64,000 nt of DNA from an uncultured Gammaproteobacteria bacterium (GTDB lineage: Bacteria; Patescibacteriota; Patescibacteriia; UBA9934; GWF2-40-263): positions 43,875 through 107,874 of the forward strand of contig CAZTTQ010000001.1 of the NCBI GenBank assembly GCA_964616135.1. The letters run 5' to 3'. The translations under genes were made by a program, and so were the position numbers. This document shows, piece after piece, positions 1-64,000 of the stretch; the first letter of the stretch is position 1; each line of letters starts with the position of its first letter. The notes beneath the pieces were generated by a model that was given only the letters and a program-made list of their open reading frames with translations, was not told the DNA's origin and did no database searches.

Positions 1-41
1 CTCCCCACCCATCTCCGGCTCCCAGCCGGGAGGAGCTCTTA

Positions 42-413
42 ATGGATTTCGTCATCGCGTCCGCGTGCGTGTTCACCGTCGTCGTCTTGCTCTGGGCGTT
101 CAGCGGAGAACTGGACCAGGCGTTCATGCCCGTCCATACCTGCCTGGCGACCGTGGTCCGGATCGAGATGGCGCCCGTCAACGTTCCTCCGTCGGGATCC
201 GAGGCGGAGTTGCCCGCTTCCATCACGAATATGCGGGTGGCCCAAATCCGCGTCGTTGACCTCGACTTAGATGACGGCGGAAGCGGCCAGTACGCCGGCC
301 AACCGCCCACACTCCTATCCAAGGACGAACGCGTACGGTGCACCTACCGGATCGGCCGCACGGGCCACCGGTATATCCGCACCGTGGACAAGCTTGCCCC
401 CGCCGACGCCTAG
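42..413 (+). CDS. hypothetical small protein with N-terminal hydrophobic segment
   Basis: The ORF is preceded by GGGAGGAG 7 nt upstream of ATG and is immediately followed by a strong hairpin+T9 terminator; the opposite-strand ORFs look like antisense artefacts. Confidence 0.45.
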   Translation: MDFVIASACVFTVVVLLWAFSGELDQAFMPVHTCLATVVRIEMAPVNVPPSGSEAELPASITNMRVAQIRVVDLDLDDGGSGQYAGQPPTLLSKDERVRCTYRIGRTGHRYIRTVDKLAPADA

Positions 414-436
414 CGTCGCGCGGGGGATTTTTTTTT
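396..436. terminator. intrinsic terminator (GC hairpin cccccgccgacgcc/ggcgtcgcgcggggg + T9)
   Basis: Near-perfect inverted repeat followed by attttttttt, read directly from sequence. Confidence 0.7.
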
Positions 437-443
437 GGAACAG

Positions 444-470
444 AAAAGCGCTCCGTTGCCGGAGCGCTTT
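444..470 (-). terminator. intrinsic terminator for small basic ORF (agcgctccg/cggagcgct, 9-bp stem + TTTTCTGTT on minus strand)
   Basis: Perfect 9-bp stem with 4-nt loop directly after the stop codon of 474..599. Confidence 0.5.
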
Positions 471-473
471 CGC

Positions 474-599
474 TTAGGCTTTCGCCTTGGCCTTGGCGGC
501 CAGTTTCGTCAGGCGGATAGCCTTCTGCGTGCGGATGCGGGCGAGGTCCAGCTTGCGCTGTGCCTTCCACATCGTGCGAACCTTTTTGCGCATGCCCAT
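474..599 (-). CDS. small highly basic protein (41 aa, MGMRKKVRTMWKAQRKLDLARIRTQKAIRLTKLAAKAKAKA); ribosomal-protein-like composition but not identified
   Basis: Short Lys/Arg-rich ORF with its own downstream hairpin terminator; upstream extension to 683 is in track but N-terminal part looks non-coding. Confidence 0.35.
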   Translation of the reverse strand: MGMRKKVRTMWKAQRKLDLARIRTQKAIRLTKLAAKAKAKA

Positions 600-683
600 A
601 GGGAAGTAGATCAGTATGTGCCGGAGGATACAGGAATCCCGGAGGGGAGTCAAGAGCCGGGCCTGTGGTACAATGGAGGCCAT

Positions 684-1082
684 ATGATTGCCATGGGGGA
701 CCCGTATTTGGTGCTGTACGGAGCGATGTTGTTCCTATTCGGCATCGCCTTGGCCTTGGTAGCCCTGCTGCCAAAGGCCGAGCACGCCGGCTGGCCGCTG
801 GCCGGGGTGCTGGGGACGCTGACGGCCTTGTTCGCCGGGTTGTTCGCCTATGACTTGGCACGCCTGTACGCGGCGGACGTGCGCCCGCAGGACTTGGGCT
901 ACCGTTGGGCGCTGTACGTGGCCGCGGTGCTGTTGTGCGGTACGGGCACGCTTCTTTTGGGTACCTTTGGGAACCACATCATGGCCCCGCAGGCAAAAGA
1001 ATACCGTTTGGCGACGCTCATCTGCCTGTTGTTGTCCGCCGCCGCGCTGGCCGGGGTCGTCCTTCAACCCTTGTTCGCCTAA
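684..1082 (+). CDS. hypothetical membrane protein (multiple TM helices)
   Basis: The internal ATG at 684 has a GGAGG 6 nt upstream and a TACAAT -10-like box; the product is hydrophobic and the true start lies inside track ORF 435..1082. Confidence 0.5.
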   Translation: MIAMGDPYLVLYGAMLFLFGIALALVALLPKAEHAGWPLAGVLGTLTALFAGLFAYDLARLYAADVRPQDLGYRWALYVAAVLLCGTGTLLLGTFGNHIMAPQAKEYRLATLICLLLSAAALAGVVLQPLFA

Positions 1083-1083
1083 T

Positions 1084-1434
1084 ATGCCGCACCACTCCAC
1101 GCGCTTGCACGAACCGGTGGCCTTGGGTGCCTTGTTCGCGGCCGGCGTCTCGCTCCACGTCCTGTGGATCGCGAACCTGATTACGCTCCGCGCCCCGGGC
1201 GCCGCGCGGACCATGTCGCTGGTGCCGGAACTCGGCCCCGCGTCCGGATTGTTCGCTTTGTGCGCTCTGGTGTATGCCGTCGTATTCCTGGGAACGGTCG
1301 CGCTGTTCCGTGGGCGCGACTGCGAGCCGGCCCGTGACGGAGTGTTTTGGTTCTTCCTGTCCTCCGTGGTCGCGTTCGCTCTGCTGACCCTGCCGTTCGT
1401 CGCCGGGTTTTCCGCCACGCTGCGCTTGGAGTAG
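1084..1434 (+). CDS. hypothetical membrane protein
   Basis: ATG 1 nt after previous stop (translational coupling); hydrophobic segments; internal start of track ORF 850..1434. Confidence 0.5.
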   Translation: MPHHSTRLHEPVALGALFAAGVSLHVLWIANLITLRAPGAARTMSLVPELGPASGLFALCALVYAVVFLGTVALFRGRDCEPARDGVFWFFLSSVVAFALLTLPFVAGFSATLRLE

Positions 1435-1476
1435 TGCAAGGGGATAACCCTTTTGTGTCTCGTTCCGTGTGCGGAT

Positions 1477-2106
1477 CTAAACGCGAATCTCCGCTCCTGC
1501 GCCGAGAAGCGTCGTGCGCGCGCCTTCGACGAGAATAAATTGTCGGTCCGTTAGTATTTTTACTGGATGGGATGCGGCAGGGACGCGTTCCCTCAGTATG
1601 TCGTCCCATTTCGTCTCATAGTGTACTGACAGTAGAAAAGGGACTAGATTCATTGCAGTAAGATCCGTTAGACCAAAACGATTGACGTGTCGGTCTTTCC
1701 AAGTAGCTGTCTCTATTGTTGGACAGGCAATGTATGCTCCTGCGCTTATGCCGATATAGATCTTTCCCTGATCAAGCATTTTTGGCACCAAGGATATGAA
1801 TCCGCTTTCTCGAGCGCATTTTAAAAGGTAGAACGTATTACCGCCTTGTACGTAGATGATGTCTTGATCTTCCAAGGAACGATGCACGTCCTCCGGTCGC
1901 ATCCCCGCGATGTCTACTTCTTTTATTTGGAAACCAGCTTGTTGCAATAGCAGGTTCTGCTTGATGAGGTATTTCCGGTCGGTCCGAACATTTGCTGCTG
2001 TCACAATGTTCGCGAGTTTTAGTTCTTTTGGTGGTTTGGGGAGGAGTTTAAGAATTTCGTCTTGTGTCAGGGACATCCCCGATGAAGTCAAAAGTAATTT
2101 CCTCAT
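1477..2106 (-). CDS. pepE: peptidase E-like alpha-aspartyl dipeptidase (peptidase S51 family)
   Basis: S51 motifs (YVQGGNTF, GISAG). Likely start is MRKLLLTSSG (M39 of the track ORF). The gene body is distinctly lower in GC than its flanks. Confidence 0.7.
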   Translation of the reverse strand: MRKLLLTSSGMSLTQDEILKLLPKPPKELKLANIVTAANVRTDRKYLIKQNLLLQQAGFQIKEVDIAGMRPEDVHRSLEDQDIIYVQGGNTFYLLKCARESGFISLVPKMLDQGKIYIGISAGAYIACPTIETATWKDRHVNRFGLTDLTAMNLVPFLLSVHYETKWDDILRERVPAASHPVKILTDRQFILVEGARTTLLGAGAEIRV

Positions 2107-2220
2107 AAAACCGAGTGAAAGATGACTCGAGACCGTCATCATACAATGATTCACCCTTTCTCTTAATATACCTCCTTTGGCTGTTGCCCTTCTTTTGTTT
2201 TTCACGCAAGATCGAGCCAT

Positions 2221-3696
2221 ATGGAACTCCTCCTCACACAGGCGAATCCGGCGAAAGTCCTATGCGATACGCTGGCGTTGTTTTGGACGGAAGGAAAACA
2301 AAGCGGGATCACCAAAGAAGTGGATACGGCGTTGGACGGACTGTTGACGCAGGTGTCCGTGGAAGAGGGATTCAAGGGGAAGGCGGGTGAAACGCTCGCG
2401 CTGCGGACCGAGGGGAAATTGGCCGCCAAGCGCGTGCTGTTGGTCGGATGCGGCCCGTTGAAAGAACAGGCGGAGGAGACGGTGCGCGTGGCGGCCGCCA
2501 CGGCGTTGAACGCGGTTAAAAAGACCGGCGGGAAGTTGGTGATCGGCCTGGACGCGTTGAAGGACGTGGGAATGGGCGAAGCCGCCAAGGCGGCCGCGGA
2601 AGGCGCGTTGCTCGCGGGGTATCGGTACGGGCAATTCAAGACGCTGGAAGCGGAAGGGCCCGCGCTGGTCGTTTTGCTCGTTTCGGACGCAAAGGCGTTG
2701 AAGCAGGCGAAAGAAGGATTCGCCCTCGGGAAGCTGTTTGCGGAGGCGACCAAAACCGCCCGCGACTTGGTGAACCACCCGGGCGGGCACCTGACGCCGG
2801 CGGAACTGGCGAAGCAGGCCGAAGCGCTGGTGGCCGGCAAGGCGCGCGTTTCGTTCACGTCGTACGACAAGGCGAAGTTGTCGGAGATGGGCATGGGCGG
2901 GCTGTTGGGCGTCGGGCAGGGGAGCGACCATGACCCGGTGCTCGTCCACATGGCGTACTCGCCCGCCAAGGCAAAGAAGCGCGTGGCGCTGGTCGGAAAA
3001 GCGATCACGTTCGATTCGGGCGGCCTATCCATCAAGACCAGCAAGGGCATGGAGACCATGAAGTGCGACATGGCCGGCGCCGCGGCCGTCATCGGCGCGT
3101 TCTCCGCTATTTCGGCCTTGAAGCCGGACGTGGAAGTGCACGGTATTTTCGGCGCCTGCGAGAACATGGTGAGCGGCAACTCGCTCCGTCCCGGCGACGT
3201 GGTGAAAACCATGGGTGGCAAGACGATCGAAATTCTGAACACGGACGCCGAAGGCCGCGTGACGCTGGCGGACACGCTCCATTACGCAACGACGCTCGAA
3301 CCGGACTACATCATCGACTTGGCGACACTGACGGGCGCCGTCGTGGTCGCGCTCGGGGAGGAAATCACCGGCCTCATGTCCAACGACCCGCGTTTGGCCG
3401 CCAAGGTGAAAGCCGCGAGCGTCGAAGCCGGGGAGAAAATGTGGGAGCTTCCGCTCGAGCCGAACTACACGTTCGAACTGAAGTCCGACGTCGCGGACTA
3501 TAAGAACGACACGAGCCGCAACGGCATGTCGCTGACGGCCGGGTTGCTGCTGCAGGAATTCGTCGCCGGGAAGCCGTGGGTCCACTTGGACATCGCCGGC
3601 CCCGCGTTTGCCGATCGCCCGCACAACGCCTACACCAAAAAAGGCGGCACGGGACACGGGGTGCGCACGTTATTGACGTGGTTGCGCGCGCAGTAG
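2221..3696 (+). CDS. pepA: leucyl aminopeptidase (M17 family)
   Basis: Full-length M17 signature including NTDAEGRL-type motif (NTDAEGRVTLADTL), 491 aa. Confidence 0.9.
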   Translation: MELLLTQANPAKVLCDTLALFWTEGKQSGITKEVDTALDGLLTQVSVEEGFKGKAGETLALRTEGKLAAKRVLLVGCGPLKEQAEETVRVAAATALNAVKKTGGKLVIGLDALKDVGMGEAAKAAAEGALLAGYRYGQFKTLEAEGPALVVLLVSDAKALKQAKEGFALGKLFAEATKTARDLVNHPGGHLTPAELAKQAEALVAGKARVSFTSYDKAKLSEMGMGGLLGVGQGSDHDPVLVHMAYSPAKAKKRVALVGKAITFDSGGLSIKTSKGMETMKCDMAGAAAVIGAFSAISALKPDVEVHGIFGACENMVSGNSLRPGDVVKTMGGKTIEILNTDAEGRVTLADTLHYATTLEPDYIIDLATLTGAVVVALGEEITGLMSNDPRLAAKVKAASVEAGEKMWELPLEPNYTFELKSDVADYKNDTSRNGMSLTAGLLLQEFVAGKPWVHLDIAGPAFADRPHNAYTKKGGTGHGVRTLLTWLRAQ

Positions 3697-3702
3697 GCGG
3701 GA

Positions 3703-3730
3703 AAGAAAAAGCGGCCCGACGAAGTGTCGG
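3703..3730. terminator. imperfect hairpin between convergent pepA and 3742..5265
   Basis: gcggcccgac...gtcggaccgc inverted repeat in 45-nt convergent gap. Confidence 0.35.
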
Positions 3731-3741
3731 ACCGCGAGAGA

Positions 3742-5265
3742 TTACTCGGCGTCTGCCATTGCCGGGACGAACGTCACGGCGACGACGGACGGGGTGAGAT
3801 GGCGGCCGTTCGGGTGGAACAGGACGACGTCGCCGTCGCGCGGGAAGTAGCGGTGGTTGCCGCGTTCCTGCACGTAGAGCGTCTTTCCGTCCTCGACCGC
3901 CTGTTGGAAGCCGCCCTTGGGGTGGCGCCGCCGCACGATGGTGCCGAGTCGGTACCCCGCCAGCTGGAGATGGCGGCGAAGGGCCTTCTCCAGGCCATCG
4001 TCCTCGCGTCCCAGCTGCCGCCAGGCGACGTACACCTTGGAGGCGTTGGCGGACAGGAGGACCCGGCTCACGGTCTTGGCGTAAAAGCCGTGGCGCTCCT
4101 CCGGCGGCAGCTCCAGGAGGAGCGTGAACAGGAACTGCGCCGTCGGCTTCACGAGGAAGTCCTTCTCGACGGCCGCCAGCCGTTCCGCGAAGCGCGTGCG
4201 CTGGTCGACGGACAGACGTGCCCACTCGTCCGCGGGGACGTCCGAGACGGAATCGAGGCGGTCCAGCGCGTCTCCGACGATGATGTCCGCGGCGGCAGCG
4301 TCGAGGCGGCGCAGGATCCGCGCCCGCGCCTTGACCGTCTCGCCCGGGGCCTTCTCGGCGCAGAGGAGGAGTGCGGTCTCGAGCTCGCGGTTCGTCAGCA
4401 CGGACCAGGGGTTCAACCCGCAGAAAGCCGCCGTCCACTTCTCGGCCGCGGTCGGCCGCGCGTGCGGCGGAAACTCGAGCACGAAGTGGAAGGGGACGTT
4501 GGGCGGGAGACCGGCGTCCATCCGGGCGTTCTGCTCTGCCACCGTCTTCTCGATGGACGGCCAGGCCTTGTCCGGGGCACGGACGAGCTCGTCGTGGCGC
4601 CCGTTGCGCCCGTGTTCGATGCCCAGCCTCCGGACGGTCATCGCGATCGGACTTGCGTCCTCCGGTCGCTCGATCCCGTACCGTAGGAAGTCATGGACGT
4701 CGTTTGCCATCCCCGGTTCGATCCGCGTCCCGCGCAGGCGCTCGAGGAGCGCCTCGGCCATCGTCGCGCGGGAGACGCCTGCCATGGCGGCGGCACGCAC
4801 CCACTCGTTGTTGGTGGCGCCGAAGCGGGGATAGAGATCGCGGACGCAGCGGGTGCGGCCCTCGGGGGAGAGAAGCCGCAGCAGCTCCGGGGAGATGAGG
4901 AAGCTCCGGAAGAACCAGTGGGACGAGAGACGGACGCCCTCGTTCTTCTCCTGCGGATTTCCCTCCGCCCGGTCGTAGAGGCGGACCACGCTCTCCAGGA
5001 AGATGTCCGCGTCGCCGACGATCTGCAGGAACGGTTCCGGGTTCTCCGCGATCCAGCGCATTCCCATGGACACGGGGATCGTCTCGAACCCGCAGGCATC
5101 GATGAGGAGGATGAACCGCAGGAGGTCCGTCGGGGTCGCCGTGCCCGCCTTGACCTTCGCGGGGAAGGCGTCGCGGGCGGCCTGGAGTTCGTCGTAGGCC
5201 GTCCAGGTTCCCGCGATTTCCTGTCCCAGGATCTGTCGTGCGTCGATCAAGCTGACGGTCTGCAT
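3742..5265 (-). CDS. hypothetical protein (~507 aa), no recognisable family
   Basis: Protein-like composition and high GC3; start assigned to MQTVSL (M35) because the first 34 codons have low GC3 and the M35 ATG has GGAG 7 nt upstream; overlapping + strand ORF 3724..4686 has antisense-type composition. Confidence 0.6.
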   Translation of the reverse strand: MQTVSLIDARQILGQEIAGTWTAYDELQAARDAFPAKVKAGTATPTDLLRFILLIDACGFETIPVSMGMRWIAENPEPFLQIVGDADIFLESVVRLYDRAEGNPQEKNEGVRLSSHWFFRSFLISPELLRLLSPEGRTRCVRDLYPRFGATNNEWVRAAAMAGVSRATMAEALLERLRGTRIEPGMANDVHDFLRYGIERPEDASPIAMTVRRLGIEHGRNGRHDELVRAPDKAWPSIEKTVAEQNARMDAGLPPNVPFHFVLEFPPHARPTAAEKWTAAFCGLNPWSVLTNRELETALLLCAEKAPGETVKARARILRRLDAAAADIIVGDALDRLDSVSDVPADEWARLSVDQRTRFAERLAAVEKDFLVKPTAQFLFTLLLELPPEERHGFYAKTVSRVLLSANASKVYVAWRQLGREDDGLEKALRRHLQLAGYRLGTIVRRRHPKGGFQQAVEDGKTLYVQERGNHRYFPRDGDVVLFHPNGRHLTPSVVAVTFVPAMADAE

Positions 5266-5385
5266 CAAGGTCTCCGGTCGGTCGTCGAAAGACGTTGCCG
5301 AGTGAGAGGGGGGGGGTCTCGCATTCTCCGAAGGATTTCGAAGAAATACGAGGGGCGTTCTTATCATAAAAAACCCACGTTGTCA

Positions 5386-5676
5386 ATGGATATAGACGAT
5401 ATGCATCTCCTCCAACCGACGCACCGAAAATGGGTATTGGTTTGCACGAACATGAAAGAACCCGGGAAACCCTGTTGTGGGATCCAGGGGAGTGCCGACC
5501 TGCACCTGAAGTTAAAGGAGGCCATGAAGGCGGCGGACCTGACCGTCCGCGTGTCCAAGACCGGCTGTTTGGACCGTTGTTCCGAGGGACCCGTTGTCGC
5601 CATCATGCCGGATAACCGTTGGTTTGGCGGCGTTACCGAAGCGGACATCCCGGCCATCATTGAAGCGGCGAAATAA
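5386..5676 (+). CDS. thioredoxin-like [2Fe-2S] ferredoxin domain protein
   Basis: The Cys pattern C-x9-CC-x29-C-x3-C matches thioredoxin-like 2Fe-2S ferredoxins (NuoE/Fd4-like); the gene ends at a perfect palindromic terminator. Confidence 0.7.
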   Translation: MDIDDMHLLQPTHRKWVLVCTNMKEPGKPCCGIQGSADLHLKLKEAMKAADLTVRVSKTGCLDRCSEGPVVAIMPDNRWFGGVTEADIPAIIEAAK

Positions 5677-5682
5677 AAACGC

Positions 5683-5706
5683 ACGGCCCCGCGGGGCCGT
5701 GTTTGC
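5683..5706. terminator. bidirectional intrinsic terminator (cacggccccgcggggccgtg + TTTGCGTT)
   Basis: Perfect 20-nt palindrome followed by T-rich tail. Confidence 0.7.
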
Positions 5707-5710
5707 GTTG

Positions 5711-5746
5711 GAAGAAAAATCCCCCGGCCACAGGCGTGGTCGGGGG
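5711..5746 (-). terminator. minus-strand terminator of lipoprotein paralog 1; a copy of the cassette hairpin (cccccggccacAGGCGtggtcggggg + T-rich)
   Basis: Same hairpin sequence as at 7406-7432 and 8918-8944; T/A tract gaagaaaaat adjacent. Confidence 0.6.
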
Positions 5747-5752
5747 AGAAGG

Positions 5753-7279
5753 TCAGAACGACAGGTCTTTGCCGGCGACGAGCGGGTCGCCGTTGACGCA
5801 GAAGCCCTGCGCCATGACGAGGTCCGTGTAGCAGAAGCGGAGAATCTCGACGCGGAGGACGTTGCCCGGAACGGCCCGGGTCGCGTCCATTGCGAAACGG
5901 AAGACCCGTTCGGTCCCGTTTGCAAGCGTCCCGCCGTTTCCCGCCATGTTGATGACTGAGACCGTGGGGGAGATCGCCGTCCGGGTGACATCCGCGAAGA
6001 GTGCGGCGTCCGGCAGGGCGGCGTCCGTGGTCCGAACCGCCTCCGTGCCGCCGTACCACCCGTCGTGGGTGAGGCGGTACCGTACGGAGGTGAGGAGGGC
6101 GTCGTGTCCGGCGGGTGCGGCGGGGTTCACTACGCGGAACGCCAGCGTGTTGGCGAACGACGGGGAGACGGTTCCCGCGGGGGAATCGTCCGTCCGCGCG
6201 GCTTGCGGCATCTGGGGGATCCGGATGAACGCGTAGTCGTGGTGGGACGCGTTCGTCGCGCCGTAGGCGATCTCCGGAACTTCTCCCGTATCGGCGTCCC
6301 GCAGGTCGATGGACCGGAGGGACGCGGCCAGGAGGAAGTTCGGCGCGCCGACGTTCGCGTTCGTCCAACAGAAGACGCCGAGTTCGCCGGATCCATGCAG
6401 GACGAACGGTTGGTCCGCGAACGAGAGGACGGTCCGTCCCTCTTCGGCCGCGGGACGCCGTCCGGATGCCTGTCCCGGAGGCGTGGTTGGCCCCGCGTAG
6501 GAAACGTAGCAGGCGCCGATACGGTCGCGCAGCAAGGAGGAAGACGCCTCCCAGACGTTGGTCCCGTCGAACGGGGCCACGTCCTGGACGACGTCGAGGT
6601 CGATCCTGGCCACGCGGACGTTCCGGTCTCCGGCACGGACGGAGAGGCGGAGGAACTGGAACAGGCCGCCCGGATACGACTGGGTGACCGTGTCCTCGTC
6701 CGGAGACGCGTCCCCGACCGCCACGATGCCGGGCGGCGGGTTTACCAACGGTTCGCATGAGCGGCCGTCCGCGGCGAGGGTTTCCCCCCGTTCGCAGCGC
6801 CGCTTGCACGTGGCGGTTGCCGTGTCGAACAGCCATCCCTCGTCACACGTGACGTCGTAGGCGCAGGATGCATGGCCGGTCTCCCGGTCCATGTTCGGCG
6901 AGAGGCCGTCCGGACACGTGATCGTGACGTCCGGGCACTCCTTTTCGGAGAACACCTCCGCGCCCGTGGAGAGACAGACGTAGAAGATCACTTCTTCCGG
7001 CGGCTGCGTCGTGGGGCACGCGCCCGCGCGCGGGCGGATGGAACCGTCGGCGCAGACGTAGACGCGCTTCTCGACGACCTTCGCAGGACCGCCGAACGGA
7101 TGGCAGGCGATCCCGCCGTCTTCCACCACCGCCCCTTCATCGGGGAGGCAGGGGACTGAGAAGCAGGCGCCGGAGGAGGTCGCGTACGACCCTTCCGGGC
7201 ACGAGGAGGAGACGGGGGCGTCTCCACAGGATGCCAGGGCCGATGCGGCCAGGGCGAAGTACATGAGGCGGGTGCGCAT
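5753..7279 (-). CDS. secreted cysteine-rich lipoprotein, paralog 1 of a tandem family (508 aa)
   Basis: The signal peptide ends in a lipobox (ALASC) and the N-terminal half is cysteine-rich. The C-terminal region aligns with paralog 2 (e.g. VRVDVTGFCYRD / LRVEILRFCYTD). The gene has an ATG start with GGAGGT. Confidence 0.75.
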   Translation of the reverse strand: MRTRLMYFALAASALASCGDAPVSSSCPEGSYATSSGACFSVPCLPDEGAVVEDGGIACHPFGGPAKVVEKRVYVCADGSIRPRAGACPTTQPPEEVIFYVCLSTGAEVFSEKECPDVTITCPDGLSPNMDRETGHASCAYDVTCDEGWLFDTATATCKRRCERGETLAADGRSCEPLVNPPPGIVAVGDASPDEDTVTQSYPGGLFQFLRLSVRAGDRNVRVARIDLDVVQDVAPFDGTNVWEASSSLLRDRIGACYVSYAGPTTPPGQASGRRPAAEEGRTVLSFADQPFVLHGSGELGVFCWTNANVGAPNFLLAASLRSIDLRDADTGEVPEIAYGATNASHHDYAFIRIPQMPQAARTDDSPAGTVSPSFANTLAFRVVNPAAPAGHDALLTSVRYRLTHDGWYGGTEAVRTTDAALPDAALFADVTRTAISPTVSVINMAGNGGTLANGTERVFRFAMDATRAVPGNVLRVEILRFCYTDLVMAQGFCVNGDPLVAGKDLSF

Positions 7280-7346
7280 GGCACCTCCGATATCCCCGGA
7301 ATGGGGACGGGTTTTGGCCCTTTCAAGGGGGCCTGGTTGGGAGAGA
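7280..7346 (-). promoter_or_regulatory. conserved structured 5' leader (copy 1): two hairpins GGCCC-CCUUGAAA-GGGCC and UCCCC-AUUCC-GGGGA before GGAGG
   Basis: ~65 nt of near-identical sequence also at 9860-9925 and 10383-10450, read on the minus strand. Confidence 0.5.
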
Positions 7347-7356
7347 GCAAGGACGA

Positions 7357-7385
7357 ATGATAGGTCTTTTTCAACCGTTTGTCAA
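7357..7385 (-). promoter_or_regulatory. sigma70-type promoter TTGACA-N17-TATCAT (minus strand) for paralog 1
   Basis: Exact consensus -35 and 17-nt spacer; part of repeated cassette. Confidence 0.6.
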
Positions 7386-7393
7386 TCGTCCAT

Positions 7394-7432
7394 GGAAAAG
7401 AAAATCCCCCGGCCACGGCGTGTGGTCGGGGG
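7394..7432 (-). terminator. terminator of paralog 2 (hairpin cccccggccac/gtggtcggggg + ATTTTCTTTTCC on minus strand); cassette copy A
   Basis: GC hairpin immediately followed by T-rich run downstream of stop at 7439. Confidence 0.6.
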
Positions 7433-7438
7433 AGAGCG

Positions 7439-8791
7439 TCAGAACGTCCACGTCTCGCCCGTGATGAGCACGGAGGAGTTGTCCAGGCAGGTTTCCACGT
7501 CCGCGAACGGATCGCGGTAGCAGAACCCGGTGACGTCGACGCGGACGGTGTCCGTGCCGGGCGCCCGCGCCTGCTCCGTGTCCATCTGGAACCGGAGCGT
7601 CAGCGGACGGGACGCCTGGATCGGGACCGCGTCGCGGGCCGTGTCCTGCATGAGGAACAGGAATTCCCCGTTGCTGGCGTTCGTCTGGATGTTGGTGAAC
7701 AACGAGCGCGACGGGTCGCGGATGTCGGTCACCCGTACGGTGGAAGGCGCGGTGTACCAGCCGTTGTCGATGATCGCAAACTGGACGGACCAGGTCTGCA
7801 GATCTCGACAGGACGCGTCGGCCACCACGTCGAACCGGAGGACTTCCCGGAGCGTGGTGGGCGTGGTGGGGTCCCAGTCCGTCTGCCCGACCTGGAGGAC
7901 GGGCGGCGGACAGGGGGGAAGCGGCGCGGCGCGGACCTGGTAGCTGAAATCGCTGTTCAGGTCCTCGAAGGTCACTTCGCTGCCGACGATGGGTTCGCCG
8001 GTTTCCGCGTCGACCAGGGTGACCAGGTCGAGCACGAGCGCCACGTGGTATGCGACCGGCGACGGCTTGAGGTCGCACTGGACGCTCACGTTGATGGACG
8101 TCCCCGAGCCGACGGCTTCGGGAAAGAACACCATCGCCTGCTCGGACAGGGGGACGTGGTCCAAGGACACTGGCCCCGCGACCTGCGCGGTGCTTGCATC
8201 CGTCAGCGTGCAGTCGCCGAGGTATTCGGCGACGTCCGCCTGGGTATGGAGCCACAGGGTCCGGTCGGGCACGACGCCGTCCTGCTCCACGCCGACGTAG
8301 GCGAGGAACCGGACGTCGCGCAACGTCACGGCGCGCGTCTCGTCCTGGATGATGAGCGGAAACAGGTCGGTGCGGGTTCCCACCGTCGTGTCGACGAGCC
8401 GCGGGACGCCGCCGTTCGGCGGGCGGACGGAGACGGTCCCCCGGACCTGCTGTCGGACACAGCCGTCGCCGGAGGCGTTCACCGTCTGGCCGGGCGGGCA
8501 CACCTTGAGGCAGGCCTTGGAGACCTCCTCGTACGCGTACCCGTCCGCGCAGGCCCGGGGACAGTCTTCCGGACGATCGACGTAGGTGTCGGTCGCCACG
8601 CACTTGTACTTGGTGACCGTCTCCTTTACGGTCACGGTTTCCTTGATGACGACCGGGGCGTCGACCGGGCACCGGGCCGGGTCGGTCACCCGCGTCTGCG
8701 CCGCGTCGCGGCAGACGTATTCCTGCGGCACGTCACCGCAGGCGGTGGCAAGGGAAAAGAGCAAGACGAACGGGACAGGGGGACGGAACAT
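7439..8791 (-). CDS. secreted cysteine-containing lipoprotein, paralog 2 (451 aa)
   Basis: Start taken at MFRPPVPFVLLFSLATAC (lipobox) with AAGGAG 6 nt upstream; C-terminal homology to paralog 1; longer track ORF to 8887 rejected. Confidence 0.7.
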   Translation of the reverse strand: MFRPPVPFVLLFSLATACGDVPQEYVCRDAAQTRVTDPARCPVDAPVVIKETVTVKETVTKYKCVATDTYVDRPEDCPRACADGYAYEEVSKACLKVCPPGQTVNASGDGCVRQQVRGTVSVRPPNGGVPRLVDTTVGTRTDLFPLIIQDETRAVTLRDVRFLAYVGVEQDGVVPDRTLWLHTQADVAEYLGDCTLTDASTAQVAGPVSLDHVPLSEQAMVFFPEAVGSGTSINVSVQCDLKPSPVAYHVALVLDLVTLVDAETGEPIVGSEVTFEDLNSDFSYQVRAAPLPPCPPPVLQVGQTDWDPTTPTTLREVLRFDVVADASCRDLQTWSVQFAIIDNGWYTAPSTVRVTDIRDPSRSLFTNIQTNASNGEFLFLMQDTARDAVPIQASRPLTLRFQMDTEQARAPGTDTVRVDVTGFCYRDPFADVETCLDNSSVLITGETWTF

Positions 8792-8868
8792 GGGTTTACT
8801 CCTTCGGTGGGGCGCGGCCTTCGCCATTACGATAACACGTCCGTTCATTTGTGATAGGGCGAGGAGTG

Positions 8869-8897
8869 ACGATAGGCGTTTTTCCAAGGTTTGTCAA
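8869..8897 (-). promoter_or_regulatory. sigma70-type promoter TTGACA-N17-TATCGT (minus strand) for paralog 2; cassette copy B
   Basis: Consensus -35, 17-nt spacer; ~85 nt cassette nearly identical to 7345-7440. Confidence 0.6.
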
Positions 8898-8905
8898 CCG
8901 TCCGT

Positions 8906-8944
8906 GGAAAAGAAAATCCCCCGGCCACAGTGTGTGGTCGGGGG
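8906..8944 (-). terminator. terminator of paralog 3 (cassette copy B hairpin + T-rich)
   Basis: cccccggccacagtgtgtggtcggggg hairpin followed on minus strand by attttcttttcc. Confidence 0.6.
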
Positions 8945-8959
8945 AGGTAGGGGGCGCGT

Positions 8960-9859
8960 TTATGGCGTGTCGCGGGGATCGGGCTCCGTCCCGCAGAGGA
9001 TGTACCGGTTGCCGGCCAGCACGTCGAACGCCGTTTCAGAGAGGATGATCCTCTTACCGGTGGTTAGCCCGTACGCTTCGGTCCGGGAGACCACGAGGCT
9101 CGTGGCCCAGCCGTTGAAGCCGTGGGCATTCCGGCAGACGTTCATGTCGCCGGAGAGGCCAGTGTTGAGCTGGCTCGTCCCTCCCTTTGGGACGAACATC
9201 CGGATGGGGATTTGCGCGTCCGCGTTCACCGCTCCGTCGGCGGAGGCGTGGTACGCCACGTTGCCTTCGTCGGTGTAGTACACGTGACTGGCCGTGATCC
9301 AGCTCGCCCAGTCGCCCTGGAGGCCGAGGCTGCCCAGGCCGAGCGCGACCTTGGTGACCACGAAGTCTTCTCCGACCGCGTGGAACACGAACCCGCTCGT
9401 CTCCGCCCAGCTACCATCGGTTGCCGGAGCGTATTCGACGCGCTCGGTGCCGGCGAGGGTCACGTACACGCGGCTGGTGGCCGCGATGCGGGAGAGCTCG
9501 TCGCCGCCGACCGCCGTGCAGGTGCCGTCCGACTGCAGGACGTTGCCGGCGGCGCAAGGGAACTTCCACGCCGGCGTGCACGACCCATCCTCGTGGAGAA
9601 GATCTTCGTCCCCGCAAGGGAACACCCAGGGTGTCTCGGGGTCGGCCGGCGGGACGCAGGTTCCGTCGGACGCCTCGAGCATGCCGCGGGCGCAGTGCTT
9701 CTCCCGGGCGACCAGGTCGTCCGGATCGGCGCAGACGCCGAGGGACGTGAGCACTTCGCCGGCCCTGCAGGGGAACTTCCACGCCGCGGTGTCGCCGCAG
9801 GCGGAGAGGGTCGCCGCAAGCAGGATTGCCGCGGCGTAGAACGACGTGTGGATGCGCAA
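8960..9859 (-). CDS. secreted lipoprotein, paralog 3 (299 aa) with three internal W-[KV]-F-P-C...G.C repeats
   Basis: The signal peptide ends in the lipobox LSAC. The apparent start codon is TTG, directly after the conserved leader with GGAGGCGCG. Three ~35-aa repeats (WKFPCRAGEVL, WVFPCGDEDLL, WKFPCAAGNVL) are visible. Confidence 0.7.
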   Translation of the reverse strand: MRIHTSFYAAAILLAATLSACGDTAAWKFPCRAGEVLTSLGVCADPDDLVAREKHCARGMLEASDGTCVPPADPETPWVFPCGDEDLLHEDGSCTPAWKFPCAAGNVLQSDGTCTAVGGDELSRIAATSRVYVTLAGTERVEYAPATDGSWAETSGFVFHAVGEDFVVTKVALGLGSLGLQGDWASWITASHVYYTDEGNVAYHASADGAVNADAQIPIRMFVPKGGTSQLNTGLSGDMNVCRNAHGFNGWATSLVVSRTEAYGLTTGKRIILSETAFDVLAGNRYILCGTEPDPRDTP

Positions 9860-9925
9860 CGCGCCTCCGATGTCCCCGGGATGGGGACGGTTTTGGCCCT
9901 TTCAATGGGGCCGAGTTGCGAGAGA
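9860..9925 (-). promoter_or_regulatory. conserved structured 5' leader (copy 3)
   Basis: GGCCCCAUUGAAAGGGCC and GUCCCCAUCCCGGGGAC hairpins then GGAGG; near-identical to copies at 7280 and 10383. Confidence 0.5.
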
Positions 9926-9973
9926 GCTGGAGCTGGTCAAGGCTCGCGAGGGATTCGTGAGCTTTGTGCAGCG

Positions 9974-10004
9974 CCCGACGCGGAGAGAGTCTCTCGCGTC
10001 GGGG
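9974..10004. other. strong near-perfect palindrome (cccgacgcggagaga g tctctcgcgtcgggg) between paralogs 4 and 3, no T-tract
   Basis: ~15-bp stem read directly; may be a processing/stability element or partial terminator; no clear promoter for paralog 3 downstream of it. Confidence 0.4.
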
Positions 10005-10016
10005 AAAGAGAATGGG

Positions 10017-10382
10017 TCACTTCGGAGGGATGACACCTTGGATGTCGTAGTCCATTATGGCGTCGCACTGCAGCTGGTCCTGCATATTGTGACCGCAGAA
10101 GTCGGCGGATGGGTCGTGGGTGACCACGATCGGTGCAATAGGTACGGGGTCTATGTGGAAGAAGAAGATCGGCGGATCCATCTCCTGAGCCATCTTGATT
10201 ACCGGCCCGGGCGGGCAGGAGCGGGGGTCGTTCGCCTCGGTGTCGTCGGCACAGACGTACACCTTTTCCGTCTGGACCACGACCTTCTCAGTCGTGACAG
10301 TGACGATCTCCGACTCGCAGGCCGCGATCAGGTTCGCCAGGGCCAGGATGGCCGCGGCGCAGAACGTGGTGTAAGCGCGCAA
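10017..10382 (-). CDS. small secreted lipoprotein, paralog 4 (121 aa)
   Basis: Signal peptide + lipobox (IAAC); TTG start after conserved leader GGAGGCGCT; Cys-containing. Confidence 0.65.
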   Translation of the reverse strand: MRAYTTFCAAAILALANLIAACESEIVTVTTEKVVVQTEKVYVCADDTEANDPRSCPPGPVIKMAQEMDPPIFFFHIDPVPIAPIVVTHDPSADFCGHNMQDQLQCDAIMDYDIQGVIPPK

Positions 10383-10450
10383 AGCGCCTCCGATGTCCCC
10401 GGGATGGGGACGGTTTTGGCCCTTTCAAGGGGGCCTGGTTGGGAACGTGC
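10383..10450 (-). promoter_or_regulatory. conserved structured 5' leader (copy 4)
   Basis: Same two-hairpin sequence as copies 1 and 3. Confidence 0.5.
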
Positions 10451-10542
10451 TCTTTTGGGCGAGAAGCCCGTACTTAGTGACGTTTCCTAGGCAGAAACAC
10501 TCAATAAATACGGGCCTTCCTCCCTGATCAATTCGAGGGAAA

Positions 10543-10571
10543 ACTATAGCACTTTTTGGCCCGTTTGTCAA
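10543..10571 (-). promoter_or_regulatory. sigma70-type promoter TTGACA-N17-TATAGT (minus strand) heading the lipoprotein array
   Basis: Consensus -35/-10 with 17-nt spacer; flanking sequence ccgtttgtcaatcgt matches the cassette. Confidence 0.55.
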
Positions 10572-10586
10572 TCGTGCCAGGGCAAC

Positions 10587-10619
10587 GAAAAACCCACCCG
10601 TGGAATGGGTGGGTTTTTA
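10587..10619. terminator. bidirectional terminator (aaaaa cccaccc gtggaat gggtggg ttttt)
   Basis: Perfect 7-bp GC stem flanked by A5 and T5; downstream of peroxiredoxin stop. Confidence 0.7.
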
Positions 10620-10627
10620 CGTTCGAT

Positions 10628-11179
<552 letters not shown>

Positions 11180-11190
11180 ATCAAGAGAGA

Positions 11191-11814
11191 TTACAGAGAA
11201 ATGGTTCTGGCTTTTAGGTAGAGTTCTTCTGCTCTTGCCCAGTTGAAGTTCTTCCAGAACGCGGCGATGTAAGCCGCCTTGTCCGCGCCGTAGTCCAGGA
11301 AGTACGCGTGTTCGTAGCAATCCATCACGATGACCGGGACACAGCCCCAGACGCCGCCTTGGTTGTGCGCGTCGCCGTTGTACTGCTTCAGCCGGCCGGC
11401 CTTCAAGTCCCAGCAGACGACGCTCCAGCCGCGCGACGCCATGCCGCAGGCGGAGAGATACGCGAGCGCGTTTTCCACGGAGCCCCATTTTTCGGCCAGG
11501 GCTTTGGAGAGTTCCGGCGCCGCGGCGACGTTGCCGTCCCCGCCTAAGACGTCAAAGTACCACTCGTGCAGGTAGACGCCGTTGACGGCGAAGGTCTCCG
11601 CGTCTTTTAGCGAACGCAGGTCCGAATAGGTGGCGTTGCCGGTGGCGGTGCCAGAGAGCGCCAGTTCTTTCAGCTTTTCGCTTACTTCTTTCAACTTATT
11701 CACGTAGCCGACGTACAGCTTGTCATGGTGGATCTCCACCGTCTTTTTTGAAATGCCGTCCAATTCCTTGGAAAAGGGAAGTGGGTGCGCTTGAACGTCC
11801 GCGTGGGAAGCCAT
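11191..11814 (-). CDS. Fe/Mn superoxide dismutase
   Basis: The product is 207 aa with SOD metal-ligand motifs (H...H, DxWEHAYY-like DCYEHAYFLDY); it lies 11 nt upstream of the peroxiredoxin on the same strand. Confidence 0.9.
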   Translation of the reverse strand: MASHADVQAHPLPFSKELDGISKKTVEIHHDKLYVGYVNKLKEVSEKLKELALSGTATGNATYSDLRSLKDAETFAVNGVYLHEWYFDVLGGDGNVAAAPELSKALAEKWGSVENALAYLSACGMASRGWSVVCWDLKAGRLKQYNGDAHNQGGVWGCVPVIVMDCYEHAYFLDYGADKAAYIAAFWKNFNWARAEELYLKARTISL

Positions 11815-11883
11815 AGGAAGCTTCTGGCATCTAGCTGTTAGCTTCTAGCCAGAATCCAGCTGCCACCGTATTCTAGCAGCGTT

Positions 11884-12957
11884 ATGTCATCACGCAACCA
11901 GCGGATCCTGCTTGTGACGGCGGCGGCGGCCCTCTCGGTCGGGGCCGTGGTTTTGCAATACCGTTCGTATCCGACGCCGCCGTTGGGCGTCGCGGGAGCT
12001 GCCGTCTCCAAATCGGACATTCTGCCGTCCGGTCCCGGACCAAACGGGATGCCGGCATTGGAAGACCCGTCGTTCGAATCCGTGCGCGCCGCGGACCAGT
12101 ACCTGAAGGACGACGGCTACGGCGTGGACGTGGAAGTCGGAGGCAAGCGCCGGTTCTACCCGTACCAAGTGTTGGTGTGGCACGCGGTGGCCAATGACGC
12201 GTTCGGGGGAGAAGAATTGGCCGTGACGTTCTGCCCTTTATGCCAAGGAGCCGCCGTGTACCGCCGCGCCATCGGCGGCAAGGACGCCGTGTTCGTCTCC
12301 GCGGGGAGCACGTGGAACGGCAATACGGTGTTGGTGGACCGTGAAAGCGGGTCGCTATGGCTGCAGGCGTCCGGGGAATCCATCGACGGCGCGCTCAAGG
12401 GGCGTCGCCTGGAGACGTACCCGTTCCGCGTCGTCGCATGGAAACGCTGGAAGGCCGCCTATCCGGACGGCCAGGTTCTTTCCCGCGTCACCGGCGTTGA
12501 TCGTGACTACACGCTGGACCCGGCGCTGACGTATGCGGCCGGCCAGTCCCTGCCGTTTCCCTCCGCCCGCGTGGACGCTCGGGAATCCGCCAAGACGCCC
12601 GTGGTCGGGTTGGAGGCGGGAGACGCGCACGTGGCGTACAACGTCGCGGATGTGTCGCGCCTGGGCGTCGTGAACGACGTCGTCGGGGACGTGCCGGCCA
12701 GCGTCTGGTTTGACGCTGACGCGGGCACCGCCGCCGCGTTCGACCGCCGGTTGTCCGACGGTCGCACGCTGACCTTCGTCCAGCGTTCCGGCGGCACCAT
12801 TGAAGACAAGGAAACCGGCTCCGCGTGGCGTCGGGACGGAAAAGCCGTCGCCGGCGCGCTTAAGGGCCGCACGCTTACGCCATTGTCCCTCCGTCCCATG
12901 TTCTGGTCCTGCTGGGCGGGTGCGTTTCCAGGAACTAACCTCTACGAACTTCCGTAA
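11884..12957 (+). CDS. DUF3179-family protein (FCPLC motif, N-terminal TM)
   Basis: Recalled similarity to DUF3179 proteins; signal/TM segment then conserved CPLC. Confidence 0.5.
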   Translation: MSSRNQRILLVTAAAALSVGAVVLQYRSYPTPPLGVAGAAVSKSDILPSGPGPNGMPALEDPSFESVRAADQYLKDDGYGVDVEVGGKRRFYPYQVLVWHAVANDAFGGEELAVTFCPLCQGAAVYRRAIGGKDAVFVSAGSTWNGNTVLVDRESGSLWLQASGESIDGALKGRRLETYPFRVVAWKRWKAAYPDGQVLSRVTGVDRDYTLDPALTYAAGQSLPFPSARVDARESAKTPVVGLEAGDAHVAYNVADVSRLGVVNDVVGDVPASVWFDADAGTAAAFDRRLSDGRTLTFVQRSGGTIEDKETGSAWRRDGKAVAGALKGRTLTPLSLRPMFWSCWAGAFPGTNLYELP

Positions 12958-12959
12958 GT

Positions 12960-13637
12960 ATGCCGGGTATCCTGTACGTCGTCGCCACGCCGATCGGCAA
13001 CCTGTCGGACGCCTCGCCGCGGTCGCATGAGATTTTGCGTTCCGTGGACGCCATTGCCTGTGAAGATACGCGCGTGACGTCCAAGTTATTGGCCGCCGCG
13101 GGGATTTCCCGCACGCTTATCGCCTACCACCAGCACTCGGACGACAGCCGCGTGCAGGACATTTTGGCGGAGCTGGAAGAAGGAAAGAACATCGCGTTGG
13201 TCACCGACGCCGGCACTCCCGCCATTTCGGACCCGGGCGGCATGCTGGTCCGGGACGTGGTGGAAGCGTTCGGCGCGGAGGCCAAGATCGTCCCGATCCC
13301 GGGGCCTTCCGCCTGCATCGCCGCCTTGTCCATTGCCGGGTTCCCGGCGGACCGGTTCGTCTTCCTTGGATTCCCTCCGCACAAGAAGGGGCGCAACACG
13401 TGGTTCAAGGAAATGGCCGGACGTCCGGAGACGGTGGTGTTTTACGAAAGCACGCACCGGATTGAAAAGACGTTGGAGCAACTGGCTGAAGTAGCTCCGT
13501 CCCGTCCGTTGGTCGTCTGTCGCGAGTTAACCAAGATGTACGAAACCACGTATCGCGGAACAGCCGTGGAAGTCATGGCGGCCCTGAAGGCCTCCAGCGA
13601 CAAAGGGGAGTTCGTAATTGTCGTCGGGCCCGTATGA
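12960..13637 (+). CDS. rsmI: 16S rRNA (cytidine1402-2'-O)-methyltransferase
   Basis: Tetrapyrrole-methylase fold motifs (ATPIGNLSD, ACEDTR, SDAGTPAISDPG). Confidence 0.85.
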   Translation: MPGILYVVATPIGNLSDASPRSHEILRSVDAIACEDTRVTSKLLAAAGISRTLIAYHQHSDDSRVQDILAELEEGKNIALVTDAGTPAISDPGGMLVRDVVEAFGAEAKIVPIPGPSACIAALSIAGFPADRFVFLGFPPHKKGRNTWFKEMAGRPETVVFYESTHRIEKTLEQLAEVAPSRPLVVCRELTKMYETTYRGTAVEVMAALKASSDKGEFVIVVGPV

Positions 13638-14239
13638 ATAAGATCATCCTGATCGGCGGTTCGCCGACAGCGGGGAAAACCCACGCCGCGAAAGCGCTGG
13701 CCAAGGAACGCAACCTGCCGTGGATGTCCACGGACACGGTGCGCGAGCAGATGCGTGCGCTGGTGAAGCCCGCGGAGTACCCGGCCCTGTTCCGCTTCGC
13801 GGACGAAACGTCGGGCACAGCCGCGGAAGTCCTCACCGGCAACACGCCGGCCCAGATGGTCGCGCATGAAAAGGCCGAGGGGGAGGAAGTGTGGCGCGGC
13901 GTGAAGGCGCTGATTGAAACCGATTACGCGTGGGGCGACTTCATCATGGAAGGCGTCGCCATTCTCCCGCACCTCGTCGCGGAGTTGTCGGTGCCGGATA
14001 AGGAAATCAAGGCCGTGTTCTTGATCGATGAGGATGAGGCGCGCGTACGTAACACGATCTTCACCCGCGGGCTCTGGGACGAAGCGCACAAGTACCCCGA
14101 CGCTGTGAAGGAATTGGAAGTCGCGTGGATCTTGGCGTTCAATGCGTGGATCAAGAAGGAAGCGCAGGCGTACGGTTTCCCGGTCATCTCCGTGAACCGC
14201 ACGGACCATTTGGAAGAATTGAAGCGCCTTACGGCGTAG
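13634..14239 (+). CDS. P-loop NTPase/kinase family protein
   Basis: Walker A GGSPTAGKT near N-terminus; overlaps rsmI stop by 4 nt (ATGA). Confidence 0.55.
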   Translation: MNKIILIGGSPTAGKTHAAKALAKERNLPWMSTDTVREQMRALVKPAEYPALFRFADETSGTAAEVLTGNTPAQMVAHEKAEGEEVWRGVKALIETDYAWGDFIMEGVAILPHLVAELSVPDKEIKAVFLIDEDEARVRNTIFTRGLWDEAHKYPDAVKELEVAWILAFNAWIKKEAQAYGFPVISVNRTDHLEELKRLTA

Positions 14240-14242
14240 AAA

Positions 14243-14271
14243 GCCCCGCCTCCGGGCGGTCTTTCTTTTTG
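14243..14271 (+). terminator. intrinsic terminator (ccgcc tccg ggcgg + TCTTTCTTTTT)
   Basis: Hairpin + T-tract directly after stop at 14239. Confidence 0.6.
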
Positions 14272-14280
14272 GCTGCAGGA

Positions 14281-14309
14281 TTGACACGCGACCGTTTTTG
14301 CCCTAGAGT
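14281..14309 (+). promoter_or_regulatory. sigma70-type promoter TTGACA-N17-TAGAGT
   Basis: Exact -35, 17-nt spacer, good -10, ~55 nt upstream of ATG 14367. Confidence 0.6.
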
Positions 14310-14311
14310 GT

Positions 14312-14350
14312 CCCCCTTGCGATCCCGTCGGGTTGCAAGGGGGTTTTCGG
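14312..14350 (+). promoter_or_regulatory. leader hairpin cccccttgc...gcaaggggg followed by TTTTCGG (attenuator-like) upstream of SD AAAGGAG
   Basis: 9-bp stem + U-run located between promoter and RBS. Confidence 0.4.
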
Positions 14351-14366
14351 ACCCAAAGGAGATGCT

Positions 14367-14927
14367 ATGGACCTGCTTGCCGTCGCCCCCACCGTCGCCT
14401 GGGGCGCGTTCATCGCCTACGTTCTCGACTTGGTGACCAAGAGGCCGGACCGCGAGTGGGAGACGTTCGCCCGCTACGCCCCGGTTCGGTGGTTCGTTTC
14501 ACCGGAAGGCCGCCAGATCGGCTGGTGGGCCGGAGCGTTCCTGCTCCTGTGCGCCGTCGCGAGCGCCTGGCAGCGGCCGGTCGAAGCCCTGATCGGCTTC
14601 GTCCTGTACGCCGTGACCTTCGGCCAGACCCGCTGGCCGTGGCGCAAGAAGCAGGCGGACGACCCGCTCGGGCGCTCCGCCTTCACCCTGGGCCTGCGCG
14701 TCGCCGCCGACACGTTCGAGACCCTCGAGCGCCGTCTCGGCAACCGCGCCAAGACCGCGAACGTCACCGGCATACGCTTCCAGTCCGGCATCCTCACGGT
14801 CTACGTGCGGGAAGCCGACCCGGTGCTCGAGTCCTTCGTCAAGGACTACGTCCGCGATCGGCGGCCCGACCTGCCGACCTACGTGGTCGAGGACCGCCCG
14901 CCGGATCCCGACCCGAACGTCATGTAA
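14367..14927 (+). CDS. hypothetical membrane protein
   Basis: High GC3, TM segments, SD AAAGGAG; overlapping minus ORF 14499..15323 looks antisense. Confidence 0.55.
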   Translation: MDLLAVAPTVAWGAFIAYVLDLVTKRPDREWETFARYAPVRWFVSPEGRQIGWWAGAFLLLCAVASAWQRPVEALIGFVLYAVTFGQTRWPWRKKQADDPLGRSAFTLGLRVAADTFETLERRLGNRAKTANVTGIRFQSGILTVYVREADPVLESFVKDYVRDRRPDLPTYVVEDRPPDPDPNVM

Positions 14928-14933
14928 TCCTCG

Positions 14934-14963
14934 CCGCCCCGCGCTTCGGGGTGGTTTTTTTAT
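14934..14963 (+). terminator. intrinsic terminator (ccccg cgctt cgggg + TGGTTTTTTTA)
   Basis: Hairpin + T7 right after stop. Confidence 0.65.
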
Positions 14964-14990
14964 TGGTTTTGCGGTAGGATTCACGCATCT

Positions 14991-15542
14991 ATGGATTCCA
15001 CATCGCCCGTTACGTTCGAAGAAACGATTGATTGGAAGGTGGCGTTCTACGTCTATTTGGCCATTGCTGTCATTGTCTTGGCGGGTCGTATCCTTATGGC
15101 TTTCGTCGAAGGTCTCGCTGGGTTCGGGGAGATCGCGGGGTTTGCGGTGGTCATCGCGTTTCTCTCGGTCTGCGGATACTGGTGGTTCCGCGAACGCCAT
15201 ACGACCATCCGTGTAGACCAGACCGGTCTCACTGTCACGGACATAAGCGGCGCCAAGCACATTCCGTTCAACCAGATTCGCTCGGTCCGTCTTGCGCGTA
15301 TCGGCATCGCTCGGCATGGCCACTACGCGTATCTCAGAGAGGCGACGGATTTTAAGACGAATATTCTTAGTTTGCAGCCACGCGTCAATGTGATGTATCG
15401 CAATCCGGGAATGTTCTTTACCTTGAAGCGGGGTGGGCCGAATGCGGTTTTATTGGACATTGGCGCGGATAAGCCTCAAGCCATTCCCTGTAAACGTATC
15501 GATGAACTGCTGACGGCAATCCAATCCGGTCTGTCCCGTTGA
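14991..15542 (+). CDS. hypothetical membrane protein with PH-like (bPH/DUF304-like) C-terminal region
   Basis: Two N-terminal TM helices; lower GC3/atypical codon usage versus neighbours. Confidence 0.5.
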   Translation: MDSTSPVTFEETIDWKVAFYVYLAIAVIVLAGRILMAFVEGLAGFGEIAGFAVVIAFLSVCGYWWFRERHTTIRVDQTGLTVTDISGAKHIPFNQIRSVRLARIGIARHGHYAYLREATDFKTNILSLQPRVNVMYRNPGMFFTLKRGGPNAVLLDIGADKPQAIPCKRIDELLTAIQSGLSR

Positions 15543-15545
15543 CCT

Positions 15546-17051
15546 ATGTCCAAGTATTACCTGACCACCACTTTGCCGTACGTGAACGCCGACCCGCACG
15601 TCGGGTTCGCGCTGGAAATCGTCCAGGCTGACGCGTTGGCCCGCTACCGCCGCCTATTGGGGGACGAAGTCGTCTTCAACACCGGTACGGACGAACACGG
15701 CCAGAAGATTTACGAGAAGGCCTTGGAAGCGAAGCTGGATCCCAAAACGTATTGCGACGGGTACGCCAAAAAGTTCGAAGAGCTCAAAGGAGCCCTCAAT
15801 TTGACGTACACGCACTTCATTCGCACGACGGACGAAAAGCACATCGCCGCCGCCCAGGAATTCTGGCGCCGCTGCGACGCCGCGGGCGACATCTACAAAA
15901 AGGCCTACCAGACCAAGTACTGCGTCGGCTGCGAATTGGAAAAGACGGACTCGGAACTGGTCGAAGGGAAGTGCCCGGTCCACCCCAAGCTGACGGTGGA
16001 ACTGCGCGACGAGGAAAACTACTTCTTCCGTTGGTCGAAATACGAGGGCGCGCTGAAGGTACATTTCGCCGCGCACCCGGACTTTGTCGTGCCGTCCGGC
16101 CGCTTCAACGAAATCAAGTCGTTCTTGGAAGGCGGCCTGCAGGACTTCAGCATTTCGCGCCTGAAATCGAAAATGCCGTGGGGGATTGAAGTCCCGACGG
16201 ATCCGGACCACGTCATGTACGTGTGGTTCGACGCGCTCGTGAATTACATCTCCACGCTCGGTTGGCCGAACAAGGGCTCCGAGTTCGACCAGTTTTGGCC
16301 CGGCACGCAGGTCGCTGGGAAAGACAACCTGCGCCAGCAGTCCGCCATGTGGCAGGGCATGCTGCTGTCCGCCGGCGTTCCGCTGTCCAAGCAGATTTTC
16401 ATCCACGGCTTCATCACGGCCGAAGGGCAGAAGATGTCGAAGTCCTTGGGTAACGTGGTGAACCCGTACGACCTGGTGAACCAGTACGGCACGGACGCGA
16501 CGCGCTACTACCTGTTGGGCGCGCTTCCTTCCCACAGCGACGGGGATTTCTCCAAGAAGATTTTCGAAGACACGTACCTGGCGCGTTTGGCGAACGGCAT
16601 TGGCAACCTGGCCGCGCGCGTGACGACCATGGCCGGCAAGTTCTGCGACGGCAAGGTTCCGGCGCCGTCCACGGACCGCTTCGGCACCGCCGCCGCGTGG
16701 AAGAATTATGACGCCGCGCTGTCCCACTTCCGCTTTGACGACGCGGTGAAGGCGGCCGAGGAACTGATTACGGCCTGCAACCAGTCCATTGACGTAGAGG
16801 CGCCGTGGAAAAAGGCCAAGGCGGGAGAAGACGTGTCCCCGTTCATGTACCAGCTGCTGGAGGCGCTGCGCCACGCGGGCATGATGCTGCTGCCGGTCAT
16901 TCCGGCCGCCGCGGAGAAACTGTTGGCCCAGCTCGGCGTGGACGCCGCCAAGGTCTCGTTACCGAAGGACGCCGCCTGGGGCGGCCTGAAGCAGGGAACC
17001 GCCGTGCAAAGCGGCGTGATCCTGTTCCCGCGTTTGGAAACTAAGTCCTAA
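15546..17051 (+). CDS. metG: methionyl-tRNA synthetase (short form lacking C-terminal tRNA-binding domain)
   Basis: Class I motifs: PYVNADPHVGF (HIGH variant) and KMSKSLGN. Confidence 0.9.
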   Translation: MSKYYLTTTLPYVNADPHVGFALEIVQADALARYRRLLGDEVVFNTGTDEHGQKIYEKALEAKLDPKTYCDGYAKKFEELKGALNLTYTHFIRTTDEKHIAAAQEFWRRCDAAGDIYKKAYQTKYCVGCELEKTDSELVEGKCPVHPKLTVELRDEENYFFRWSKYEGALKVHFAAHPDFVVPSGRFNEIKSFLEGGLQDFSISRLKSKMPWGIEVPTDPDHVMYVWFDALVNYISTLGWPNKGSEFDQFWPGTQVAGKDNLRQQSAMWQGMLLSAGVPLSKQIFIHGFITAEGQKMSKSLGNVVNPYDLVNQYGTDATRYYLLGALPSHSDGDFSKKIFEDTYLARLANGIGNLAARVTTMAGKFCDGKVPAPSTDRFGTAAAWKNYDAALSHFRFDDAVKAAEELITACNQSIDVEAPWKKAKAGEDVSPFMYQLLEALRHAGMMLLPVIPAAAEKLLAQLGVDAAKVSLPKDAAWGGLKQGTAVQSGVILFPRLETKS

Positions 17052-17054
17052 ACT

Positions 17055-17127
17055 CGTCATTGCGAGCCGAAGGCGAAGCAATCCTCTCAGAAAAGATTGC
17101 TTCGTCACTCCGTTCCTCGCAATGACG
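17055..17127. other. nested inverted repeats (12-bp outer cgtcattgcgag/ctcgcaatgacg; 9-bp inner gaagcaatc/gattgcttc) in metG-cvpA gap
   Basis: Perfect IRs read directly; ends 8 nt before cvpA ATG; no T-tract. Confidence 0.4.
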
Positions 17128-17134
17128 GACACAT

Positions 17135-17629
17135 ATGCCCTGGATCGACATTGGTCTGCTCGTACTCATCGTCGGGTTCACCCTTGTCGGTTTTTGGTTG
17201 GGGTTCGTCCAGATGATGGGGAACCTACTGGGCACGTTCCTGGGCATCACGGTCGCGGGGCGCCTGGTGGATCCGGTCATGACGTGGATGCACAGCGACA
17301 GCGGGTGGACGCGCGTCATTGTCTTCATCGTCGCGTACTCCATCGTCTCGCGTGTCTTCGACGTCGTCTTCTGGTTCGTCCGCAAGACGTTCGGCGTGAT
17401 TTCCTGGCTGCCGCTCGCGGGTTTGGCGAACCGCATGGTCGGCGCGGTGCTCGGTTTGGCCGAAGGGATCATTGCCATCGGCGCGGCACTGTTCGTCGCG
17501 TCCGCGTTCGTCCCCGAACCCACGTTGCAGGCCTGGCTCGCGACGTCGTCCGTCGCCTGGGCGCTCCTGGCCATCATGCAGCTCTTCAAATTCCTTCTTC
17601 CCGAGGCCATCCGCCTTCTGAACCGGTAA
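17135..17629 (+). CDS. cvpA: CvpA family membrane protein (colicin V production protein-like)
   Basis: 164-aa 4-TM protein with CvpA-like organisation. Confidence 0.65.
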   Translation: MPWIDIGLLVLIVGFTLVGFWLGFVQMMGNLLGTFLGITVAGRLVDPVMTWMHSDSGWTRVIVFIVAYSIVSRVFDVVFWFVRKTFGVISWLPLAGLANRMVGAVLGLAEGIIAIGAALFVASAFVPEPTLQAWLATSSVAWALLAIMQLFKFLLPEAIRLLNR

Positions 17630-17631
17630 GT

Positions 17632-18471
17632 ATGTTGATTGATACTCATTGCCATGTCAGTTTTGAAGCGTACAAGGACGACGCAGAAGAAGTCGTGAAG
17701 CGCGCGCTTGCCGCCGGCGTGCAGATGGTCACGATTGGCACGCGCATCGAGACTTCCGTTGCCGCGGTGAAGTTTGCCGAGGCACATGAAGGCGTGTGGG
17801 CGACGATCGGCCTCCATCCGGGCCACGTGCACGCGCAGGAGTATGTGGATAAAAACGAAGTGCCCGCGGACCAAGTCGGCGCCGGGCACGCGGCGGAAGT
17901 GTTTGATGCGGAAGCGTATCGGAAACTGCTTGCGCATCCGAAAGTCGTCGCGATCGGCGAATGCGGGTTGGATTACTATCACGCGCCAAAAGACGCGGCG
18001 GACGACGCGTGGAAAACGGAGCAGCAGGCGGTCTGTCGCGCGCAACTCAAGCTCGCTTCTGAAGCGGGGAAGCCGGTGGTGATCCATTGCAGGGACGCGC
18101 ACCAGGACCAGGCGCGGCTCATCCGTGACGAAATCGCCGCGGGAGGCCTCGCCCGCCGCGGAGTGATCCATTGCTTCACCGGCACGGCCGAAGAAGCGGC
18201 GATGTATCGCGAACTGGGATTCATGGTCGCGTTCGGCGGCATTATCACGTTCGGCAAGAGCGTGGCGGACGCGGCCGCGCAGGTTCCGCTCGACCAAATC
18301 GTGCTGGAAACCGACGCGCCGTACCTTGCTCCCGCGCCGTACCGCGGCAAACGCAACGAACCGGCCTACGTCACGGAGGTCGCGCGCAAACTCGCCACGC
18401 TCAAAGGCACGACGGTGGAAGAAATTTCCCGCGTGACGACGGAGAACGCGAAACGGCTGTTCCAGATATAA
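17632..18471 (+). CDS. tatD: TatD family metal-dependent hydrolase/DNase
   Basis: MLIDTHCHV N-terminus, GECGLDY, HCRDA motifs. Confidence 0.85.
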   Translation: MLIDTHCHVSFEAYKDDAEEVVKRALAAGVQMVTIGTRIETSVAAVKFAEAHEGVWATIGLHPGHVHAQEYVDKNEVPADQVGAGHAAEVFDAEAYRKLLAHPKVVAIGECGLDYYHAPKDAADDAWKTEQQAVCRAQLKLASEAGKPVVIHCRDAHQDQARLIRDEIAAGGLARRGVIHCFTGTAEEAAMYRELGFMVAFGGIITFGKSVADAAAQVPLDQIVLETDAPYLAPAPYRGKRNEPAYVTEVARKLATLKGTTVEEISRVTTENAKRLFQI

Positions 18472-18517
18472 AAAATCACCGCCCCGTCCGGAGTACCGGA
18501 GGGGCGGTTTCGCGTTT
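18472..18517. terminator. bidirectional terminator, member of repeated family (ccgcccc gtccggagtaccggag gggcgg + TTTCGCGTTT)
   Basis: Near-identical (~40 nt) to element at 19142-19187. Confidence 0.65.
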
Positions 18518-19059
18518 CAGTACTGGGCGCGGAAGCGCTCCAGCAGCCAGCCGGGACGCGTCGCGAAGCCGAAGACGTCGCAGAGGGCGTTCGGCAGCTT
18601 GTGCCGGTCCTGGTAGCCGTCCTTCACGCCGTAGAGGAGCGGCGCCTCGAGCCGGCCGGCGAGCAGGGCCGCGCACGTGTGGTTGTGCAGCGGTGGCGCG
18701 CGGAAGAAGTAGTGGAGGAGGGCCTCCGCTTCCACCTTCGGCAGGTGCAGGACGTCCGTCCGCTTCTTCTCCTGGGAGACGAGCGTCGTGTCCGCGCGGA
18801 GGAGGGCGTCGTTGTCGTGCGTCTCGCGCTCGACGTCGCGGACCGGCAGGTCGAAGCGGTCCGTGATCACGGGCAGCTGGCCCTTGGCGAGCAGCTCTCG
18901 CGTGTCTGGTAGCAGGTCGTCCGGTTCCGGCACGGCGAAGCGGATGAACCAGCAGCCGATGCCGGGAATACTCGTGTTCATCGTGACCGTGCAGTCCGCG
19001 ATGTCCACGATGATGGTGTTGCCTTCGCACGCGAAGATCCTTGTCGTATAGTCCGACAT
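18517..19059 (-). CDS. hypothetical protein (180 aa)
   Basis: High GC3; own promoter and SD GGAGGAAATAG; flanked both sides by copies of the same terminator element. Confidence 0.55.
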   Translation of the reverse strand: MSDYTTRIFACEGNTIIVDIADCTVTMNTSIPGIGCWFIRFAVPEPDDLLPDTRELLAKGQLPVITDRFDLPVRDVERETHDNDALLRADTTLVSQEKKRTDVLHLPKVEAEALLHYFFRAPPLHNHTCAALLAGRLEAPLLYGVKDGYQDRHKLPNALCDVFGFATRPGWLLERFRAQY

Positions 19060-19101
19060 CCTATTTCCTCCGTCCCGGTTGACTGTTAGGCGGGACGAAG
19101 C

Positions 19102-19130
19102 ACCCTAGCTGAACGGCTGGCCATTGTCAA
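19102..19130 (-). promoter_or_regulatory. sigma70-type promoter TTGACA-N17-TAGGGT (minus strand)
   Basis: Consensus -35 with 17-nt spacer directly downstream (minus sense) of terminator repeat. Confidence 0.55.
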
Positions 19131-19141
19131 TGTATACCGGT

Positions 19142-19187
19142 AAAAAAACGCCGCCCTTCCGGAGTACTGGAGGGGCGGTTTGCGTTT
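19142..19187. terminator. terminator repeat copy 2 (A7 gccgccc ttccggagtactggag gggcgg TTTGCGTTTG)
   Basis: Immediately after NUDIX stop (19192) on minus strand; A-tract/T-tract flanks. Confidence 0.65.
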
Positions 19188-19191
19188 GCGG

Positions 19192-19719
19192 CTACCAGCG
19201 AGGCTTGCCGCTGGCGCGGTCGCGCCGCTCGCGGAAGTAACGGTCCAGGACCGCCTGGTGGGTGGAGAAGACGAGCGTGTCTCCTTCGCGCAGGATGACC
19301 CGTTCCCGGACCTCGGCGTTCGGGACGAACGGGGGCAGGTCGCCGTTCAGGGCGGGAGTGATACCGAACAGCAGGATGATGTTCGATTCCGTCGCATCCC
19401 CCGCGTCGTACTGGAGGATCGAGTGCGGGGGCACGTGGATGCCCAGCTCCTCGTGCAGCTCCCGGGCGCCCGCGGCGCGCCACGGTTCGCGCCGGTTGAC
19501 GTACCCGCCGGGGAAGGCGAGGCCTCCCTTGCCGGGGTCGATATTCCGCCGCACGCCGAGCAGGCCGTCCCCGTAGGGAACCAGCAGAGCGGCGGCCGGC
19601 AGGGGGTTGCCGTATTCGACGTGCCCGCAGCCGGGACAGGTGAGAGGCCAGGCCTCTTGCTCGGGTAGGAGGTGCGTGCAGCGCGTGCAATGAAGGGCTT
19701 CGGGGATCGCGTCGGACAT
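19192..19719 (-). CDS. NUDIX hydrolase with N-terminal zinc ribbon (NudC-like architecture)
   Basis: NUDIX box (GGYVNRREPWRAAGARELHEELGI) plus CxxC...CxxC N-terminus; start at MSDAIPEAL (M57 of track ORF). Confidence 0.8.
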   Translation of the reverse strand: MSDAIPEALHCTRCTHLLPEQEAWPLTCPGCGHVEYGNPLPAAALLVPYGDGLLGVRRNIDPGKGGLAFPGGYVNRREPWRAAGARELHEELGIHVPPHSILQYDAGDATESNIILLFGITPALNGDLPPFVPNAEVRERVILREGDTLVFSTHQAVLDRYFRERRDRASGKPRW

Positions 19720-19759
19720 CCGTCTCCTCAAGTCCCGCCGGGAACGTGGCGGGAGAGGA

Positions 19760-19788
19760 ACGATAGGCGAAATAGGGCCCCTTGTCAA
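19760..19788 (-). promoter_or_regulatory. sigma70-type promoter TTGACA-N17-TATCGT (minus strand) for NUDIX gene
   Basis: Consensus -35, 17-nt spacer; sequence cgataggcg...ttgtcaa resembles the lipoprotein cassette promoter. Confidence 0.55.
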
Positions 19789-19833
19789 TCCGCCCTCGCC
19801 GCTTTTCGCCCGCCGGTTTACACTGTCCCCGCT

Positions 19834-22737
19834 ATGGCCAACCTCCTCGAGAACGCCAATCCGGAGCAGCTCTCCGCCATCACCCACCGGGAGGGGCCGT
19901 TGATGATTGTGGCCGGGGCCGGGACGGGCAAAACGTCCGTCATCACCCAGCGCATCGCCTGGTTGATCGAACAGGGCCTGGCGACGCCGGAAAACATCCT
20001 GGCGCTGACGTTCACGGACAAGGCCGCGGGCGAAATGGAAGAGCGCGTGGACCTGCTGTTACCGTTCGGCTACGCGAACCTGCAGATCTCCACCTTTCAC
20101 GCGTTTGCAGAAATGACGTTGCGCGAATGGGGCGTGGAAATCGGCCTGGCCAAGGACTTCACGCTGCTGGCCGAATTGGACGCGTGGCTCCTGACCCGCC
20201 AGCACTGGGACCGGTTCCAGCTGACCTACTACAAGCCGATGGGGAACCCGACCAAGTATTTGCGCGGGCTGCTTTCGCATTTCTCCCGGGCAAAGGACGC
20301 GGCGATTACCCCGGCGATGTACCGCGACTTCGTCACGCAGAAGGAACGCGACATGCCGCCCAATCCGACGGCGGAAGAACAGGACGAATTGGTGCGCGCG
20401 AAAGAACTGGCCGGCGCGTATGAAACCTACCAGGCGATTTTGCAGGAGAACGACGCCTGCGACTTCGGCGACCTGATGGTCTACCTGTTGGAATTGCTCC
20501 GCCGCCGCCCGCGCGCGCTGAACGCCATCCGCGAACGATTCACCTACGTTCTGGTGGACGAATTCCAAGACACGAACCAGGCGCAGTATGAAATCGTGAA
20601 GTTGGTCGCGGCGCCCCGCAACAACCTGACGATCGTCGGCGACGACGACCAGGCCATCTACAAGTTCCGCGGCGCCAGCATTGAGAACATCCTGCGCTTC
20701 TCGGCCGACTATCCGACGGCCAAGAAGGTGGTGCTCACGCGCAACTACCGTTCGGTCCAGCCGATCTTGGACAAGGCGCACGGATTCATCCAAGCGAACA
20801 ACCCGCGCCGCTTGGAAGCGAGCGACCCGACGTTGAACAAGAAGCTGTCGTCGGAGAAAGCCGGGGAAGGGAACGTGGAACACCTGCATTTCCCGTCGTT
20901 GGAGGACGAAGTGGACGCGGTCGCGATGAAGATCATGGAATTGAAGCAGCTCCATCCGGACGCGGAATGGAGCGACTTCGGCATCCTGGTCCGCGGGAAC
21001 GACGCGGCCAACCCGTTCTTGGGGCCGCTTGAACGCGCGGGCATTCCGTACCGCTTCCACGCGCTTTCCGGCTTGTACACCAAGCGCGTGTTGCTCGACC
21101 TGCTCGCGTTCTTGCGCGTGATCGACGACCCGTACGACGGCCCCAGCACCTACCGCCTGCTGACGCTGCCGATCCACGCCATTCCGGTAGAAGCGATCGT
21201 GGCGGTGACGCATGAGGCGCACAAAAAAGGGAAATCGCTCACGGACGCGTGCGAACTGGTGCGCGCGGCCGGCGGATTCGCCCCGGACGTGGCCGACAAA
21301 ATCGGCAGCCTGCTTTCCACCCTGGCCAAGCTGCGCGAGGACGCGCCGAAGATGCGCGTCACGGAGTTCTTCCTGAAGGTCGCCAAGGACACGGGCTACC
21401 TGCACTGGCTGAACCAGCAAAAGGAACAGCAGAAGCTGGAGGACTTCCGCTATTTGCAGCAATTCTACGAACGCCTGAAGCGGTTTGAAGAGCGCCAGGA
21501 CCATCCGGTTCTCCGGCGTTTCTTGGAGGAATTCAAGCATGAACGTGACGCGGGCGAGGACGGTTCGTTGGCCCAGGACGTAGAGGCGGGCCCGGACGTC
21601 GTGAGTATCATGACTGTGCACGGTTCCAAGGGGTTGGAGTTCCGGTTCGTGTTCGTCGTGTCGTTGGTGGACCGCAAATTCCCGGCGCAGGCGCGCGCGG
21701 AAAGCATCCCGCTGCCCGCGGGGCTTCTTCCGGCCGAAGCGGAAGACGGCGACGCGCACTTGGAAGAAGAACGCCGCCTGTTCTACGTGGCCGTGACGCG
21801 CGCCAAGGAACACCTGTACTTCACGTCCGCGGACGACTACGGCGGCAGCCGCAAGCGCAAGCCGTCGCGGTTCTTGGTCGAATTGGGATACGTGGAAGAG
21901 CAGAAGAAACTGACCAAAAAGGAACGCGACCTCGCAAAACAGATCGAAGCGGCGGGGAAGCCGCCCGAACCCGTTTCGGACGACATGCCGGTGATTGAAG
22001 TGCCCAAGGCGTTTTCGTTCACGCAGTTGGCCGCGTTCGCCAGTTGCCCGTTGCAGTACAAGTTTGCCCACGTCTACAAGATCCCGATCTTCGGCAGCCG
22101 GTCGATGTCGTTCGGCAAGACGGTCCACAACGCGCTGCAGCAGTTCTTCCAAGCGTGGATTGACCGGAAGGGAGGGGTGACGCTGGATGAACTCGAATCC
22201 TTCTACCGTGACCACTGGCAGGATGATTGGTACAAGGACGACAACGAGCGCGAGCAATTCCGCCAGCAGGGCCTGGACATGTTGCGGACGTATTACGGAA
22301 CCCTGGCCGAAGCGAAGCCGGATCCGCTGTTTCTGGAACAAGCATTCACGTTGAAACTGGCCGGCGTGATCTTGAAAGGACGCATCGACCGCATCGACCG
22401 CTGCGGCGACGGCGTGGAAATCATCGACTACAAGACCGGCAGCCCGAAAACCGAAGACGACTTGAAAAAGGACAAGACCAAAAAGGAACAGCTGTACCTG
22501 TACCAGCTGGCGGCGCGCGACGTGTTGGGCTTGGACGTGAAGAAACTGACGTTCCATTATTTGGAAGACGGTTCCCGCGTGTCGTTCCTGGCGGATCCGG
22601 GCGAACTGCTCACGTTCCAAGAGGACCTGGCGGACCGCGTGGAGCGCATCAAGAAGGGCGTGTTCGACGCGACGCCTGGCTTCCATTGCCGGTTCTGCGA
22701 CTTCAAGGACATCTGCGAATTCAGGGCGAAAGAATAA
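19834..22737 (+). CDS. UvrD/PcrA-family ATP-dependent DNA helicase fused to C-terminal PD-(D/E)XK (Cas4/AddB-like) nuclease with Cys cluster
   Basis: The helicase region has Walker A GAGTGKT, motif II DEFQDTN and UvrD motifs. The C-terminal ~250 aa carry RIDRID...DYKTG...QLYLY and CRFCDFKDIC, typical of RecB-fold nucleases with an Fe-S cluster. Start is MANLLEN (M55). Confidence 0.85.
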   Translation: MANLLENANPEQLSAITHREGPLMIVAGAGTGKTSVITQRIAWLIEQGLATPENILALTFTDKAAGEMEERVDLLLPFGYANLQISTFHAFAEMTLREWGVEIGLAKDFTLLAELDAWLLTRQHWDRFQLTYYKPMGNPTKYLRGLLSHFSRAKDAAITPAMYRDFVTQKERDMPPNPTAEEQDELVRAKELAGAYETYQAILQENDACDFGDLMVYLLELLRRRPRALNAIRERFTYVLVDEFQDTNQAQYEIVKLVAAPRNNLTIVGDDDQAIYKFRGASIENILRFSADYPTAKKVVLTRNYRSVQPILDKAHGFIQANNPRRLEASDPTLNKKLSSEKAGEGNVEHLHFPSLEDEVDAVAMKIMELKQLHPDAEWSDFGILVRGNDAANPFLGPLERAGIPYRFHALSGLYTKRVLLDLLAFLRVIDDPYDGPSTYRLLTLPIHAIPVEAIVAVTHEAHKKGKSLTDACELVRAAGGFAPDVADKIGSLLSTLAKLREDAPKMRVTEFFLKVAKDTGYLHWLNQQKEQQKLEDFRYLQQFYERLKRFEERQDHPVLRRFLEEFKHERDAGEDGSLAQDVEAGPDVVSIMTVHGSKGLEFRFVFVVSLVDRKFPAQARAESIPLPAGLLPAEAEDGDAHLEEERRLFYVAVTRAKEHLYFTSADDYGGSRKRKPSRFLVELGYVEEQKKLTKKERDLAKQIEAAGKPPEPVSDDMPVIEVPKAFSFTQLAAFASCPLQYKFAHVYKIPIFGSRSMSFGKTVHNALQQFFQAWIDRKGGVTLDELESFYRDHWQDDWYKDDNEREQFRQQGLDMLRTYYGTLAEAKPDPLFLEQAFTLKLAGVILKGRIDRIDRCGDGVEIIDYKTGSPKTEDDLKKDKTKKEQLYLYQLAARDVLGLDVKKLTFHYLEDGSRVSFLADPGELLTFQEDLADRVERIKKGVFDATPGFHCRFCDFKDICEFRAKE

Positions 22738-22738
22738 T

Positions 22739-23074
22739 ATGAAAAACGCGATCCCCATCGGCGACCTGCTCGGCCGCGCCATCAAGCGCGCCGGCATTGA
22801 GAGGGAAGTGACGCGCGCGCAGCTGTTGGAAGCGGCAAATGAAGCGGTGGCCAAGGCCCTGCCCGCCGGCCACGCGGCGGACGCCAAGGCGGTGTCTTTG
22901 AAAGACGGCCTCCTGCTGGTGGCCTGCCGCCACGCCGCCGCCGCCAGCGCCGTTTCGCGCGCGGGAAACGAGGTATTGGCGGCGCTGAAGCGCGCCGCCC
23001 CGCGGGCGGACGTCCGCCGGCTCCTGACGCGGGTAGAGTCCTCGCTCACGCGCGCCGACGGCATGGTAGAATAA
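22739..23074 (+). CDS. DUF721 (DciA-like) domain protein
   Basis: IGDLLGRAIKRAGIE...LKDGLLLVACRHAAAASAV pattern matches DUF721 consensus as recalled. Confidence 0.55.
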   Translation: MKNAIPIGDLLGRAIKRAGIEREVTRAQLLEAANEAVAKALPAGHAADAKAVSLKDGLLLVACRHAAAASAVSRAGNEVLAALKRAAPRADVRRLLTRVESSLTRADGMVE

Positions 23075-23081
23075 GAACGCT

Positions 23082-23471
23082 ATGACCTTCCGGGACTACC
23101 TGCTTGTCATGTCCGCCGGCACCGGCGCCGTTTGGTTGGCGTTCGTCGTCGTGTTGCTGGCGATTGATCCCACGCGCTCGGGCACTCTCGGATTCGTCCT
23201 GTTCTACGCCACGTTCGGCCTGTCCGTCTTGGGTACGTTCGCCATCGCCGGCACGGCCGTGCGGACCCATTTCCACCCGGAGGACGTCGTGTCGCGCCAA
23301 GTCGCCCGGGCGTTCCGCCAGGCCCTGCTCATTTCGGCCATCCTCATCGGTTCCATGATGTTGTCCGCCGCCGGATTGTTCCGTCCGTGGACCGGCATTC
23401 TGCTGGTGTTAGCGGCGGCATTGGTCGAATTGGCGTTCCTGGCCGCCGGACGTCCACGGCAAGGCGCGTAA
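23082..23471 (+). CDS. hypothetical membrane protein (3-4 TM)
   Basis: Hydrophobic composition, high GC3. Confidence 0.45.
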   Translation: MTFRDYLLVMSAGTGAVWLAFVVVLLAIDPTRSGTLGFVLFYATFGLSVLGTFAIAGTAVRTHFHPEDVVSRQVARAFRQALLISAILIGSMMLSAAGLFRPWTGILLVLAAALVELAFLAAGRPRQGA

Positions 23472-23523
23472 CGGCCTTGCGTCGCCCCGCTTCGGCTGTT
23501 AAGGTCGTTCCAGTTTTCCTCGT

Positions 23524-24576
23524 GTGTTCAACCGCATTCTCGGCGCATTCTCCAAGGACCTCGGCATCGACCTCGGGACCTGCAATACCCGGGTGTTTTC
23601 GCGTGACAAAGGCATCGTCGTGCAAGAGCCGTCCATCGTGGCGGTGAACATGCGCACGGAGCAGATCGTCGCCGTCGGGCTGGACGCCAAGGACATGATC
23701 GGCAAGACGCCGCCGCACATCGTCGCGTCCCGTCCGCTGGTGAAAGGCGTGATTTCGGATTTTGAAATCAGCGAGAAGATGCTGAAGTACTTCATCAATA
23801 AAGTGCACGCGGAATCCTTCACCATCGTCCCGCGTCCGCGCATTGTCATCGGCGTGCCGTTGGAAACGACGGAAGTGGAGCGCAAGGCCATTGAGGACGT
23901 CGTGATCTCCGCGGGCGCCCGCCAGGTGTTTTTGGTGGAAAACCCGATGCTGGCCGCCATCGGCGCGCGCCTGCCGGTCACGGATTCCGTCGGCACCATG
24001 GTCGTGGACTTGGGCGGCGGCAAGACGGAAATCGCCGTGTTGTCGTTAGGAGGCGTGGTCACGTGGAAGTCGTTGCCCATCGCCGGGGACGAACTAAACC
24101 GCACCATCACGCAGTACGCGCGCGAAGTCTTCAACCTGCTTCTCGGCGACAAGATGGCGGAACAGGTGAAGATGCGCATCGGCTCGGCCGTGCCCGGCGA
24201 CGCGCCGTCGCAGATGGAAATGCGCGGCCGTGACTTGATCACGGGCCTGCCCAAGGAAATCACCGTCAACGACGGCCAGATCCGGGAGGCCATGCACCGT
24301 TCCATCGCCTCCATCGTTGAAAACATCAAGGCCGCGTTGGAAAACACGCCGCCGGAACTGGTCGCCGACATCTATGAACGCGGCATCGTGCTGACGGGCG
24401 GCACGTCGTTGTTGCGCGGATTGGACGTTCTTATTTCCCGCCAGGCGCAGATTCCGGTCCGCGTCGCGGAAGACCCGATGACGTGCGCCGTCCGCGGGGC
24501 GGGAGCGTTGCTGGACCAGGACGCGATTTTGAAGGACATGGCCCTGCCGTCCACGCTCACGGGCGGATTGGTCTAA
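23524..24576 (+). CDS. mreB: rod shape-determining protein MreB (actin-like ATPase)
   Basis: GIDLGT...N, actin-fold motifs over 350 aa; GTG start per track. Confidence 0.9.
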   Translation: MFNRILGAFSKDLGIDLGTCNTRVFSRDKGIVVQEPSIVAVNMRTEQIVAVGLDAKDMIGKTPPHIVASRPLVKGVISDFEISEKMLKYFINKVHAESFTIVPRPRIVIGVPLETTEVERKAIEDVVISAGARQVFLVENPMLAAIGARLPVTDSVGTMVVDLGGGKTEIAVLSLGGVVTWKSLPIAGDELNRTITQYAREVFNLLLGDKMAEQVKMRIGSAVPGDAPSQMEMRGRDLITGLPKEITVNDGQIREAMHRSIASIVENIKAALENTPPELVADIYERGIVLTGGTSLLRGLDVLISRQAQIPVRVAEDPMTCAVRGAGALLDQDAILKDMALPSTLTGGLV

Positions 24577-24585
24577 CCGTTCCCT

Positions 24586-25383
24586 ATGCTCCAGGACACC
24601 GTATCCCGCGCCCGTCGGCGTCGGAACCAGACGGTGGTCGCCGTCCTCGCCTTATTGGCGCTGGCGGCGTTTTTTCCGTTCCGCCGTTCGTTCGGGTTCA
24701 TCCAACGGCCGTTCGTGATCCTTGGCACGTGGGTGGCGAACGCGGGATTCGGCTTGTTCCAGCCGGGATCCGTTTCTCCGGAACGCGTGAAGGAATTGGA
24801 GGCGCAGCGCGACGTGCTGGCCGCGGATGCGGCCGTTTTGCGCCGCACGCTGGATGAAAATGAGGATTTGCGCCGCCGCCTCGCCTTTGTGGACCGTACG
24901 CGCGCGCAAGTCGCGTCCGGCCACATCGTCGGGCGCGTGACGGGCGCGGACCGCGCGGCATTCGCCATCGACCTGGGCGCCGCCGATGGCGTCGGCGTTG
25001 GGATGGCCGTCATTGTCGGTGACGGATTGCTGGTAGGGAAGGTCGCCGCCGTCACGTCCTCGGGCGCGACGGTCTCGGCGCTGACCGATCGCGGCACCGC
25101 GACCGCCGTGTCCTTGTTGAACAGCGCGCGTACCATCGGCGTCGCGCAGGGGTTGGACGCGACCCTGTTGTCCGTCGGGTACATCCCCAAGGACCAGCGT
25201 GTCCAAGTGAATGATTTGCTGGTGACGTCCGGGTTGGAAGACTTGGTGCCTGCGGGCTTGTTGGTCGGTATCGTGAACGCGGTGCAAAGCGACGACGGGG
25301 ATCCGTTCCAGCGCGCCGTCGTGGAACCGCTCGCCGACGCGCGCCGGTTGGAGACGGTCACGGTCCTGTTGGGACGCCTATGA
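24586..25383 (+). CDS. mreC: rod shape-determining protein MreC
   Basis: N-terminal TM, coiled-coil then beta-rich domain; position after mreB. Confidence 0.8.
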   Translation: MLQDTVSRARRRRNQTVVAVLALLALAAFFPFRRSFGFIQRPFVILGTWVANAGFGLFQPGSVSPERVKELEAQRDVLAADAAVLRRTLDENEDLRRRLAFVDRTRAQVASGHIVGRVTGADRAAFAIDLGAADGVGVGMAVIVGDGLLVGKVAAVTSSGATVSALTDRGTATAVSLLNSARTIGVAQGLDATLLSVGYIPKDQRVQVNDLLVTSGLEDLVPAGLLVGIVNAVQSDDGDPFQRAVVEPLADARRLETVTVLLGRL

Positions 25384-25889
25384 CCCCCGGCCGCATTCCG
25401 CCGGCGATCCTGCTGTTCCTGGTCGCCTCTTGCTTTGAAACCGGGTTGGTCGCGTCCATTCCCGGCCCATTAGGTTTGGTGCCGTTCACGTTGGCGGCGG
25501 GGATTTACCTGACCCAATCGCGCAGTTGGTGGGGCGGGCCGTGGCTTATCGCCGGATTTGGCCTGTTTTCCGATGCGGCCGGTCTCTCGCCTCTCCCCGG
25601 CCAGACGTTCGCCTGCGCGGCCGCTGCGTTGGCGGCATGGCTCTCGGCCCGCGAGCTCTTCTCCAACCGTTCGCTCTACGGCATCCTGGGCTGCGGTGTC
25701 GTCGCGTGGAGCGCGCACGCCGTGGTGCAGACGGCCATTTGGCTCATTCAGCGCCTGATGGGCGGCGGCGCGTCCGGCGTTGCGTACGCGACGTGGATGG
25801 GCTGGCGATTCGTCCTGTGCCTTCTCCTGCTCTCCGTGTTTTTTTACGCGGTGCCGCGCCGAAGCCGCGTTGCCTTCACCGTCCGTTAG
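25380..25889 (+). CDS. mreD: rod shape-determining protein MreD (polytopic membrane)
   Basis: Small multi-TM protein overlapping mreC stop, between mreC and PBP2. Confidence 0.6.
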   Translation: MTPGRIPPAILLFLVASCFETGLVASIPGPLGLVPFTLAAGIYLTQSRSWWGGPWLIAGFGLFSDAAGLSPLPGQTFACAAAALAAWLSARELFSNRSLYGILGCGVVAWSAHAVVQTAIWLIQRLMGGGASGVAYATWMGWRFVLCLLLLSVFFYAVPRRSRVAFTVR

Positions 25890-25892
25890 CAC

Positions 25893-27872
25893 ATGCCCAA
25901 GCCCGACCTGCGCATTTTCGCCATCCAGGAAGACGGCCGATTCGGCTCCGTCTCGTCTTCGGTTGGCGATCGGCCGTGGGACGAGGCCGTGACGCGCGAC
26001 GGGTACGCCCGCTCCTTGGAACAGGAAGGGCTCGGGTCGCCGTTGCCCGCGCGCCGTTTCCGCTGGGCCTTGGTCTTTTTGTTGGTCCTGTTCGGCGGGT
26101 TGTTTGCCCGCGCCGCACAACTCCAGGTGGTTTCCGGCGCGTCGTACCGCGCGCTGGCGGAACGCAACCGCGTGCAGACACGCGTGCTGCCCGCGCCGCG
26201 CGGCGCCGTCACGGACCGGTTCGGCGCGCCGCTTGCGGCGAACGTCCCGACCTTCGCGCTGACGGTCCGGCCGGACGAACTGCCGCGCGTCCGCGCGTCG
26301 CAACCGCCGGAGGACCAGGCCCGCGCCGCTGCGGAGCGCGCGTCCGCCATTGCGCGCGCGTCCGCCTTGTCCGGCATGGCGCCGGACGAGCTGACGGCTC
26401 GCCTGGACGAATTTTCGCCAACCACGTCCGACGAGGTCACGCTGAAGCGCGGCATCCCGTACGAGGCGGCGATGCGCCTGGCCGTGGCCCTGCCCACGTT
26501 GCCCGGGTTCGGCCTGCAGACGACTTCCATCCGCTCCTATGACACCACGGTGCGGTCCTTGGGCCACGTGCTCGGGTACGCGGGGCTGATTAGCGCTGCT
26601 GAATTGGAAACGCTCCGCAAGGATGGCTACCGCCCGGTGGACGCGGTGGGGAAGACGGGCTTGGAAAAAAGCGCGGAGAAATTGTTGCGTGGCACCGCGG
26701 GGCGCGTCTTGGCGGAAGTGGACGCCCGTGGCCGAGAACTGCGCCTGGTCGACAAGACGGAACCCGTGCCGGGATCCAACCTGACGCTGTCCATTGACCT
26801 CGCGTTCCAGCGGTATGCGGAAGAACGCCTATTGGCCACGTTGAAGCGCACGGGCGTGGAGAAGGCGAGCGTGGTCGCGTTGGATCCGCGCGACGGCGCG
26901 GTGCGCGCGCTCATCAGCTGGCCGTCGTATGACGCGAACGCGTTCGTCCAAGGCATCAGCGCGGACGCGTACAAGGCGTTGGCGGAAGACCCGGCCCATC
27001 CGCTGTTTCCCCGCGCCGTTTCGGGCGAATTCCCGGCCGGCTCCACGTTCAAGCCGTTCGTTTCGTACGCGGCATTGAACGAAGGCGTCGTGAATGAGCA
27101 CACCAGTTTCCTCTCCACGGGCGGCCTTTCCGTCGGCCCGTGGTTTTTCCCGGACTGGAAGGCGGGCGGCCACGGCGTGACGGACGTGCGCAAGGCCATC
27201 GCGGAGTCCGTGAACACGTTCTTCTACATCGTCGGCGGCGGGTACGACGCCACGACCGGCCTCGGGGTAGAACGCATTACGGACTATGCGCGCCGCTTCG
27301 GCTTCGGCCAAAAGACGGGCGTCGACCTGCCGGGCGAAGCGGACGGATTCCTGCCGTCCAAGGAATGGAAGGAGCAGGCCAAGGGCGAACGCTGGTTCGT
27401 CGGCGACACGTACCACCTGGCCATCGGCCAGGGGGATTTGCTCTCCACGCCGTTGCAACTGGCGTCCGCGGGCGCCGTGATCGCGAACGGCGGGCGGCGC
27501 GTGGTGCCGCACGTGGTCGAGAAAATCGACGGCGTACCGGCGCAAACGCAAACGCCAGAAGGGGCGTTTGACGCGGACAATATCGCGATCGTGCGTCAGG
27601 GAATGCGGCAGGCGGTCACGTCCGGCAGCGCGCGCTCCCTGGGCGACTTGAAATTTCCCGTGGCCGGTAAGACGGGGACGGCACAGCCGGGCGGGGACGT
27701 GAAAACCCACGCGTGGTTCCTCGGCTTCGGCCCCTACCAAGATCCAACGCTGACCGTCGTCGTGTTGTTGGAAAACGGCGGGGAAGGGTCGTCGTACGCG
27801 GTGCCGATCGCCAAGGACCTCTTTGCGTGGTGGTTTGCCCATCGCGGATCGGGCGACACGCTGGTACAATAA
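25893..27872 (+). CDS. mrdA: penicillin-binding protein 2 (peptidoglycan D,D-transpeptidase)
   Basis: SxxK (GSTFKP), SxN and KTG(T) motifs; N-terminal TM. Confidence 0.85.
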   Translation: MPKPDLRIFAIQEDGRFGSVSSSVGDRPWDEAVTRDGYARSLEQEGLGSPLPARRFRWALVFLLVLFGGLFARAAQLQVVSGASYRALAERNRVQTRVLPAPRGAVTDRFGAPLAANVPTFALTVRPDELPRVRASQPPEDQARAAAERASAIARASALSGMAPDELTARLDEFSPTTSDEVTLKRGIPYEAAMRLAVALPTLPGFGLQTTSIRSYDTTVRSLGHVLGYAGLISAAELETLRKDGYRPVDAVGKTGLEKSAEKLLRGTAGRVLAEVDARGRELRLVDKTEPVPGSNLTLSIDLAFQRYAEERLLATLKRTGVEKASVVALDPRDGAVRALISWPSYDANAFVQGISADAYKALAEDPAHPLFPRAVSGEFPAGSTFKPFVSYAALNEGVVNEHTSFLSTGGLSVGPWFFPDWKAGGHGVTDVRKAIAESVNTFFYIVGGGYDATTGLGVERITDYARRFGFGQKTGVDLPGEADGFLPSKEWKEQAKGERWFVGDTYHLAIGQGDLLSTPLQLASAGAVIANGGRRVVPHVVEKIDGVPAQTQTPEGAFDADNIAIVRQGMRQAVTSGSARSLGDLKFPVAGKTGTAQPGGDVKTHAWFLGFGPYQDPTLTVVVLLENGGEGSSYAVPIAKDLFAWWFAHRGSGDTLVQ

Positions 27873-27878
27873 GCTCCT

Positions 27879-29003
27879 ATGATCCGTCGTCTTTTTGCCG
27901 CGCTCGCGTTCGTCCTGCTCTTGCCCTATTCCGTCCATGCGCAGACGGCCGCGGGCGACGTGCCTCCGCAGGGCAGTTCCCAGAACGTCCAAGCCGTCGT
28001 GACCGAGGTGGAAAAAGACTGGACCGTGAACGGGAAACGGCAGATGATTTTCGACGCCAAGACGCAAGACGGCGCCACGTACCGCGTGGATACCACGCAA
28101 GGATACGTGGAGGGTCTCCGCTACGACGTAAAAGAAGGCACGCGCGTGTTGCTGGAAGTGAACAGCGGGGACGACGGCACCCAGGCGTACCTGGCCGACG
28201 TCGTACGCACGGACGGTCTCTTGGTGATCTTCCTCGCCTTCTGCCTGCTGACGGTGGCGGTCGGCTATTGGCGCGGGTTCGCCGCATTGATCGGTTTGGG
28301 CTTGACCCTGGGCGTCCTGTTCGGGTTCGTGTTCCCGCGCATCCTGGCCGGCGACAACCCGCTCCTCATCACCGCCGCTGGCGGCGTGGTAATTTTGGCG
28401 GTGAACATGCACCTGTCCCACGGGTTTTCCCGCCGGACGTTCGTCGCGTTCCTGTCCACGCTCGGCGGGTTCTTCCTGGCGCTCATCGCCAGCGTCGCCT
28501 TCGTCCGCCTGGCGCATTTGTCCGGCCTCGCGTCGGAAGAAGCGAACTTCCTGTTCTGGCGTTTCGGTTCCTCCACGTATCCGCAGGGAATCCTGCTCGC
28601 CGCCATCCTGCTCGGCGCGCTCGGCGTGCTGGACGACATCACCGTGACCCAAACGGAAACCGTCGCGGAGCTGAAACACGCGGACCCGTCCTTGTCCGCC
28701 AAGGAGCTGTACGTGCGCGCCATGCGCGTCGGACGCCATCACATCGCCTCCACGGTGAATACGCTCATCCTGGCGTACGTGGGCGCTTCCATGCCGCTTT
28801 TCCTCCTGTTCCTCTCCACGCCAGGCATGACGTTCACCCAGTTCCTCAACACGGAACAGGTCGCGGAAGAAATCGTCCGCACGTTGGCCGGTACCGCGGC
28901 GTTGGTGCTGACTGTCCCGTTGTCTACGTGGCTCGCGGCCCTGGTCGTGCGGGCCAAGGACGGTCACGGCGCGGGACACGGACATACCCACAGCGGTGCT
29001 TGA
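27879..29003 (+). CDS. YibE/F-family membrane protein
   Basis: Signal peptide, extracytoplasmic N-domain then ~6 TM; recalled similarity to YibE/F. Confidence 0.5.
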   Translation: MIRRLFAALAFVLLLPYSVHAQTAAGDVPPQGSSQNVQAVVTEVEKDWTVNGKRQMIFDAKTQDGATYRVDTTQGYVEGLRYDVKEGTRVLLEVNSGDDGTQAYLADVVRTDGLLVIFLAFCLLTVAVGYWRGFAALIGLGLTLGVLFGFVFPRILAGDNPLLITAAGGVVILAVNMHLSHGFSRRTFVAFLSTLGGFFLALIASVAFVRLAHLSGLASEEANFLFWRFGSSTYPQGILLAAILLGALGVLDDITVTQTETVAELKHADPSLSAKELYVRAMRVGRHHIASTVNTLILAYVGASMPLFLLFLSTPGMTFTQFLNTEQVAEEIVRTLAGTAALVLTVPLSTWLAALVVRAKDGHGAGHGHTHSGA

Positions 29004-29089
29004 CGGCCCCCGCGGCGCTCCGTACAGTAGAGCAAACGATGTTGGACACGCTCGTGGCGATTTCCGCCGCGGGCCCTTTTTTTCGCCTT

Positions 29090-29542
29090 ATGCCCACGTA
29101 TCTTTCCGCGGACGGTTTGGAGAAATTGAAGCAGGAATGGGAGGACCGCAAGACCAAGGTCCGTGCGGAAATCGCGGAAAAAATCAGCGCCGCCAAGGAA
29201 TTGGGCGACCTGTCCGAAAACTTCGAATATCAGGAGGCAAAAGAACAGCAGGGGCAAAATGAGGGACGCATCATGGAGCTTGAATCCATGATCAAGGATT
29301 TTTCCCTGGTGGAGCAGCAAAAAGGCGGCACCATCAACCTCGGTTCCCGGTTCTCGGTCCAGGTGAACGGCGCCAAGCGCCAATTTGAAATCGTCGGTTC
29401 GTCCGAGGCGGATCCGCTGCAGGGCAAGATCAGCAACGAGTCCCCGCTTGGCCAGGCCTTCATGGGCCGCGGAGAAGGAGAAGTGGTGGAGGTGAAAGTT
29501 CCGTCCGGCCTCATGTCGTATAAGATCCTCTCCATCGCCTAA
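29090..29542 (+). CDS. greA: transcription elongation factor GreA
   Basis: ELGDLSENFEYQEAKEQQ and C-terminal FKBP-like domain; start chosen by alignment to E. coli GreA (alternative ATG 29039). Confidence 0.85.
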   Translation: MPTYLSADGLEKLKQEWEDRKTKVRAEIAEKISAAKELGDLSENFEYQEAKEQQGQNEGRIMELESMIKDFSLVEQQKGGTINLGSRFSVQVNGAKRQFEIVGSSEADPLQGKISNESPLGQAFMGRGEGEVVEVKVPSGLMSYKILSIA

Positions 29543-29543
29543 T

Positions 29544-31019
29544 ATGCAAGAAGAACAGGCACGCAGGGAACGGTTGGAGGCGCTGCGCGCGTCCGGCGTT
29601 GACCCATACCCGGCCCGGGTGTCCCGGACCCATTTCGTGTCCTCGTTCTTGGCGGCGTTTGACGCGCTTGCCGCGGCACAGCAGTCCGCCACGTTGGTCG
29701 GCCGCCTCCGCACCGTGCGCAAGCACGGCGGATTGACGTTCGCCCAGCTGGAGGACGGCTCCGGCGTGGTCCAGATCGCCATCCGTAAGGACCACGTGGG
29801 TGAGGACGTCTATGAGTTCTTCCACAAGACGGTCGACATGGGGGACTTCGCGGAAGTCACGGGCGTCCCGTTTATCACCAAAAAAGGCGAACGCTCGTTG
29901 GATGCCGCGTCCTACCGCGTCATCACTAAGACGCTGTTGCCGATGCCGGAAAAGTGGAGTGGGCTCCAGGACGTGGAAACCCGTTACCGCCAGCGCTATC
30001 TGGATTTGATGTCGAATGAGGACGTGCGCCGCATTTTCCGCGTGCGCGCGGCCATGCTGACGGGCTTCCGCCGCTACCTGGACGAACACGGGTTCTTGGA
30101 AGTGGAAACCCCGGTACTTCAGGCCATTCCCGGCGGCGCCTCTGCCCGTCCGTTTATCACGCACCACAACGCGTTGGACGCGGACTTGTACCTGCGCATC
30201 GCGCCGGAATTGTATTTGAAGCGCCTGCTGGTCGGCGGCTATGAGCGCGTGTATGAAGTCGCGCGTTGTTTCCGCAATGAAGGCATCGACCGCTCCCACA
30301 ACCCGGAGTTCACGCAGATCGAGGCGTACGCCGCCTACATGGACTACCGCGAGCTGATGGACTTCGTGCAGGGCATGGTCGTGTCCGGCATTACCGCGAC
30401 CGGCTTGGATCCCAAGGCCGTACCGTGCCAAGGCGACGTGCTGGATTTCGCGTCCCCGTGGCCGCGCCTCACGTACCGTGACGCGTTGTTGCAATACGCC
30501 AAATTGGACATCGAACAATGCCCCACGCGCGACTTGCTCGCCAAGGCCGCCATGAAGTTGGGCGTGCCCGTGGAAAAAACCGACAGCCACGGCACCATCG
30601 CCGACAACGTCTACAAGCATTTCGTCCGTCCGAATATCGTGCAGCCGACCTTCGTCATTGATTTTCCGGCGGAATTGACCCCGCTTGCCAAGCGCAAGGC
30701 GGAGGATCCGCGCTACGTGGAAATGTTCCAGTTGGTGTACGGCCGCGGCGTGGAAAACGTAAAGGCGTTTTCCGAGCTGAACGACCCGTTGGACCAGGAG
30801 GCGCGCTTCAAGGAACAAGAAGCCGCGCGCCAGGGCGGAGATGAAGAGGCCCAGTTCGGGGACGACGATTTCGTCACCTCGTTGAAGCACGGCATGCCGC
30901 CGACGGCCGGCTTCGGCATCGGCATCGACCGTTTTGCCGCCACGCTCGCGGACGCGCACGCGTTGAAAGAAGTGATTTTGTTCCCGACCCTGAAGCCGGC
31001 GGCGCCGGCCCAGGAGTAA
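29544..31019 (+). CDS. lysS: lysyl-tRNA synthetase (class II)
   Basis: OB-fold N-domain, class II motifs 1-3 (FRNEG, GIGIDR). Confidence 0.9.
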   Translation: MQEEQARRERLEALRASGVDPYPARVSRTHFVSSFLAAFDALAAAQQSATLVGRLRTVRKHGGLTFAQLEDGSGVVQIAIRKDHVGEDVYEFFHKTVDMGDFAEVTGVPFITKKGERSLDAASYRVITKTLLPMPEKWSGLQDVETRYRQRYLDLMSNEDVRRIFRVRAAMLTGFRRYLDEHGFLEVETPVLQAIPGGASARPFITHHNALDADLYLRIAPELYLKRLLVGGYERVYEVARCFRNEGIDRSHNPEFTQIEAYAAYMDYRELMDFVQGMVVSGITATGLDPKAVPCQGDVLDFASPWPRLTYRDALLQYAKLDIEQCPTRDLLAKAAMKLGVPVEKTDSHGTIADNVYKHFVRPNIVQPTFVIDFPAELTPLAKRKAEDPRYVEMFQLVYGRGVENVKAFSELNDPLDQEARFKEQEAARQGGDEEAQFGDDDFVTSLKHGMPPTAGFGIGIDRFAATLADAHALKEVILFPTLKPAAPAQE

Positions 31020-31027
31020 TCCCGCGT

Positions 31028-31402
31028 ATGTCCGCCCGAAAACTCGTGCTTGCCTTCGGAACCTTCGACGTGTTCCACAAGGGGCACGAGTTTTTGCTTG
31101 CCGAAGCGGCCAAGTTGGGGGATCTGCGCGTGGCCGTGGCGCGTGACGCGCACGTGCGTGCCCTGAAGGGCAGGGAACCCGCGCGCGGGGAGGCGCAACG
31201 CCTCGCGACCGTGGCGCGCGTGCCGGGCGTCGCCTCCGCGGTGCTGTCCGACGTGGAGTTGGGCACCTACGGCGTCGTCCGCGCCTACGCGCCGGACCTG
31301 ATCGTCCTCGGCCACGACCAAACGGCGCTCAAGGCGGATTTGGAACGCTGGATGGAAGAAACGGGCGTCCGCGCGGCAGTGGTTCAACTTCCCAAGGTCT
31401 GA
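31028..31402 (+). CDS. cytidylyltransferase-like nucleotidyltransferase (HxGH motif)
   Basis: GTFDVFHKGH motif of the cytidylyltransferase superfamily; 124 aa. Confidence 0.55.
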   Translation: MSARKLVLAFGTFDVFHKGHEFLLAEAAKLGDLRVAVARDAHVRALKGREPARGEAQRLATVARVPGVASAVLSDVELGTYGVVRAYAPDLIVLGHDQTALKADLERWMEETGVRAAVVQLPKV

Positions 31403-31403
31403 T

Positions 31404-32543
31404 ATGCCCATGCACCGCACCTGGGTCGAATTGGACGAGCGCGCGTTGGTGAATAATCTGAACGTGCTGCGTTCATTGATGGCGCCGGGCGCCCGTTTTT
31501 GCGCCGTCGTGAAGGCGAACGCATACGGCCACGGCTTGCGCGAAACCGTCCAGATCTTGGCACGTAATGGCGTGGATGCGTTTGCGGTGGATTCTCTGGA
31601 CGACGCGTTGGCGCTGCGTTCGATTTTGCCGTCCGCATTGGTGTTGGTCACCGGCTACGTGTTGCGCGAACGGCTGGCCGAAGCCGCGCGCGCGGACCTG
31701 TCATTGACCGTATACGATCGGGAGACGATCCGCGCGTTGGAGGAACTAGCGGCGGGAGACGCCCGGACGGTGCGCGTCCATCTGAAATTAGAAACGGGCA
31801 CGAATCGCCAAGGGGTGCTGCCTGAAGGCCTTTCGGACGTCCTGGAGACCCTTCGGCAATGCCCGCGGGTTCTGTTGGAAGGCGTCTCCACCCATTTCGC
31901 CAACATTGAAGACCCGGCGGACACGCGTTTTGCTACCTTGCAGCTGACGCGTTTTCAAGAAGGGTTGAATGCGGTGCGCATGGCCGGATTCGATCCTTCC
32001 TTGGTGCACTGTGCCTGCAGCGCGGCGCTCATTTTGTATCCTGACACGCATTTTTCCATGGTCCGGGCGGGCATTTCGCTCTACGGCCACTGGTCCGCGC
32101 CGGAAACGCAACTCGCCGCGATCAAACACGTGGTAAAATGCGACCTAAGCCCCGTGCTGTCCTGGAAGACGCGCGTCGCCCAAGTGAAGCAGGTGCCCGC
32201 GGGTGTTTCCGTGGGCTACGAGTTGTCCGAAGTGACGCGCAAACCGACGCGGCTGGCGATTTTGCCCGTGGGATACTGGGACGGGTATGACCGGTCCTTG
32301 TCCTCCGTGGGCGAAGTGCTCATTGCCGGCAACCGCTGCAAGGTGGTCGGCCGCGTGTGCATGAACATGCTGATGGTCGACGCTTCCGCCGTGCCGAACC
32401 TCCAGCCGGAACAAGAAGCCGTCCTCATCGGCCGCGGCGGCCGCCACCACGTGACGGCGGAGGAAATCGCCGCGCGCACCGGCACCATCGCCTACGAGAC
32501 CTTGTCCCGCATCCATCCAACCCTTCCGCGTATCGTCGTGTGA
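31404..32543 (+). CDS. alr: alanine racemase
   Basis: PLP-binding motif VVKANAYGHG; 379 aa. Confidence 0.85.
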   Translation: MPMHRTWVELDERALVNNLNVLRSLMAPGARFCAVVKANAYGHGLRETVQILARNGVDAFAVDSLDDALALRSILPSALVLVTGYVLRERLAEAARADLSLTVYDRETIRALEELAAGDARTVRVHLKLETGTNRQGVLPEGLSDVLETLRQCPRVLLEGVSTHFANIEDPADTRFATLQLTRFQEGLNAVRMAGFDPSLVHCACSAALILYPDTHFSMVRAGISLYGHWSAPETQLAAIKHVVKCDLSPVLSWKTRVAQVKQVPAGVSVGYELSEVTRKPTRLAILPVGYWDGYDRSLSSVGEVLIAGNRCKVVGRVCMNMLMVDASAVPNLQPEQEAVLIGRGGRHHVTAEEIAARTGTIAYETLSRIHPTLPRIVV

Positions 32544-33433
32544 GACACCGCCCCTCCTATTTCCAACGGGCCCAACACAAGCGCTATGAATCGCGCTCGT
32601 TTCAGAATCCGTATTTCCGCCCGAAGGAACCGCGGCGCTGGATCGGCTACGCGGTCGGCGTCCTCTGCCTTGCGGGCACCGTGGGCGGCACCTGGGCGCT
32701 GTTGTCCGCTCCCGCGTTCGCGTACGCGGACGTGCGCGTAGAAGGCACGGAGACCATCCCCGCCGCGGACGTGGAACGGGACGTGCGCGCGTACATGGAA
32801 GAACCGGTCCTCCGCGCGTTCCGCCACGCGAACCGATTTCTCTTTGACGCCGACGCGTTGCGGGACCGCTTGTCCGCCGCGTACCCATTCGACCGCGTAA
32901 CGGTGGAGGCCAAAGGGAAGGGGGTCAGCGTGCGCGTCCGGGAACGCCAAAGCGAACTGCTGTGGCGCAGCGGCGGGCGCCTATGGCTCGTCGACCTGCA
33001 AGGCGCGGTCATCCGCCCGCTTTCAGAGGAAGAAACTGTGGGCATCGCCGGACCCGCGCCCGCGTGGGAACCGGGCGCACCGTTGCCGCCGCTGTTGCGA
33101 CTGAAGCGCCTGCAGACGTTCGTCGACGTGAACGGAGAGGACGTCGCGGTCGGCGGCTCGGTGCTGTCCGCCGCGGAAGTGTCGGGCATCCGCCAGGTCC
33201 AGGACAAACTGTTGGACCTGGGTATCCCGTTTACGGAAACGCGGGTCGACCGCATCGCGGGACAACGCGTTTCCATCCGCGCCCTGTCCGGTTACGACAT
33301 CCTGATCAACCCGCTGGGCGACCCCGCGGCACAGGCGGACCGTCTGGCCGCGTTGCTCCGGAATACCATCAAGCAGCCGAAGACCCTCGAATACGTAGAC
33401 CTCCGTTTCGGCGATCACGTGTACTACAAATAA
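32540..33433 (+). CDS. cell division protein FtsQ/DivIB-like (POTRA domain)
   Basis: Basic N-terminus, single TM (WIGYAVGVLCLAGTVGG), POTRA-like region; GTG start overlapping alr stop (GTGTGA); upstream part of track ORF overlaps alr and is rejected. Confidence 0.55.
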   Translation: MRHRPSYFQRAQHKRYESRSFQNPYFRPKEPRRWIGYAVGVLCLAGTVGGTWALLSAPAFAYADVRVEGTETIPAADVERDVRAYMEEPVLRAFRHANRFLFDADALRDRLSAAYPFDRVTVEAKGKGVSVRVRERQSELLWRSGGRLWLVDLQGAVIRPLSEEETVGIAGPAPAWEPGAPLPPLLRLKRLQTFVDVNGEDVAVGGSVLSAAEVSGIRQVQDKLLDLGIPFTETRVDRIAGQRVSIRALSGYDILINPLGDPAAQADRLAALLRNTIKQPKTLEYVDLRFGDHVYYK

Positions 33434-33440
33434 CCGGCCT

Positions 33441-34700
33441 ATGGATTTGTTGAAATACGACGGCGGCTACATGCGCATTACCGACGCGGACCGCGCTTCG
33501 TTCCGCCCAAAGACGGAGGCGGCGCACGATCGCGTGGAAGCCGTCCGCGCCTCGGGCGCCCAGGGGTGGTTCGACCTGCCTTCGACCAATGTGACGGACG
33601 TCCTGGCGGAAGCCAAGCGTCTGCATAAGGCATTCAAACGGCTCGTCGTCGTCGGCATCGGCGGGTCTGATTTGGGTGCCCGCGCCCTGGTACAGGCATT
33701 GGGGAAACCCGGCGCCATGGAAGTCAGCTTCGTCTCGTCTCCGGACGCACACGTGCTGCAGCCGTACTTGAAGGCTTCCAAGGATTGGTGGGCCGGCACG
33801 GCGCTGTTTGCCGTATCCAAGTCCGGCGGCACGGTGGAGACGCTGACGGCATTTTTCTTGCTGCGCAAGGCCTTGATGAAGGCCGTGGGCATGAAGGCGC
33901 ACCGGGCGCACGTGAGCCTGATGTCGGACCCGGTGCCGGGTAATCCGTTGGTCGCGTTTGCCGCGCAAGAGGCGTACGCGTTTTTACCGCATCCGGTGAA
34001 CGTCGGCGGGCGGTTTTCCGTGCTCTCCGGCGTGGGCTTGCTGCCCGCCGCCTGCGCGGGAGCGGACGTGAAGCGTTTATTGGCCGGTGCCAAGGCCATG
34101 GAAGACGCCCGGCGCAAAGAAGGCGCCAAGCACGCCTCCATGCGGTACGTCGCCGATCAGTTCATCTCCATGATGGGCGGGCGCCGTATCCATGTCCTCA
34201 TGCCGTATAGCCAGGCGTTGGAACAGGTCGGCCGTTGGTACCGCCAACTCTGGGCCGAATCCTTGGGGAAGAACGGCCAGGGCCCGACGCCGGTCGCCGC
34301 CTTGGGTCCCGTGGACCAGCATTCGCAGATGCAGCTGTACGTCCAAGGGCCGGAGGACAAGACCGTGACGTTCATTGAAGTGGCCGACTACGGATCAGAG
34401 CTCGTCGTGCCCGCCATCTCGGGTGCGCCGGCGTTTGCTTGGCTCTCCGGCCTTGAATCGGGGCAGATCCTGCGGGCCGAACGCCGCGGCAGCGCGGACG
34501 CCTTGGCTGCCGCGGGACGTCCATGCTCGACGATCACGCTCGCCAACTTGGAACCCGAATCCGTCGGCGCGCTGCTCATGTTTTACGAACAATCGACCGT
34601 CAACCTGGCGGCGCTTATGGGCGTGGACGCGTATGACCAGCCGGGGGTGGAAGACGGCAAGCGCCGCGCAAAAGCCCTCTTAACGGGCCGTAAGGTCTGA
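33441..34700 (+). CDS. pgi: glucose-6-phosphate isomerase (short form)
   Basis: PGI family similarity over 419 aa (VVVGIGGSDLG...). Confidence 0.8.
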   Translation: MDLLKYDGGYMRITDADRASFRPKTEAAHDRVEAVRASGAQGWFDLPSTNVTDVLAEAKRLHKAFKRLVVVGIGGSDLGARALVQALGKPGAMEVSFVSSPDAHVLQPYLKASKDWWAGTALFAVSKSGGTVETLTAFFLLRKALMKAVGMKAHRAHVSLMSDPVPGNPLVAFAAQEAYAFLPHPVNVGGRFSVLSGVGLLPAACAGADVKRLLAGAKAMEDARRKEGAKHASMRYVADQFISMMGGRRIHVLMPYSQALEQVGRWYRQLWAESLGKNGQGPTPVAALGPVDQHSQMQLYVQGPEDKTVTFIEVADYGSELVVPAISGAPAFAWLSGLESGQILRAERRGSADALAAAGRPCSTITLANLEPESVGALLMFYEQSTVNLAALMGVDAYDQPGVEDGKRRAKALLTGRKV

Positions 34701-34706
34701 CCGGCT

Positions 34707-35114
34707 ATGAAGATCCGTTACGTCTTCGGGACGATGGCCGCCGTATACCTTCTCAACTCCTTTTTTTACCCAGCGATGAGCGCTTGGTGGCGCGAGGTGG
34801 ACGTGCCGATGCATTTCTTGGGCGGGCTTCTGTCGGGCCTGCTCGGCCTTGCGTGTTGGGAGTGGCTTCAGGCCCGTTATCACGTGAAAAACGTTCCTAC
34901 GTGGACGGTGGCGCTCTTGGCCGTGTGTTTTACCGCGTTCGTCGCCGTGTCCTGGGAACTGTATGAGTTCGGCGTGGATGCTTGGCACCGGAGCAGGGGA
35001 ATCATCGCCCTCACGCAACAGCCGTCCGTCGCGGACACGATGGCGGACATGGCGTTAGGTCTGTTGGGTGCCGCAGTCAGCACGTTGACCTTGGTGCGTC
35101 GTTCGAGGTCGTAA
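34707..35114 (+). CDS. hypothetical membrane protein
   Basis: 4 predicted TM segments; high GC3. Confidence 0.45.
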   Translation: MKIRYVFGTMAAVYLLNSFFYPAMSAWWREVDVPMHFLGGLLSGLLGLACWEWLQARYHVKNVPTWTVALLAVCFTAFVAVSWELYEFGVDAWHRSRGIIALTQQPSVADTMADMALGLLGAAVSTLTLVRRSRS

Positions 35115-35183
35115 GGATTACTCTTTCCAGGTAGTGTCGTAAAACGAAGTAACAGGGAAGGACGGAGCAGGGGAAGGTGATCG

Positions 35184-35218
35184 CAAAAACGGGTACCGAT
35201 GCGGGTACTCGTTTTTCG
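35184..35218 (+). terminator. intrinsic terminator (acgggtacc gatgc gggtactcgt + TTTTT)
   Basis: Hairpin with A-tract before and T5 after, 75 nt downstream of 35114. Confidence 0.5.
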
Positions 35219-35696
35219 TTCGTCCCCATCTCTGCGCGCGGGAAAAATGTTTTCCGACGCGTCCGGATTTTTCTCCTACGCGGTTTTATTTTTTGCGCGG
35301 AAGAAAAATTTCGTCGCACGAATCTTTTCTTTGTGTCTGGTTATATCTTCCGAGAGGCCCTTCGACTGCGCTCAGGGCGGTCAGCATCATAAAGAGCAAA
35401 AAATGCTGACCGTTTAAAATCGCCTAGGTTGATTTGAGGGGTACTAGGATACCTGTGGCTATAGAGCCCTATGGCGCGTTTTTACGGCTTTGCGTGCATG
35501 GGGTCATCTGGAGCATGGAAAACGTCCTGAGGCACGTATAGAGGGCCGTGCGGGTTTGAAATAGAGGTACGTAGATAGGTCCAAATACAAACGGAGCGAA
35601 TAGAGATACGGACAGAAACGAATCCGCAAACGCGGAATCTATTTTGCGACAACGGCTTAAGAAGACCCGCAGAGCAGGTGTCGACAAAATGGATTC

Positions 35697-35752
35697 ATCT
35701 TAGATGACACTACAGCCCCGCGGCCTTTTCTAGGCTGTAGTGTCGTCTAAGA
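35697..35752 (-). terminator. long hairpin (20-bp stem tcttagatgacactacagcc/ggctgtagtgtcgtctaaga, 15-nt loop); likely 3' end of Cys-rich gene transcript
   Basis: 19/20 complementary positions; on minus strand followed by gaauccauuuug. Confidence 0.5.
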
Positions 35753-35877
35753 TATAATGTGCGACACCACGTATCGAATAAGGAAACCGGGCGGAAAAGA
35801 AGAAAACCCCCTGCCCTCCGATGCGGATCGGAAGAGGCAAGGGGCAAGGAGGTCCATGAAGACGGACCGGACGTATT

Positions 35878-36237
35878 TCAGAACCTGGAGAGGTCCTTCA
35901 GCTCCACGGCGTCATCCGGGTGCGGACGGCAGAGGACGCAGCGCGGCGCTTCCAGGGCCGTTCCCTGCTCCACGACGGCGTGGAAGGTCTCGGCGCTGCA
36001 CGGAACGCACGAACGCGGTTCGTAGCGCGTCACGACGATCGGGACATGCTCATCGCTCTCGCCGAAGACCGTGACGGTCTTGCAGCGCTCGCAGACGTTC
36101 GCGGGACGGATCGTCCCGTTCACGAAGTTTCCCTTGTGCTGCAGCGTATTCGTGCCGCAGCGTTCGCACCTCCTGTGTCCGACGGTGGTCTGCACCAAGT
36201 TGGTGGGCCTGGACGGGACGGTCGTGGCGGGCGCCAT
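35878..36237 (-). CDS. small protein with four CxxC motifs (two zinc-ribbon-like modules), 119 aa
   Basis: Codons are almost all G/C at position 3 (typical for this genome) whereas the overlapping + frame has mixed third positions; CERCGT...CERCKT and CVPCS...CVLCRP. Confidence 0.55.
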   Translation of the reverse strand: MAPATTVPSRPTNLVQTTVGHRRCERCGTNTLQHKGNFVNGTIRPANVCERCKTVTVFGESDEHVPIVVTRYEPRSCVPCSAETFHAVVEQGTALEAPRCVLCRPHPDDAVELKDLSRF

Positions 36238-36305
36238 GCGGGGCGTGCCCTCTTCGAGGAACGTGGGACCGGAAGTGGTCCGGAACGAGCCTACCAGGTC
36301 TTTCC

Positions 36306-36338
36306 GCCAAACGCAAAACCGCCCCGTGGAGGGCGGTT
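36306..36338 (-). terminator. terminator (aaccgccc cgtgga gggcggtt + TTTTGCGTTTGG on minus strand)
   Basis: 8-bp perfect stem; tail shares GGGCGGTTTTGCGTTTG motif with terminators at 18501 and 19171. Confidence 0.6.
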
Positions 36339-36348
36339 GGCACGGCGC

Positions 36349-36567
36349 TTACGCGAGTTGGTTCAGGAACGGCGTGAAGTAGGCTAAGGCGAGCATGGCG
36401 CTTCCCAACAGCACCAGGGAGAACGCGAGCGAGACCAGGCCCTTCAGCAAGGGATCCTCATTGGAGACGTTCATCAGCACGTAGACCGTAATGGCGAACG
36501 TGGCGGTGATGGGACCGATCACGAAGATCCAACCGACGGCCTTCACGATGAATAACAGGTTGAACAT
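36349..36567 (-). CDS. small membrane protein (2 TM, 72 aa)
   Basis: Hydrophobic ORF 5 nt downstream of the M23 peptidase gene on same strand. Confidence 0.45.
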   Translation of the reverse strand: MFNLLFIVKAVGWIFVIGPITATFAITVYVLMNVSNEDPLLKGLVSLAFSLVLLGSAMLALAYFTPFLNQLA

Positions 36568-36571
36568 AGAC

Positions 36572-37792
36572 TCAGAATGACGGGAGGTATGGCAGCGGAT
36601 TCACCGGAATGCCTTCTTTGCGGACTTCAAAGTGCAGGTGCGGGCCCGTGGACAATCCGGCGCCGGGCGACCCGGCAAGGCCGCCGGAGAGCGCGATCAC
36701 GTCGCCGCGGTTCACGAACTGGTCCGGCTTTACGAGCGGCTTGGACAAGTGGGCGTACAAGGTCGCCAGACCGTCCGCGTGGATGATCATGACGTAGTTG
36801 CCGTATTGCGACCCTTTGCGGACCCAGGCAACGTATCCAGGCGCCGCAGAACGGACCTGCGTTCCTTGGGGCTGCGGGATGTCCAAGCCCATGTGCTCAA
36901 ACAGGTAGCGGAACGGATACGTGGGGTCATGGAACAAGGTGGAAAGACCGCGGTAGCTTGGGTCCACCGGCCACGCCATCGGGCCGCTGGTGTCTTCCCC
37001 GTCCAATTTTGATTCCAGTTGGCGTTGGAGCTTTGCCACTTCGCCGTTGGTCCGCTGCTGTTCTTCTTTTAGGTCCAGCAGGAGCGTGCGGAACTGGTTT
37101 TCAGACGACTTGGTGGCGGCCAGCAAGCCTTCCTTGGCCCCCGTCTCCGTCTGCAGGCGCGTCTTCATGGTTTGGAGCTGGCCTTCCAGTTCTTCCAACC
37201 GCTTGCGCTTGCCGTCTTTGGCCGCGCGCGTGGCAAGCAGTTGGTCCCGGGCAAGTTTTGCCTTGCGCGACGCTTCGGCGAGGTCCGTATTGAGGTTTTC
37301 CAGTGACTGGAGGCGGTCGAAAATCTCTCCGAACGTCTCCGAGCCGAACAGGACCTGCAGGTTCATGTCGTTGTCCAGCGAATTGATGCGCAGCAAAAGC
37401 TGGGACATCAGTTCTCGCTGACGGGCCAGACGCGCGTTGGCGTCCGCCGCCTGGCGGTCCAAGACGGCAATCTCCGCGTTCACGGCGTCCATGTCCACGT
37501 GCGTCGCCTCCAGGTCCAGGTTGGTCTTTTCCACGCGGTTGGACAGGAGGTCCAACGAATCCTTGAGGGACTTCCCTTCCTGCTCTTTCTTTTTGATCTG
37601 CGCGCTGTACGTGTCGATGCGCCGCTGCAAATCCGTGAGCCGCGCCTTGCTGGCGGCGATGTCCTCATTGAGGCTGCGGATGCCGACGTCTTCCAATGGC
37701 AGGGTCCCCGTTTGCGCATACGTAAAACCGACCCCACCGGAAACGAGGAATATCGCACCCAGCAACGTCGGAAGAACGCGCATGTACTTCAT
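36572..37792 (-). CDS. M23-family peptidoglycan metalloendopeptidase with N-terminal coiled coil (EnvC-like)
   Basis: Signal peptide, long coiled-coil, C-terminal M23 motifs (HxxxD...GPHLHFEV). Confidence 0.8.
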   Translation of the reverse strand: MKYMRVLPTLLGAIFLVSGGVGFTYAQTGTLPLEDVGIRSLNEDIAASKARLTDLQRRIDTYSAQIKKKEQEGKSLKDSLDLLSNRVEKTNLDLEATHVDMDAVNAEIAVLDRQAADANARLARQRELMSQLLLRINSLDNDMNLQVLFGSETFGEIFDRLQSLENLNTDLAEASRKAKLARDQLLATRAAKDGKRKRLEELEGQLQTMKTRLQTETGAKEGLLAATKSSENQFRTLLLDLKEEQQRTNGEVAKLQRQLESKLDGEDTSGPMAWPVDPSYRGLSTLFHDPTYPFRYLFEHMGLDIPQPQGTQVRSAAPGYVAWVRKGSQYGNYVMIIHADGLATLYAHLSKPLVKPDQFVNRGDVIALSGGLAGSPGAGLSTGPHLHFEVRKEGIPVNPLPYLPSF

Positions 37793-37816
37793 GCCGGAAT
37801 CCTAACACTTTTGCCT

Positions 37817-39283
37817 CTACTTGGCCAGGTTTTTGAGGGCGAGATCCAGACGGCGCAAGGTTTCGGCCTTGCCGAGGATCCAGGCGAATTCGAACGGGCC
37901 GGGAGACATGGCGCGGCCGGACAGCGCGACGCGGGTCGGCCACAGCACGTTGCCGTTTTTGAGTCCGTTGGCGGCGATGTAGCCGAGCACTTCCGCTTCC
38001 AGCGCCTTCAGGTCCGCGAACGCCGCTTCCGGAAGGCCGTCCAGCAGTTTGGACACGGCCTGCAGGCTGCGGATGGCGTCCTTCGCGTCCGCTTTCTTCC
38101 AAACGAGCAGGGACGGCTCATACGCGGGCAGCGCGGCAAACGTTTCCACGGACGCGTTGATGTCCGACAGCTTCACCAGGCGCGCGCGCTCGACGGCGCA
38201 GAGTTTAAGAAGGAGCGTTTCTTCCACGGGCGCCGCCAGGAACGGACGGCAGAGGTCCGCGAGCTCCTCCGGTGTTTTCTTTTGGAGGTACTGCTGGTTC
38301 ATCCAGTCCAATTTTTCCAAGTTGAAGACGCCTCCGGCGCTGTTCACCTTGGACAGGTCGAAGAGCGAGATCATTTCCTCCCGCGTATAGATTTCCTGGT
38401 CGCCCTTGGGATTATAGCCGATGAGCGAGAGGAAGTTTTCCAACGCCTCGGGCAGGTAGCCCTTCGCCAAATAGTCTTCCACCGCGACGTCGCCCTGACG
38501 CTTGGACAATTTGCTCTTGTCCGCGTTTAGGATGAGCGGCAGGTGGGCGTACACGGGCTTTTCCCAACCGAACGCGTCAAAGAGACGGTAGTGCTTGGGC
38601 AGCGAAGACAACCACTCTTCCCCGCGGATGACGTGGGTCGTGTCCATCAGGTGGTCGTCCACGGCGTGGGCGAGGTGGTACGTCGGGAAGCCGTCCGTCT
38701 TGAGGGCGATGAAGTCCTCTTGGTCGGCGTTCGGGAAGCGGACCGTGCCGCGGATGACGTCCTTGGTTTCCGTGACGCCTTCGTCCGGCATGCGGACGCG
38801 GATGACGTGCGCCTCGCCGGCAGCGGCGCGCTTGGCACTTTCTTCCGCGGACAATTTCACGCAGGCGCGGTCATACTTGAGCGGCTGCTTGGTAGCTTCC
38901 TGGACCTTGCGCACTTCGTCCAGGCGTTCGCGGGTGCAGAAACAGCGGTACGCGTGGCCGTCCGCGACCAACTGGGCCGCGTACTTCTTATACAAGTCCA
39001 AGCGGTTGGATTGGACGTACGGGCCTTTGTCTCCCTTTTCCGCTAGCGTGCCGTCCGCCTTCAGCACGGGGCCTTCGTCATACTCAATGCCAAGTCGGCC
39101 CAAGGTGCGGATGAGCGCCTCTACCGCGCCAGGAACGAGGCGTTCCTGGTCCGTGTCTTCGATGCGGACGAAAAACGTGCCACCGTTTTGGCGGGCGACG
39201 TAGTACGCGTAAAGGGCGGTGCGCAAATTGCCGACGTGCAGGTAGCCGGTCGGCGACGGGGCGATACGGGTGCGAACGCGCAT
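37817..39283 (-). CDS. gltX: glutamyl-tRNA synthetase
   Basis: Start at MRVRTRIAPSPTGYLHVGN (HIGH-type HVGN), KLSKR (KMSKS-type); N-terminal 166 aa of track ORF are non-coding-looking. Confidence 0.9.
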   Translation of the reverse strand: MRVRTRIAPSPTGYLHVGNLRTALYAYYVARQNGGTFFVRIEDTDQERLVPGAVEALIRTLGRLGIEYDEGPVLKADGTLAEKGDKGPYVQSNRLDLYKKYAAQLVADGHAYRCFCTRERLDEVRKVQEATKQPLKYDRACVKLSAEESAKRAAAGEAHVIRVRMPDEGVTETKDVIRGTVRFPNADQEDFIALKTDGFPTYHLAHAVDDHLMDTTHVIRGEEWLSSLPKHYRLFDAFGWEKPVYAHLPLILNADKSKLSKRQGDVAVEDYLAKGYLPEALENFLSLIGYNPKGDQEIYTREEMISLFDLSKVNSAGGVFNLEKLDWMNQQYLQKKTPEELADLCRPFLAAPVEETLLLKLCAVERARLVKLSDINASVETFAALPAYEPSLLVWKKADAKDAIRSLQAVSKLLDGLPEAAFADLKALEAEVLGYIAANGLKNGNVLWPTRVALSGRAMSPGPFEFAWILGKAETLRRLDLALKNLAK

Positions 39284-39293
39284 AAGAAAAGGC

Positions 39294-40100
39294 TTAGCGC
39301 CCGGCAAGGAGAAGGCCGAAGACGCGGCGGCAGGCGGAGAAGAATTTTTTCTGCTTGAGTGTAGCCAAAGCGACGGTGGTTGGGAAGACAACGACGGCGC
39401 GGGCGATCCGGACGAACCGGCGCGGTTCCAGGCCCAGGCGCCACAGCCATTCCCACCCTCGGTCACGCCAAGCCTGCGGCGCGCGCGGGAGAACGCCTCC
39501 CAGCATTTCCAGGGCGCCGCCGACGCCGATGGCGACGCGGACGTCCGGGAATCCGGACAGAACCTCTTCCATGAACAGTTCTTGCTTCCCCTGGCCGAGC
39601 GCCACCGCGACGACCGACGGGCGGCGGAGGCGGAACAGGTCCCGCGTGCTGGGTGACATGGTCCATGTCCCGTTTTCCGCGCGCAAAACCGTGCCGGGGT
39701 CATGGGCCTCAACCCGGAGCGTTGGGTACAGGCCGCGCAGATAGGCGGCGGCCGCTTCCCCGCTGCCCGTTTTGCCGCCAAGAAGCATCAAGGACTTTCC
39801 ATGTGCCGCGCACATGGCCGCCAACTCCTTTAGGACGTCCACGCCCGCGTGGCGATGCTCCAACCGGTCGCCGAACGCGGCGGCGGCGTACTGCAGGCCG
39901 ACGCCGTCCGGAACGGAGAGATCCGCCCGGTTCAACCGGGCGGCAAAGGCCTCATCTTTTTTGGCCTGCAGGAGGATTTCCGGGTTTGGCGTGACGACCG
40001 TATGCAAGCGCGGTTCTTCAAACCACGCCTCTACAAGCCCCCGCAGCTCCGCGAGGGTCAGGTCTTGGACGACGACACCGAACAGGGGGACGGGACGCAC
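39294..40100 (-). CDS. WecB/TagA/CpsF-family glycosyltransferase
   Basis: TPNPEIL and VPDGVGL motifs align with TagA/WecG; start uncertain (candidate GTG at 40100; no clear SD). Confidence 0.65.
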   Translation of the reverse strand: MRPVPLFGVVVQDLTLAELRGLVEAWFEEPRLHTVVTPNPEILLQAKKDEAFAARLNRADLSVPDGVGLQYAAAAFGDRLEHRHAGVDVLKELAAMCAAHGKSLMLLGGKTGSGEAAAAYLRGLYPTLRVEAHDPGTVLRAENGTWTMSPSTRDLFRLRRPSVVAVALGQGKQELFMEEVLSGFPDVRVAIGVGGALEMLGGVLPRAPQAWRDRGWEWLWRLGLEPRRFVRIARAVVVFPTTVALATLKQKKFFSACRRVFGLLLAGR

Positions 40101-40219
40101 ATGGGGGCACGGTAGCGCGAATAGGGAGGAAAAGAAAGGGGGCGCGGGTCTTGCCCGCACCCGCCTTTTCTGGTACCTTCCGGGTCCACGTCCGATCATT
40201 CCATCCGTCCGGAGGCCCC

Positions 40220-40657
40220 GTGGAAGTCTCGTTCCTGTCCGCTCGTGAACTGCAGCAGCGCTATCCATCCGCAACCAAGGCGTTCCGCCCGCCTGGCGGC
40301 CGCCACCCGTACGCGTTTGTCGCGACGAAGACGGAGGCCGTGGTCGGCGACGTCGGGAACCACCTGGCGCTGGCGCTTGCCGCGTGGCCGCCGTTCCCGG
40401 TGGACCTCACGTCCTATCTGCTCCGCGCGGTTTCCTTGGACACCCGTACCCAGGTGGTCGGGCTGGTCCGGCCGCACGTCGTCGTCGGCGGCCTGCTCGA
40501 CGTGCAAGGGATCGTGCGTTCGTGCGAGTGTCCCTCCGTCGGCGTCTTTTTCAGCGAACAGGACACCCCGCACGAAACGGTCCTGTACCTGAACGACCTG
40601 CGCGCGGCACTCTACGATTTCTTCGCGGAGCGGCGGCGCGCCCACCTCTCTCCCTGA
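40220..40657 (+). CDS. hypothetical protein (~145 aa) on opposite strand to flanking genes
   Basis: GTG start 4 nt after GGAGG; possible TTGCCC-N17-TACCTT promoter; ends at strong terminator; overlapping minus ORF 40196..40645 has antisense-like composition. Confidence 0.4.
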   Translation: MEVSFLSARELQQRYPSATKAFRPPGGRHPYAFVATKTEAVVGDVGNHLALALAAWPPFPVDLTSYLLRAVSLDTRTQVVGLVRPHVVVGGLLDVQGIVRSCECPSVGVFFSEQDTPHETVLYLNDLRAALYDFFAERRRAHLSP

Positions 40658-40680
40658 CCCGGCTTCCCGGGTCTTTTTTA
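40658..40680 (+). terminator. intrinsic terminator (cccggcttcccggg + TCTTTTTTA)
   Basis: Hairpin+T-tract immediately after stop 40657. Confidence 0.7.
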
Positions 40681-41679
40681 TACGGTGAACCGTCCGTCTT
40701 GGAATACCACGTCTTCGTCGATGAACACGCGGTCCGTATCCACGAACACGTCGATGTGGTACCGGCCGTCCTTGCGGGACAATCCGGGCTTGGCGTAGAT
40801 GGGGTGCTTCGCCCCGATGGACAGATGGACGCCCGTCATGCGTTCGTACGCGGTGATGTCGTCCACGACGCGGTGGCGGTCCATGGCCGGGTTCAACCCC
40901 AAGCCGAATTCCCGTACGAGCGGTCGTTCATGGCCCGAAACCAGTTCCATGACTTTGGCGAAATCCGCCGGCGCCGCGCTCCAGTCCGTGACAAGCCCGT
41001 CTTTCACTTCCAGGCGGAACGGCTCCACAATGCGGACGATGTGGTCGTCCGGAGCGTAGCCGTACACCAGAACCGCGCCGTTCACGCGGGTGAGATCCGC
41101 CGGCTCCGTGAAGACTTCCCCGATCGGGAATCCTCCGCCGACGTTTTTCAGTCCCTCATAGTTCCCCGTGTTCATTTTGGCGGGCTCCATGGCCCCGTCA
41201 TAGCGCAATTCGGCGCCGTGGCACACCACGCGGGCCGAGGCGCAGCGGTCGAGGCGTTCTTTCAGGCGGCGGCCGACGGCGCCGTCGCGTTCCGGGTGGA
41301 AGCCGAGCGACGCGACGTACGTGGCTTCCTGTGTCGGCGGGATGCGGTTCAGATGGCCGTGTTCGACCACTTTTAGCCCGCGGGCGAACAGTTCCACGCG
41401 GATGCGGAATTCGTTCAGGCGGAAATTGGCCGACTGGACGAGCACGACCAGTTCGCCGGGGACGCAGGCGTTCAGCGCGTCCTTGGTGGCGTCGACGCCC
41501 GCTTGGTCAAAATCCAGCACGCGCGCCCGCGGCAAAACGGCCTTGTACGCGTCGGTCAGTACGCGCGACAACGGGGACTGCAGGTCGAATACCAACAAGG
41601 CCGGCGCGTCGGCCGGGTGCCGGATGGCGTCCCGGACGATGGTGCCGGCGTGCTGCGTCGCAAGGGCGAGGAGGTCCAT
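40678..41679 (-). CDS. aminopeptidase, probably M29 (aminopeptidase T/S) family
   Basis: GFPIGEVFTEP and VHLSIG-type motifs recalled from M29; start at MDLLALATQ (M46). Confidence 0.45.
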   Translation of the reverse strand: MDLLALATQHAGTIVRDAIRHPADAPALLVFDLQSPLSRVLTDAYKAVLPRARVLDFDQAGVDATKDALNACVPGELVVLVQSANFRLNEFRIRVELFARGLKVVEHGHLNRIPPTQEATYVASLGFHPERDGAVGRRLKERLDRCASARVVCHGAELRYDGAMEPAKMNTGNYEGLKNVGGGFPIGEVFTEPADLTRVNGAVLVYGYAPDDHIVRIVEPFRLEVKDGLVTDWSAAPADFAKVMELVSGHERPLVREFGLGLNPAMDRHRVVDDITAYERMTGVHLSIGAKHPIYAKPGLSRKDGRYHIDVFVDTDRVFIDEDVVFQDGRFTV

Positions 41680-41789
41680 ATCGCGGGAAGGATACGGCAA
41701 AACGCCTTCCGCGGGAAGGGTTGACGCGCCGCGTGTTTTCTGGTTGAATGCGACGTCCGGCAGTCGGACACTGTCCCGAGGTGCAGCCC

Positions 41790-42713
41790 ATGGTGAAGAA
41801 AGCTTCCCCCTCACGTCAGGGGAAACGGTCGTCGAGGGGGTCTTCCTCTTCGCTCGGCGTGGATGCCTGGTTCCGTTACCAGGCGGAGATCAGCTCGCAT
41901 CCGATCCTGACGGCAGAGGAAGAACAGGATCTTGCACGGCGGTTTCGGGACGAAGGCGACCTGGACGCCATGCACGCGCTTATCACCTCGAACCTCCGGT
42001 TCGTCGTGAAGGTCACCTACGAGTACCGCAGCTACGGCTTTCGGCTGGCCGACCTCGTGCAGGAAGGCAACATCGGGCTCATGAAGGCCGTCCGGAAGTT
42101 CGACCCGGACCGGAATATCCGGCTCATCACGTACGCTGTCTGGTGGATCCGCGCGTACATCCAGAGCTTCATCCTGAGGAACTGGAGCCAGGTGAGGTTG
42201 GGAACGACCAATGCGCAGCGCACGCTGTTCTTCTCCCTTGCCCGCGTCCAGCGCGAGCTGGAACGGATGGGCGAAGAAGAGACCACGGACGAATCCATCG
42301 CGGAGCTGCTCCGGACCAAGCCGGAAGAGGTGCGCAACATGCGCGCCCGGCTCGAGGCGCGGGACGTGTCGCTCGACACGCCCGTCGGCGAGGAAGGGAC
42401 GGCGACGGCGCTGGACTTCCTCTCGGACGCGGCGCAATTGTCCGCGCACGATCTCCTGGAGGACGCGACGCGCGGACGCCTGGTCCGCGACCAGGTCGCC
42501 CGGGCGTTACGGTGCCTGAACCCGCGTGAGCTCTACGTCGTCAAGCAGCGGGTCATGGCCGATCCCCCCATGCCGCTCCAGGACGTCGGCAAGCATTTCG
42601 GCGTTTCACGCGAACGCGCCCGCCAAATCGAGGTGCGGGCGAAGCAGCGTCTCCGCTCCATCCTCGGCGCGTACCTGGAAATCCCGCTTGAGGACGAAGA
42701 AGAGAAGAAGTGA
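41790..42713 (+). CDS. sigma-70 family sigma factor, RpoH (sigma-32)-like
   Basis: Regions 2-4 present; QRTLFFSL resembles the RpoH box Q(R/K)(K/R)LFFNLR; start MVKKASPS with GAGGTG SD; possible TTGACG-N17-TTGAAT promoter at ~41721-41749. Confidence 0.8.
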   Translation: MVKKASPSRQGKRSSRGSSSSLGVDAWFRYQAEISSHPILTAEEEQDLARRFRDEGDLDAMHALITSNLRFVVKVTYEYRSYGFRLADLVQEGNIGLMKAVRKFDPDRNIRLITYAVWWIRAYIQSFILRNWSQVRLGTTNAQRTLFFSLARVQRELERMGEEETTDESIAELLRTKPEEVRNMRARLEARDVSLDTPVGEEGTATALDFLSDAAQLSAHDLLEDATRGRLVRDQVARALRCLNPRELYVVKQRVMADPPMPLQDVGKHFGVSRERARQIEVRAKQRLRSILGAYLEIPLEDEEEKK

Positions 42714-42722
42714 TCTCCCCTC

Positions 42723-42758
42723 CCCCGCCTCCGCCACTCGGAGACGGGGTCTTTTTTA
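42723..42758 (+). terminator. intrinsic terminator after sigma factor gene
   Basis: ccccgcctccg/cggagacgggg stem + TCTTTTTTA. Confidence 0.6.
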
Positions 42759-42769
42759 TGCGGACAGGT

Positions 42770-43579
42770 TTATGCGGACAGGACGACTTCCACCGGGCAG
42801 TGGTCGCTGCCCATCTGCGAGGCGAGGATGGCGGCGGACCTGATGCGGCTTTTCAGCGCCTTGCTGGCCAGCCAGTAGTCGATGCGCCAGCCGACGTTGC
42901 GCGCGCGGGCGTTCGCCCAGTGCGTCCACCAGGAATAGTGGCCGTTCCCTTTGGTGAACAGGCGGAACGTGTCGAGGAATCCGGCGTCCAGGAACGCCTG
43001 GAATCCGGCGCGTTCCTCCTCCGTGAACCCGTGTTTGCCGACATTCTGCTTGGGGTTTGCCAGGTCGTCTTCCGTATGGGCGACGTTGAAGTCCCCGGAG
43101 ACCAACACGGGCTTGGTCTTTTCCAGCAGCTTCACGTGGGCCAAGAACGCCGGATCCCAGTGTTTTTTCCGCAGGTCCAGGCGCGACAAGTCCTCTTTGC
43201 TGTTGGGCACGTAAGCCGTGACCACCCAGAAGTCCTTGAACTCCGCGCTGATGACGCGGCCTTCGCACGTCGGGTCGCCGTATTCGTCCGCACCGAGTTT
43301 GTATTTTTCCGCAATGCCGTCCGCAAAGCCGTAGAGAACGGAGATCGGCTTTTCCTTGCTGAAGATGGCGGTGCCGCTGTAACCGGCTTTTTCCGCGCTG
43401 TTCCAGTATTCCTCATAGTCCGGCAGGTCCACGTCGGCCTGGCCTTGCTTTGCCTTGGTTTCCTGCAGGCAGAGGACGTCGGGTTCGTACGCTTCAATGA
43501 ACGCGCGAAAATCCCCCTTGTTCAACACGGCGCGGATCCCGTTTACGTTCCAGGAAATGAGGCGGAGGGTTTTGGGCAT
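42770..43579 (-). CDS. xth: exodeoxyribonuclease III (AP endonuclease, Xth family)
   Basis: LISWNVNGIRA, LCLQETK, SDHCPV motifs. Confidence 0.9.
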   Translation of the reverse strand: MPKTLRLISWNVNGIRAVLNKGDFRAFIEAYEPDVLCLQETKAKQGQADVDLPDYEEYWNSAEKAGYSGTAIFSKEKPISVLYGFADGIAEKYKLGADEYGDPTCEGRVISAEFKDFWVVTAYVPNSKEDLSRLDLRKKHWDPAFLAHVKLLEKTKPVLVSGDFNVAHTEDDLANPKQNVGKHGFTEEERAGFQAFLDAGFLDTFRLFTKGNGHYSWWTHWANARARNVGWRIDYWLASKALKSRIRSAAILASQMGSDHCPVEVVLSA

Positions 43580-43662
43580 AACGCGGGCAGTATACCACTT
43601 GCGCGGGCGGCGAAAACGTAGTAGGTTCGGGGACCGGCATTGGTGCCGATAGGAGTCGACGG

Positions 43663-44496
43663 ATGTCCGCAGATGTCGAAAAAGCGCTGGACCGCGCCCT
43701 GAAGTACATTCTCGAAACGTATCGGGAGCACGTTAGGACTTCCATGCCGAACGACACGGTCCTCATGCTCTCCCGGTTCTGCCGGGGCATAACGCAGTCG
43801 TTGGATAGCCCCGAGGGGGAGGAGACCCGCCGATTCATGGTCGCGGCACGTCCCCAGGGGATGTCCGAGGACGAAGCGGACTTCCAGTACGCTCTGGCGT
43901 TCTTCGCAATCCTCCTTGTCCAGTACGACCCCGAGGTCTACCGGCGTCTCCGCAAGGTCTTTCTCACGTCTCATCCGGACGGAACCGGGCGGATCCCGCC
44001 GCGCCCGGCTCCGGCGGATCTGCGCCTGACCGCCCTGCGTCTCCGGGCACAGGTCGCGGATTGCGTTCCGACCATCGAGCCGCTGATCGCACGGGGCGAG
44101 TACGACCGTGCCGAAGGCTTCCTTAAGGAGGCCGAACGGGCAGCGCGTGTCCGTCAGGAGCGCGCCGATCTGGAGGCGGAGGCGTCTGCCCTCGGCGTCC
44201 CCTTCCCGGCCGACGAGGCGTCCGACCGGATCCGCCTCCGCTTGGCGAAAGCCCGCCGCGTCCAGCGTGCGCGGCAGGAAGACGAACGGCGGCAGGCGGA
44301 GGCGATGCGCCTGCGGGATCTGGAGCGGGAACGCCGCCGGCAGGAGCTGGCGCGCCTCTCCGGTCTGTGGGAACGGACGCCCGTGCACAAACGTCCGTCC
44401 GAGGCCGCGCTTGCGCAACTCACCACGCTCGTCGACGCGGCCAAGCCCCGGGACTTCCGCAAGGCATGTCACGTCTTCGAACGGCAACTCTCCTGA
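43663..44496 (+). CDS. hypothetical protein with Arg/Glu-rich C-terminal coiled-coil
   Basis: SD AGGAG before ATG; followed by hairpin+T7 terminator at ~44497-44528. Confidence 0.55.
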   Translation: MSADVEKALDRALKYILETYREHVRTSMPNDTVLMLSRFCRGITQSLDSPEGEETRRFMVAARPQGMSEDEADFQYALAFFAILLVQYDPEVYRRLRKVFLTSHPDGTGRIPPRPAPADLRLTALRLRAQVADCVPTIEPLIARGEYDRAEGFLKEAERAARVRQERADLEAEASALGVPFPADEASDRIRLRLAKARRVQRARQEDERRQAEAMRLRDLERERRRQELARLSGLWERTPVHKRPSEAALAQLTTLVDAAKPRDFRKACHVFERQLS

Positions 44497-44532
44497 ACCG
44501 CCTTGTGCGGTTCTTTTTTTGCGCCGCCCCTG

Positions 44533-44565
44533 ATAAAAAATCCCCCGTTCGAAAGAAGGGGGGAT
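44533..44565. terminator. bidirectional terminator (A6 cccccg ttcgaaagaa cggggg-type hairpin)
   Basis: GC stem flanked by A-run (plus) / T-run (minus), after stop of 44565..44942. Confidence 0.55.
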
Positions 44566-44942
44566 CAAGAATCTTCCCGGGCAAGTGCCCGCGCCGCCTC
44601 GCGTGCCGCGGTCGTCACGCGGCGCTCAACCCGTGCGATCTCGGCGGATGCGTTCGCCAGACGTTCCTTCACGTCCGCCAGCAGCCGGCCCGTCCGCGTC
44701 GTGCTGCCGAAGCCGGCCCCTTCCATCGTTTCCAGCGTCGCCGCGACGAATTCGAGCTCCGCCTTGGGCACGCCGACGGCCGCGCGCGCCACCCGGGCCC
44801 CGTGCGTCTGGACGAGGCCGACGGCCGCGTCCAGGGCGATGATGCTCCGTTCAAGCGCCTGCAACCGTTCGACCAACTTGCTTTGCGCGTAACTGTCGGT
44901 CAGCTTGCCGGCGCGTTTCCGTTCCTGCGCTTCATCCGTCAT
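44565..44942 (-). CDS. hypothetical protein (125 aa)
   Basis: Start MTDEAQ with GGAG 7 nt upstream. Confidence 0.5.
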   Translation of the reverse strand: MTDEAQERKRAGKLTDSYAQSKLVERLQALERSIIALDAAVGLVQTHGARVARAAVGVPKAELEFVAATLETMEGAGFGSTTRTGRLLADVKERLANASAEIARVERRVTTAAREAARALAREDS

Positions 44943-45056
44943 GCGTTTCTCCGGGGGAATGTCCGCGGCATACGCTGGCACGTTTTTCGCGGAACGTCAA
45001 TGGACTTCCCCTAGGTGCTTAAACGAAAATCCACGCGGATGCGTGGATGTCCTGCC

Positions 45057-45455
45057 TTACACCGCCAACCGTTGCAACAGCTTGTGCAGCAGGGCGATTT
45101 CCGGCGCGGCCATGCGGGAGAAGATGCCGGCGCCGTGTTCCTCCAACGCCTCACGCAGCTGGCCGGCGGCCTTTTTGCCGTTGGCGGTGAGTGAGAGCAT
45201 CTTGGCGCGCTTGTCCTTGCCGGTCTTTTTGCCGACCAGTTTTTCTTCTTCCAGCTTGGCGATCTGCTCCGACATGGCGGCCGGTTTCATGGCCAGGTGT
45301 TCTCCCAGCTCCGACAGCGTGACCGGAGCGTCTTCCAGGCCGATCAGGATGGCGGCGGTCAGCATGGAGTCCGTGCTGCCGGCCTTGGCCGCGAATTTCA
45401 CGCGGCGGCCGACGCGGTACAGGGCCAGGAGGGTCTCGGTCTTTTCGTATTTCAT
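45057..45455 (-). CDS. MarR-family transcriptional regulator
   Basis: Winged-helix MarR pattern (…LSELGEHLAMKPAAMSEQIAKLEEEKLV…). Confidence 0.75.
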   Translation of the reverse strand: MKYEKTETLLALYRVGRRVKFAAKAGSTDSMLTAAILIGLEDAPVTLSELGEHLAMKPAAMSEQIAKLEEEKLVGKKTGKDKRAKMLSLTANGKKAAGQLREALEEHGAGIFSRMAAPEIALLHKLLQRLAV

Positions 45456-45489
45456 ACTTCACCTAGTATTACGGTTTCCGAACCTGCCG

Positions 45490-46458
45490 TCAAGTCCCCT
45501 CCTCTGCCGCGCAGGCGGCGAACGTGCGGGTAAACAGGGCGCGGTCCAGGGCGCGGCCAATCAGTACCACGTCGCTCCGGCGCTCTTCCCCCTCCTTCCA
45601 CGGACGGTCAGGCAGCGTTTCGAAATGGTGGTGCACGCCTTGGAAGACGAAGCGCTCCTCGCGTCCCTCGATGAAGAGGATGCCCTTGTAGCGCATGAGC
45701 TGGTCCCCGTTCAGCAACAGCGTTTCCGCGACCCAGCGGGACACCTTGGCCAGCGCGAGCGGTCGGGTTTCCTTTAACGCCACGCTCATCACGGCCGGGT
45801 TGTGGCCGTGGCGGTCTTGGGAAAAGCCCGTGGCGCGTTCATACGCCCGTCCGGAGGCGTTGGGCGCGAAGAGAACGTCCAGCGGGAGCTCCGAGCGCAC
45901 CGTGCGGACGACGCGGACGTGCTCGTTGTATTTCCGGATGACGTCCTCCAGTCTGCGCAGCGCGTCGGGGGCGACCAGGTCCGTCTTGTTGAGCAGGACG
46001 ACGTCCGCCGCGGCCAACTGTTCCGCCGCCTCCTTGGTTTCGGCCAGCTGGCCCTCCAAGTGGAACGCGTCCGCCACGGTGACGATGGAATCCAGCGCGT
46101 ACGCCTTGGCGAGCGAGGGGCGGTTCAGGAACGCCTTTACCAACGGGAACGGGTCGGCCAGGCCCGTGGTTTCGATGAAGACGCGTTCGAGACTCCCTCC
46201 CTCCCGCTTCAATTCCAACAGCTGCACCAACGCGTTGGCGGTGTCGCCGAGGGCGGCGCAGCAAATGGCGCCGTTCGACAGGGTCACGGTGGCGCCGGTG
46301 CCTTCCGGCAGGATCTGGTCGTCGATGCCGACGTCGCCGAATTCGTTCACCACCACCGCGACGCGGCGGCCGTGGAAGTCGTTCAGCAGGCGGTTCAACA
46401 GCGTGGTTTTGCCCGCGCCGAGAAAGCCGGTGATGAGGGTGACGGGGATGTGGGACAT
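45490..46458 (-). CDS. CobW/COG0523-family G3E GTPase (putative metal chaperone)
   Basis: Walker A GFLGAGKTT, CxCC-type motif (GAICCA), 322 aa. Confidence 0.75.
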   Translation of the reverse strand: MSHIPVTLITGFLGAGKTTLLNRLLNDFHGRRVAVVVNEFGDVGIDDQILPEGTGATVTLSNGAICCAALGDTANALVQLLELKREGGSLERVFIETTGLADPFPLVKAFLNRPSLAKAYALDSIVTVADAFHLEGQLAETKEAAEQLAAADVVLLNKTDLVAPDALRRLEDVIRKYNEHVRVVRTVRSELPLDVLFAPNASGRAYERATGFSQDRHGHNPAVMSVALKETRPLALAKVSRWVAETLLLNGDQLMRYKGILFIEGREERFVFQGVHHHFETLPDRPWKEGEERRSDVVLIGRALDRALFTRTFAACAAEEGT

Positions 46459-46460
46459 AC

Positions 46461-46835
46461 TTATTTGGTTTTGGCGCGCTTGGCTGCGGCGGCGGCGGCT
46501 TCCGCCCAGCGGACGGCTTCTTCCGGACGTTCCAGGATTTCCTCCGGCACGGAAAGGTAGCCCAGGGACACTTCCGTCCGGTCCTTGGCCGCGTAGGAGA
46601 ACGGTTCCCCGCCCGCCGCGGCCATCATGGCGCGGTTCTTTTCATCCACCTTAAGGTACAGGATGCCTTCCGCAACGATGCCGAAAAAGACGGAACCGGC
46701 GTACAGGCCATGCCCGCCGAACATGGCACGGGCCCGCAGCCCGGGCAGCCCGGCCAAGACGTCACCTAACACGTGTTCGACGAAACGGTCCGGTTTGCGG
46801 GCCATAGGAAGGATGGTGAGGGTCTTCTGTACCAT
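46461..46835 (-). CDS. TfoX N-terminal domain protein
   Basis: RARAMFGGHGLY...LYLKVDE matches TfoX_N consensus; start at MVQKTL (M91 of track ORF). Confidence 0.6.
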   Translation of the reverse strand: MVQKTLTILPMARKPDRFVEHVLGDVLAGLPGLRARAMFGGHGLYAGSVFFGIVAEGILYLKVDEKNRAMMAAAGGEPFSYAAKDRTEVSLGYLSVPEEILERPEEAVRWAEAAAAAAKRAKTK

Positions 46836-46911
46836 GTTTCGCCCCGCGGCGGTAGGGGCGAGGGGCGCCCCATGTTCAAACGTCCGCGTTTGCCCTATTG
46901 TACTTCCTCGT

Positions 46912-47265
46912 ATGGATTTCACCGAATTCGAACGCCTGGTCTCCGAGGCCGTCGATTCCCTGCCCGCCCACGTTTCGTCCGAGTTGGACAACGTGGCGTT
47001 TCTGGTCGAACCCGCAAGCCCGAACGGCGACGCGTTGGGCGAATACATCGGCGTGCCGCGCACGGAGCGCATCGCGTCGGATCCGTTGGAGTTGCCGGAC
47101 CGCATCGTGCTCTACCATGCCGACATCGTGGACGAATGCGACGGGGATCCCGCGGCGATCAGGGTGGAAATAGAACGCACGCTGTGGCATGAGATTGGCC
47201 ACCACTTGGGTTGGGACGACGACGTGATGGAGGAAGTGGAACGCAGCAAAGGATGGCGGGAATGA
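46912..47265 (+). CDS. zincin-like metallopeptidase family protein (HEIGHH)
   Basis: HEXXH motif WHEIGHHLGWDDD in a ~117-aa protein. Confidence 0.5.
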   Translation: MDFTEFERLVSEAVDSLPAHVSSELDNVAFLVEPASPNGDALGEYIGVPRTERIASDPLELPDRIVLYHADIVDECDGDPAAIRVEIERTLWHEIGHHLGWDDDVMEEVERSKGWRE

Positions 47266-47357
47266 GGCGGACGGACCCTGGACAACGGGGTCCGTTTTTG
47301 CTAGGCCCCGCGCGCCTTAATGTCCGGATGTCCCGGACTTTTGGCAAGAGGTAGGCC

Positions 47358-47636
47358 GTGAAGCGTGACTTGTACTGGCTGTTTGATCAGGCGTTGCAGA
47401 TCCTGGATCCGGCGAAGGCGTTCGACCTCACATTCAACACGTCCGGATTCGGTCCGGACTACGCCGTGTACTTCCCTGACGACGAAGGGGCTGTGCGCTA
47501 CTCGAGCGAGTCGCCGCACCGCCTGAGGGTCGCCATCATCGAAGGCGCCCGCACGGGCCTGACCTGGGCCGGCACGCGACAACCCCCGCCGCTCCGATCT
47601 GGAGCCGGCGGGGATTTTTTATCGCTGAACGATTGA
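47358..47636 (+). CDS. hypothetical small protein (C-terminus overlaps terminator hairpin)
   Basis: GTG with GAGGTAGG SD; protein-like N-terminal 75 aa. Confidence 0.35.
   Translation: MKRDLYWLFDQALQILDPAKAFDLTFNTSGFGPDYAVYFPDDEGAVRYSSESPHRLRVAIIEGARTGLTWAGTRQPPPLRSGAGGDFLSLND
47583..47622 (+). terminator. terminator, member of repeated pair (cccccgccgctccgatctggagccggcgggg + ATTTTTTAT)
   Basis: Near-identical 40-nt copy at 48431-48468. Confidence 0.65.
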
Positions 47637-47661
47637 CAAACCCCCCGTTTTGCTGTATAAG
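47633..47661 (+). promoter_or_regulatory. sigma70-type promoter TTGACA-N17-TATAAG
   Basis: Consensus -35/-10; ~70-nt structured leader to ATG 47736. Confidence 0.6.
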
Positions 47662-47735
47662 AAAAATGTCGGATACCTCCGACGACCCGCGGCCGGTTTT
47701 GGTCGTTTCGTAGGACGAAAGGATGTGAAGGCACG

Positions 47736-48422
47736 ATGGGACTGACCCTGCTCTGGGTACTGAACTTTGCCATCTCGTGGTTCAACGCGTGGGCCTGCGG
47801 CCAGGCGTGGAACGAAAGCAAGAAGCAGGGCGGCTTCCCGCATCTGACCAACTGGGCGGGTGCGATCATGTCCGCCAGCGGCTTCAGCTGGTGCTACATG
47901 GTGGTTCTCGCCTGGTTCGGCGCCACGGTGCCGTTCACGGACAAGAAGACCCACGTGGTGTCCACCCTGCTCAGCCAGGCGGACCTGCAGGCCTTCTGCG
48001 ACCTCGGCTACGCCGTGATCGTGATCCCGATCATCGGGTCGGGCCTGATCATCATGCTCGACACGTGGGCGCACTTCTACCGGAAGCGCACCATCGGGAA
48101 CGCCCTGCTCTCCGGGTACAACACCTTCGCCCAGCTGCACAACATGTACAGCGCGGCGCAGCACCTGCCCGGCGTCTTCACGCGGCTCGGAGACTTCTTC
48201 TTCGCCAAGGGCAGCAAGGACGGAAAGGGCAAGCTCATCATCGCCCTCGTCGTCCTCTCCGTGGCGGGCGGCATCCTGACGGCCCGCGCCATCCTGCTCG
48301 CGTCCGCCGGCAGCCGCGCCCGCCGCACCTCCGACGACCTTCACGACGCGGAACGTGAGTTCAAGCGCCGCGAACGCGAACGTGGGCACGCCGCCGGCAG
48401 CGGAGCCGCTTCCGCCGCCTGA
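47736..48422 (+). CDS. hypothetical polytopic membrane protein
   Basis: Hydrophobic, SD AAGGATG; flanked by two copies of the same terminator. Confidence 0.55.
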   Translation: MGLTLLWVLNFAISWFNAWACGQAWNESKKQGGFPHLTNWAGAIMSASGFSWCYMVVLAWFGATVPFTDKKTHVVSTLLSQADLQAFCDLGYAVIVIPIIGSGLIIMLDTWAHFYRKRTIGNALLSGYNTFAQLHNMYSAAQHLPGVFTRLGDFFFAKGSKDGKGKLIIALVVLSVAGGILTARAILLASAGSRARRTSDDLHDAEREFKRRERERGHAAGSGAASAA

Positions 48423-48430
48423 AACGCAAT

Positions 48431-48468
48431 CCCCGCCACTCCGATCTGGAGCCGGCGGGGATTTTTTA
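48431..48468. terminator. bidirectional terminator repeat copy 2
   Basis: ccccgccactccgatctggagccggcgggg + ATTTTTTATT; also directly follows ATPase stop on minus strand with TTGCGTTT tail. Confidence 0.65.
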
Positions 48469-50325
48469 TTCCGCAGAAGCGACGCGCAGCGCGTTCAAGA
48501 TGACGACGACGTCCACCGCCTCCTGCAGGATGGCGCCGTAGAGCGGCGGGAGATATCCGGCCGCGGCGACGCCCATGAGGAGAAACGACAGCGCCATGCC
48601 GAGTTGGATACCGCCGACGGCGACGCTCACCGTGCGTTTGGCGATGGCGCGGACTTCCGCGACCTTGTGTACGTCGTCCAAGGTGATGACGATGTCCGCC
48701 GTTTCCGCGGAGGCGGCGGATCCGTTCGCCCCCATCGCGATACCGACGTCGGCGGCAGCCAGCGCGGGCGCGTCGTTCACGCCGTCGCCGACCATGGCTA
48801 CCGCGCCGCGGGTTTGGAGCTGGGCGATCCGCTTCACCTTGTCGCCCGGCAGGCATTCGGCAAACACGCGGCTGACGCCCGCTTCTTTTGCCAGGGCCTT
48901 TGCGACGGTCTCTTTGTCGCCGGTGAGCAATTCCACGTCCTTTACGCCCGCGCGGCGCAGTTCCGCGACGAACGCGGCCAGTCCGGGACGGGCCTTGTCC
49001 GAAAACGAGATGGATCCGCGGAGCCGGTTCCCTTCTGCCAAATATACGGTGCGGATGCCGCGGGACTTTTTCTTTTCCGCGTCCTTTGCCAACGCCCCCG
49101 GGATGGCGACGCCTAATCCCTTGAGGAAGCTGAGGCGGCCGAACGCGTACGTCTTTCCGCCCAGGCGGCCGGTGACGCCGCGGCCCACGTCTTCCTTAAA
49201 GCGTTCCGGGAACGGCAGAGCGAGTCCGCGCTCTTCTGCCTGAGCCGTCAGGGTGCGGGCCAATACGTGGGACGATCCCTGGTCCAAGGACGCGGCGAGG
49301 CGCAGTACGTCTTCTTCCGAGCCGTATTCGGCGGCAATCCCGCGTACGACCGGCGTGCCGAACGTGAGCGTGCCGGTCTTGTCGAAGACGAACGCGCGGG
49401 CGCGGGCCAATACCTCCAAGGCCCCTCCGTGCTTCACGATGATACCCCGGCCCGCCGCCCGGCTGATGCCGGAAATCATGGCGATCGGCGTGGCCAGGAT
49501 AAGCGGGCACGGCGTGGCCACCACTAGCACGGCCAGCACGCGCGTCGGATCGCCGGAAACCATCCACGCCCCCGCGGCCACCAAGAACGTGACGAGGGTG
49601 AAGAATCCGCTATACCGGTCCGCCAGGCGCACGAGCGGCGCTTTTTTGCTTTCCGCCTCCTGCACGAGCGTCACGATGCGTCCGTATTGGCTTTCCGCCG
49701 CGTTGGAGAGCGCGCGGACGGTCAGAAGCGATCCGCCGTTGACGGCGCCGCCGGGAATGCGGCTGTGCGGCGCCACGTCCATGGGCAGTGATTCGCCCGT
49801 CAGGCGCGATGCGTCCATTTGTCCCGTCCCTGCGATGACCACCGCGTCCACCGGCACCACGTCACCCGGTTTAACGGCCAAGCGGTCGCCCGCCTTTACC
49901 TGTTCTACCGGCACGTTTTTCACTTTGCCGCGCACGTACAGGTGCGCCACGGTCGGCGCGGCGGACAACAGCGCCCGGAGCGATCGGCGCGCACGGACGA
50001 GCGCATACGCTTCCAGCGCTTCGCCGCCAGAAAGCATGAGCAAGATGACGCAGCCGGCCACCCACTGGCCGAAGAAGGCCGCCGCGCCCATGGCCGCGAC
50101 CGCGATCACGTCCACGCCGAACCGGCCCTTTGTGAGCTGGCGCAACAGACCGGCTGCCGCGGGGATCCCGCCCGCCGCCAGGAGCAGGACGAACGCCGGC
50201 AGCGCCGCTTCCGCTCCTGATCGGGACTGCCAAGCCAGCGCCGCTCCAAACCACAACGCGAACACGACCGGTTGCACCAAGGCGTGCGCGGCGCGGGAAC
50301 GCTCCTCCTGAGCCTGCTGTTTCAT
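48466..50325 (-). CDS. P1B-type heavy-metal-translocating P-type ATPase (no N-terminal HMA domain)
   Basis: CPx (ATPCPLILATP), DKTGTLT, GDGVNDAPAL; start MKQQAQEE with TATACT box 7 nt upstream (possibly leaderless). Confidence 0.85.
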   Translation of the reverse strand: MKQQAQEERSRAAHALVQPVVFALWFGAALAWQSRSGAEAALPAFVLLLAAGGIPAAAGLLRQLTKGRFGVDVIAVAAMGAAAFFGQWVAGCVILLMLSGGEALEAYALVRARRSLRALLSAAPTVAHLYVRGKVKNVPVEQVKAGDRLAVKPGDVVPVDAVVIAGTGQMDASRLTGESLPMDVAPHSRIPGGAVNGGSLLTVRALSNAAESQYGRIVTLVQEAESKKAPLVRLADRYSGFFTLVTFLVAAGAWMVSGDPTRVLAVLVVATPCPLILATPIAMISGISRAAGRGIIVKHGGALEVLARARAFVFDKTGTLTFGTPVVRGIAAEYGSEEDVLRLAASLDQGSSHVLARTLTAQAEERGLALPFPERFKEDVGRGVTGRLGGKTYAFGRLSFLKGLGVAIPGALAKDAEKKKSRGIRTVYLAEGNRLRGSISFSDKARPGLAAFVAELRRAGVKDVELLTGDKETVAKALAKEAGVSRVFAECLPGDKVKRIAQLQTRGAVAMVGDGVNDAPALAAADVGIAMGANGSAASAETADIVITLDDVHKVAEVRAIAKRTVSVAVGGIQLGMALSFLLMGVAAAGYLPPLYGAILQEAVDVVVILNALRVASAE

Positions 50326-50403
50326 GCGGCCCAGTATAGCGCGTCTTCCCACCCCACCCCAAACCCTGGCGGAATACGGGGATCTCGCCTACACTTCCCC
50401 CGT

Positions 50404-50913
50404 ATGCGTCTCCCTACGAGAAAATCAGAAACCGACCGTATCGCCCTCCAGGGAGAACCGGACCGCTTCCTTACGCCGGAGACCATGGAACGGATGCGGC
50501 GCCAAATTTACGACCTGGAAACCGTCCAGCGCCCGTCCGCTAAGTTGGAGCTGCAAAAAGCGCAGGAAATGGGCGACTTGTCCGAAAACTTCGGCTATCA
50601 GGAAGCCAAACGCCGGCTGCGCAACATCAATGACCGCATCGTGATGCTGGAAGAAAAGCTCAAAGTTGCCGTCCCGATCCACGCCGGGTCTGAAGACGGC
50701 AAAATCCGCATCGGTTCCACGGTCACGGTGGAAACCGGCGGCAAGGAGACCGAATACATGATCGTCGGTGCGCAGGAAGCCATGCCGCTCCGTCGCAAGA
50801 TTTCGTATCTGTCGCCGCTTGGTGCGCTCCTTATGGGCAAATCCGCGGGCGACGTCGTGACGGTCAAAACCGAACGCGGCGACGCCGTCTACCGCATTTT
50901 GTCGGTCGCGTAA
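50404..50913 (+). CDS. GreA/GreB-family transcription elongation factor (second paralog)
   Basis: MGDLSENFGYQEAKRRLR and C-terminal domain similar to 29090..29542 product. Confidence 0.75.
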   Translation: MRLPTRKSETDRIALQGEPDRFLTPETMERMRRQIYDLETVQRPSAKLELQKAQEMGDLSENFGYQEAKRRLRNINDRIVMLEEKLKVAVPIHAGSEDGKIRIGSTVTVETGGKETEYMIVGAQEAMPLRRKISYLSPLGALLMGKSAGDVVTVKTERGDAVYRILSVA

Positions 50914-50943
50914 AACAACAGACCCCTCGCGGGGTCTGTTGTT

Positions 50944-51741
50944 TTATCCGTACATCCACACACCGAGCGCATCCGACAAGCGGCCGTACCAGGCGGACAG
51001 TGCCGGTCCCCAAAAGAGGACGGCCGTGCCGGCCGCCACCAGGAACGGACCGAACGCCATGGTCGACGTGCGCATCAACCGGCCCGCGGCGATCAGGCAA
51101 AGCGCCACGGCCGCCCCGCCGACGTACGCAAGCAGGAGCGCGGCCAGGATGCCGGGGAATCCCAGTAGGACGCCCAAGGCGAGACCGATCCATGCGTCGC
51201 CCAGGCCGACCCATTTCCCTTTGGAGAGGAAATGCTGCGCGGCGAAGAACCCGACGCCGACCAACGCCCCCGCCGCCACGGACGCGGGCGCCATGCCCAG
51301 CATGAGCTGCGCCGGCACGAGCGCGGCGGCAGATCCGACCATAAGGAGCGGTGACACGTCCTGCCGCAACGCGTCCGTCAGGAAGGTGTACGTGAACACG
51401 CAGAGGACGAACCAGTTCCGCAACAAGGCAAGTTCATTGCCGTCCGCCGCCAGGAATGCCAGGACGAACAGGACGCCGAGCACCGCCTCCACGACCGGAT
51501 ACCGCCACGGGATCAGGCCCTTGCATCCCGCGCACTTCCCCCGTAACGCGATCCAGGAGAATACCGGGACCAGTTCCATCGGCCCCAGCGCCTTGCGGCA
51601 CGCGTTGCAGGCCGACCGGCGGAACGGGGACGACGGTCCGTCCGCGCACGTATGGACGAAGCTGCCGAGCGCGGCGCCGAGCAATCCCGCCAACGCGAGG
51701 ACGGACGGCGAGGACGAGAGGAGGGAGAGAAGTTGGGCCAT
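50944..51741 (-). CDS. prepilin peptidase (A24 family, type IV pilin leader peptidase/N-methyltransferase)
   Basis: Two CxxC pairs in N-terminal cytoplasmic loop, GLGDAWIGLALG catalytic-Asp region, multi-TM. Confidence 0.7.
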   Translation of the reverse strand: MAQLLSLLSSSPSVLALAGLLGAALGSFVHTCADGPSSPFRRSACNACRKALGPMELVPVFSWIALRGKCAGCKGLIPWRYPVVEAVLGVLFVLAFLAADGNELALLRNWFVLCVFTYTFLTDALRQDVSPLLMVGSAAALVPAQLMLGMAPASVAAGALVGVGFFAAQHFLSKGKWVGLGDAWIGLALGVLLGFPGILAALLLAYVGGAAVALCLIAAGRLMRTSTMAFGPFLVAAGTAVLFWGPALSAWYGRLSDALGVWMYG

Positions 51742-51742
51742 A

Positions 51743-52282
51743 TTAGGCGGCGTCCTTCAACAGCGCGCGGAACCGGTCGCGCAGCTTGTCCATTTTAGGA
51801 TTGATGACCAGGCGGCAGTACGCCTTGTCCGGGTTGTTTTGGAAGTACTGGCGATGATACGCCTCGGCCGGATAGAACGCCGGGAGCGGGGCGATTTCCG
51901 TCACGACCTTCTTTCCTTCCTCATTCAACTTGGAGACGAACGCCTCCGCGGCCGCCTTTTGCGCCCGCGTCGTGTAAAAGACGACGGATCGGTACTGCGT
52001 GCCGATATCGTTTCCCTGCCGGTTCAATGTGGTTGGGTCGTGCGTGGCGAAAAACACCGTCAGCAGGTCGTCAAAGGCGACGACTGCGGGGTCGAATTCC
52101 ACACGCAACACCTCCGCGTGGCCCGTTTCACCCGTACAGACCTGTTCGTACGTCGGGTTTGGCACCGATCCGCCCGCGTAGCCGGGCAGGACGGACGTGA
52201 CGCCCTTCAGTGATTCGAACACCGCCTCCGTACACCAGAAGCACCCGCCGCCGAACGCGACCGTCTCCAACATGGAAGCCAT
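51743..52282 (-). CDS. msrA: peptide methionine sulfoxide reductase MsrA
   Basis: GGGCFWC active-site motif. Confidence 0.9.
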   Translation of the reverse strand: MASMLETVAFGGGCFWCTEAVFESLKGVTSVLPGYAGGSVPNPTYEQVCTGETGHAEVLRVEFDPAVVAFDDLLTVFFATHDPTTLNRQGNDIGTQYRSVVFYTTRAQKAAAEAFVSKLNEEGKKVVTEIAPLPAFYPAEAYHRQYFQNNPDKAYCRLVINPKMDKLRDRFRALLKDAA

Positions 52283-52562
52283 AGTGCCCGGATTATCGCA
52301 TATCGTCCGCGCAAACGAAAACGGCCCTGATGGGGCCGTTTTGTATCCGTACTTCCGTCGCGTTACTTCTTTCCCTCTTCCGGCGGAGCCAGCTTCTTGC
52401 CTTCTTCGGGCGGGGCGATGAATACCATAGGATGAGGTTGGTGAATGAATAAACGCGTCTTCAGCACGGCGTTAAGCCGTAGAACGAGGGTACGCCGAAA
52501 ACGGCCCCGCGTCCACCGTTTATGGGGACAAAAAACTTGCGGGAAATCCCCCGTTCTGCCTC

Positions 52563-53762
52563 TTACCATCCCGCCAGCGTACGCAGCTCGTTTCGCCTGG
52601 TTTCAAAGGCTTGACGCGCGTCCGCCTTTATGGGGTCTCCCGCCGGAAATTCGACCTCCAGCGGGTTCACCAATTTGCCGTTGTACGAAACCTCGTAGTG
52701 CAGGTGGGGTCCGGTCGAAAAGCCCGTGGACCCGACGTAGCCGATGACCTGCCCTTGGCTGACCGTACTTCCCTTCTTGACGCCCTTGGCGAAGGCGGAC
52801 AAGTGCGCGTAGTTGGTGCCGTACGTGTCGTTGTGGCGGATCTTGACGAAGTTCCCGTAGCCGGCGGAATTCCATCCCGCGAACGTGACGACGCCGTCAC
52901 CGACGGCCTTGACCGGCGTCCCGACGGCGGCCGCGTAGTCGATGGCGCGGTGCGGCGCGGTCTTTTGGGTGACCGGGTGGAAACGCGCGTACGTGAACCC
53001 GGACGTGATGCGGTTGAAAGCGAGCGGCGCCTTCAGGAACGCGCGCACGAGCGAGTTGCCGTCCGCGTCGTAGTAGCCGCCCTTGCCGTCCTGCTCAAAC
53101 CAAAACGCCTCTTGGCGCTTCCCGGCGTTGGTGAAGCTTGCGGCCAGCACGCGCCCGACGCCGGCGTCCTTGCCGTCGCGGGTCCGCGTCTCGTACAGCG
53201 TCTGGAACGTGTCTCCTACGCGCGTCTGCGTGGCGAAATCGATCGTCCAGGCGAACGCCTCGGCCATCTCCAGCACGGCGATCTCCGGGATGCCGGCGTC
53301 CAAGGCGGACACGTACAGCGACGAGTCGATGGTGCCGGACCCGGTTTTGAGCGCCACGTCGTAGGCGATGGGTTCCTCTTTGGCCGTCCAGGCGTCGCCC
53401 GCCGGTTCCGCGACGACAACGCGCGCGTTGTCCGGCTCGTACGAAATGGAGAGCAAGGCGCCGTCCAGGGATTCGGTGCGGACCAAGGCGCGGCCGACGC
53501 GCACGCGGGTGAAGTCGTACACGTCCGCGGCCGACGCGGCGAGCGCGATGGCCTGCGCGTACGACAGCCCCAAGTCCTGGGCCGCGACGGCGAAGGTCTC
53601 GCCTTCCCCGATGACGTGTTCCTTCCGCACGGTGCGCGGCGCCTCGGGCACGACGGGCGCCGGAACCGAAGCGGCGGGCGAAACGGACGCGGGTCGCAAG
53701 AACCAAACGCTCCCGCCGACGAGCAGCAAGGCGGCGGGAATCGCGAGATAGGCGCGGCGCAT
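52563..53762 (-). CDS. M23-family peptidoglycan metallopeptidase (N-terminal OapA/LysM-like region)
   Basis: HRAIDYAA...GYGNFVKIRH...GPHLHYEV. Confidence 0.8.
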   Translation of the reverse strand: MRRAYLAIPAALLLVGGSVWFLRPASVSPAASVPAPVVPEAPRTVRKEHVIGEGETFAVAAQDLGLSYAQAIALAASAADVYDFTRVRVGRALVRTESLDGALLSISYEPDNARVVVAEPAGDAWTAKEEPIAYDVALKTGSGTIDSSLYVSALDAGIPEIAVLEMAEAFAWTIDFATQTRVGDTFQTLYETRTRDGKDAGVGRVLAASFTNAGKRQEAFWFEQDGKGGYYDADGNSLVRAFLKAPLAFNRITSGFTYARFHPVTQKTAPHRAIDYAAAVGTPVKAVGDGVVTFAGWNSAGYGNFVKIRHNDTYGTNYAHLSAFAKGVKKGSTVSQGQVIGYVGSTGFSTGPHLHYEVSYNGKLVNPLEVEFPAGDPIKADARQAFETRRNELRTLAGW

Positions 53763-53826
53763 AGCCGCCCTACGATACCAAACCGCGCGCGAACAAACAA
53801 AACGGACCCCGAAGGGTCCGGTTCGC

Positions 53827-54270
53827 TTAGATCAGGTTTACGTCCTGAACCACTTCCTTGCCGCCTTCTTCCTCATCTTCGCCGTCTTCGTCGATGTCCT
53901 CCGTGAGGGCTTCGATCAGGGCGTCGAGCTTTTCTTCAATGCGGGCCAAGCGGGCTTCTACCTTGCCCAAGTCCAGGCCGGCGGACGGACGGGACTGGTA
54001 GGCCGGGCGTTCCGCGCGGTCGCCGCCGAAGGACGGGCGGTCGAACGAGCGCTTCGGGCCGGAAACCATGCCCTGGTCGTCTTTCTTGAAGCAGTTGCGG
54101 CAGTAGACCGGCTTGGAACCGTTCGGAATGAACGGGACCTGGCACATGTCGCCGCAGCCGTCGCACTTGGCGTCATGCTTCGGGCGGTCCTGGAATCCAC
54201 CGTAACGGCGTCCGCCGTTGCTAAAGCCACCGGCGCCACCACCACGATTGTCGCGAAAATTATTGTACAT
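53827..54270 (-). CDS. small protein: Gly/Arg-rich (RGG-like) N-terminus, C4 zinc ribbon, acidic C-terminal tail
   Basis: CDGCGDMC...CRNC cysteines; composition consistent with coding; hairpin+T-rich terminator at ~53790-53818. Confidence 0.5.
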   Translation of the reverse strand: MYNNFRDNRGGGAGGFSNGGRRYGGFQDRPKHDAKCDGCGDMCQVPFIPNGSKPVYCRNCFKKDDQGMVSGPKRSFDRPSFGGDRAERPAYQSRPSAGLDLGKVEARLARIEEKLDALIEALTEDIDEDGEDEEEGGKEVVQDVNLI

Positions 54271-54386
54271 ATTGGAATTCGCGAAGGATAGCGGAATCCG
54301 CGCGAAAAGTCAATGGCCGGAGGCCTTATTCGAACAAATGGCGCGGACTGGGGCGTTTTGGCGGGACGACGGGCGACTCCGCAGGG

Positions 54387-54797
54387 TTACGCTTTGCGTA
54401 CGACGGCGTTAAAGGCGGCGGACGCTTGCTCCGGCGGAATGCCGAACTTGCCCAACTGCTTGATGACCTTTTCTTCCTTGGCGCAGTTGCCGCAGAAATT
54501 GGAGACGTTGCGATCCAACCCGACGTGCGCGTACAGGTCACGCCAGACGGCCAGGCGGTCCATGAACTTTTTTACCGAACCGAGGCTGGATTTCCACAGC
54601 GTGCCGTTCAGGCCGAAGCGCCAGTGCGCCCACAGCTGGCCGAAATGCATCACGTCGCCCCACTCTTCCTTCATCCCCGCCTTGTTCCACTTAACGACCT
54701 CCACGGCGAATTCAACCACCTCCGCCCACACTTCTTTGAAGCGGACGCGGTCTTTTGACGTGAACTTCTCGATGTACTCCCGGATGGTCATGTCCAT
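54387..54797 (-). CDS. MazG-like nucleotide pyrophosphohydrolase domain protein
   Basis: EVVEFAVEVV...EEWGDVMHFGQLW resembles MazG EExxE/EELGD motifs; alternative ATG at 54836. Confidence 0.5.
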   Translation of the reverse strand: MDMTIREYIEKFTSKDRVRFKEVWAEVVEFAVEVVKWNKAGMKEEWGDVMHFGQLWAHWRFGLNGTLWKSSLGSVKKFMDRLAVWRDLYAHVGLDRNVSNFCGNCAKEEKVIKQLGKFGIPPEQASAAFNAVVRKA

Positions 54798-54836
54798 ATG
54801 GCGGCCATGGTACGATATCGCAAACGTTTCGCCCAT

Positions 54837-55229
54837 ATGCCCAGTATTCCCGCCGACCTTCGCAAGGCCCTTGCGGCTAACCCTGTAGTCGCGGCCAAGT
54901 GGAAGGACCTTACGCCCGTCTCCCGCCGGGACTTCACCCGTTGGATCGAAGGGGCGAAGCAAGAAGCGACCCGCAAGCGCCGCGTCGTGGTCGCGTGCGA
55001 CAAACTGAAGCGCGGCGACCGCCGCCCGTGCTGTTACGCCGTGGTCCCGATGCCGCTCTACCGCGCCCTGGGCGCCAACCCAAAGGCCAAAGCGGCGTGG
55101 AGCGCCCTTTCCGCCGACCACAAGCGCGACCTGGTCGACTGGGTCGAATCCCCCAAGCCGCCGGAGACGCAAGCGGACCGGATCAAACAAGCGTGCGTAA
55201 AACTCGCCACTGGGAACGTCCGTGCGTAG
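54837..55229 (+). CDS. YdeI/OmpD-associated family protein (tandem helical repeats)
   Basis: LRKALAANPVVAAKW...RRDFTRWI and second repeat YRALGANPKAKAAW...RDLVDWV. Confidence 0.5.
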   Translation: MPSIPADLRKALAANPVVAAKWKDLTPVSRRDFTRWIEGAKQEATRKRRVVVACDKLKRGDRRPCCYAVVPMPLYRALGANPKAKAAWSALSADHKRDLVDWVESPKPPETQADRIKQACVKLATGNVRA

Positions 55230-55261
55230 ACAAAAACCGGCCTGATGGGCCGGTTTTTGCG

Positions 55262-55495
55262 TTAGTTCTTCCACCGTGGGGCAAATCGGACGCTCCAGGC
55301 AAACAACGACGCGAGCAACGGGTGCATGCCGTTTTTGACCATACCTTGGCGGCACACCTCTTGAAACCCCTTCAGGTCACCCTCATAGCACAACCTTCCG
55401 TCCTTAAAGCAGTAGCTGCAATACCGCGGGTCTTCACGCTTCCCGAGGTCCTTTGCGAACGGCATGAGGCAGCTTTGGCAGGCATTTTGGTTCAT
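55262..55495 (-). CDS. small zinc-ribbon domain protein (77 aa)
   Basis: CQSC...CSYC...C pattern; start MNQNACQSC. Confidence 0.45.
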   Translation of the reverse strand: MNQNACQSCLMPFAKDLGKREDPRYCSYCFKDGRLCYEGDLKGFQEVCRQGMVKNGMHPLLASLFAWSVRFAPRWKN

Positions 55496-55502
55496 ATGGC
55501 AA

Positions 55503-55928
55503 CTAGGAATTTTGATCAAACTCCACGGTCCATTCAATCCCGAACTTGTCGCGGAACATGGCAAAGGAGGTTCCCCACGGACTTGCAGCCATCGGCATCT
55601 CTACCGCGCCGCCTGCCGAGAGGCCGTTGAAAATCCGTTCCGCTTCTTCCTTACTGTCCACCGTGACGGAGATCTTGCTCCGGTTTTCATTTTCATTGAC
55701 CGGTCCCAAGAAACTGGGAACGTCGTTGGCGATCAACGTGTTGTTCCCAATGGGCAACACGATGCGCATGATCTTGTGTGCGTCCGCGTCCCCTACCGGA
55801 AATTCAGGACCCGCGATGTCTTTGAATCGAATGATCTTGCCAAACTCGCCACCGAATACGGATTTGTAAAAGGTAAACGCTTCTTCTGCGTTTCCATTGA
55901 AGTTGATCCACGGGTTGATGGAGGGCAT
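55503..55928 (-). CDS. VOC-family protein (glyoxalase/bleomycin-resistance fold, PhnB-like)
   Basis: 141 aa, typical VOC pattern. Confidence 0.65.
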   Translation of the reverse strand: MPSINPWINFNGNAEEAFTFYKSVFGGEFGKIIRFKDIAGPEFPVGDADAHKIMRIVLPIGNNTLIANDVPSFLGPVNENENRSKISVTVDSKEEAERIFNGLSAGGAVEMPMAASPWGTSFAMFRDKFGIEWTVEFDQNS

Positions 55929-55933
55929 AGGCG

Positions 55934-56374
55934 TTATTCAAGGTTGAGCGCGCGTGTCGGTTTCATGATGGCAAGCGGGTCTGTTTTCCACGCGTCGGAA
56001 ACGTCCGCGTACAGTTCAAGCTCGTTTCCGTCCGGGTCCAGGATGTAGATGCTGTGCGTCACGCCGTGGTCGCCCGTGCCGATGATGGGCACGCCTTTCT
56101 CCTTCAGCTCCTTGTACGCCTGCTTGGCGGCTTCCGGCCCGTCGCCGATCTTGAAGCCGATGTGGTACAGCCCGGGCTTGGTTTCTTCCTTGCGTTCCGG
56201 TTCCCCGCCCACTTCCAGCAGCAACATTTCATGGTGCGTGCGCCCGGCGGAAAACGCCGCCGCTCCCGGCCGGCGCGTCAGTTCCTGAAACCCAAGCGTG
56301 TCGCGGTAAAAATCCGCGGAGCGCTGCAGGTCGCTCACGAAGAGCACGACATGGCCGAGTTCGAGGATGTGCAT
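55934..56374 (-). CDS. VOC-family protein (glyoxalase I-like)
   Basis: MHILELGHVVLFVSDLQRSADFY...HIGF typical glyoxalase-fold metal ligands. Confidence 0.7.
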   Translation of the reverse strand: MHILELGHVVLFVSDLQRSADFYRDTLGFQELTRRPGAAAFSAGRTHHEMLLLEVGGEPERKEETKPGLYHIGFKIGDGPEAAKQAYKELKEKGVPIIGTGDHGVTHSIYILDPDGNELELYADVSDAWKTDPLAIMKPTRALNLE

Positions 56375-56381
56375 AGAAATT

Positions 56382-56398
56382 TATTCCCCTTTCGTTAA
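56382..56398. repeat. left copy of 17-bp imperfect direct repeat TATTCCCCTTTCGTTAA bounding low-GC island
   Basis: 15/17 identity with 58533-58549; positioned exactly at the GC-content break. Confidence 0.45.
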
Positions 56399-56441
56399 GC
56401 CGTTGTCGGAAACGAACTAGACCAGCGGGGTATAGGAAAAA

Positions 56442-58238
56442 CTATAGGTTTGTATCTATCCAATCAAAGATCTGGTTGAATCGAGTAATTGTGTCGATAT
56501 GAATTTTTTTCTTAGTAATTGATCCATCCGACACTTTCTCAAAAAAAGATTTAGCAAATACAATCTTCCGTTTTTCACCGATGGACTCAGCTGGATCTGT
56601 TTTTTGAACAATTTTATCGTCAATTAACTTTAAGTCATCCAAATGAAGTAGGTTTTCTACGGATGAAATTCCAATAGTGATATACATCTTGGAGGCAGCA
56701 GCTCCCTCGTCTTTTTCGAAGAGATGTTCTTTGATTTCTTCGTAAGTTTTTTGAGAATCTTTTCCTCGCGAAGAATCGTCATCGAAAATTGCGACCCAAG
56801 AAATACCGTAACCAATACAAAATGAAACTAGAGTGTATTGTTTTCTGACACCTATTCCCGGTATGAAGGCGTAGTCTGCAATATCACGTTTGAGGAGGGT
56901 TCTCATTGCACTGTAGTAATAAAAATCTGAAACTCCTTCCAGAATCACACTCTTTTTATTTGTCAGCCCAAAATCGCTTACCGAGAAGCCAATAGCATTT
57001 GCCACTGGCTGGAGTGCATCTTGTTTATTCTGAGAATCAATTTTGGAGGAAGTGATATTCTCTATCAATGTTCCTTTGGTTTTATCATTTACGATGAGGT
57101 GTATTCTTTCAAGATGATCTGTCCTGATCAAATTTGGCGAATGAGTTGAGTAGAGAAATTGATGCCCCGTTTTTGTTAGAGATTCAAATACATTGAGGAT
57201 GTCGGTCTGAGCTTTTATATGAAGATAGAGTCCGGGTTCATCCGCTAAAACAATCAATTCTCTCTCATGACCACTCGCCTGTAATTCCATCCAAAAAGAA
57301 AGAAACCATACCAATCCCTTACTCCGCATTCGGGGACGAATTTTTTGTTTATCCTTTGTCTCAATATAAAAACTTACAAAAGTGTCATCTTCGGAAGATC
57401 GTTTTTCGAATTTATAGGCAATTTTTACTCTATTATCACCGTGAATTTGTTGCTTCCATGCTTTTGTAAAATCAATCGATATAGCTTCATTATGTTTTTC
57501 CTCAATAGAGTCTCTCTTCAAGTCATCTAGACTGTACAGAGTTTTAAAATCTGCACCTGATATTTTTTCAAAGTTTTTTACGGCCTTATACCCTTTTGAA
57601 TCTTTTTTGTCGCTTTTTAGATCCTTAAGCGAGAAGGTGTCTGGCAATAGATCGCAGAAATCATTAAACAAGATGATTTTAGGAGTATGGTTCCAGAATA
57701 ACTCAGCGACTTCTGAATTCTGATCGTCAGTAAGTTCAATAATCTTTTTCCTCTCCTTCTTTACTGGAGCAACTTCTGCCTCCACATTAACGTCTTCTTC
57801 AAGAATAGAGCTACGAAAGATCTGAAAAACTGCTTCAGGGATAGATGTCTGCACCTTTTTAGAGGGATTTAGCGTTCGAGTAATTTTAAAATCTTTTACC
57901 GTGCGTTTCAGTTTTGGGATGTCAATTAATGATCCGACTTTAGCTCGCTCAATCTCATTCTGTTCACCAAATGTTTTTTCAATTTCATCCCAAAAATCAG
58001 AATCCGATTCTTCAATTTCGTATGTGCATGACACCTCTTGAATTGGTGACTCAAAATCAAATGGTATGGAATCTGATTCAAATTCTGCGTTTTCAAAAGC
58101 AGCCAGACCCTCTAAAATAGAGCTTTTACCAGACTCATTTTGACCAGCGAAAATTGCAATTCTCCCATTACCTAAAGAAATCTCTCCAGTATCCTGAATG
58201 GACTTATAATTCTTAATTCGGAATGATTTCAATTTCAT
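56442..58238 (-). CDS. OLD-family ATP-dependent endonuclease (ABC-type ATPase + C-terminal Toprim), standalone
   Basis: The ATPase half has Walker A GQNESGKSS, Walker B LIVLADEPGLYLH and H-loop STHSP. The Toprim half has Glu (VILEGVSD) and DxD (IFDDDS). Gene GC is ~35% against a ~65% background. Confidence 0.75.
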   Translation of the reverse strand: MKLKSFRIKNYKSIQDTGEISLGNGRIAIFAGQNESGKSSILEGLAAFENAEFESDSIPFDFESPIQEVSCTYEIEESDSDFWDEIEKTFGEQNEIERAKVGSLIDIPKLKRTVKDFKITRTLNPSKKVQTSIPEAVFQIFRSSILEEDVNVEAEVAPVKKERKKIIELTDDQNSEVAELFWNHTPKIILFNDFCDLLPDTFSLKDLKSDKKDSKGYKAVKNFEKISGADFKTLYSLDDLKRDSIEEKHNEAISIDFTKAWKQQIHGDNRVKIAYKFEKRSSEDDTFVSFYIETKDKQKIRPRMRSKGLVWFLSFWMELQASGHERELIVLADEPGLYLHIKAQTDILNVFESLTKTGHQFLYSTHSPNLIRTDHLERIHLIVNDKTKGTLIENITSSKIDSQNKQDALQPVANAIGFSVSDFGLTNKKSVILEGVSDFYYYSAMRTLLKRDIADYAFIPGIGVRKQYTLVSFCIGYGISWVAIFDDDSSRGKDSQKTYEEIKEHLFEKDEGAAASKMYITIGISSVENLLHLDDLKLIDDKIVQKTDPAESIGEKRKIVFAKSFFEKVSDGSITKKKIHIDTITRFNQIFDWIDTNL

Positions 58239-58438
58239 AGGGTATGTCAGAAACTGGTTCAGAGTTATCTATTAAACTTATCGACTTTGGGTAGGAGCTC
58301 GCTCGCAAGAATATTGATCAACACATCGCGACACACCCCAATCGCTGCGCTGCCCAGCTTCCCAAAATTATTCTTTTGAATCTTCGTAGTTTGCATCATA
58401 AACGAAAGGATGATCGTCAACGGAGTCAGAAACATTAA

Positions 58439-58475
58439 TACTCCCGTCGGATTTGAACCGACCAGGCCACAAGCA
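58439..58475 (-). tRNA. tRNA 3'-half-like fragment (T-arm GTCGG-TTCAAAT-CCGAC + acceptor 3' strand GGGAGTA); no complementary 5' half found
   Basis: Canonical T-stem-loop read on minus strand; cannot complete a cloverleaf, so probably an att-site remnant/pseudo-tRNA. Confidence 0.35.
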
Positions 58476-58531
58476 AGCCCCTGCCAGAATCGACAATGTT
58501 GTAAAGGTTCTCTTCTTCTAACGTATCACCC

Positions 58532-59386
58532 CTATTCCCCCTTCGCTAATTCAACCGCTTTCTTTCCCACCATCATTGCCAGGCCGCCGCCGGGGACGAA
58601 GTTGGCCAATTCTTTTCCAAATTCAAAGATCTCGTCGTTGCTGAAGGAACGGCGGAGTTTGTCCGTGATCTTGTTCGCCTTGGGACGCAGTTCGCCCGTG
58701 ACGCCGTCATAGGAGACGGTGACGCGCTTGTCCTTGGCCTTCCAGTGGAATTCAAACGTGTAGATCGGCACGAAGTAAAGCGCCAGTTCATTAATGGCGA
58801 TTTGTTCGTCCAAAATCTGGTCGGCCTGGATGGGCTTGATGAGCGCGTTTACGACTTTGCGAACGAGGAAGGCGGGCTTCGCCTCGAGTGCCACGATCGG
58901 CGTGCCGTCTTTGGTCAGCGCGTCGGTGGTTTCGATGGGTTGGCTCAAGTACGTCAGGTATTTGGCAAAGCCCGGGTCCGCTTGGCCCGTTTGCGCGTCC
59001 ACGATTTCTTCTTGCCGGTATTCTTCCACGCAGCGTTCGACCCCTTCCACTTCAAACGTCTTTCCCTGCGGAGGCACGGTAAACGACGTACCGAGCAATT
59101 CGATTTCCTTCACCATCGGCTCCACGGGAACGTGGTAGGCCTTGCGGCGCTTGTATTCAAAGCGGGAGGAACCGAGCACGCGCCAAAAGGCGTCGTAGCG
59201 CTTTTCCTCATACACGACGTCGATGTCTTCCGGCAGCGGGCGGCTGAACAGCCCGGCGAGGAGACCGAAGGCTTTGACTTTGTGCGCCTGGGCGAGCTCC
59301 TTGGCTTTTTCCATGCCAAGGACGTCTTCCAGGACCAGAAGCTTTTCGCCGTCGATCTTGATGTTGCTGATTCCTTCGCCGGGCAT
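58532..59386 (-). CDS. hypothetical protein (284 aa)
   Basis: Clean ORF with moderate GC; no family recognised. Confidence 0.55.
   Translation of the reverse strand: MPGEGISNIKIDGEKLLVLEDVLGMEKAKELAQAHKVKAFGLLAGLFSRPLPEDIDVVYEEKRYDAFWRVLGSSRFEYKRRKAYHVPVEPMVKEIELLGTSFTVPPQGKTFEVEGVERCVEEYRQEEIVDAQTGQADPGFAKYLTYLSQPIETTDALTKDGTPIVALEAKPAFLVRKVVNALIKPIQADQILDEQIAINELALYFVPIYTFEFHWKAKDKRVTVSYDGVTGELRPKANKITDKLRRSFSNDEIFEFGKELANFVPGGGLAMMVGKKAVELAKGE
58533..58549. repeat. right copy of direct repeat TATTCCCCCTTCGCTAA
   Basis: Overlaps stop codon of 58532..59386. Confidence 0.45.
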
Positions 59387-59396
59387 AGGGACGGGA

Positions 59397-59789
59397 TTAT
59401 TTGCGGACGAAGAGCTGCTTGTACTTGTCCCAGTACGCGTAACCGAAGTAGACGTTCAATACTGTGACAATGATGCCGACAGGCAAACTCTCCGGGGACG
59501 TGCGTGCGTGGAACACTAGGACGCCGATACAGATCGGTGCCAAGAAAATGGCGGCGAGGGCCGGGAGGAATCCCGTGACCAGCATCAGGCCGGCGACGAT
59601 TTCCGTGATCTTAATCATGTGAAAAATCCCCGTGGCGATGAGTGCCTGCGTCATCGGGACCATCTGGGGCGGAATGCCTTCAAGCGTCGGGGACTGCATG
59701 GCCAGGAGGCCGCCCACGCCGGACATGATGAAGAAGAGACCGGTCAGGACGCGCAGCGTGGTGAGCAAATACTTGTTGCGGAAGTTCAT
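59397..59789 (-). CDS. DoxX-family membrane protein
   Basis: 4-TM pattern typical of DoxX; start MNFRNKYLL. Confidence 0.55.
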   Translation of the reverse strand: MNFRNKYLLTTLRVLTGLFFIMSGVGGLLAMQSPTLEGIPPQMVPMTQALIATGIFHMIKITEIVAGLMLVTGFLPALAAIFLAPICIGVLVFHARTSPESLPVGIIVTVLNVYFGYAYWDKYKQLFVRK

Positions 59790-59799
59790 ACGAACGTGG

Positions 59800-60291
59800 T
59801 TATGGTTTTTCTTGCATGATAATGTCATCGATCTGAAAATCGCTGGCGGTCACGCGTACGACAAAGTCAGGATGAACGGATGTTTCCGCGCGCCATTCCC
59901 CACGGACGGGCTGAAACATTTTCCTGGGTAACACGTGGACGTACCCCACTTTTTCTCTCAATCCTGCCAGGACCGCTTTGGACATTTTCACGTACGGCTT
60001 TCCGTCCGCGACTCCAAACGCGCTGTAGTAGCCGTAGTCGGGAAACTGGTCCTGGTTTACGAGCGCGCGGAAGATGGCGATGTCCGCGTGTTCGGTTGCT
60101 GCGACGGCAGGAGCCCCGTCCGGTTCCATACGCCTGCTGGCGGGAGAAAAATTTTTCCCTTGGCGCGGCTCAAGCGTTTCAATGCTCCGCGCCGAGCCAT
60201 GGAACACATAGCGCCCGCTCCGCTCAAGCTCCAACAGACGCTCGCGCGGCGAGCGTTCGCGTTCCGGCGGTTTCGGCATTCCCTGTTCCAT
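59800..60291 (-). CDS. hypothetical protein (163 aa)
   Basis: ORF contiguous with neighbours on same strand; no family recognised. Confidence 0.4.
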   Translation of the reverse strand: MEQGMPKPPERERSPRERLLELERSGRYVFHGSARSIETLEPRQGKNFSPASRRMEPDGAPAVAATEHADIAIFRALVNQDQFPDYGYYSAFGVADGKPYVKMSKAVLAGLREKVGYVHVLPRKMFQPVRGEWRAETSVHPDFVVRVTASDFQIDDIIMQEKP

Positions 60292-60299
60292 ACGGACGG

Positions 60300-60926
60300 T
60301 TAATTGCAGTCAGGACACGGCACGGACACGTTCAACTTGGCGGAAACGACGCCTTCGCCGTCGCATTCCTCGCAGTCGAGCGGCTTGCCGTGTTCGTCGC
60401 GGCGTTCCTCCGGGTCTTCCCCGCTGCCTTCGCAATGGGCGCACTTCATGGTCGGTTCGTATTCCTGCTCCACCTCCTTGGTCCCGTTGCAGCGGGCGCA
60501 GACGCCCGTCGTTTCGCCCGTTCCGTTGCACTGCGGGCATTTCTTCCCGCTGTCTTTGCCCTGCTTCAAGGCCTGTTGTATCCCAAGGAGCGTGAGAACG
60601 CCACCCAGGGCGCCGGCCACGGCGGAGAGGACATTCGAAAGCGGGCCGGACGTCAGGTCCGCCGCCGTTTCCGCGGCTTGTTGCACTTGTTCAAGCGAAG
60701 GTTTCGGCACGGTCGTGGTCGGTGCCGGTTTGGGCGTTGGTGCAGGTGCGGGAACCGTGACGGGCGCGGCGGTTGTCGTCGTGATGGCGGTAGGGTCAAT
60801 CGTCGTGGGTGCCACCATCGGATCAAGGCCAGGAATATTGATCGTGCCCGCGGTCGCGCGGGTCTGGGCGAAGGAAGGAAGCGGAGCGGCTAACGCGGCA
60901 ATGGCGAACAGGAGGCGAATGCGCAT
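60300..60926 (-). CDS. secreted/membrane protein with Pro/Thr-rich linker and C-terminal DnaJ-type zinc-finger repeats (4x CxxCxGxG)
   Basis: Signal peptide MRIRLLFAIAALAAPLPSFA, TM segment, CPQCNGTG/CARCNGTK/CAHCEGSG/CEECDGEG. Confidence 0.55.
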   Translation of the reverse strand: MRIRLLFAIAALAAPLPSFAQTRATAGTINIPGLDPMVAPTTIDPTAITTTTAAPVTVPAPAPTPKPAPTTTVPKPSLEQVQQAAETAADLTSGPLSNVLSAVAGALGGVLTLLGIQQALKQGKDSGKKCPQCNGTGETTGVCARCNGTKEVEQEYEPTMKCAHCEGSGEDPEERRDEHGKPLDCEECDGEGVVSAKLNVSVPCPDCN

Positions 60927-60985
60927 AATTTGCCCCAGAGTACCACCGCGTGGGAAATAGAAAAACACCCGGGAGGGCGTTTTCC

Positions 60986-62032
60986 TTACGGCTTATAGGT
61001 GAACGGCAGGCGGCCGAGCACTTGTCCGCGTTCGGTCTCGACCGTCACGCGCCACTTGCCCGCCGTGACGCGGCTCTTATACGAGTAGCCGCGGTAGCCC
61101 TGTTCACGCCCGCCACTGACGGCGTACGAGAACCGGTCCGTGGTGACCCACGCCTTCTTGGTCGTGTCAAAGCGTTCCCAACGGTGGTAGATGACCGTGT
61201 TCAGGTCCGCGGGCGCATGTACGGCCACGTAGGCGAAGATGCGGCCGTCCTCGTCTCCCTTGATGGTCTGCCACGGCAACAAGCGTCCCAGGAACGAATC
61301 GTCGCTTCCCTTCAGCTCGTATTCGCCGCCGACGCGGCGGACGTTGTTGTAGATGCCGGCCTCGCGGATGGAGAGCGGAATCGGCGGGATGAAGTTGCCG
61401 AAGTAGAGCGCGTTCATGGCCACGAACACCGCGAGCACGCTGCTGAAGAACAGCTTGCGGCGCGCGCGCAGTTTCTCCATGTGGGTCAGCGCGATCACCA
61501 GGACCAGGGACACGGCCGTGCTGGCGACCCCGCCGACGAAGTACACGAGCGGGTCAAGCGAGTTGAGGAGGAACGGGAACAGCAGGGACCCGTACGAGAA
61601 CAGGACGAAGGCGAAGATGGTGACCTGGGCGAACGGACGCTGCAGGTGCGCGCGGAACGCTTCATTGGACACCATGAGCCCCGCCACGACGGCCAAGACC
61701 GGCCAGCTGACGGAGGCCGAGCCGCTGAACCAGTAAAACAGCAGGGACTGGCTGAGGAGCGCGCCGAAGGCGAACTGGACGAAGAACTCCGCGGCGGCAT
61801 GCAGGCGCCCACGCTCCTCACGCGCATGGAGGAACGGGATGCAGAACGCGGTGATGAGCGCGTAGGCGCCCAGGATCTGGAACGTGGTTTCCACCTGGAG
61901 CGTCTTGTAGGTGAATACGTCCAGCAAAAAGCCGCCCAACAAAAAAGCGGGCATGAGCAGCGGCTCGTACCGCTTTTTCCACGCCTCGAATTTCCGTTCT
62001 TCCTTCCACTGGCGGATCTTGTCGAAGATCAT
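60986..62032 (-). CDS. polytopic membrane protein with C-terminal DUF2914-like domain
   Basis: ~8 TM then soluble domain with YHRW...GKWRVTV...GQVLGRLPF recalled as DUF2914. Confidence 0.5.
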   Translation of the reverse strand: MIFDKIRQWKEERKFEAWKKRYEPLLMPAFLLGGFLLDVFTYKTLQVETTFQILGAYALITAFCIPFLHAREERGRLHAAAEFFVQFAFGALLSQSLLFYWFSGSASVSWPVLAVVAGLMVSNEAFRAHLQRPFAQVTIFAFVLFSYGSLLFPFLLNSLDPLVYFVGGVASTAVSLVLVIALTHMEKLRARRKLFFSSVLAVFVAMNALYFGNFIPPIPLSIREAGIYNNVRRVGGEYELKGSDDSFLGRLLPWQTIKGDEDGRIFAYVAVHAPADLNTVIYHRWERFDTTKKAWVTTDRFSYAVSGGREQGYRGYSYKSRVTAGKWRVTVETERGQVLGRLPFTYKP

Positions 62033-62041
62033 GGCGCCAGT

Positions 62042-62602
62042 TTACTTGTTCCGGATCGCCTTTTCAATCGCGGCACGGATTTCGCCGCGGTTCCCTTCTT
62101 CCCGGATGGAGTGGAAGAAGTGCGGGACGGTCGGGTACGCGGTGGCGAGCGTCCGCGACAAAACGGACGTCTCCTGGTGGGTCAGCTTGTCGGACTTGTT
62201 CACGACCAGGACGACGTTCTTGCCGATCTCCAAGATCCAGTTCAGCATTTCCGTGTCCAGGTCCGTCAGCCCGCGGCGGGCGTCGATGACGAGCAGGATA
62301 AGCGCGAGGTGCGCCGTCTGCTCAATGTAGTCCGTGATGAGCGTGGCGAATTTTTCCCGATTGGCCGCGTGCTTGGCATAGCCGTAGCCCGGCAGGTCCA
62401 GCAGGTAGTATGTGTTCGCCAGCTGGTAGACGTTGATGGTCTGGGTGCGACCCGGGGACGCGCTGACGCGGGCCAGGTCCTTTTGCCCGGCAAACGCGTT
62501 GACAAAGGACGACTTGCCCACGTTCGAACGGCCAACCATCGCCACGTGCGGACGCGTGGTCTCTGGCAGGTCCGCGAGGTTGGCGACGGCTTTCAGGAAC
62601 AT
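62042..62602 (-). CDS. engB: ribosome biogenesis GTP-binding protein YihA/YsxC
   Basis: G1 GRSNVGKSS, DLPGYG, NKSD motifs. Confidence 0.9.
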   Translation of the reverse strand: MFLKAVANLADLPETTRPHVAMVGRSNVGKSSFVNAFAGQKDLARVSASPGRTQTINVYQLANTYYLLDLPGYGYAKHAANREKFATLITDYIEQTAHLALILLVIDARRGLTDLDTEMLNWILEIGKNVVLVVNKSDKLTHQETSVLSRTLATAYPTVPHFFHSIREEGNRGEIRAAIEKAIRNK

Positions 62603-62607
62603 AGGGA

Positions 62608-63762
62608 CTAGTTGATGGCCTGGCCGTCCTGGTAGACGGTCATGCCCTTCTTTTTTAATTCGGCGAAGAAGAGGTCGGTCGGCACGCAGCCGTCCGGGGC
62701 GAAGCTGCCGCGGGCGGAAATGCGCCCGTCCAGCAGCATTTGCGCGATAATCGACGCGGGAAAGCCAGTATCGATGTTACACCCCGCTTCTGTCCAGCCC
62801 GGCAGCGTGGAGACGATGCACTCCATGCGCATGAGCTTGATGCCGCCGTCCTTGCCGGTGCCGCTGATTTCGACCCAGAGGTTTTCCTTTTCCATGTAGC
62901 CGTCGGGCTTCCCCAGGCGGGTCAAAATGCGGGAAACGGCGTCCACGGGACGGATGTCGGTGCGTTCGAACTTGAGCAGCTTTTTTCCGCCGAATCCCAA
63001 GCCGATGAGCGTGTTCAGGACCGCCAGCGAGTGGTCCGGGAACCCGGCGTAGAAGCGGATGTTCTTGGGCTTCAGGTCGGCGTAGTCCTGGGTGAACGTG
63101 TACGTCTCCGGATGGCGGACCAGGTAGCACTTTTGCGCGCCGATCTCGCGCACTTCTCGGACGACCTCCGTGTCCTTGGGGTTCTTTTCCAACCAGACGC
63201 CGTTTTCCAACACGGGCGCCGGGTCCGTCAGTTCTTCGATGATGCTCTCCATGGAGAACGGCACGGCGAATTTCTTCACGTTGGAATCCCAGTTGAAGCC
63301 GATCTCAATGGTGTCGATGGCCGAAAAGGACCGCGACGCGTGCTTCATCATGACGTTGTTGATGCCCGGCGTGGAGCCGCAGCCCGTCACGGCCGTCTTG
63401 TCCGCCTTTTTGAAGGCGGCGTCCATGGCCAATTGTGTTTTCGTCATCGGAATGTCGCTGCCCAGGTCCATCACGTGGCAACCCTGCTCCAACGCGACGC
63501 GGTACACGTCGTGGTTCCAGTCCCCTTCCGCGCAGTTCACGATCACCGCGGGCGCCGCCTGGCGGACGAACGTGCGGCACGCCTCCAAGTCGCGCAAATC
63601 CAAGTAGGAGAACGCCGTCCCCGGATATTCGGACAGGATTTCCTCCGAGCCTTCCCGGTACAGGTCCGCGCAATGGACCTTGAACCCGGCCTCCAGGAGG
63701 TCTTTGGTGACGATGCGTCCCTGCATGCCGCTCGAACCGATGACGAGGAAGTCGTAGGTCAT
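62608..63762 (-). CDS. saccharopine dehydrogenase-family NAD(P)-binding protein (carboxynorspermidine/homospermidine synthase-like)
   Basis: Rossmann N-terminus VIGSSGMQG and family-wide similarity. Confidence 0.7.
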   Translation of the reverse strand: MTYDFLVIGSSGMQGRIVTKDLLEAGFKVHCADLYREGSEEILSEYPGTAFSYLDLRDLEACRTFVRQAAPAVIVNCAEGDWNHDVYRVALEQGCHVMDLGSDIPMTKTQLAMDAAFKKADKTAVTGCGSTPGINNVMMKHASRSFSAIDTIEIGFNWDSNVKKFAVPFSMESIIEELTDPAPVLENGVWLEKNPKDTEVVREVREIGAQKCYLVRHPETYTFTQDYADLKPKNIRFYAGFPDHSLAVLNTLIGLGFGGKKLLKFERTDIRPVDAVSRILTRLGKPDGYMEKENLWVEISGTGKDGGIKLMRMECIVSTLPGWTEAGCNIDTGFPASIIAQMLLDGRISARGSFAPDGCVPTDLFFAELKKKGMTVYQDGQAIN

Positions 63763-63771
63763 AAGGAAAGG

Positions 63772-64000
63772 TTACATCTTGCGGCTGTCGTACGCCCAGT
63801 GGAGCAAGGCCTGGCGTTGAACCGGCCGGCACGTTTTGTCTCCCGGCGCGCAGTGCTTTTTGATTTGGCCGACGTGGCGGGCGATGGCTTTCCAACGCTT
63901 GATCTGGCGCGCGTCTTCTTCCGGCAGGCGGCGGCCCAGGTAGTAACGGCAGTACCACTGGAACCACCCGCGCGGGTCGTGTTCCTCATTAATCCAACCC
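63772..64000 (-). CDS. partial CDS (C-terminal 75 aa, ...[33 protein letters not shown]...), product unknown; continues beyond window
   Basis: Open minus-strand frame with high GC3 ending at TAA 63772-63774. Confidence 0.5.

Follow-up and report, generated by a model that had tools for sequence, protein, structure and literature searches.

What is conserved in a tandem array of lipoprotein genes, the proteins themselves or the sequences that express and export them, is the question raised by four genes in the window (the whole stretch of 64,000 nucleotides analysed here). The array consists of four open reading frames on the minus strand, LP1 (5753–7279, 508 aa), LP2 (7439–8791, 450 aa), LP3 (8960–9859, 299 aa) and LP4 (10017–10382, 121 aa), of which LP3 and LP4 have TTG starts. 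Public gene calls agree exactly with these frames, and each of the four forms a singleton cluster. The lipoprotein-like genes with the lipoboxes LASC, ATAC, LSAC and IAAC (LP1 to LP4, respectively) that a preliminary description had reported are all present, and three of its four lengths stood; LP2, given there as 451 aa, has 450 residues when read from the ATG at 8791, just 5′ of which lies GAAGGAG. As the lipoprotein criterion, we used a basic n-region, a hydrophobic core and the lipobox [LVI][ASTVI][GAS]C. All four lipoboxes fit this PROSITE PS51257-like pattern and follow a charged n-region and a hydrophobic core, and LP1–LP4 are thus predicted lipoproteins. The number of cysteines beyond the lipobox cysteine is even in each of them (18, 14, 10 and 4 for LP1 to LP4), and their third-position GC of 0.83–0.88 is like that of the housekeeping genes of the window. 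The window contains neither lgt nor lsp.

The four genes had been described as paralogous, with a homology between LP1 and LP2 in their C-terminal parts. This homology is real, but it spans nearly the full length of the two proteins (~22–26% identity, E 3e-16), and only this pair is paralogous throughout. At the protein level, LP3 and LP4 share with the family only the signal peptide and Cys-rich N-terminus: residues 1–116 of LP3 matched it at 92% probability, and in LP4 the N-terminal module of the family occupies residues 1–61 (hhalign probability 99%, E 8e-18). LP3 has three or four (A/P)W(K/V)FPC...G..L...G.C repeats followed by an orphan C-terminal domain of ~184 aa, with which a search returned only LP3 itself. 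The 60-aa tail of LP4 is unrelated and had no match at any locus compared; instead of being functional, LP4 could be a gene fragment in decay. LP1 has a signal peptide, a Cys-rich region (residues ~65–180) and two predicted beta-sandwich domains (~185–355 and ~360–508). Structure prediction, which had been proposed as a check and was run on LP1, gave generic beta-sandwich matches. The AlphaFold2 model, built from an 11-sequence alignment, had a pLDDT of 75.8 overall, ~90 in the C-terminal domain and 60–80 in the Cys-rich part, and its cohesin/Ig-like fold matches (TM 0.2–0.47, ~10% identity, range 3–12%) do not point to a particular ligand. LP1, LP2 and most relatives are predicted to carry two such beta-sandwich heads.

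Searches of Pfam and NCBIfam gave no match for LP1–LP4 or nine relatives, the family had no match among PDB sequences, and the Pfam Cohesin and Ig-like profiles did not match at E ≤ 1. With the Rfam result given below, these searches uphold the earlier statement that no characterised family is recognisable. A profile search of 1.84 billion (1.84e9) representative proteins returned 17 at E ≤ 1e-3 including the two queries, that is, ~15 relatives; the full-length proteins among the 17 all begin with the same lipoprotein signal peptide. One relative, orf238 of contig L004, has an HExxH domain attached to the family N-terminal module, with a weak metzincin/reprolysin-like match (E 1e-3; 19 bits versus the Pfam cut-off of 22). 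Unrelated heads follow a common leader and signal peptide and the same first ~35 residues. LP1–LP4 would belong to a family of modular lipoproteins that is very rare and uncharacterised, which we regard as probable together with the rest of the explanation developed below.

An almost verbatim repeat of ~85 nt had been noted between the genes, with two partial copies. We found the block to extend over 98 nt at 83% identity (7337–7434 versus 8849–8946), with a terminator-only copy at 5712–5748 and a promoter-only copy at 10543–10571. Cassette T3/P2 (8849–8946, minus strand) contains a hairpin at 8917–8945 with a U tract (z −5.0) and the promoter match TTGACA-N17-TATCGT at 8869–8897; cassette T2/P1 (7337–7434, minus strand) contains a hairpin at 7405–7433 with a U tract (z −4.4) and the promoter match TTGACA-N17-TATCAT at 7357–7385. 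At the end of the array (5682–5748, minus strand), the T1 hairpin (5720–5747, z −4.5), also with a U tract, is followed by a GC hairpin (5682–5701) common to the array end and the convergent ferredoxin gene; the counterpart of this region in the related contig L002 is at 4234–4312. The hairpins T1–T3 fold at ~−21 kcal/mol (z −4.4 to −5.0), and a U-rich tract comes after each. Promoter match P4 (10543–10571, minus strand; TTGACA-N17-TATAGT with TG before the −10 element, 11 of 12 matches) stands immediately after the Prx terminator (10592–10610), and P4 with the spacer AAAGGGCCAAAAAGTG also occurs in contigs L002, L004, L007, L009, L011 and L001.

A scan for TTGACA-N17-TATnnT yielded four sites where 0.7 were expected, with three (10–11 of 12 matches) exactly 5′ of LP4, LP2 and LP1; predicted promoters numbered three in the window, two in L002 and one in L004. 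The 32-nt hairpin pattern and the 33-nt leader pattern each had zero matches in 100 shuffles, and every copy of the cassettes and leaders within the 64 kb sits inside the array, which is not the pattern of a genome-wide repeat. The inter-gene blocks are predicted, as had been proposed, to be an intrinsic terminator followed by a sigma-70-like promoter. No such block precedes LP3. From consensus matches and folding, and at the same level of likelihood as the explanation to which it belongs, the array would comprise three transcription units: P4, the long leader, LP4, a structured spacer, LP3 and T3; P2, LP2 and T2; and P1, a short leader, LP1 and T1. One transcript per gene, as envisaged previously, is unlikely for LP4 and LP3, because the spacer between them has no promoter match and its hairpin lacks a U tract.

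Another repeat had been missed. The 5′-UTR and signal-peptide block 5′ of LP1, LP3 and LP4 is 65–79% identical over 98–137 nt, and within the leaders we recognised two conserved structured RNA modules with compensatory changes, likewise unnoticed before: a ~90-nt leader and a ~70-nt two-hairpin module. The long leader (10452–10541, minus strand) has a small 5′ hairpin, a ~20-bp hairpin GCCCGUA...UACGGGC and a U-rich tract, which is degenerate in the window copy (UUCUCG). Its covariance model, R2, found one copy per locus (87.7 bits, E 2e-20 in the window); RNAalifold gave 27 pairs, six of them with compensatory changes, and the fold z was −4.2 in the window, −7.1 in L004 and −5.7 in L011. The long leader is predicted to be a terminator- or attenuator-like element. 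LP2 has a signal peptide and a leader of its own, unlike those of LP1, LP3 and LP4. Its orthologue in L002 does not have the shared leader and signal peptide either; the 5′ module is thus not obligatory in the family.

The two-hairpin module, represented by covariance model R1, precedes LP4 (10380–10448, 90.2 bits), LP3 (9857–9925, 91.3 bits) and LP1 (7277–7346, 90.7 bits), all on the minus strand. In the LP4 copy, a CU-rich tract is followed by H1 (GGCCC/GGGCC), CAAAACC, H2 (GUCCCC/GGGGAC), CAUCGGAGGCGC and the TTG start. The LP3 copy, which comprises H1, H2 and the Shine-Dalgarno sequence, belongs to the LP4–LP3 spacer (9860–10016, minus strand), where it is preceded by hairpin H0 (9974–10003, without a U tract), a middle hairpin and a CU-rich tract; the promoter scan had no match in this spacer. 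RNAalifold gave 42 pairs for the spacer, eight with compensatory changes, and the whole spacer folds with a z of −4.4, H0 with −4.0. R1 found 11 copies, four of them outside the training set, each directly 5′ of a family gene. Every scored position was a standard base pair in 11 of 11 sequences, a count made on a model-fitted alignment of only 11 sequences, several of them closely related. H2 has three pairs with compensatory changes; H1 is invariant across the copies, and its being a helix is neither supported nor refuted. The covariation score of R1 was 0.304 as compared with 0.143 in shuffles, none of 500 reaching 0.304, and slid controls scored at most 0.089. Rfam had no match at the gathering threshold in the window, and the leaders gave only chance-level matches (E ≥ 0.2; for example, mir-505). 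Contigs that carry R1 and R2 encode family proteins ~30% identical to those of the window and have a GC content of 55–61% versus 62%.

Three related metagenomic contigs have the same flanks, SOD-Prx on one side and ferredoxin-PepA on the other, with different genes in between. The order is Prx, LP2 orthologue, orf125, P0008, ferredoxin, PepA in L002; DUF3179, SOD, Prx, orf51, orf238, P0007, ferredoxin, orf371, PepA in L004; and P0010, ferredoxin, PepA in L005. A small variable ORF stands at the head of each operon. This comparison agrees with the earlier suggestion of a lineage-specific, possibly variable system as regards gene content between genomes, but no hallmark of phase variation was found. 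Between the window and L002, Prx, ferredoxin and PepA are 96%, 90% and 94% identical, respectively, with dS of 0.5–1.1, dN/dS of 0.06–0.09 and 36–58% of the synonymous sites differing (pS). The LP2 orthologue (L002:790–2082) is 60% identical (dN/dS 0.39), so that the duplication that produced LP1 and LP2 predates the separation of the window and L002. The LP4–LP3 spacer is 89% identical to L002:2618–2772, where the flanking genes are unrelated. Conservation is thus higher in the shared promoter, RNA leader and signal peptide than in the proteins. The LP1/LP2 duplication is old, and it is constraint or gene conversion that has kept the non-coding blocks so similar.

The explanation that we favour, and consider probable as a whole, is that the array encodes modular anchored binding proteins that are co-regulated and reshuffled by means of a common 5′ module. 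The module that defines the family would consist of a promoter of the sigma-70 type whose spacer is conserved, a structured leader in which the Shine-Dalgarno sequence directly adjoins the last hairpin, in most cases TTG or GTG as a weak start codon, the signal peptide of a lipoprotein (MR.HT.FYA.AI.ALA.L..AC) and a Cys-rich stalk, and would carry varied C-terminal heads: beta-sandwiches, the orphan domain of LP3, the short tail of LP4 and, in one relative, HExxH. The pre-proteins may be exported, lipidated at the lipobox cysteine and tethered to the membrane, with an N-terminal stalk that could be disulfide-bonded, consistent with the even cysteine counts, and heads that would mediate binding or adhesion outside the cytoplasm. 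Sharing a promoter and leader, all members would come under a single regulatory input. Ribosome access is probably controlled by H2 and the upstream CU-rich tract, which is able to pair with GGAGG, and the long leader would act, ahead of the first gene, as a terminator-like attenuator or a small-RNA element. We propose that the repeated 5′ modules and terminator/promoter cassettes provide homology for recombination; the genes between Prx and ferredoxin would for this reason form a different set in each relative examined.

Recent tandem duplication of whole transcription units, the view of the preliminary description, would make the repeated non-coding blocks neutral leftovers without function. 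The 83% identity of the two tandem cassettes fits this account, but LP1 and LP2, at 22–26% identity and with an LP2 orthologue in L002, are old while the cassettes are still alike. Moreover, the spacer has stayed 89% identical across genomes whose flanking genes have dS of 0.5–1.1, the modules recur in the contigs with ~30% identical family proteins and differing GC content, and the hairpins have been kept intact by compensatory changes; ordinary recent duplication was already disfavoured and has little probability. Less probable still is that the hairpin blocks are REP- or MITE-like selfish repeats lying by chance between the array genes. GC-rich palindromic hairpins do recur in the intergenic spacers, but every copy in the 64-kb window is inside the array, their order and orientation are fixed relative to promoters and start codons, and in relatives the copies adjoin family genes only.

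Variation of the Mycoplasma vsp/vpma type, a phase- or antigenic-variation locus in which one gene is expressed at a time, with slipped-strand tracts or site-specific recombination within the 5′ UTR as the means of switching, would account for paralogous lipoprotein genes with a conserved 5′ UTR and signal peptide, as in vpma/vsp (PMC2268961), and for relatives that differ in gene content. However, the array has three separate promoter matches instead of one, its genes are all on one strand with no inverted repeats bracketing a promoter or gene, no recombinase domain was found in the scanned neighbour genes (orf541 among them had no Pfam match), and there are no homopolymers of ≥7, simple repeats or in-frame tandem repeats, the TRF output consisting of two trivial 2-copy rows. 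We consider such a locus improbable, slightly more so than recent duplication. The strongest of these competitors, if still an unlikely one, is a polymorphic effector system, in which the N-terminal module delivers interchangeable C-terminal effectors to the surface or to neighbour cells and the turnover reflects an arms race. The common leader, signal peptide and ~35 residues on HExxH, LP3 orphan and cohesin-like heads are in line with it, as are the small variable ORF heading each operon and the faster evolution of LP2 relative to its neighbours (dN/dS 0.39 versus 0.06–0.09). Against it, there is no recognisable toxin/immunity pair, the dN/dS of LP2 is still below 1, the metzincin match is under the Pfam threshold, and the heads are mostly predicted beta-sandwiches of a binding type.

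More tentatively, the non-coding modules might constitute a new cis-regulatory RNA family dedicated to this lipoprotein family, and the locus a plug-in expression site; we hold this to be possible rather than probable. Its parts would be the promoter and the fixed spacer, the terminator-like leader of ~90 nt and, at the Shine-Dalgarno sequence, the two-hairpin module of ~70 nt. The promoter-proximal element would be an attenuator dependent on a ligand or a protein, or else a small RNA with its own termination, and the per-gene module would gate translation of each cassette brought in behind it by recombination. The input might be redox or oxidative stress, because the site always adjoins SOD-Prx and the proteins are Cys-rich. 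If so, unrelated extracytoplasmic domains would gain regulation, export, a lipid anchor and a disulfide stalk by recombination.

Returning to the favoured explanation of a common 5′ module with exchanged heads, the unit under the strongest conservation is the shared module for expression, export and anchoring, not the proteins, whose family, ~15 clusters out of 1.84 billion representatives, is without annotation anywhere. The array also offers two candidate motifs of structured RNA that covary, are absent from Rfam and, having a clear genetic association, are directly testable. The locus would be a recombination hot spot between conserved genes and could mark surface diversity at the strain level in this lineage. 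Such an organisation has so far been described mainly in host-associated pathogens (Borrelia erp, Mycoplasma vsp); here it is found in uncultured bacteria known only from metagenomes.

Among known systems, 5′-leader attenuators, riboswitch platforms and leaders that sequester the ribosome-binding site resemble the array in having a promoter-proximal hairpin with a U tract, an SD-adjacent hairpin with a CU-rich tract, and compensatory changes. Unlike known leader RNAs, those of the array have no Rfam match, and the window copy has a degenerate U tract. The likeness of the heads to cellulosomal cohesins and to AgI/II C-terminal and PrgB Ig-like domains is that of a very common fold, at 3–12% identity; unlike those surface proteins, the array proteins have no dockerin partner or LPXTG anchor. 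In the clustered lipoprotein genes of the Mycoplasma vsp/vpma/vlp families, the mature parts differ, but 5′ UTRs and signal-peptide regions are conserved among family members and even across species (PMC2268961). LP1, LP3 and LP4 share a 5′ UTR and signal peptide in the same way, whereas LP2 does not. The single active promoter, adjacent Xer-type recombinase, 5′-UTR recombination sites, genes in both orientations and repetitive mature proteins of the Mycoplasma systems were not found in the array.

The closest parallel, in architecture only, is the Erp (OspE/F-related, 'upstream homology box') family of Borrelia burgdorferi, a multigene family whose members keep a conserved promoter/operator, a conserved leader peptide and the same first mature residues, while the remainder of each ORF is of diverse origin and recombines; the members are co-expressed, each from its own conserved promoter (PMC10016077). 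Like erp, the array places unrelated heads behind a common promoter, leader, signal peptide and N-terminus. Its proteins have no similarity to any Pfam family, those of the Borrelia lipoproteins included. Whereas the erp genes are carried on cp32 prophage plasmids and occupy allelic sites on many replicons, the array is chromosomal, among housekeeping genes, and its genes are in tandem at one locus. Unlike Erp, the 5′ module of the array includes covarying RNA hairpins and a terminator-like leader, and its proteins have a Cys-rich stalk.

The array comprises four open reading frames arranged head to tail on the minus strand: LP4 (10017–10382, 121 aa), LP3 (8960–9859, 299 aa), LP2 (7439–8791, 450 aa) and LP1 (5753–7279, 508 aa). 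At the N-terminus of all four, a basic n-region and a hydrophobic core precede a lipobox (IAAC, LSAC, ATAC and LASC, respectively), confirming the four consecutive minus-strand genes for predicted lipoproteins of the preliminary description, which had assigned LP2 one residue too many (451 aa). The lipobox cysteine is followed by 4, 10, 14 and 18 further cysteines in LP4, LP3, LP2 and LP1, respectively; that the count is even in every case matches the expectation for disulfide-bonded extracytoplasmic proteins. The third-position GC of the genes (0.83–0.88) equals that of the window's housekeeping genes, and public gene calls give products identical to LP1–LP4, each forming a singleton cluster. 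The GC content of the array (0.67–0.69) is slightly above the window mean, a difference too small to signal horizontal transfer clearly.

Homology between LP1 and LP2 spans about 430 residues (E 3e-16, 22–26% identity), beyond the C-terminal part in which it had been noticed, and the two proteins have the C-terminal motif FCY.D...C..N..L..G...F in common. The description of all four genes as paralogous holds for this pair but not in full for LP3 and LP4, of which the N-terminal part alone matches. In profile comparisons, LP4 residues 1–61 (probability 99%, E 8e-18) and LP3 residues 1–116 (probability 92%) aligned to the N-terminal part of the family, and the LP4 tail and the C-terminal ~184 residues of LP3 were without any match. 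LP3 contains three or four copies of the short repeat W(K/V)FPC...G..L...G.C (repeat family D3). At the DNA level, LP1, LP3 and LP4 have in common a block (families D1/D2) that begins ~65 nt before the start codon and reaches into the signal-peptide region; the leader and signal peptide of LP2 differ from theirs. A tblastn match of LP1 at 37962–38255 (plus strand), considered as a fifth paralog, falls on the opposite strand of the GluRS gene and was judged spurious. The GluRS ORF (37817–39781, minus strand, 654 aa) has a catalytic domain that begins only at about residue 169; it has either an N-terminal extension of ~165 residues or an internal true start.

The LP1/LP2 family is real, very rare and unannotated. 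Searches of Pfam, NCBIfam and PDB sequence profiles matched no known family, in line with the earlier failure to recognise one. When 1.84 billion representative proteins were searched in full with a HMMER profile, 17 reached E ≤ 1e-3, the two queries among them, and 10 reached E ≤ 1e-10. A word-indexed protein search with LP1, an 11-sequence alignment or the LP3 C-terminal domain returned the query alone; it missed relatives found by the full HMMER scan, and its negatives for LP1 carry little weight. The full-length relatives (470–650 aa) follow one common plan, with a signal peptide of the form MR.HT.FYA.AI.ALA.L..AC, short 'YVCADGS..D...CPP' repeats, the eight-Cys module CP.GT...GC.Y..TCHEGWAY.P.T.TCKKYC..GETL.ADG..C and two beta-rich domains. 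AlphaFold2 modelled LP1 from the 11-sequence alignment with a pLDDT of 75.8 (~90 for residues 360–508 and ~80 for residues 185–355); the model built from LP1 and LP2 alone had a pLDDT of 49 and was set aside. Most heads, the C-terminal domains behind the Cys-rich stalk, are modelled as cohesin/Ig-like beta-sandwiches, a generic fold assignment. Sandwiches of this kind typically serve as binding modules in surface adhesins and scaffolds.

Between the genes, the blocks at 7337–7434 and 8849–8946 are 83% identical over 98 nt. In each, a GC hairpin of about −21 kcal/mol (z −4.4 to −5.0) runs into a U-rich tail, and a TTGACA-N17-TATnnT site is present as well. The scan for such promoter sites gave four where 0.7 were expected; LP4, LP2 and LP1 each have one of them exactly upstream. 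The array also includes a terminator-only copy (5712–5748) and a promoter-only copy (10543–10571), so that the repeat, fold and promoter scans reproduced the repeated terminator-promoter block as first described, with both partial copies. Promoter matches numbered three in the window, two in the related contig L002 and one in the related contig L004, paired with terminator hairpins in each. These counts fit one to three tandem copies of a putative unit 'promoter, (leader), gene(s), terminator'. The predicted units of the window are LP4-LP3, LP2 and LP1, and the cassettes would form the joints between them. The LP4-LP3 joint is a structured intercistronic spacer with neither a promoter match nor a U tract, which suggests that LP4 and LP3 are probably co-transcribed.

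As judged from sequence comparison, the non-coding modules are the best-conserved part of the locus. The LP4-LP3 spacer (157 nt) matches L002:2618–2772 at 89% identity, well above the synonymous-site expectation (pS 0.36–0.58, window versus L002), and the genes on either side are unrelated between the two genomes. A reading of the upstream regions of all family genes brought out four recurring elements. The promoter, TTGACAAAAGGGCCAAAAAGTG(C/G)TATA.T, has a spacer that is conserved across contigs of 55–65% GC. The promoter-proximal long leader (~90 nt) forms a long hairpin, GCCCGUA...UACGGGC, followed by UUUU; RNAalifold gave 27 pairs, 6 with compensatory changes, with fold z values of −4.2 (window), −7.1 (L004) and −5.7 (L011). 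R2, its covariance model, found exactly one sense-strand copy per locus, at 10452–10541 in the window. The spacer hairpins are H0 (CCCCGACG...CGUCGGG, no U tract) and a middle hairpin; RNAalifold on five spacers gave 42 pairs, 8 of them compensatory, and suggests that a CU-rich tract may pair with the Shine-Dalgarno sequence. The leader module, finally, occupies ~70 nt directly 5′ of the start codon, usually TTG or GTG, in the order CU-rich tract, hairpin H1 (GGCCC/GGGCC), CAAAACC, hairpin H2 and CAUCGGAGGCGC.

The covariance model of the leader module (R1), trained on 7 copies, found 11, the 4 outside the training set at E 2.5e-15 to 3e-6; all 11 lie directly upstream of a family gene. In the alignment of these sequences, which was fitted to the model, standard base pairs occur at all scored positions. 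H1 is invariant in all copies, and H2 has three pairs with compensatory changes, in this small sample, among the stem variants GUCCCC/GGGGAC, GCUCCC/GGGAGC, GCUCCA/UGGAGC, GCCCCG/CGGGGC and GUCCCUC/GAGGGAC. The covariation score, which rests on the model-fitted alignment and few independent sequences, was 0.304 versus 0.143 for shuffled alignments (0 of 500 shuffles reached 0.304), and slid controls gave ≤0.089. No Rfam family matches any of the four elements, and two candidate new RNA motifs accompany the lipoprotein family. We also considered the leader as an N-terminal coding extension. The ATG and the frame are not conserved in the window (AGG plus a stop codon), and the conservation of the leader was therefore treated as nucleotide-level. 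In the most distant relative, L001, the leader (L001:5390–5514) could extend the lipoprotein gene for P0006 in frame by 38 codons, behind a strong AAGGAGG-N5-ATG, and the gene caller read it so; as the other loci do not keep this frame, the extension may represent either a miscall or an upstream ORF specific to that lineage.

A genome scan with a narrower alignment yielded one MAG locus, and a metagenome scan one locus; exact-sequence searches with LP1 and P0005 matched no contig. The neighbourhood of the array was found again in three contigs: L002 (ENA ERZ724505), with SOD, peroxiredoxin (Prx), an LP2 orthologue, a 125-aa non-lipoprotein ORF, the family member P0008, ferredoxin and PepA; L004 (Logan SRR22387933), with DUF3179, SOD, Prx, a 51-aa ORF, orf238, the family member P0007, ferredoxin, orf371 and PepA; and L005, with the family member P0010, ferredoxin and PepA. 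Thus, the family genes that lie between Prx and ferredoxin make up a different set in every genome. More distant members occur in other contexts, in L001 (a MAG labelled 'uncultured Gammaproteobacteria bacterium'), L007, L009, L010 and L011 (GCA_964502845.1). LP3 and orf238 of L004 occupy the same slot and have ~35 N-terminal residues in common, including (W/H)KFPC, and their heads are unrelated, which points to head swapping. The lipoprotein orf238 (L004:2880–3596, plus strand) starts out like the family, with its leader, signal peptide and (H)KFPC N-terminus, and carries an HExxH motif, HEFAH, in its body; its matches to reprolysin/M66-like families are weak and sub-threshold (E about 1e-3). 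These features suggest that enzymatic heads may also plug into the family module.

Each genome has a different, small ORF in first position behind the long leader: LP4 in the window (10017–10382), a basic 125-aa cytoplasmic-looking protein in L002 (2240–2617), a hydrophobic, Cys-rich 51-aa peptide in L004 (2582–2737) and a 55-aa membrane peptide in L011 (5649–5816). Between ferredoxin and PepA, the window has a 541-aa ORF (3742–5367, minus strand) whose coding statistics are good and which matches no Pfam family; its position is empty in L002 and L005 and holds an unrelated 371-aa ORF in L004. This site is a second variable slot adjoining the array.

Between the window and L002, Prx, ferredoxin and PepA are 96%, 90% and 94% identical, respectively (dS 0.5–1.1, dN/dS 0.06–0.09), and LP2 and its orthologue are 60% identical (dN/dS 0.39). 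The family genes evolve fast and retain overall purifying selection. The LP2 orthologue in L002 makes the LP1/LP2 duplication older than the window-L002 split, so that the recent tandem duplication read from the repeated blocks is not borne out, LP1 and LP2 being only 22–26% identical. Neutral recent duplication is disfavoured by the age of the LP1/LP2 duplication together with the conserved non-coding modules. A REP-like repeat origin of the hairpin blocks is also disfavoured, as the hairpin and leader patterns are confined to the array when the whole 64-kb window is searched. The suggestion of a possibly variable system stands in that the gene set differs between genomes, but signs of phase variation were not found: no recombinase domain was seen in the neighbouring genes scanned, and the array has no invertible segment or slippery tracts.

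Redox-defence genes lie around the array at 5404–5676, 10628–11814, 51743–52282 and 59397–59828. Fe/Mn SOD and 2-Cys peroxiredoxin genes are directly upstream and a thioredoxin-like [2Fe-2S] ferredoxin gene directly downstream, with MsrA and DoxX further off; the order SOD-Prx-array-ferredoxin is kept in L002 and L004. At two non-syntenic loci, a gene for a DsbD_2-cupredoxin (+/− HMA) membrane protein (L001:1690–3066 and L009:1883–3022) lies within a few kb of a family gene, which may indicate a connection with disulfide or copper handling. The window also contains many ORFs without a Pfam match, as well as MreB, PBP2, prepilin peptidase and TfoX; no tRNA, rRNA, gathering-level Rfam RNA or outer-membrane marker was seen in its 64 kb.

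Taken together, the observation underlying the preliminary description is confirmed and its interpretation partly supported: the array is a lipoprotein multigene family with a common expression, export and anchor module. We propose that the LP proteins would be exported and lipid-anchored, with a disulfide-rich stalk holding out interchangeable heads. The common promoter and leader would impose joint transcriptional, and probably translational, control, and the common 5′ modules and cassettes could supply the homology for duplication, loss and head swapping.

In organisation, the closest analogue is the Borrelia erp system, in which the promoter/operator, the leader polypeptides and the first mature residues are conserved and the other parts of the ORFs have many independent origins (PMC10016077). 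In Mycoplasma vpma/vsp, the 5′ UTR and signal peptide are conserved, and switching relies on a Xer-type recombinase together with just one promoter (PMC2268961), neither of which was seen in the array. The array has no sequence relationship to either system and, unlike both, combines structured leader RNAs, a Cys-rich stalk and a fixed chromosomal site.

Follow-up and report, generated by a model that had tools for sequence, protein, structure and literature searches.

A candidate structured 5' leader RNA ahead of adhesin-like surface lipoprotein genes in Patescibacteria

Patescibacteria (CPR) are uncultured, tiny bacteria that are probably attached to other microbes, and to our knowledge almost nothing is known about their post-transcriptional control. 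The window analysed here, a stretch of 64,000 nt from contig CAZTTQ010000001.1 (GTDB Patescibacteriota lineage, GWF2-40-263), carries an array of lipoprotein genes and raises a question: why does a short non-coding leader show stronger conservation than the genes behind it? It is a clean case of this kind, and we examined its copies, its relatives in other genomes and its predicted fold.

Lipoprotein genes and leader copies in the window

The array comprises four genes:

5753..7279, minus strand: par1, lipoprotein of 508 aa (Cys-rich stalk, tandem beta-sandwich domains of Ig-like type)
7439..8791, minus strand: par2, lipoprotein of 450 aa and true par1 homologue, with another signal peptide and without the leader
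8960..9859, minus strand: par3, lipoprotein of 299 aa, TTG start
10017..10382, minus strand: par4, lipoprotein of 121 aa, TTG start, similar to the N-terminal portion of, for example, the family member P0004

Read from the translations, all four have an N-terminal signal peptide with a lipobox of the type [LVI][ASTVI][GAS]C at its end (LASC in par1, ATAC in par2, LSAC in par3, IAAC in par4). A sequence-only reading of this DNA had called them four paralogs, which is true in part: par1 and par2 are homologous over their full length (E 1e-16), whereas par3 shares only the signal peptide and Cys-rich N-terminus with the others, and par4 only the signal peptide and an N-terminal stretch. The TTG starts of par3 and par4, noted in the same reading, are the sole usable starts of these genes. 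Each is the first start codon past an in-frame UGA located in the loop of hairpin 1, aligns exactly with the par1 ATG and is required for the lipoprotein signal peptide.

Near-identical leaders had been claimed for par1, par3 and par4, and we recovered three copies of 68-69 nt on the minus strand, with pairwise identities of 86-90% and a mean column identity of 93%, while the flanking DNA and the mature coding regions around them showed background similarity only. A 36-nt core, GGGCCAAAACCGTCCCCATCCCGGGGACATCGGAGG, occurs twice without mismatch (9864-9899 and 10387-10422) and was never found in 100 shuffles; the copy before par1 carries one inserted nucleotide and a few substitutions relative to it. 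With a covariance model built from the three leaders, their own sites scored 94-100 bits and the next best match in the 64 kb window only 13.5 bits. The leaders (H1 to H3, hairpins; SD, Shine-Dalgarno sequence) and the elements around them are:

7277..7345, minus strand: leader copy 1 (par1), 94 bits, directly 3' of its own promoter; H1 7316-7333, linker 7309-7315, H2 7292-7308, SD GGAGG 7284-7288, ATG 7277-7279, H3 arms 7281-7284 and 7274-7277
9857..9924, minus strand: leader copy 2 (par3), 98 bits, within the par4-par3 intergenic region, without its own promoter; H1 9895-9912, H2 9872-9888, SD 9864-9868, TTG 9857-9859
10380..10447, minus strand: leader copy 3 (par4), 99.6 bits, the 3' portion of a ~155-nt 5' UTR; H1 10418-10435, H2 10395-10411, SD 10387-10391, TTG 10380-10382
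7357..7385, minus strand: par1 promoter, TTGACA-17-TATCAT, with a terminator hairpin before it
8869..8897, minus strand: par2 promoter, TTGACA-17-TATCGT, followed by an unrelated leader (a negative case)
9925..10016, minus strand: conserved spacer within the operon, 5' of leader copy 2
10458..10523, minus strand: long near-perfect hairpin (~27 bp) in the 5' portion of the par4 5' UTR
10543..10571, minus strand: sigma-70-type promoter of par4(-par3), TTGACA-17-TATAGT
10592-10610: terminator ahead of the par4 promoter

The par2 leader is unlike the others, as had been stated, and folds poorly. Copies 1 and 3 lie downstream of promoters and copy 2 is intercistronic, all on the sense strand of transcripts whose starts we infer (for par1 from its promoter, ~15-20 nt before H1). 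This position, between a promoter or upstream cistron and a start codon, fits the class of structured cis-acting 5' leader RNAs. A 12-nt string, AAAGGGCCAAAA, is common to the leader and to the spacer of the family's promoters.

Two further structured elements neighbour the leaders. The hairpin at 10458..10523 is kept in 5 genomes, where RNAalifold predicted 27 pairs, 4 of them with compensatory change; the Rfam search returned only a chance-level miRNA-like match for it. Within the spacer at 9925..10016, a post-stop hairpin (CCCGACG..CGTCGGG, 9974-10003) with compensatory changes (6 sequences, 5 genomes) is followed by a helix GCUG../GCUCACGA..UCGCGAGC../CAGC.

Relatives, module and constraint

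A par1+par2 profile search over 1.84 billion proteins yielded 17 matches at E<=1e-3, that is, a small family. Contigs encoding these relatives also carry the leader, which amounts, window included, to 11 copies on 8 genomes or contigs, a narrow sample of close relatives. Scores were 85.8 bits in L086, 68.4 and 30.4 for the two copies in L083, 65.5 in L084, 60.8 in L089, 50.7 in L090, 33.5 in L088 and 26.6 in L091. Absence of the leader from related arrays was thus not borne out; it is present even in the L083 locus that is syntenic with the window (DUF3179-SOD-AhpC-array). Among these genomes, mean pairwise identity is 69% for the leader and 72% for the signal peptide, versus 47% for the region upstream of the leader and 52-54% for the mature region; flanking housekeeping genes are 74-88% identical. 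The L086 copy is as close to the window copies (83-86%) as these are to each other (86-90%), so that the copies in the window are not simply recent duplicates. The lipoprotein island is hypervariable: its gene content varies between genomes with such flanks, and L003 keeps only a remnant.

The leader accompanied a signal peptide of the type MRxH/YT..AIxAxA..AC (typically MRxHT..AILALA..AC) in 11 of 11 cases and was absent from all three examined family genes with other signal peptides (par2, a 430-aa gene of L086 and P0005). Judged from these sequences, leader and signal-peptide coding region are inherited as one module, which is fused to unrelated mature domains (par1-type adhesin-like, par3, par4, and HExxH metalloprotease-like in L083). 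Given the tight linkage, module inheritance contributes to the conservation of the leader. Start codons behind the 11 copies were TTG in six, GTG in two and ATG in three.

Two hairpins 5' of the SD had been proposed, and H1 and H2 indeed appeared in every minimum-free-energy fold; RNAalifold, applied to the intergenic regions, independently predicted H1, H2 and H3. The folding energy of the leader did not differ significantly from that of shuffles (z -1.3 to -2.1). Across homologues, H2 underwent compensatory two-sided changes at 4 of its 7 pairs (UA/CG; CG/UA with a UG intermediate; CG/GC/AU; an inserted UA or CG pair). All H2 cells were paired and the observed covariation score was reached by 0 of 500 shuffles, in an alignment that was hand-registered and padded with N, a procedure that favours structure; slid-alignment controls gave no such covariation. 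H2 also contains G·U pairs in par1, where one forms the closing pair, and in L083. These occur on the sense strand only; read from the opposite strand they would turn into C·A mismatches, which assigns the fold to the mRNA strand. Together with the compensatory changes, this identifies H2, the SD-adjacent hairpin, as an RNA structure.

H1 and H3 are likewise paired in all copies but show one-sided (wobble) changes only. For H1 we found no compensatory change among the 11 copies, and a constraint on primary sequence, or even one at the DNA level, could lie behind its conservation. The string GAAAGG(G)CCAAAAC of H1 and linker and the SD GGAGG are invariant, whereas both stem and loop of H2 vary (loops AUCCC, AUUCC, ACCCC, AUCA or AAAA). 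H1 loops read CYUWGAAA or GAAA, the linker is A-rich and single-stranded (AAAAC(C)C), H2 is a stable GC hairpin whose end lies 3-4 nt before the SD, and H3 is a small GCGC/GCGC hairpin enclosing the start codon. Searching Rfam 15 revealed no family at gathering thresholds in the whole window and, at E<=10, no match overlapping the three leaders. On this comparative evidence the leader is a real, conserved, previously undescribed cis-acting RNA element of a narrow Patescibacteria clade. That is, the leader is new, while structured 5' leader RNAs are already known as a kind.

What the leader may do

The earlier proposal of a cis-regulatory RNA therefore stands as far as a conserved RNA element with H2 covariation in relatives is concerned, but not for its suggested modes, thermometer and ligand binding. 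As the best explanation, to which we give nearly even chances, this structured 5' leader RNA would set mRNA 5'-end stability and translation initiation and include a sequence-specific recognition site. In 5'->3' order it presents H1, with a loop ending in GAAA, the A-rich linker, H2, the SD and H3. H2, directly beside the SD, would provide a stem-loop that protects and insulates, and the whole may support 5'-end stability and ribosome loading for genes with mostly weak starts (TTG/GTG). A trans-acting partner, such as the ribosome, an RNase or a protein, would recognise the leader at H1 and linker, whose sequence is invariant. Since the leader precedes each cistron, including the promoterless internal ones (par3, both L083 copies, L084, L086 and L089), it probably acts post-transcriptionally and per cistron. 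In 5' stabilisers of the aprE or STAB-SD type, a stem-loop or SD-like sequence sits at the mature mRNA 5' end or close to it; for par1 the predicted start is ~15-20 nt before H1, and the other copies would need a processed 5' end. A pure stabiliser needs no invariant H1 and linker, so such a role would account for only part of the function. Binding of a protein or other trans-acting factor is possible, and the strict conservation of H1 and linker hints at it.

A translational riboregulator overlaps with this explanation and differs in that on/off regulation would be the main function; we consider it a plausible but clearly less probable alternative. With the invariant H1 loop and linker (GAAAGGGCCAAAAC) as binding site, a trans-acting protein or small RNA would govern whether ribosomes reach the SD ~25 nt downstream, and would thereby co-regulate all module-bearing cistrons. 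The contrast between sequence-invariant H1/linker and freely covarying H2 fits this, as does one leader copy per cistron, internal ones included. Moreover, the SD can pair in most copies with a CU-rich tract located 5' of H1 (76% of cells), and it pairs alternatively with codons 3-4, so that a factor could bias alternative SD-masking folds. However, the CU-tract:SD pairing shows no two-sided covariation and fails in L088, masking of the SD is no greater than the genomic background, and no candidate regulator was identified.

Somewhat speculatively, and in our view with low probability, leader and signal peptide may form a portable expression and export cassette for diverse adhesin-like or enzymatic domains, with H1 and linker as docking site for a dedicated RNA-binding regulator, in a coordinately controlled, hypervariable surface locus of an episymbiont. 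If true, this would be the CPR counterpart of mycoplasma variable-lipoprotein systems, working at the level of RNA and not of DNA inversion.

It is unlikely, slightly more so than such a cassette, that the constraint acts on DNA and the RNA fold is incidental, the block of leader and signal peptide being kept alike by gene conversion or serving as a recombination or homology substrate that shuffles mature domains. One 5' module on unrelated mature domains and the changing island content between well-conserved flanks would suit this, and the vpma genes of M. agalactiae, with their conserved recombination site at -1 to -72, set a precedent (PMC2268961). Yet the H2 compensatory changes and sense-only G·U pairs point to selection for RNA pairing, similarity among the copies in the window does not exceed that between genomes, which argues against ongoing homogenisation, and the genes are co-oriented, three of them with their own promoters, with no recombinase domain in the neighbouring ORFs tested.

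An RNA thermometer, or a simple hairpin that occludes the SD and permits translation once melted, is very improbable. In ensemble folds the SD Gs are mostly paired, to codons 3-4 or to the upstream CU tract, and the start codon lies inside H3, but the SD itself sits between H2 and H3, outside the conserved hairpins, and its partners differ in register between copies. Its predicted accessibility of 0.15-0.18 lies within the spread of a crude same-window control set (mean 0.34), and Rfam gave no ROSE or fourU match.

Hardly more can be said for a small-molecule riboswitch, for instance with tandem hairpins as in guanidine-II (mini-ykkC), a reading we regard as highly unlikely: the two GC-rich hairpins just 5' of the SD and the conserved unpaired nucleotides in one loop and the linker would fit, but two or three simple hairpins form no multi-helix junction with covariation, the H2 loop is not conserved, the genes encode surface lipoproteins instead of transporters or metabolic enzymes, and no Rfam family matched even at E<=10. 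Equally improbable is a double-stranded DNA operator for a transcription factor, for which H2 offers a perfect inverted repeat and the 12-nt string a link between leader and promoter spacer, since half of the copies lack a nearby promoter, the H2 arms change in sequence while pairing persists, and G·U pairs disrupt the palindrome at the DNA level.

The genes tagged by this leader are few and encode adhesin-like surface lipoproteins, in a locus with a gene complement that shifts from one close relative to the next. The leader therefore gives a handle on the expression and diversification of likely host-contact proteins, by way of a defined RNA motif whose stem can be tested, the signal peptide that recognisably goes with it, and a covariance model.

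Comparison with known systems

Guanidine-II (mini-ykkC) riboswitches consist of two hairpins, each with a conserved ACGR tetraloop. They share with the present leader the tandem small GC-rich hairpins directly 5' of the SD. However, neither H1 nor H2 has an ACGR loop, the loop of H2 varies, the genes downstream are of another kind and Rfam was negative; this assignment is not supported. The E. coli ompA 5' UTR, 133 nt long, prolongs mRNA life in a manner that depends on RNase E and Hfq. It too places two hairpins before an envelope-protein gene, the second near the SD, but its sequence is unrelated and it belongs to a different phylum.

[quoted passage not shown] Each vpma gene of M. agalactiae has a conserved recombination site at -1 to -72 and a conserved signal peptide as well; one promoter, an adjacent Xer1/Mbr tyrosine recombinase and opposed genes allow site-specific inversions (PMC2268961). 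The array studied here has, in contrast, three strong promoters, all four genes on the minus strand and a conserved region with RNA-type covariation, and a Pfam scan of the 20 larger neighbouring ORFs detected no recombinase domain. Vpma-type inversion is not supported for this array.

The B. subtilis aprE leader, the B. thuringiensis cry3A STAB-SD and the hbs 5' UTR are 5' mRNA stabilisers. The literature describes such Gram-positive mRNAs as stabilised by 5' stem-loops together with ribosome binding (work listed in PMC3997798 and PMC5737220). The Patescibacteria leader has no sequence homology to them and, unlike them, also occurs inside operons, with H1 and linker sequence-invariant across genomes. 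In common with them, it has a short 5' UTR with stable stem-loops near a strong SD, ahead of genes for exported or abundant proteins, and it would likewise act in cis and post-transcriptionally; moreover, the GAAAGG of H1 resembles the STAB-SD core GAAAGGAGG.

Lipoprotein genes and leader copies in the window

Four minus-strand genes, par1 to par4, encode the lipoproteins, and in all four a lipobox (LASC, ATAC, LSAC, IAAC) closes the N-terminal signal peptide. In three of them a 68-69 nt segment, the leader, ends at the start of the gene.

Lipoprotein genes and leader copies (window positions)
10380-10447, minus strand: leader copy ending at the start codon of par4
10017-10382, minus strand: par4, 121 aa, TTG start
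9857-9924, minus strand: leader copy ending at the start codon of par3
8960-9859, minus strand: par3, 299 aa, TTG start
7439-8791, minus strand: par2, 450 aa, ATG start
7277-7345, minus strand: leader copy ending at the start codon of par1
5753-7279, minus strand: par1, 508 aa, ATG start

As the sequence-only reading had proposed, the leaders of par1, par3 and par4 are near-identical (mean column identity 93%) and fold into two GC hairpins before the Shine-Dalgarno (SD) sequence. A 36-nt core is present in two exact copies (0 expected from shuffles), and R1, a covariance model built from the three leaders, recovered only these from the 64 kb window (94-100 bits; next match 13.5 bits). In the window copies the first hairpin, H1, is GGCCC-CYUWGAAA-GGGCC and is followed by an A-rich linker; the SD-proximal hairpin, H2, has the sequence GUCCCC-AUCCC-GGGGAC, and 3 nt separate its end from GGAGG. 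Fold stability by itself is no proof, the leader free energies being lower than those of shuffles by no more than 1.3-2.1 sd. The window copies are 86-90% identical to one another versus 83-86% to that of a relative's contig, L086. They are thus no closer to one another than to L086, and are more than recent duplicates or newly converted tracts.

The different leader noted for par2 proved unrelated to that of the other three genes. The term 'paralogs' holds for par1 and par2, which are homologous throughout (E 1e-16), but par3 and par4 have little in common past the signal peptide. The TTG starts of par3 and par4 were borne out: TTG is the first possible start past an in-frame UGA located in the H1 loop, it is in register with the par1 ATG, and the signal peptide needs it. 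Leader-bearing genes start with TTG (six), GTG (two) or ATG (three). The predicted structure of par1 (pLDDT 74.6) comprises a disordered Cys-rich N-terminal part or stalk and then tandem beta-sandwich domains, which seem to resemble Ig-like domains of Gram-positive surface adhesins; the best PDB matches (SpaP, BspA, AspA, PrgB and integrin legs) all have low TM-scores.

Occurrence in related genomes

Word-indexed protein searches with par1 and par4 returned no match but the query itself. The family surfaced only in an exhaustive profile search, where a par1 plus par2 profile detected 17 matches (E down to 3e-67) among 1.84 billion representative proteins. Most members of this small family begin with a par3/par4-like signal peptide (MRxHTxxYAAAILALA..AC). 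Exact look-ups of par3 and of protein P0001 gave no contig. The exact leader pattern had 0 matches in genome contigs and 0 in viral contigs, and its sole match in metagenome contigs, in antisense orientation to an atpA-atpG spacer, was dismissed as chance. Via the adjacent superoxide dismutase (SOD) gene we retrieved 80 loci of other Patescibacteria (best SOD identity 79%; window GC 62%), in which neither the lipoproteins (tblastn) nor the leader (R1 and a broader covariance model, R2) were found. Together with the genes beside the array, these loci assign the window to the Patescibacteria (CPR).

The arrays of closer relatives do carry the leader, contrary to the absence that the sequence-only reading had named as its refutation. 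R1 matched upstream of a family gene in contigs L086, L083 (two matches), L084, L089, L090, L088 and L091, with scores from 85.8 to 26.6 bits, and R2 returned the same set and nothing further.

Mean pairwise identity by region
Positions -140 to -69: 47%
Leader: 69%
Signal-peptide codons: 72%
Mature region: 52-54%

In L090, the public gene call of protein P0011 begins at GTG 5458, just 5' of the H2 3' arm; the homologous start is GTG 5479, 5 nt past GGAGG.

L083 shares the DUF3179-SOD-AhpC flank of the window. L086 has AhpC upstream and a 2Fe-2S gene plus M17 peptidase downstream, and L084 has the same downstream genes, its upstream flank being lost at the contig end. In DNA sequence, the flanking genes of relatives share 74-88% identity with the window, whereas the lipoprotein content differs. 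The array (window ~3700-10600) lies in a hypervariable island bounded by AhpC on one side and by the 2Fe-2S gene plus M17 peptidase on the other, with a different gene content in every related genome (L003 11241-12866; L083, L084, L086). L003 (flanks ~74% nt identity) holds only a ~190-aa remnant of the family C-terminal domain, lacking signal peptide and leader. A 541-aa ORF (window 3742-5367, minus strand; no Pfam match) between the 2Fe-2S gene and the M17 peptidase is missing there in L086 and may be a further variable insertion beside the island.

Base pairing and linkage to the signal peptide

Pairs were counted on copies registered by hand with N padding (alignments A6 and A9). For H2, 100% of the cells are paired and both partners have changed in 4/7 pairs: U-A/C-G; C-G/U-A (L083 having the intermediate U·G); C-G/G-C/A-U; and a U-A or C-G pair added in L089 and L090. 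None of 500 shuffles reached the H2 covariation score, slid controls were without compensatory change, and the loop varies freely. This pattern argues very strongly that the H2 structure forms. Read from the other strand, the G·U pairs that H2 has in par1 and L083 would become C·A, which indicates that selection for the fold acts on the mRNA strand. With relatives carrying the leader and H2 pairing kept by two-sided changes, the proposal of a conserved cis-acting RNA leader stands. That is, the leader is a real, conserved, structured RNA, described by no Rfam family.

H1 is never broken, but none of its pairs has changed on both sides; both its arms are shorter in L088 and L091 (GGCU-GAAA-GGCC). 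Neither GAAAGG(G)CCAAAAC(C)C nor the SD GGAGG varies. A small start-codon hairpin, H3 (GCGC-loop-GCGC, loop 3-6 nt), keeps its pairing in every copy and has two wobble changes. Its 5' arm opens with the final G of the SD, start-codon bases 1-2 lie in the loop, and base 3 plus an invariant Arg codon form the 3' arm. RNAalifold, applied to six intra-operon spacers, independently predicted H1, H2 and H3 together with a post-stop hairpin and a further upstream helix. Two other pairings were rejected: a CU-tract:SD helix that would close a three-way junction could form but is weak (76% of cells paired, no two-sided change), and a match between the H1 3' arm and a GGCCC of the signal-peptide region is missing in par3, L086 and L090. 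In more distant Patescibacteria (L031 ~13640-13690; L032 ~15190-15225), the translation-initiation region of a lipoprotein gene reads AAAGGAGGGCCAAAAGATG, resembling the H1 3' arm plus linker (GAAAGGGCCAAAAC); because of this similarity, the latter might have arisen from a ribosome-binding site or imitate one.

The leader accompanies an MRxH/YT signal peptide in 11/11 occurrences and is found in 0/3 examined family genes with another signal peptide (par2, a 430-aa gene of L086, and P0005). The mature proteins that follow it are of several kinds: par1-type proteins, par3, the short par4 and an HExxH metalloprotease-like protein. The latter, a 238-aa lipoprotein (L083 2880-3596, plus strand; zincin-like motif with weak Reprolysin and M66 matches), has an MRxH/YT-type signal peptide and a leader copy from which H1 is missing, so H2, SD and H3 can persist without H1. 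Within the reachable data, the leader is confined to a small clade and one lipoprotein signal-peptide module. The signal-peptide codons (window 7214-7279, 9794-9859 and 10317-10382, minus strand, and homologues) are themselves conserved in nucleotide sequence, even at synonymous positions; their mean identity is slightly above that of the leader, and GCC GCG GCC ATC CTG GCC CTG GCG is common to five genes in four genomes. Codon bias at a genomic GC content of 62% may account for some of this conservation.

Transcript context and mode of action

A near-consensus sigma-70 promoter (TTGACA-17-TATxxT) stands before each of par4, par2 and par1, and a terminator precedes each. No promoter of its own was found for par3, whose leader lies within the 157-nt par4-par3 spacer. 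The par1 leader begins near the expected transcription start, and that of par4 forms the final 68 nt of a ~155-nt 5' UTR. Internal promoters were rejected, as neither TTGAAA of the H1 loop nor TTGACC upstream of the intra-operon copies has an acceptable -10 box 17 nt downstream. An upstream ORF is excluded by 1-2 nt indels between copies, which break any frame, and an antisense terminator by only four T residues after the stem on the plus strand, where the terminator scan made no call.

Further modules surround the leader. A near-perfect hairpin of ~27 bp lies in the promoter-proximal 5' UTR, within its upstream half (window 10458-10523, minus strand; L083 ~2448-2513; L089 ~5752-5815; L090; L091); it is kept in five genomes with some compensatory changes and with an SD-like GGAGGAA within its base; it looks like a substrate of a double-strand (RNase III-type) RNase or a second leader element. 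Intra-operon spacers carry a conserved module upstream of the leader (window 9925-10016, minus strand; L083 2735-2815 and 3594-3684; L086 2615-2705; L089 6049-6165), namely a post-stop hairpin CCCGACG..CGTCGGG without U-tract and then a helix from CGCTGYACAAAGCTCACGAA..TCGCGAGCCTTGACCAGC. The terminator-plus-promoter cassettes of par1 (7357-7436) and par2 (8869-8948), both minus strand, are near-identical repeats. Family promoters in several genomes (in the window including 10543-10573, minus strand) share the spacer AAA(A/C)GGGCCAAAAAGTG, which other window promoters lack; its 12-mer AAAGGGCCAAAA recurs in the H1 3' arm plus linker. In L083 (2582-2737) and L089 (5884-6051), the long promoter-proximal 5' UTR leads into a gene for a small secreted Cys-rich peptide of 51-55 aa in place of a par4-like gene, and the leader region there is degenerate.

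Since the leader also stands before promoterless internal cistrons and sense-strand pairing is selected, the sequence data indicate post-transcriptional action on the RNA of each cistron separately. We tentatively favour a role in setting mRNA 5'-end stability and ribosome loading. H2 would be a stable cap and insulator adjoining a strong SD that serves weak start codons; the promoter-proximal version with its ~27-bp hairpin upstream and the multi-hairpin intercistronic version would fit a processing-and-protection design. A pure stabiliser leaves the invariant H1 and linker unexplained, which points to a possible sequence-specific partner and makes a switch worked by a regulator the main rival. 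Recombination is plausible as a secondary role, given the variable island and a '5' UTR plus signal peptide' design shared with Vpma loci (PMC2268961). Unlike those loci, the array has genes in a single orientation and three promoters, and a scan of 20 neighbouring ORFs revealed no recombinase domain; this argues against a Vpma-type recombination site. The RNA thermometer suggested initially fared poorly: the SD lies outside the conserved hairpins, its accessibility is 0.15-0.18 versus a control mean of 0.34 with wide spread, and SD sequestration as the key feature is indistinguishable from background. Ligand binding, as in a riboswitch, is likewise poorly supported, given a simple architecture, an unsuitable gene context and no Rfam match at gathering thresholds or at E<=10. 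A DNA operator is dismissed because many copies lack a promoter and G·U pairs break the palindrome.

The leader belongs to a well-known class, the cis-acting 5' leaders. Its proposed stabiliser role would parallel the 5' stabilisers of monoderm bacteria named in the references of PMC3997798 and in PMC5737220, namely the aprE leader, STAB-SD and hbs.

Follow-up and report, generated by a model that had tools for sequence, protein, structure and literature searches.

A predicted terminator hairpin occurs as a direct repeat around an orphan gene in the variable TatD-UvrD gap of an uncultured bacterium

Why should a single orphan gene of a bacterial chromosome be bracketed by two almost identical hairpins? 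The arrangement was met in the stretch of DNA analyzed here (64 kb, hereafter the window), the best protein matches of which were to Patescibacteria, close to Candidatus Uhrbacteria. The preliminary description of the locus likened it to a cassette, or to a REP-like family of repeated palindromes doubling as terminators. The analysis reported below favors another reading, to which we assign a probability of about 0.68: the two hairpins, el1 and el2, would be paralogous copies of one intrinsic terminator, serving the genes whose ends they adjoin, and the pair would have originated locally through the stacking of gene units. The features on which the analysis draws are collected in Table 1.

Table 1. 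Features of the el1/el2 locus and of the second hairpin-bracketed locus (window coordinates; a dot marks elements considered on both strands).
Feature	Coordinates	Strand	Basis or detail
CvpA gene	17135-17629	+	after MetRS, before TatD
TatD-family hydrolase gene	17632..18471	+	Pfam PF01026, E 3e-78; stop 18469-18471
el1, terminator module: A-run, stem-loop 18479-18507, TTTCGCGTTT	18469..18517	.	fold energies
ORF180, orphan 180-aa gene	18517..19059	-	ORF, Shine-Dalgarno, promoter, codon-position G+C; stop 18517-18519
ORF180 expression signals	19060..19130	-	same layout conserved in sister species L003
ORF180 Shine-Dalgarno sequence GGAGG	19067-19071	-	
ORF180 5' leader hairpin GTCCCG..CGGGAC	19072-19096	-	
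ORF180 promoter TTGACA-N17-TAGGGT	19130..19102	-	-35 at 19125-19130, -10 at 19102-19107
el2, paralogous terminator module, stem-loop 19150-19179	19141..19187	.	fold energies, positional orthologues
NUDIX hydrolase gene, N-terminal CxxC..CxxC motif	19192..19719	-	PF00293, E 5e-8; stop 19192-19194
NUDIX promoter TTGACA-N17-TATCGT	19760..19788	-	sequence prediction
UvrD/AddB-type helicase gene, back-to-back with NUDIX	ATG at 19834	+	neighbor
M17 aminopeptidase gene, first 74 codons	47358-47579		second locus
Family 2 hairpins	47580 and 48427		second locus

The two elements lie in the same orientation, as direct repeats with a spacing of 670 bp, and each of about 48 nt consists of an A-run, a G+C-rich stem of 12-13 bp, a 4-nt loop and a T-rich run. 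Alignment showed 43 of 49 columns to be identical with two one-base indels, the loop AGTA and the flanks TAAAAAA and GCGTTT being common to both. The near-identity and the terminator anatomy reported at the outset were thus confirmed. The consensus then proposed was broadly right, except that el1 starts with ACCGCCCC and not with GCCGCCC, and that the one-base indels of el2 had been missed. The 5' arm of el2 is one base shorter (CCCT-TCCGG) and el2 lacks the C of TTT(C)GCGTTT, so that the differences between the copies include indels and not substitutions alone. The pattern common to hairpins of this type, termed family 1, is CCGCCCYG?TCCGGAGTNNNGGA.GGGGCGG. The 20-nt core CCGGAGTACYGGAGGGGCGG occurred exactly twice in the window, even when three mismatches were allowed; 0.03 matches were expected by chance, and two copies were found in none of 100 shuffled sequences.

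Folding of the plus strand gave -26.5 kcal/mol for el1 (z -4.1) and -30.8 kcal/mol for el2 (z -3.7), and that of the minus strand gave -27.5 and -22.0 kcal/mol, respectively. In a terminator scan, el2 was the strongest site of its 20-kb region. Both elements carry a T6/T7 run on the minus strand (T7 in el2) and TTT(C)GCGTTT on the plus strand. The tract following the hairpin reads GATTTTTT in el1 and CGTTTTTTT in el2 on the minus strand, and TTTCGCGTTT and TTTGCGTTT, respectively, on the plus strand, where the U-tracts are interrupted and would be weaker. Both elements are placed exactly at stop codons. A stable G+C-rich stem-loop, then a U-rich tract, just 3' of a stop codon, is the combination by which an intrinsic (Rho-independent) terminator is recognized in sequence, and from it we infer that transcription terminates at el1 and el2. 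The el1 element lies between two convergent genes: the TAA stop of TatD, the last gene of a MetRS-CvpA-TatD run, abuts it on one side, and the stop of ORF180 adjoins it on the other. As predicted from its layout, it most likely acts as an intrinsic terminator in both directions, for TatD as well as for ORF180. The el2 element is found 5 nt from the NUDIX stop and just upstream of the ORF180 promoter; it is most likely a terminator of NUDIX on the minus strand, predicted to shield that promoter. The Rfam comparison gave only a sub-threshold ctRNA match at el1, which was dismissed (21 bits, the gathering score being 45).

The stem pairs of el1 are all Watson-Crick, and el1 is the better conserved copy. 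The el2 element, situated between co-oriented genes, has two G.U pairs on the plus strand, which correspond to C.A mismatches on the minus strand; its C-to-T changes weaken the minus-strand fold to -22 to -24 kcal/mol. In Bacillus cereus, terminators shared by convergent genes have been found to be more constrained, with G.U pairs as the usual intermediates (PMC5381666), and the difference between el1 and el2 agrees with such a constraint. All three to four stem changes of el2 preserve G.U pairing solely on the plus strand. This asymmetry was considered as a sign of function on the plus strand, for which three to four changes are too few events (p about 0.06-0.12).

No copies of family 1 beyond el1 and el2 were present in the window, and about 190 kb of sequence from relatives contained the hairpin at the orthologous spot only. 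Among 185,579 representative genomes, a set that does not include the source genome, there was no true match; the sole hit (L002) lies within a coding sequence of an unrelated Firmicute, has no hairpin and was attributed to chance. Viral contigs were matched neither by this hairpin family nor by the second one described below. A census of the window listed about 20 other stable hairpins with U-tracts, all different in sequence apart from three local families, namely el1/el2, a pair at 47580/48427 and a triplet at 5712/7398/8910. The triplet belongs to tandemly duplicated paralogous genes (5.7-10.6 kb) having a common promoter and terminator. The hairpin is therefore not a ubiquitous terminator consensus, the outcome which the preliminary description had named as fatal to its own reading. 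A literature search on terminator duplication or REP elements in Patescibacteria returned nothing relevant.

The bracketed gene, ORF180, has a codon-position G+C of 0.67/0.42/0.93, which is a coding-type pattern. This agrees with its Shine-Dalgarno sequence and with the TTGACA-N17-TAGGGT promoter already noted in the preliminary description, so that the gene call made there was upheld. Its GC3 of 0.93 is atypical in comparison with 0.75-0.88. No match to ORF180 was found in Pfam, PHROG, PADLOC, NCBIfam or PDB sequences, and a search of 5.8 billion protein clusters returned the protein itself alone. An exhaustive search of 1.84 billion representatives yielded three matches, of which P0123 (1105 aa, with perfect tandem repeats) was judged an artefact. 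A homologue in the relative L012 (P0124, 179 aa, hereafter ORF179) is 35% identical over the full length, and the orthologue in the sister species L003 is 82% identical at the amino acid level; the C-terminal domain (about aa 104-180) is conserved. The family profile, when run against metagenomes, added only one contig, again from the sister species, and no relatives were detected among viral contigs. A single-sequence AlphaFold2 model was unusable (pLDDT 34). By these searches, ORF180 appears to belong to a rare family whose known members all occupy this spot of the chromosome.

The genes on either side of the gap are of a housekeeping kind. The TatD protein has 279-aa orthologues with 89% identity, and on the other side lies a UvrD-DciA-MreB run; the MetRS-CvpA-TatD and UvrD-DciA-MreB flanks are syntenic in all relatives. 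The NUDIX protein evolves very fast, with 49-67% amino acid identity between genomes whose UvrD proteins are 93-97% identical. The NUDIX leader hairpin (TCCCGCC..GGCGGGA) is of the same design as that of ORF180, and the two units have in common the order TTGACA-N17-TA..., (G)TCCCGCC...CGGGAC hairpin, Shine-Dalgarno sequence and ATG-TCN-GAC start. The same leader design also stands ahead of the ORF179 gene of L012 and of an unrelated 290-aa gene in the relative L011, and the latter occurrence suggests that it may be a general regulatory or stabilizing leader and not a trace of duplication.

Comparison of the gap across relatives showed how hairpins and genes go together. In the sister species (L003, L004, and L013; UvrD 97% identical at the amino acid level), TatD is followed by el1, by ORF180 with its promoter in the converging orientation, by el2, by NUDIX with its promoter likewise on the minus strand, and then by UvrD, as in the window. 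In L006 (UvrD 96%), a TatD-DCD run faces a single hairpin and NUDIX. In L011 (UvrD 93%), a GIY-YIG element is followed by one hairpin with NUDIX, then by a different hairpin with the unrelated 290-aa gene, and by a 160-aa gene. In L012 (TatD 80%), one hairpin separates TatD from the converging ORF179 gene, next to which stands UvrD, and NUDIX is absent. The gap of L009 (UvrD 77%) retains only a left half-hairpin (AAAAACACCGCCCGTCCGGAG) after TatD, which no longer folds, and then the UvrD promoter. TatD and UvrD are 2 bp apart in L014 (TatD 70%), and other cargo with other hairpins is found in L015 (TatD 67%). The number of family 1 hairpins is thus one where one unit is present and two where both are present. 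The preliminary description had suggested checking whether homologues of the bracketed gene lie between the same repeats: this holds for the 82% identical one of the sister species, but the 35% identical one of L012 has one hairpin only, on the TatD side.

Positional orthologues of el2 adjoin NUDIX in L003, L006 and L011. The stems vary in sequence while pairing is kept (TCCGG/CCGGA vs. TCTCC/GGAGA; CCGCCCC/GGGGCGG vs. CCCCGCC/GGCGGGG), and in spite of their different stems the hairpins at the corresponding position in L011 (-25 to -28 kcal/mol) and L012 (-19 to -23 kcal/mol) still fold, which argues for selection on structure. Pairing was judged from individual folds, as automatic alignment and RNAalifold of the seven hairpins misaligned the diverged stems. 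The gap contains a stack of units on the minus strand, every one of which carries a promoter and a hairpin terminator of its own. To judge from this gene order, TatD and UvrD probably once belonged to one old operon, and the gap between them is a variable spot for the insertion of autonomous units composed of promoter, leader, gene and terminator. The cassette-like character originally ascribed to the locus is borne out to this extent, namely an autonomous unit of gene, promoter and terminator in a variable gap; a recognizable mobile element is not part of it. No clean empty site for ORF180 was present among the relatives, the TatD side being filled by DCD in L006 or by the GIY-YIG element in L011. 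This is compatible with a later arrival of ORF180, with a later arrival of NUDIX, or with deletion of ORF180 between the repeats.

The age of the pair was judged from identities between and within genomes. Orthologous copies in the window and in L003 are identical at 46 of 50 positions for el1 and at 42 of 50 for el2, and the paralogues at 43 of 49 in the window and at 43 of 51 in L003. The duplication accordingly dates from the species split or earlier, and the comparison of the window with L003 gave no sign of concerted evolution or within-genome homogenization of el1 and el2. A hint of later lateral exchange, which a purely vertical account does not predict, came from ORF180: its dS against the sister species is 0.13 (dN/dS 0.79), compared with a dS of 0.29 for a GC3-matched control gene (14367-14927) and of about 0.38-0.93 for the other nine genes (dN/dS 0.03-0.42). 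In addition, identity to the sister species rises to 95-98% exactly from el1 onwards, in a tract that spans the C-terminal domain of ORF180; over the final 70 nt of TatD it is only about 80%. The NUDIX protein is 54% identical to that of L003 and 67% identical to that of L006. Two one-base deletions are common to el2 and the L006 hairpin, though at 42 of 49 positions the overall identity of el2 to the latter barely differs from that to L003. Each gene of the gap, and in part its terminator, thus seems to have its own history, and such separate histories would fit an individual exchange or replacement of units, a mechanism that they do not prove.

A second locus of the window has the same architecture. 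Two hairpins of another sequence (family 2), 95% identical to each other, bracket a promoter and a gene for a 228-aa membrane protein, which has relatives of 37-45% identity on four IMG/VR viral contigs. In a relative (L016/L017; ATPase 90% identical at the amino acid level), the spot holds a single hairpin, with the same 30-nt left flank as copy 2 of the window, and the neighboring M17 aminopeptidase gene is intact; only its first 74 codons remain in the window. Copy 1 is joined, within the left arm of its hairpin, to a stretch identical to internal M17 sequence (GCGACAACCCCCGCC). This joint is a microhomology junction with loss of host DNA. A family 2-like hairpin (27 of 28 nt identical) also terminates the unrelated 290-aa gene of L011, so that terminator sequences travel between non-homologous loci. 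The hairpin-promoter-gene-hairpin architecture has thus arisen at least twice, with a pre-insertion state preserved once (L016, locus 2).

We consider el1 and el2 to be a locally duplicated, non-random terminator that is tied to gene gain and kept for its terminator role. In operation, el1 would stop both convergent transcripts, those of TatD and ORF180, and el2 would end NUDIX transcription shortly ahead of the ORF180 promoter; on the opposite strand, it may serve as a backup to el1 against read-through from the TatD operon. The pair would have a local origin, no later than the common ancestor that this organism shares with the sister species, as two moron-like units (promoter, 5' leader hairpin, ORF, and terminator) were stacked in a hypervariable gap splitting an ancestral TatD-UvrD operon. 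The terminator copy would have been made when a unit was added. The candidate route placed first is integration through short terminator homology, either Campbell-type or homology-facilitated; local duplication with gene replacement would come after it, and an unrecognized site-specific system last.

Among the alternatives, chance or convergence of two independent G+C-rich terminators is effectively refuted. A high-G+C genome does favor stems of C-runs and G-runs, and the design of a terminator is constrained, but these do not account for identity that extends to the loop AGTA and both flanks when only 0.03 matches are expected, nor for the absence of such similarity among the about 20 other terminators of the window. 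A tandem duplication of the whole NUDIX unit (terminator, gene and promoter), one copy of which diverged or was overwritten into ORF180, is very improbable. The units are of similar length (about 670 and about 650 bp), they have the promoter, leader and MSD start described above in common, and whole-unit tandem duplication does occur in this genome, as in the paralogues carrying the triplet (family 3). However, no similarity between the units beyond the hairpin was found by blastn, tblastx or blastp, and profile-profile comparison of ORF180 with NUDIX families gave a probability of 0.1%; on these grounds, ORF180 was rejected as a diverged NUDIX paralogue. It has neither a Nudix box nor a zinc ribbon, a distant homologue exists without NUDIX in L012, and the leader motif precedes an unrelated gene in L011. 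It is likewise improbable, if a little less so, that el1 and el2 belong to a dispersed REP-like palindrome family (e.g., one mobilized by RAYT or IS200-like enzymes), two members of which landed in neighboring intergenic regions. REP elements are high-copy, dispersed and often found as inverted pairs. The hairpins resemble them in being extragenic palindromes 3' of genes, and REPs can affect transcript 3' ends; hairpin designs also recur in the lineage (CCCCGCC..GGCGGGG outer stems, CTCC/GGAG inner stems), and one family 2 copy lies at a non-homologous locus of L011. Against this, only two adjacent copies exist in 64 kb, as direct repeats and not as the inverted pairs of REPINs, and no others were detected in the representative genomes, the viral contigs or the non-orthologous sequence of the relatives. 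The dispersion expected of REP/BIME elements was thus not found, and the proposal of a REP-like family is not upheld.

The hairpins may also be att-like recombination sites at which promoter-gene-hairpin cassettes enter and leave, which we regard as unlikely, though the least so of these alternatives. Such traffic could be driven by an enzyme of its own, or DNA that had been taken up could integrate, in a Campbell-type or homology-facilitated manner, through the 30-45 bp of shared terminator sequence; in both cases, a hairpin would be left on either side of the insert. The two independent loci of this architecture speak for it, as do the single-hairpin state of locus 2 in a close relative and the chimeric copy 1 joined inside the left arm. 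Family 1 adjoins unrelated genes in different genomes (TatD, DCD, ORF180, and NUDIX), and so does family 2 (the 228-aa gene, M17, and the 290-aa gene of L011), while the hairpins tend to track their gene (el1 with ORF180 in the window and L003; el2 with NUDIX in L006). The high-identity tract begins exactly at el1, and the half-hairpin of L009 looks like the product of a break within the loop. On the other side, no recombinase was identified in the part of the window that was screened, the arrangement predates the species split and has been stable since, and the repeats have diverged (84-88%) and gave no evidence of having been active recently. A system is not established by two loci, and recombination or deletion at any short repeat leaves similar footprints. 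Integron cassettes, which likewise combine a single ORF with an imperfect palindrome, here present on both sides and in a variable array, differ in having attC core sites: inspection of either strand revealed no RYYYAAC/GTTRRRY in the el1/el2 flanks, which read TAAAAAA(T/A)C and GGTTT(C)GCGTTT. Moreover, the palindrome is a short A/T-flanked terminator, the array has two units only, ORF180 and NUDIX each have a consensus-like promoter, unlike integron cassettes, which are promoterless and all point the same way behind intI, attI and Pc, and the neighbors are TatD and the UvrD-like helicase, with no integrase seen. Elements of the IS200/IS605 type and PATEs, in which subterminal hairpins enclose tnpA/tnpB or no gene, are set apart by the cargo, an orphan gene without a match to a transposase family, and by hairpins that carry terminator A/T tracts; unlike IS200/IS605-type elements, the el1/el2 locus is stably syntenic in the sister species.

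The preferred reading, a terminator copied as gene units were stacked, can be set beside three known arrangements. Bidirectional terminators share with el1 the G+C-rich stem-loop with A-tract and T-tract at convergent stop codons; here, the module is present twice, as a direct repeat around a gene, and its role in termination is a predicted one. Phage morons are defined by their own promoter and terminator, by being obvious additions and by atypical composition (PMC3594210). The ORF180 unit resembles them in its predicted sigma-70-type promoter and hairpin terminator, in being clearly added relative to genomes with adjacent TatD and UvrD, and in its atypical GC3, and the cargo of locus 2 has relatives on viral contigs. 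The unit differs in residing in a bacterial chromosome, within a housekeeping operon and not in a prophage, and in having no viral relatives. We know of no moron that has been described as flanked by duplicated terminators. Islets formed in natural transformation by Campbell-type or homology-facilitated illegitimate recombination are similar in that an insert is bounded by a short duplicated host sequence (about 45 bp) and in that locus 2 has a junction with microhomology and loss of host DNA; here, such a mechanism is a putative one.

Taken alone, el1 and el2 are an ordinary terminator pair; what gives them value is the dated trace of gene gain that they represent in a bacterium that is uncultured and has a reduced genome. 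Orphan genes that evolve fast and are transcribed individually now occupy a break in a housekeeping operon, TatD-UvrD, and each new unit appears to bring, or to acquire, a copy of the resident terminator. It is a doubtful but conceivable extension that in this Patescibacteria lineage terminator hairpins double as joints at which promoter-gene-terminator units are inserted, swapped and deleted. Such terminator-anchored cassette exchange would need no element-encoded recombinase, or else an unrecognized one, and the duplicated hairpins at 18.5/19.1 kb and 47.6/48.4 kb would be the marks that it left behind. If the arrangement recurs genome-wide, it would allow genes of recent acquisition to be recognized by a simple sequence signature in metagenome bins of Patescibacteria, and short terminator homology may serve these bacteria as a substrate for integrating taken-up DNA.

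The NUDIX hydrolase encoded in the variable region between the TatD and UvrD-like helicase genes (window 19192-19719) carries an N-terminal CxxC..CxxC arrangement resembling a zinc ribbon, and was found to be hypervariable, with 49-67% protein identity across genomes whose UvrD proteins are 93-97% identical. Comparison with the sister species gave a dN of 0.39 and a dS of 0.93 for this gene. For ORF180, the minus-strand gene enclosed by the paired terminator hairpins, the dS of 0.13 was the lowest and the dN/dS of 0.79 the highest among the 11 genes compared, and GC3 was 0.93-0.96. A tract of 95-98% identity to the sister species (window 18479-18755), the start of which coincides exactly with el1, one of the two hairpins, spans the ORF180 C-terminal domain. 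The identity tract and low dS of ORF180 may reflect recent lateral exchange or an additional constraint at the nucleotide level.

One leader design was common to all minus-strand genes of the gap, i.e., ORF180, NUDIX, the 290-aa gene of the relative L011, and ORF179 of the relative L012. It consists of a -10 box, a (G)TYCCNGYC ... GRCGGGA(C) hairpin, and the SD, in that order, with equivalents in L003 (the sister species), L006, L011, and L012; it was absent from every other promoter found in the window. The leader hairpin could act as a 5′ stabilizing stem-loop or an operator.

Hairpins of locus 2 and of the gap leaders
Feature	Window position	Strand	Gene	Identity
Locus-2 hairpin copy 1	47580-47622			95% to copy 2
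Locus-2 hairpin copy 2	48427-48469			95% to copy 1
Leader hairpin	19072-19096	minus	ORF180	
Leader hairpin	about 19730-19755	minus	NUDIX	

At locus 2 (window 47358-48469), the second hairpin-bounded site, a promoter and the gene of a 228-aa membrane protein lie between the hairpins. The equivalent region of the relative L016 (7320-9000) combines a single hairpin with an M17 aminopeptidase gene that is intact; in the window, M17 is truncated to its first 74 codons, and hairpin copy 1 is fused, at a microhomology, to a stretch from inside M17. The 228-aa protein (window 47736-48422) matched no family in Pfam or NCBIfam. The cargo may be phage-derived, because relatives with 37-45% identity occur on four IMG/VR viral contigs (L019-L022; 52-158 kb).

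A 78-bp palindrome (CGTCATTGCGAG...GAAGCAATC / GATTGCTTC...CTCGCAATGACG) is located between MetRS and CvpA (window 17053-17130). Arms of the same kind flank a 95-aa GIY-YIG gene inserted after TatD in L011 (1860-2265), and hence the window palindrome appears to be derived from that element as a MITE-like, empty version of it. Immediately upstream of TatD, L011 harbors a bAvd/23S_rRNA_IVP-type four-helix-bundle gene (574-921) in the position occupied by CvpA in the window. An island of low G+C at window 56500-58500 (0.36-0.41 vs. 0.62 for the window), whose internal repeats are AT-rich, is probably foreign DNA.

Window 5712-10600 contains tandem paralogous genes, each with the same terminator hairpin (5712, 7398, and 8910), which share a promoter (TTGACAAAC...TATCAT/TATCGT) and a 5′ UTR block (7310, 9889, and 10412). 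This is tandem duplication of whole units in the same genome as the ORF180 locus. A looser relative of the locus-2 hairpin family was observed in L016 (10768-10799). The L011 hairpin at 2918-2945, which is predicted to terminate the unrelated 290-aa gene within the TatD-UvrD gap of that genome, is identical to window 47584-47611 of the locus-2 family at 27/28 positions, indicating that particular terminator sequences are found again at non-homologous loci in the lineage.
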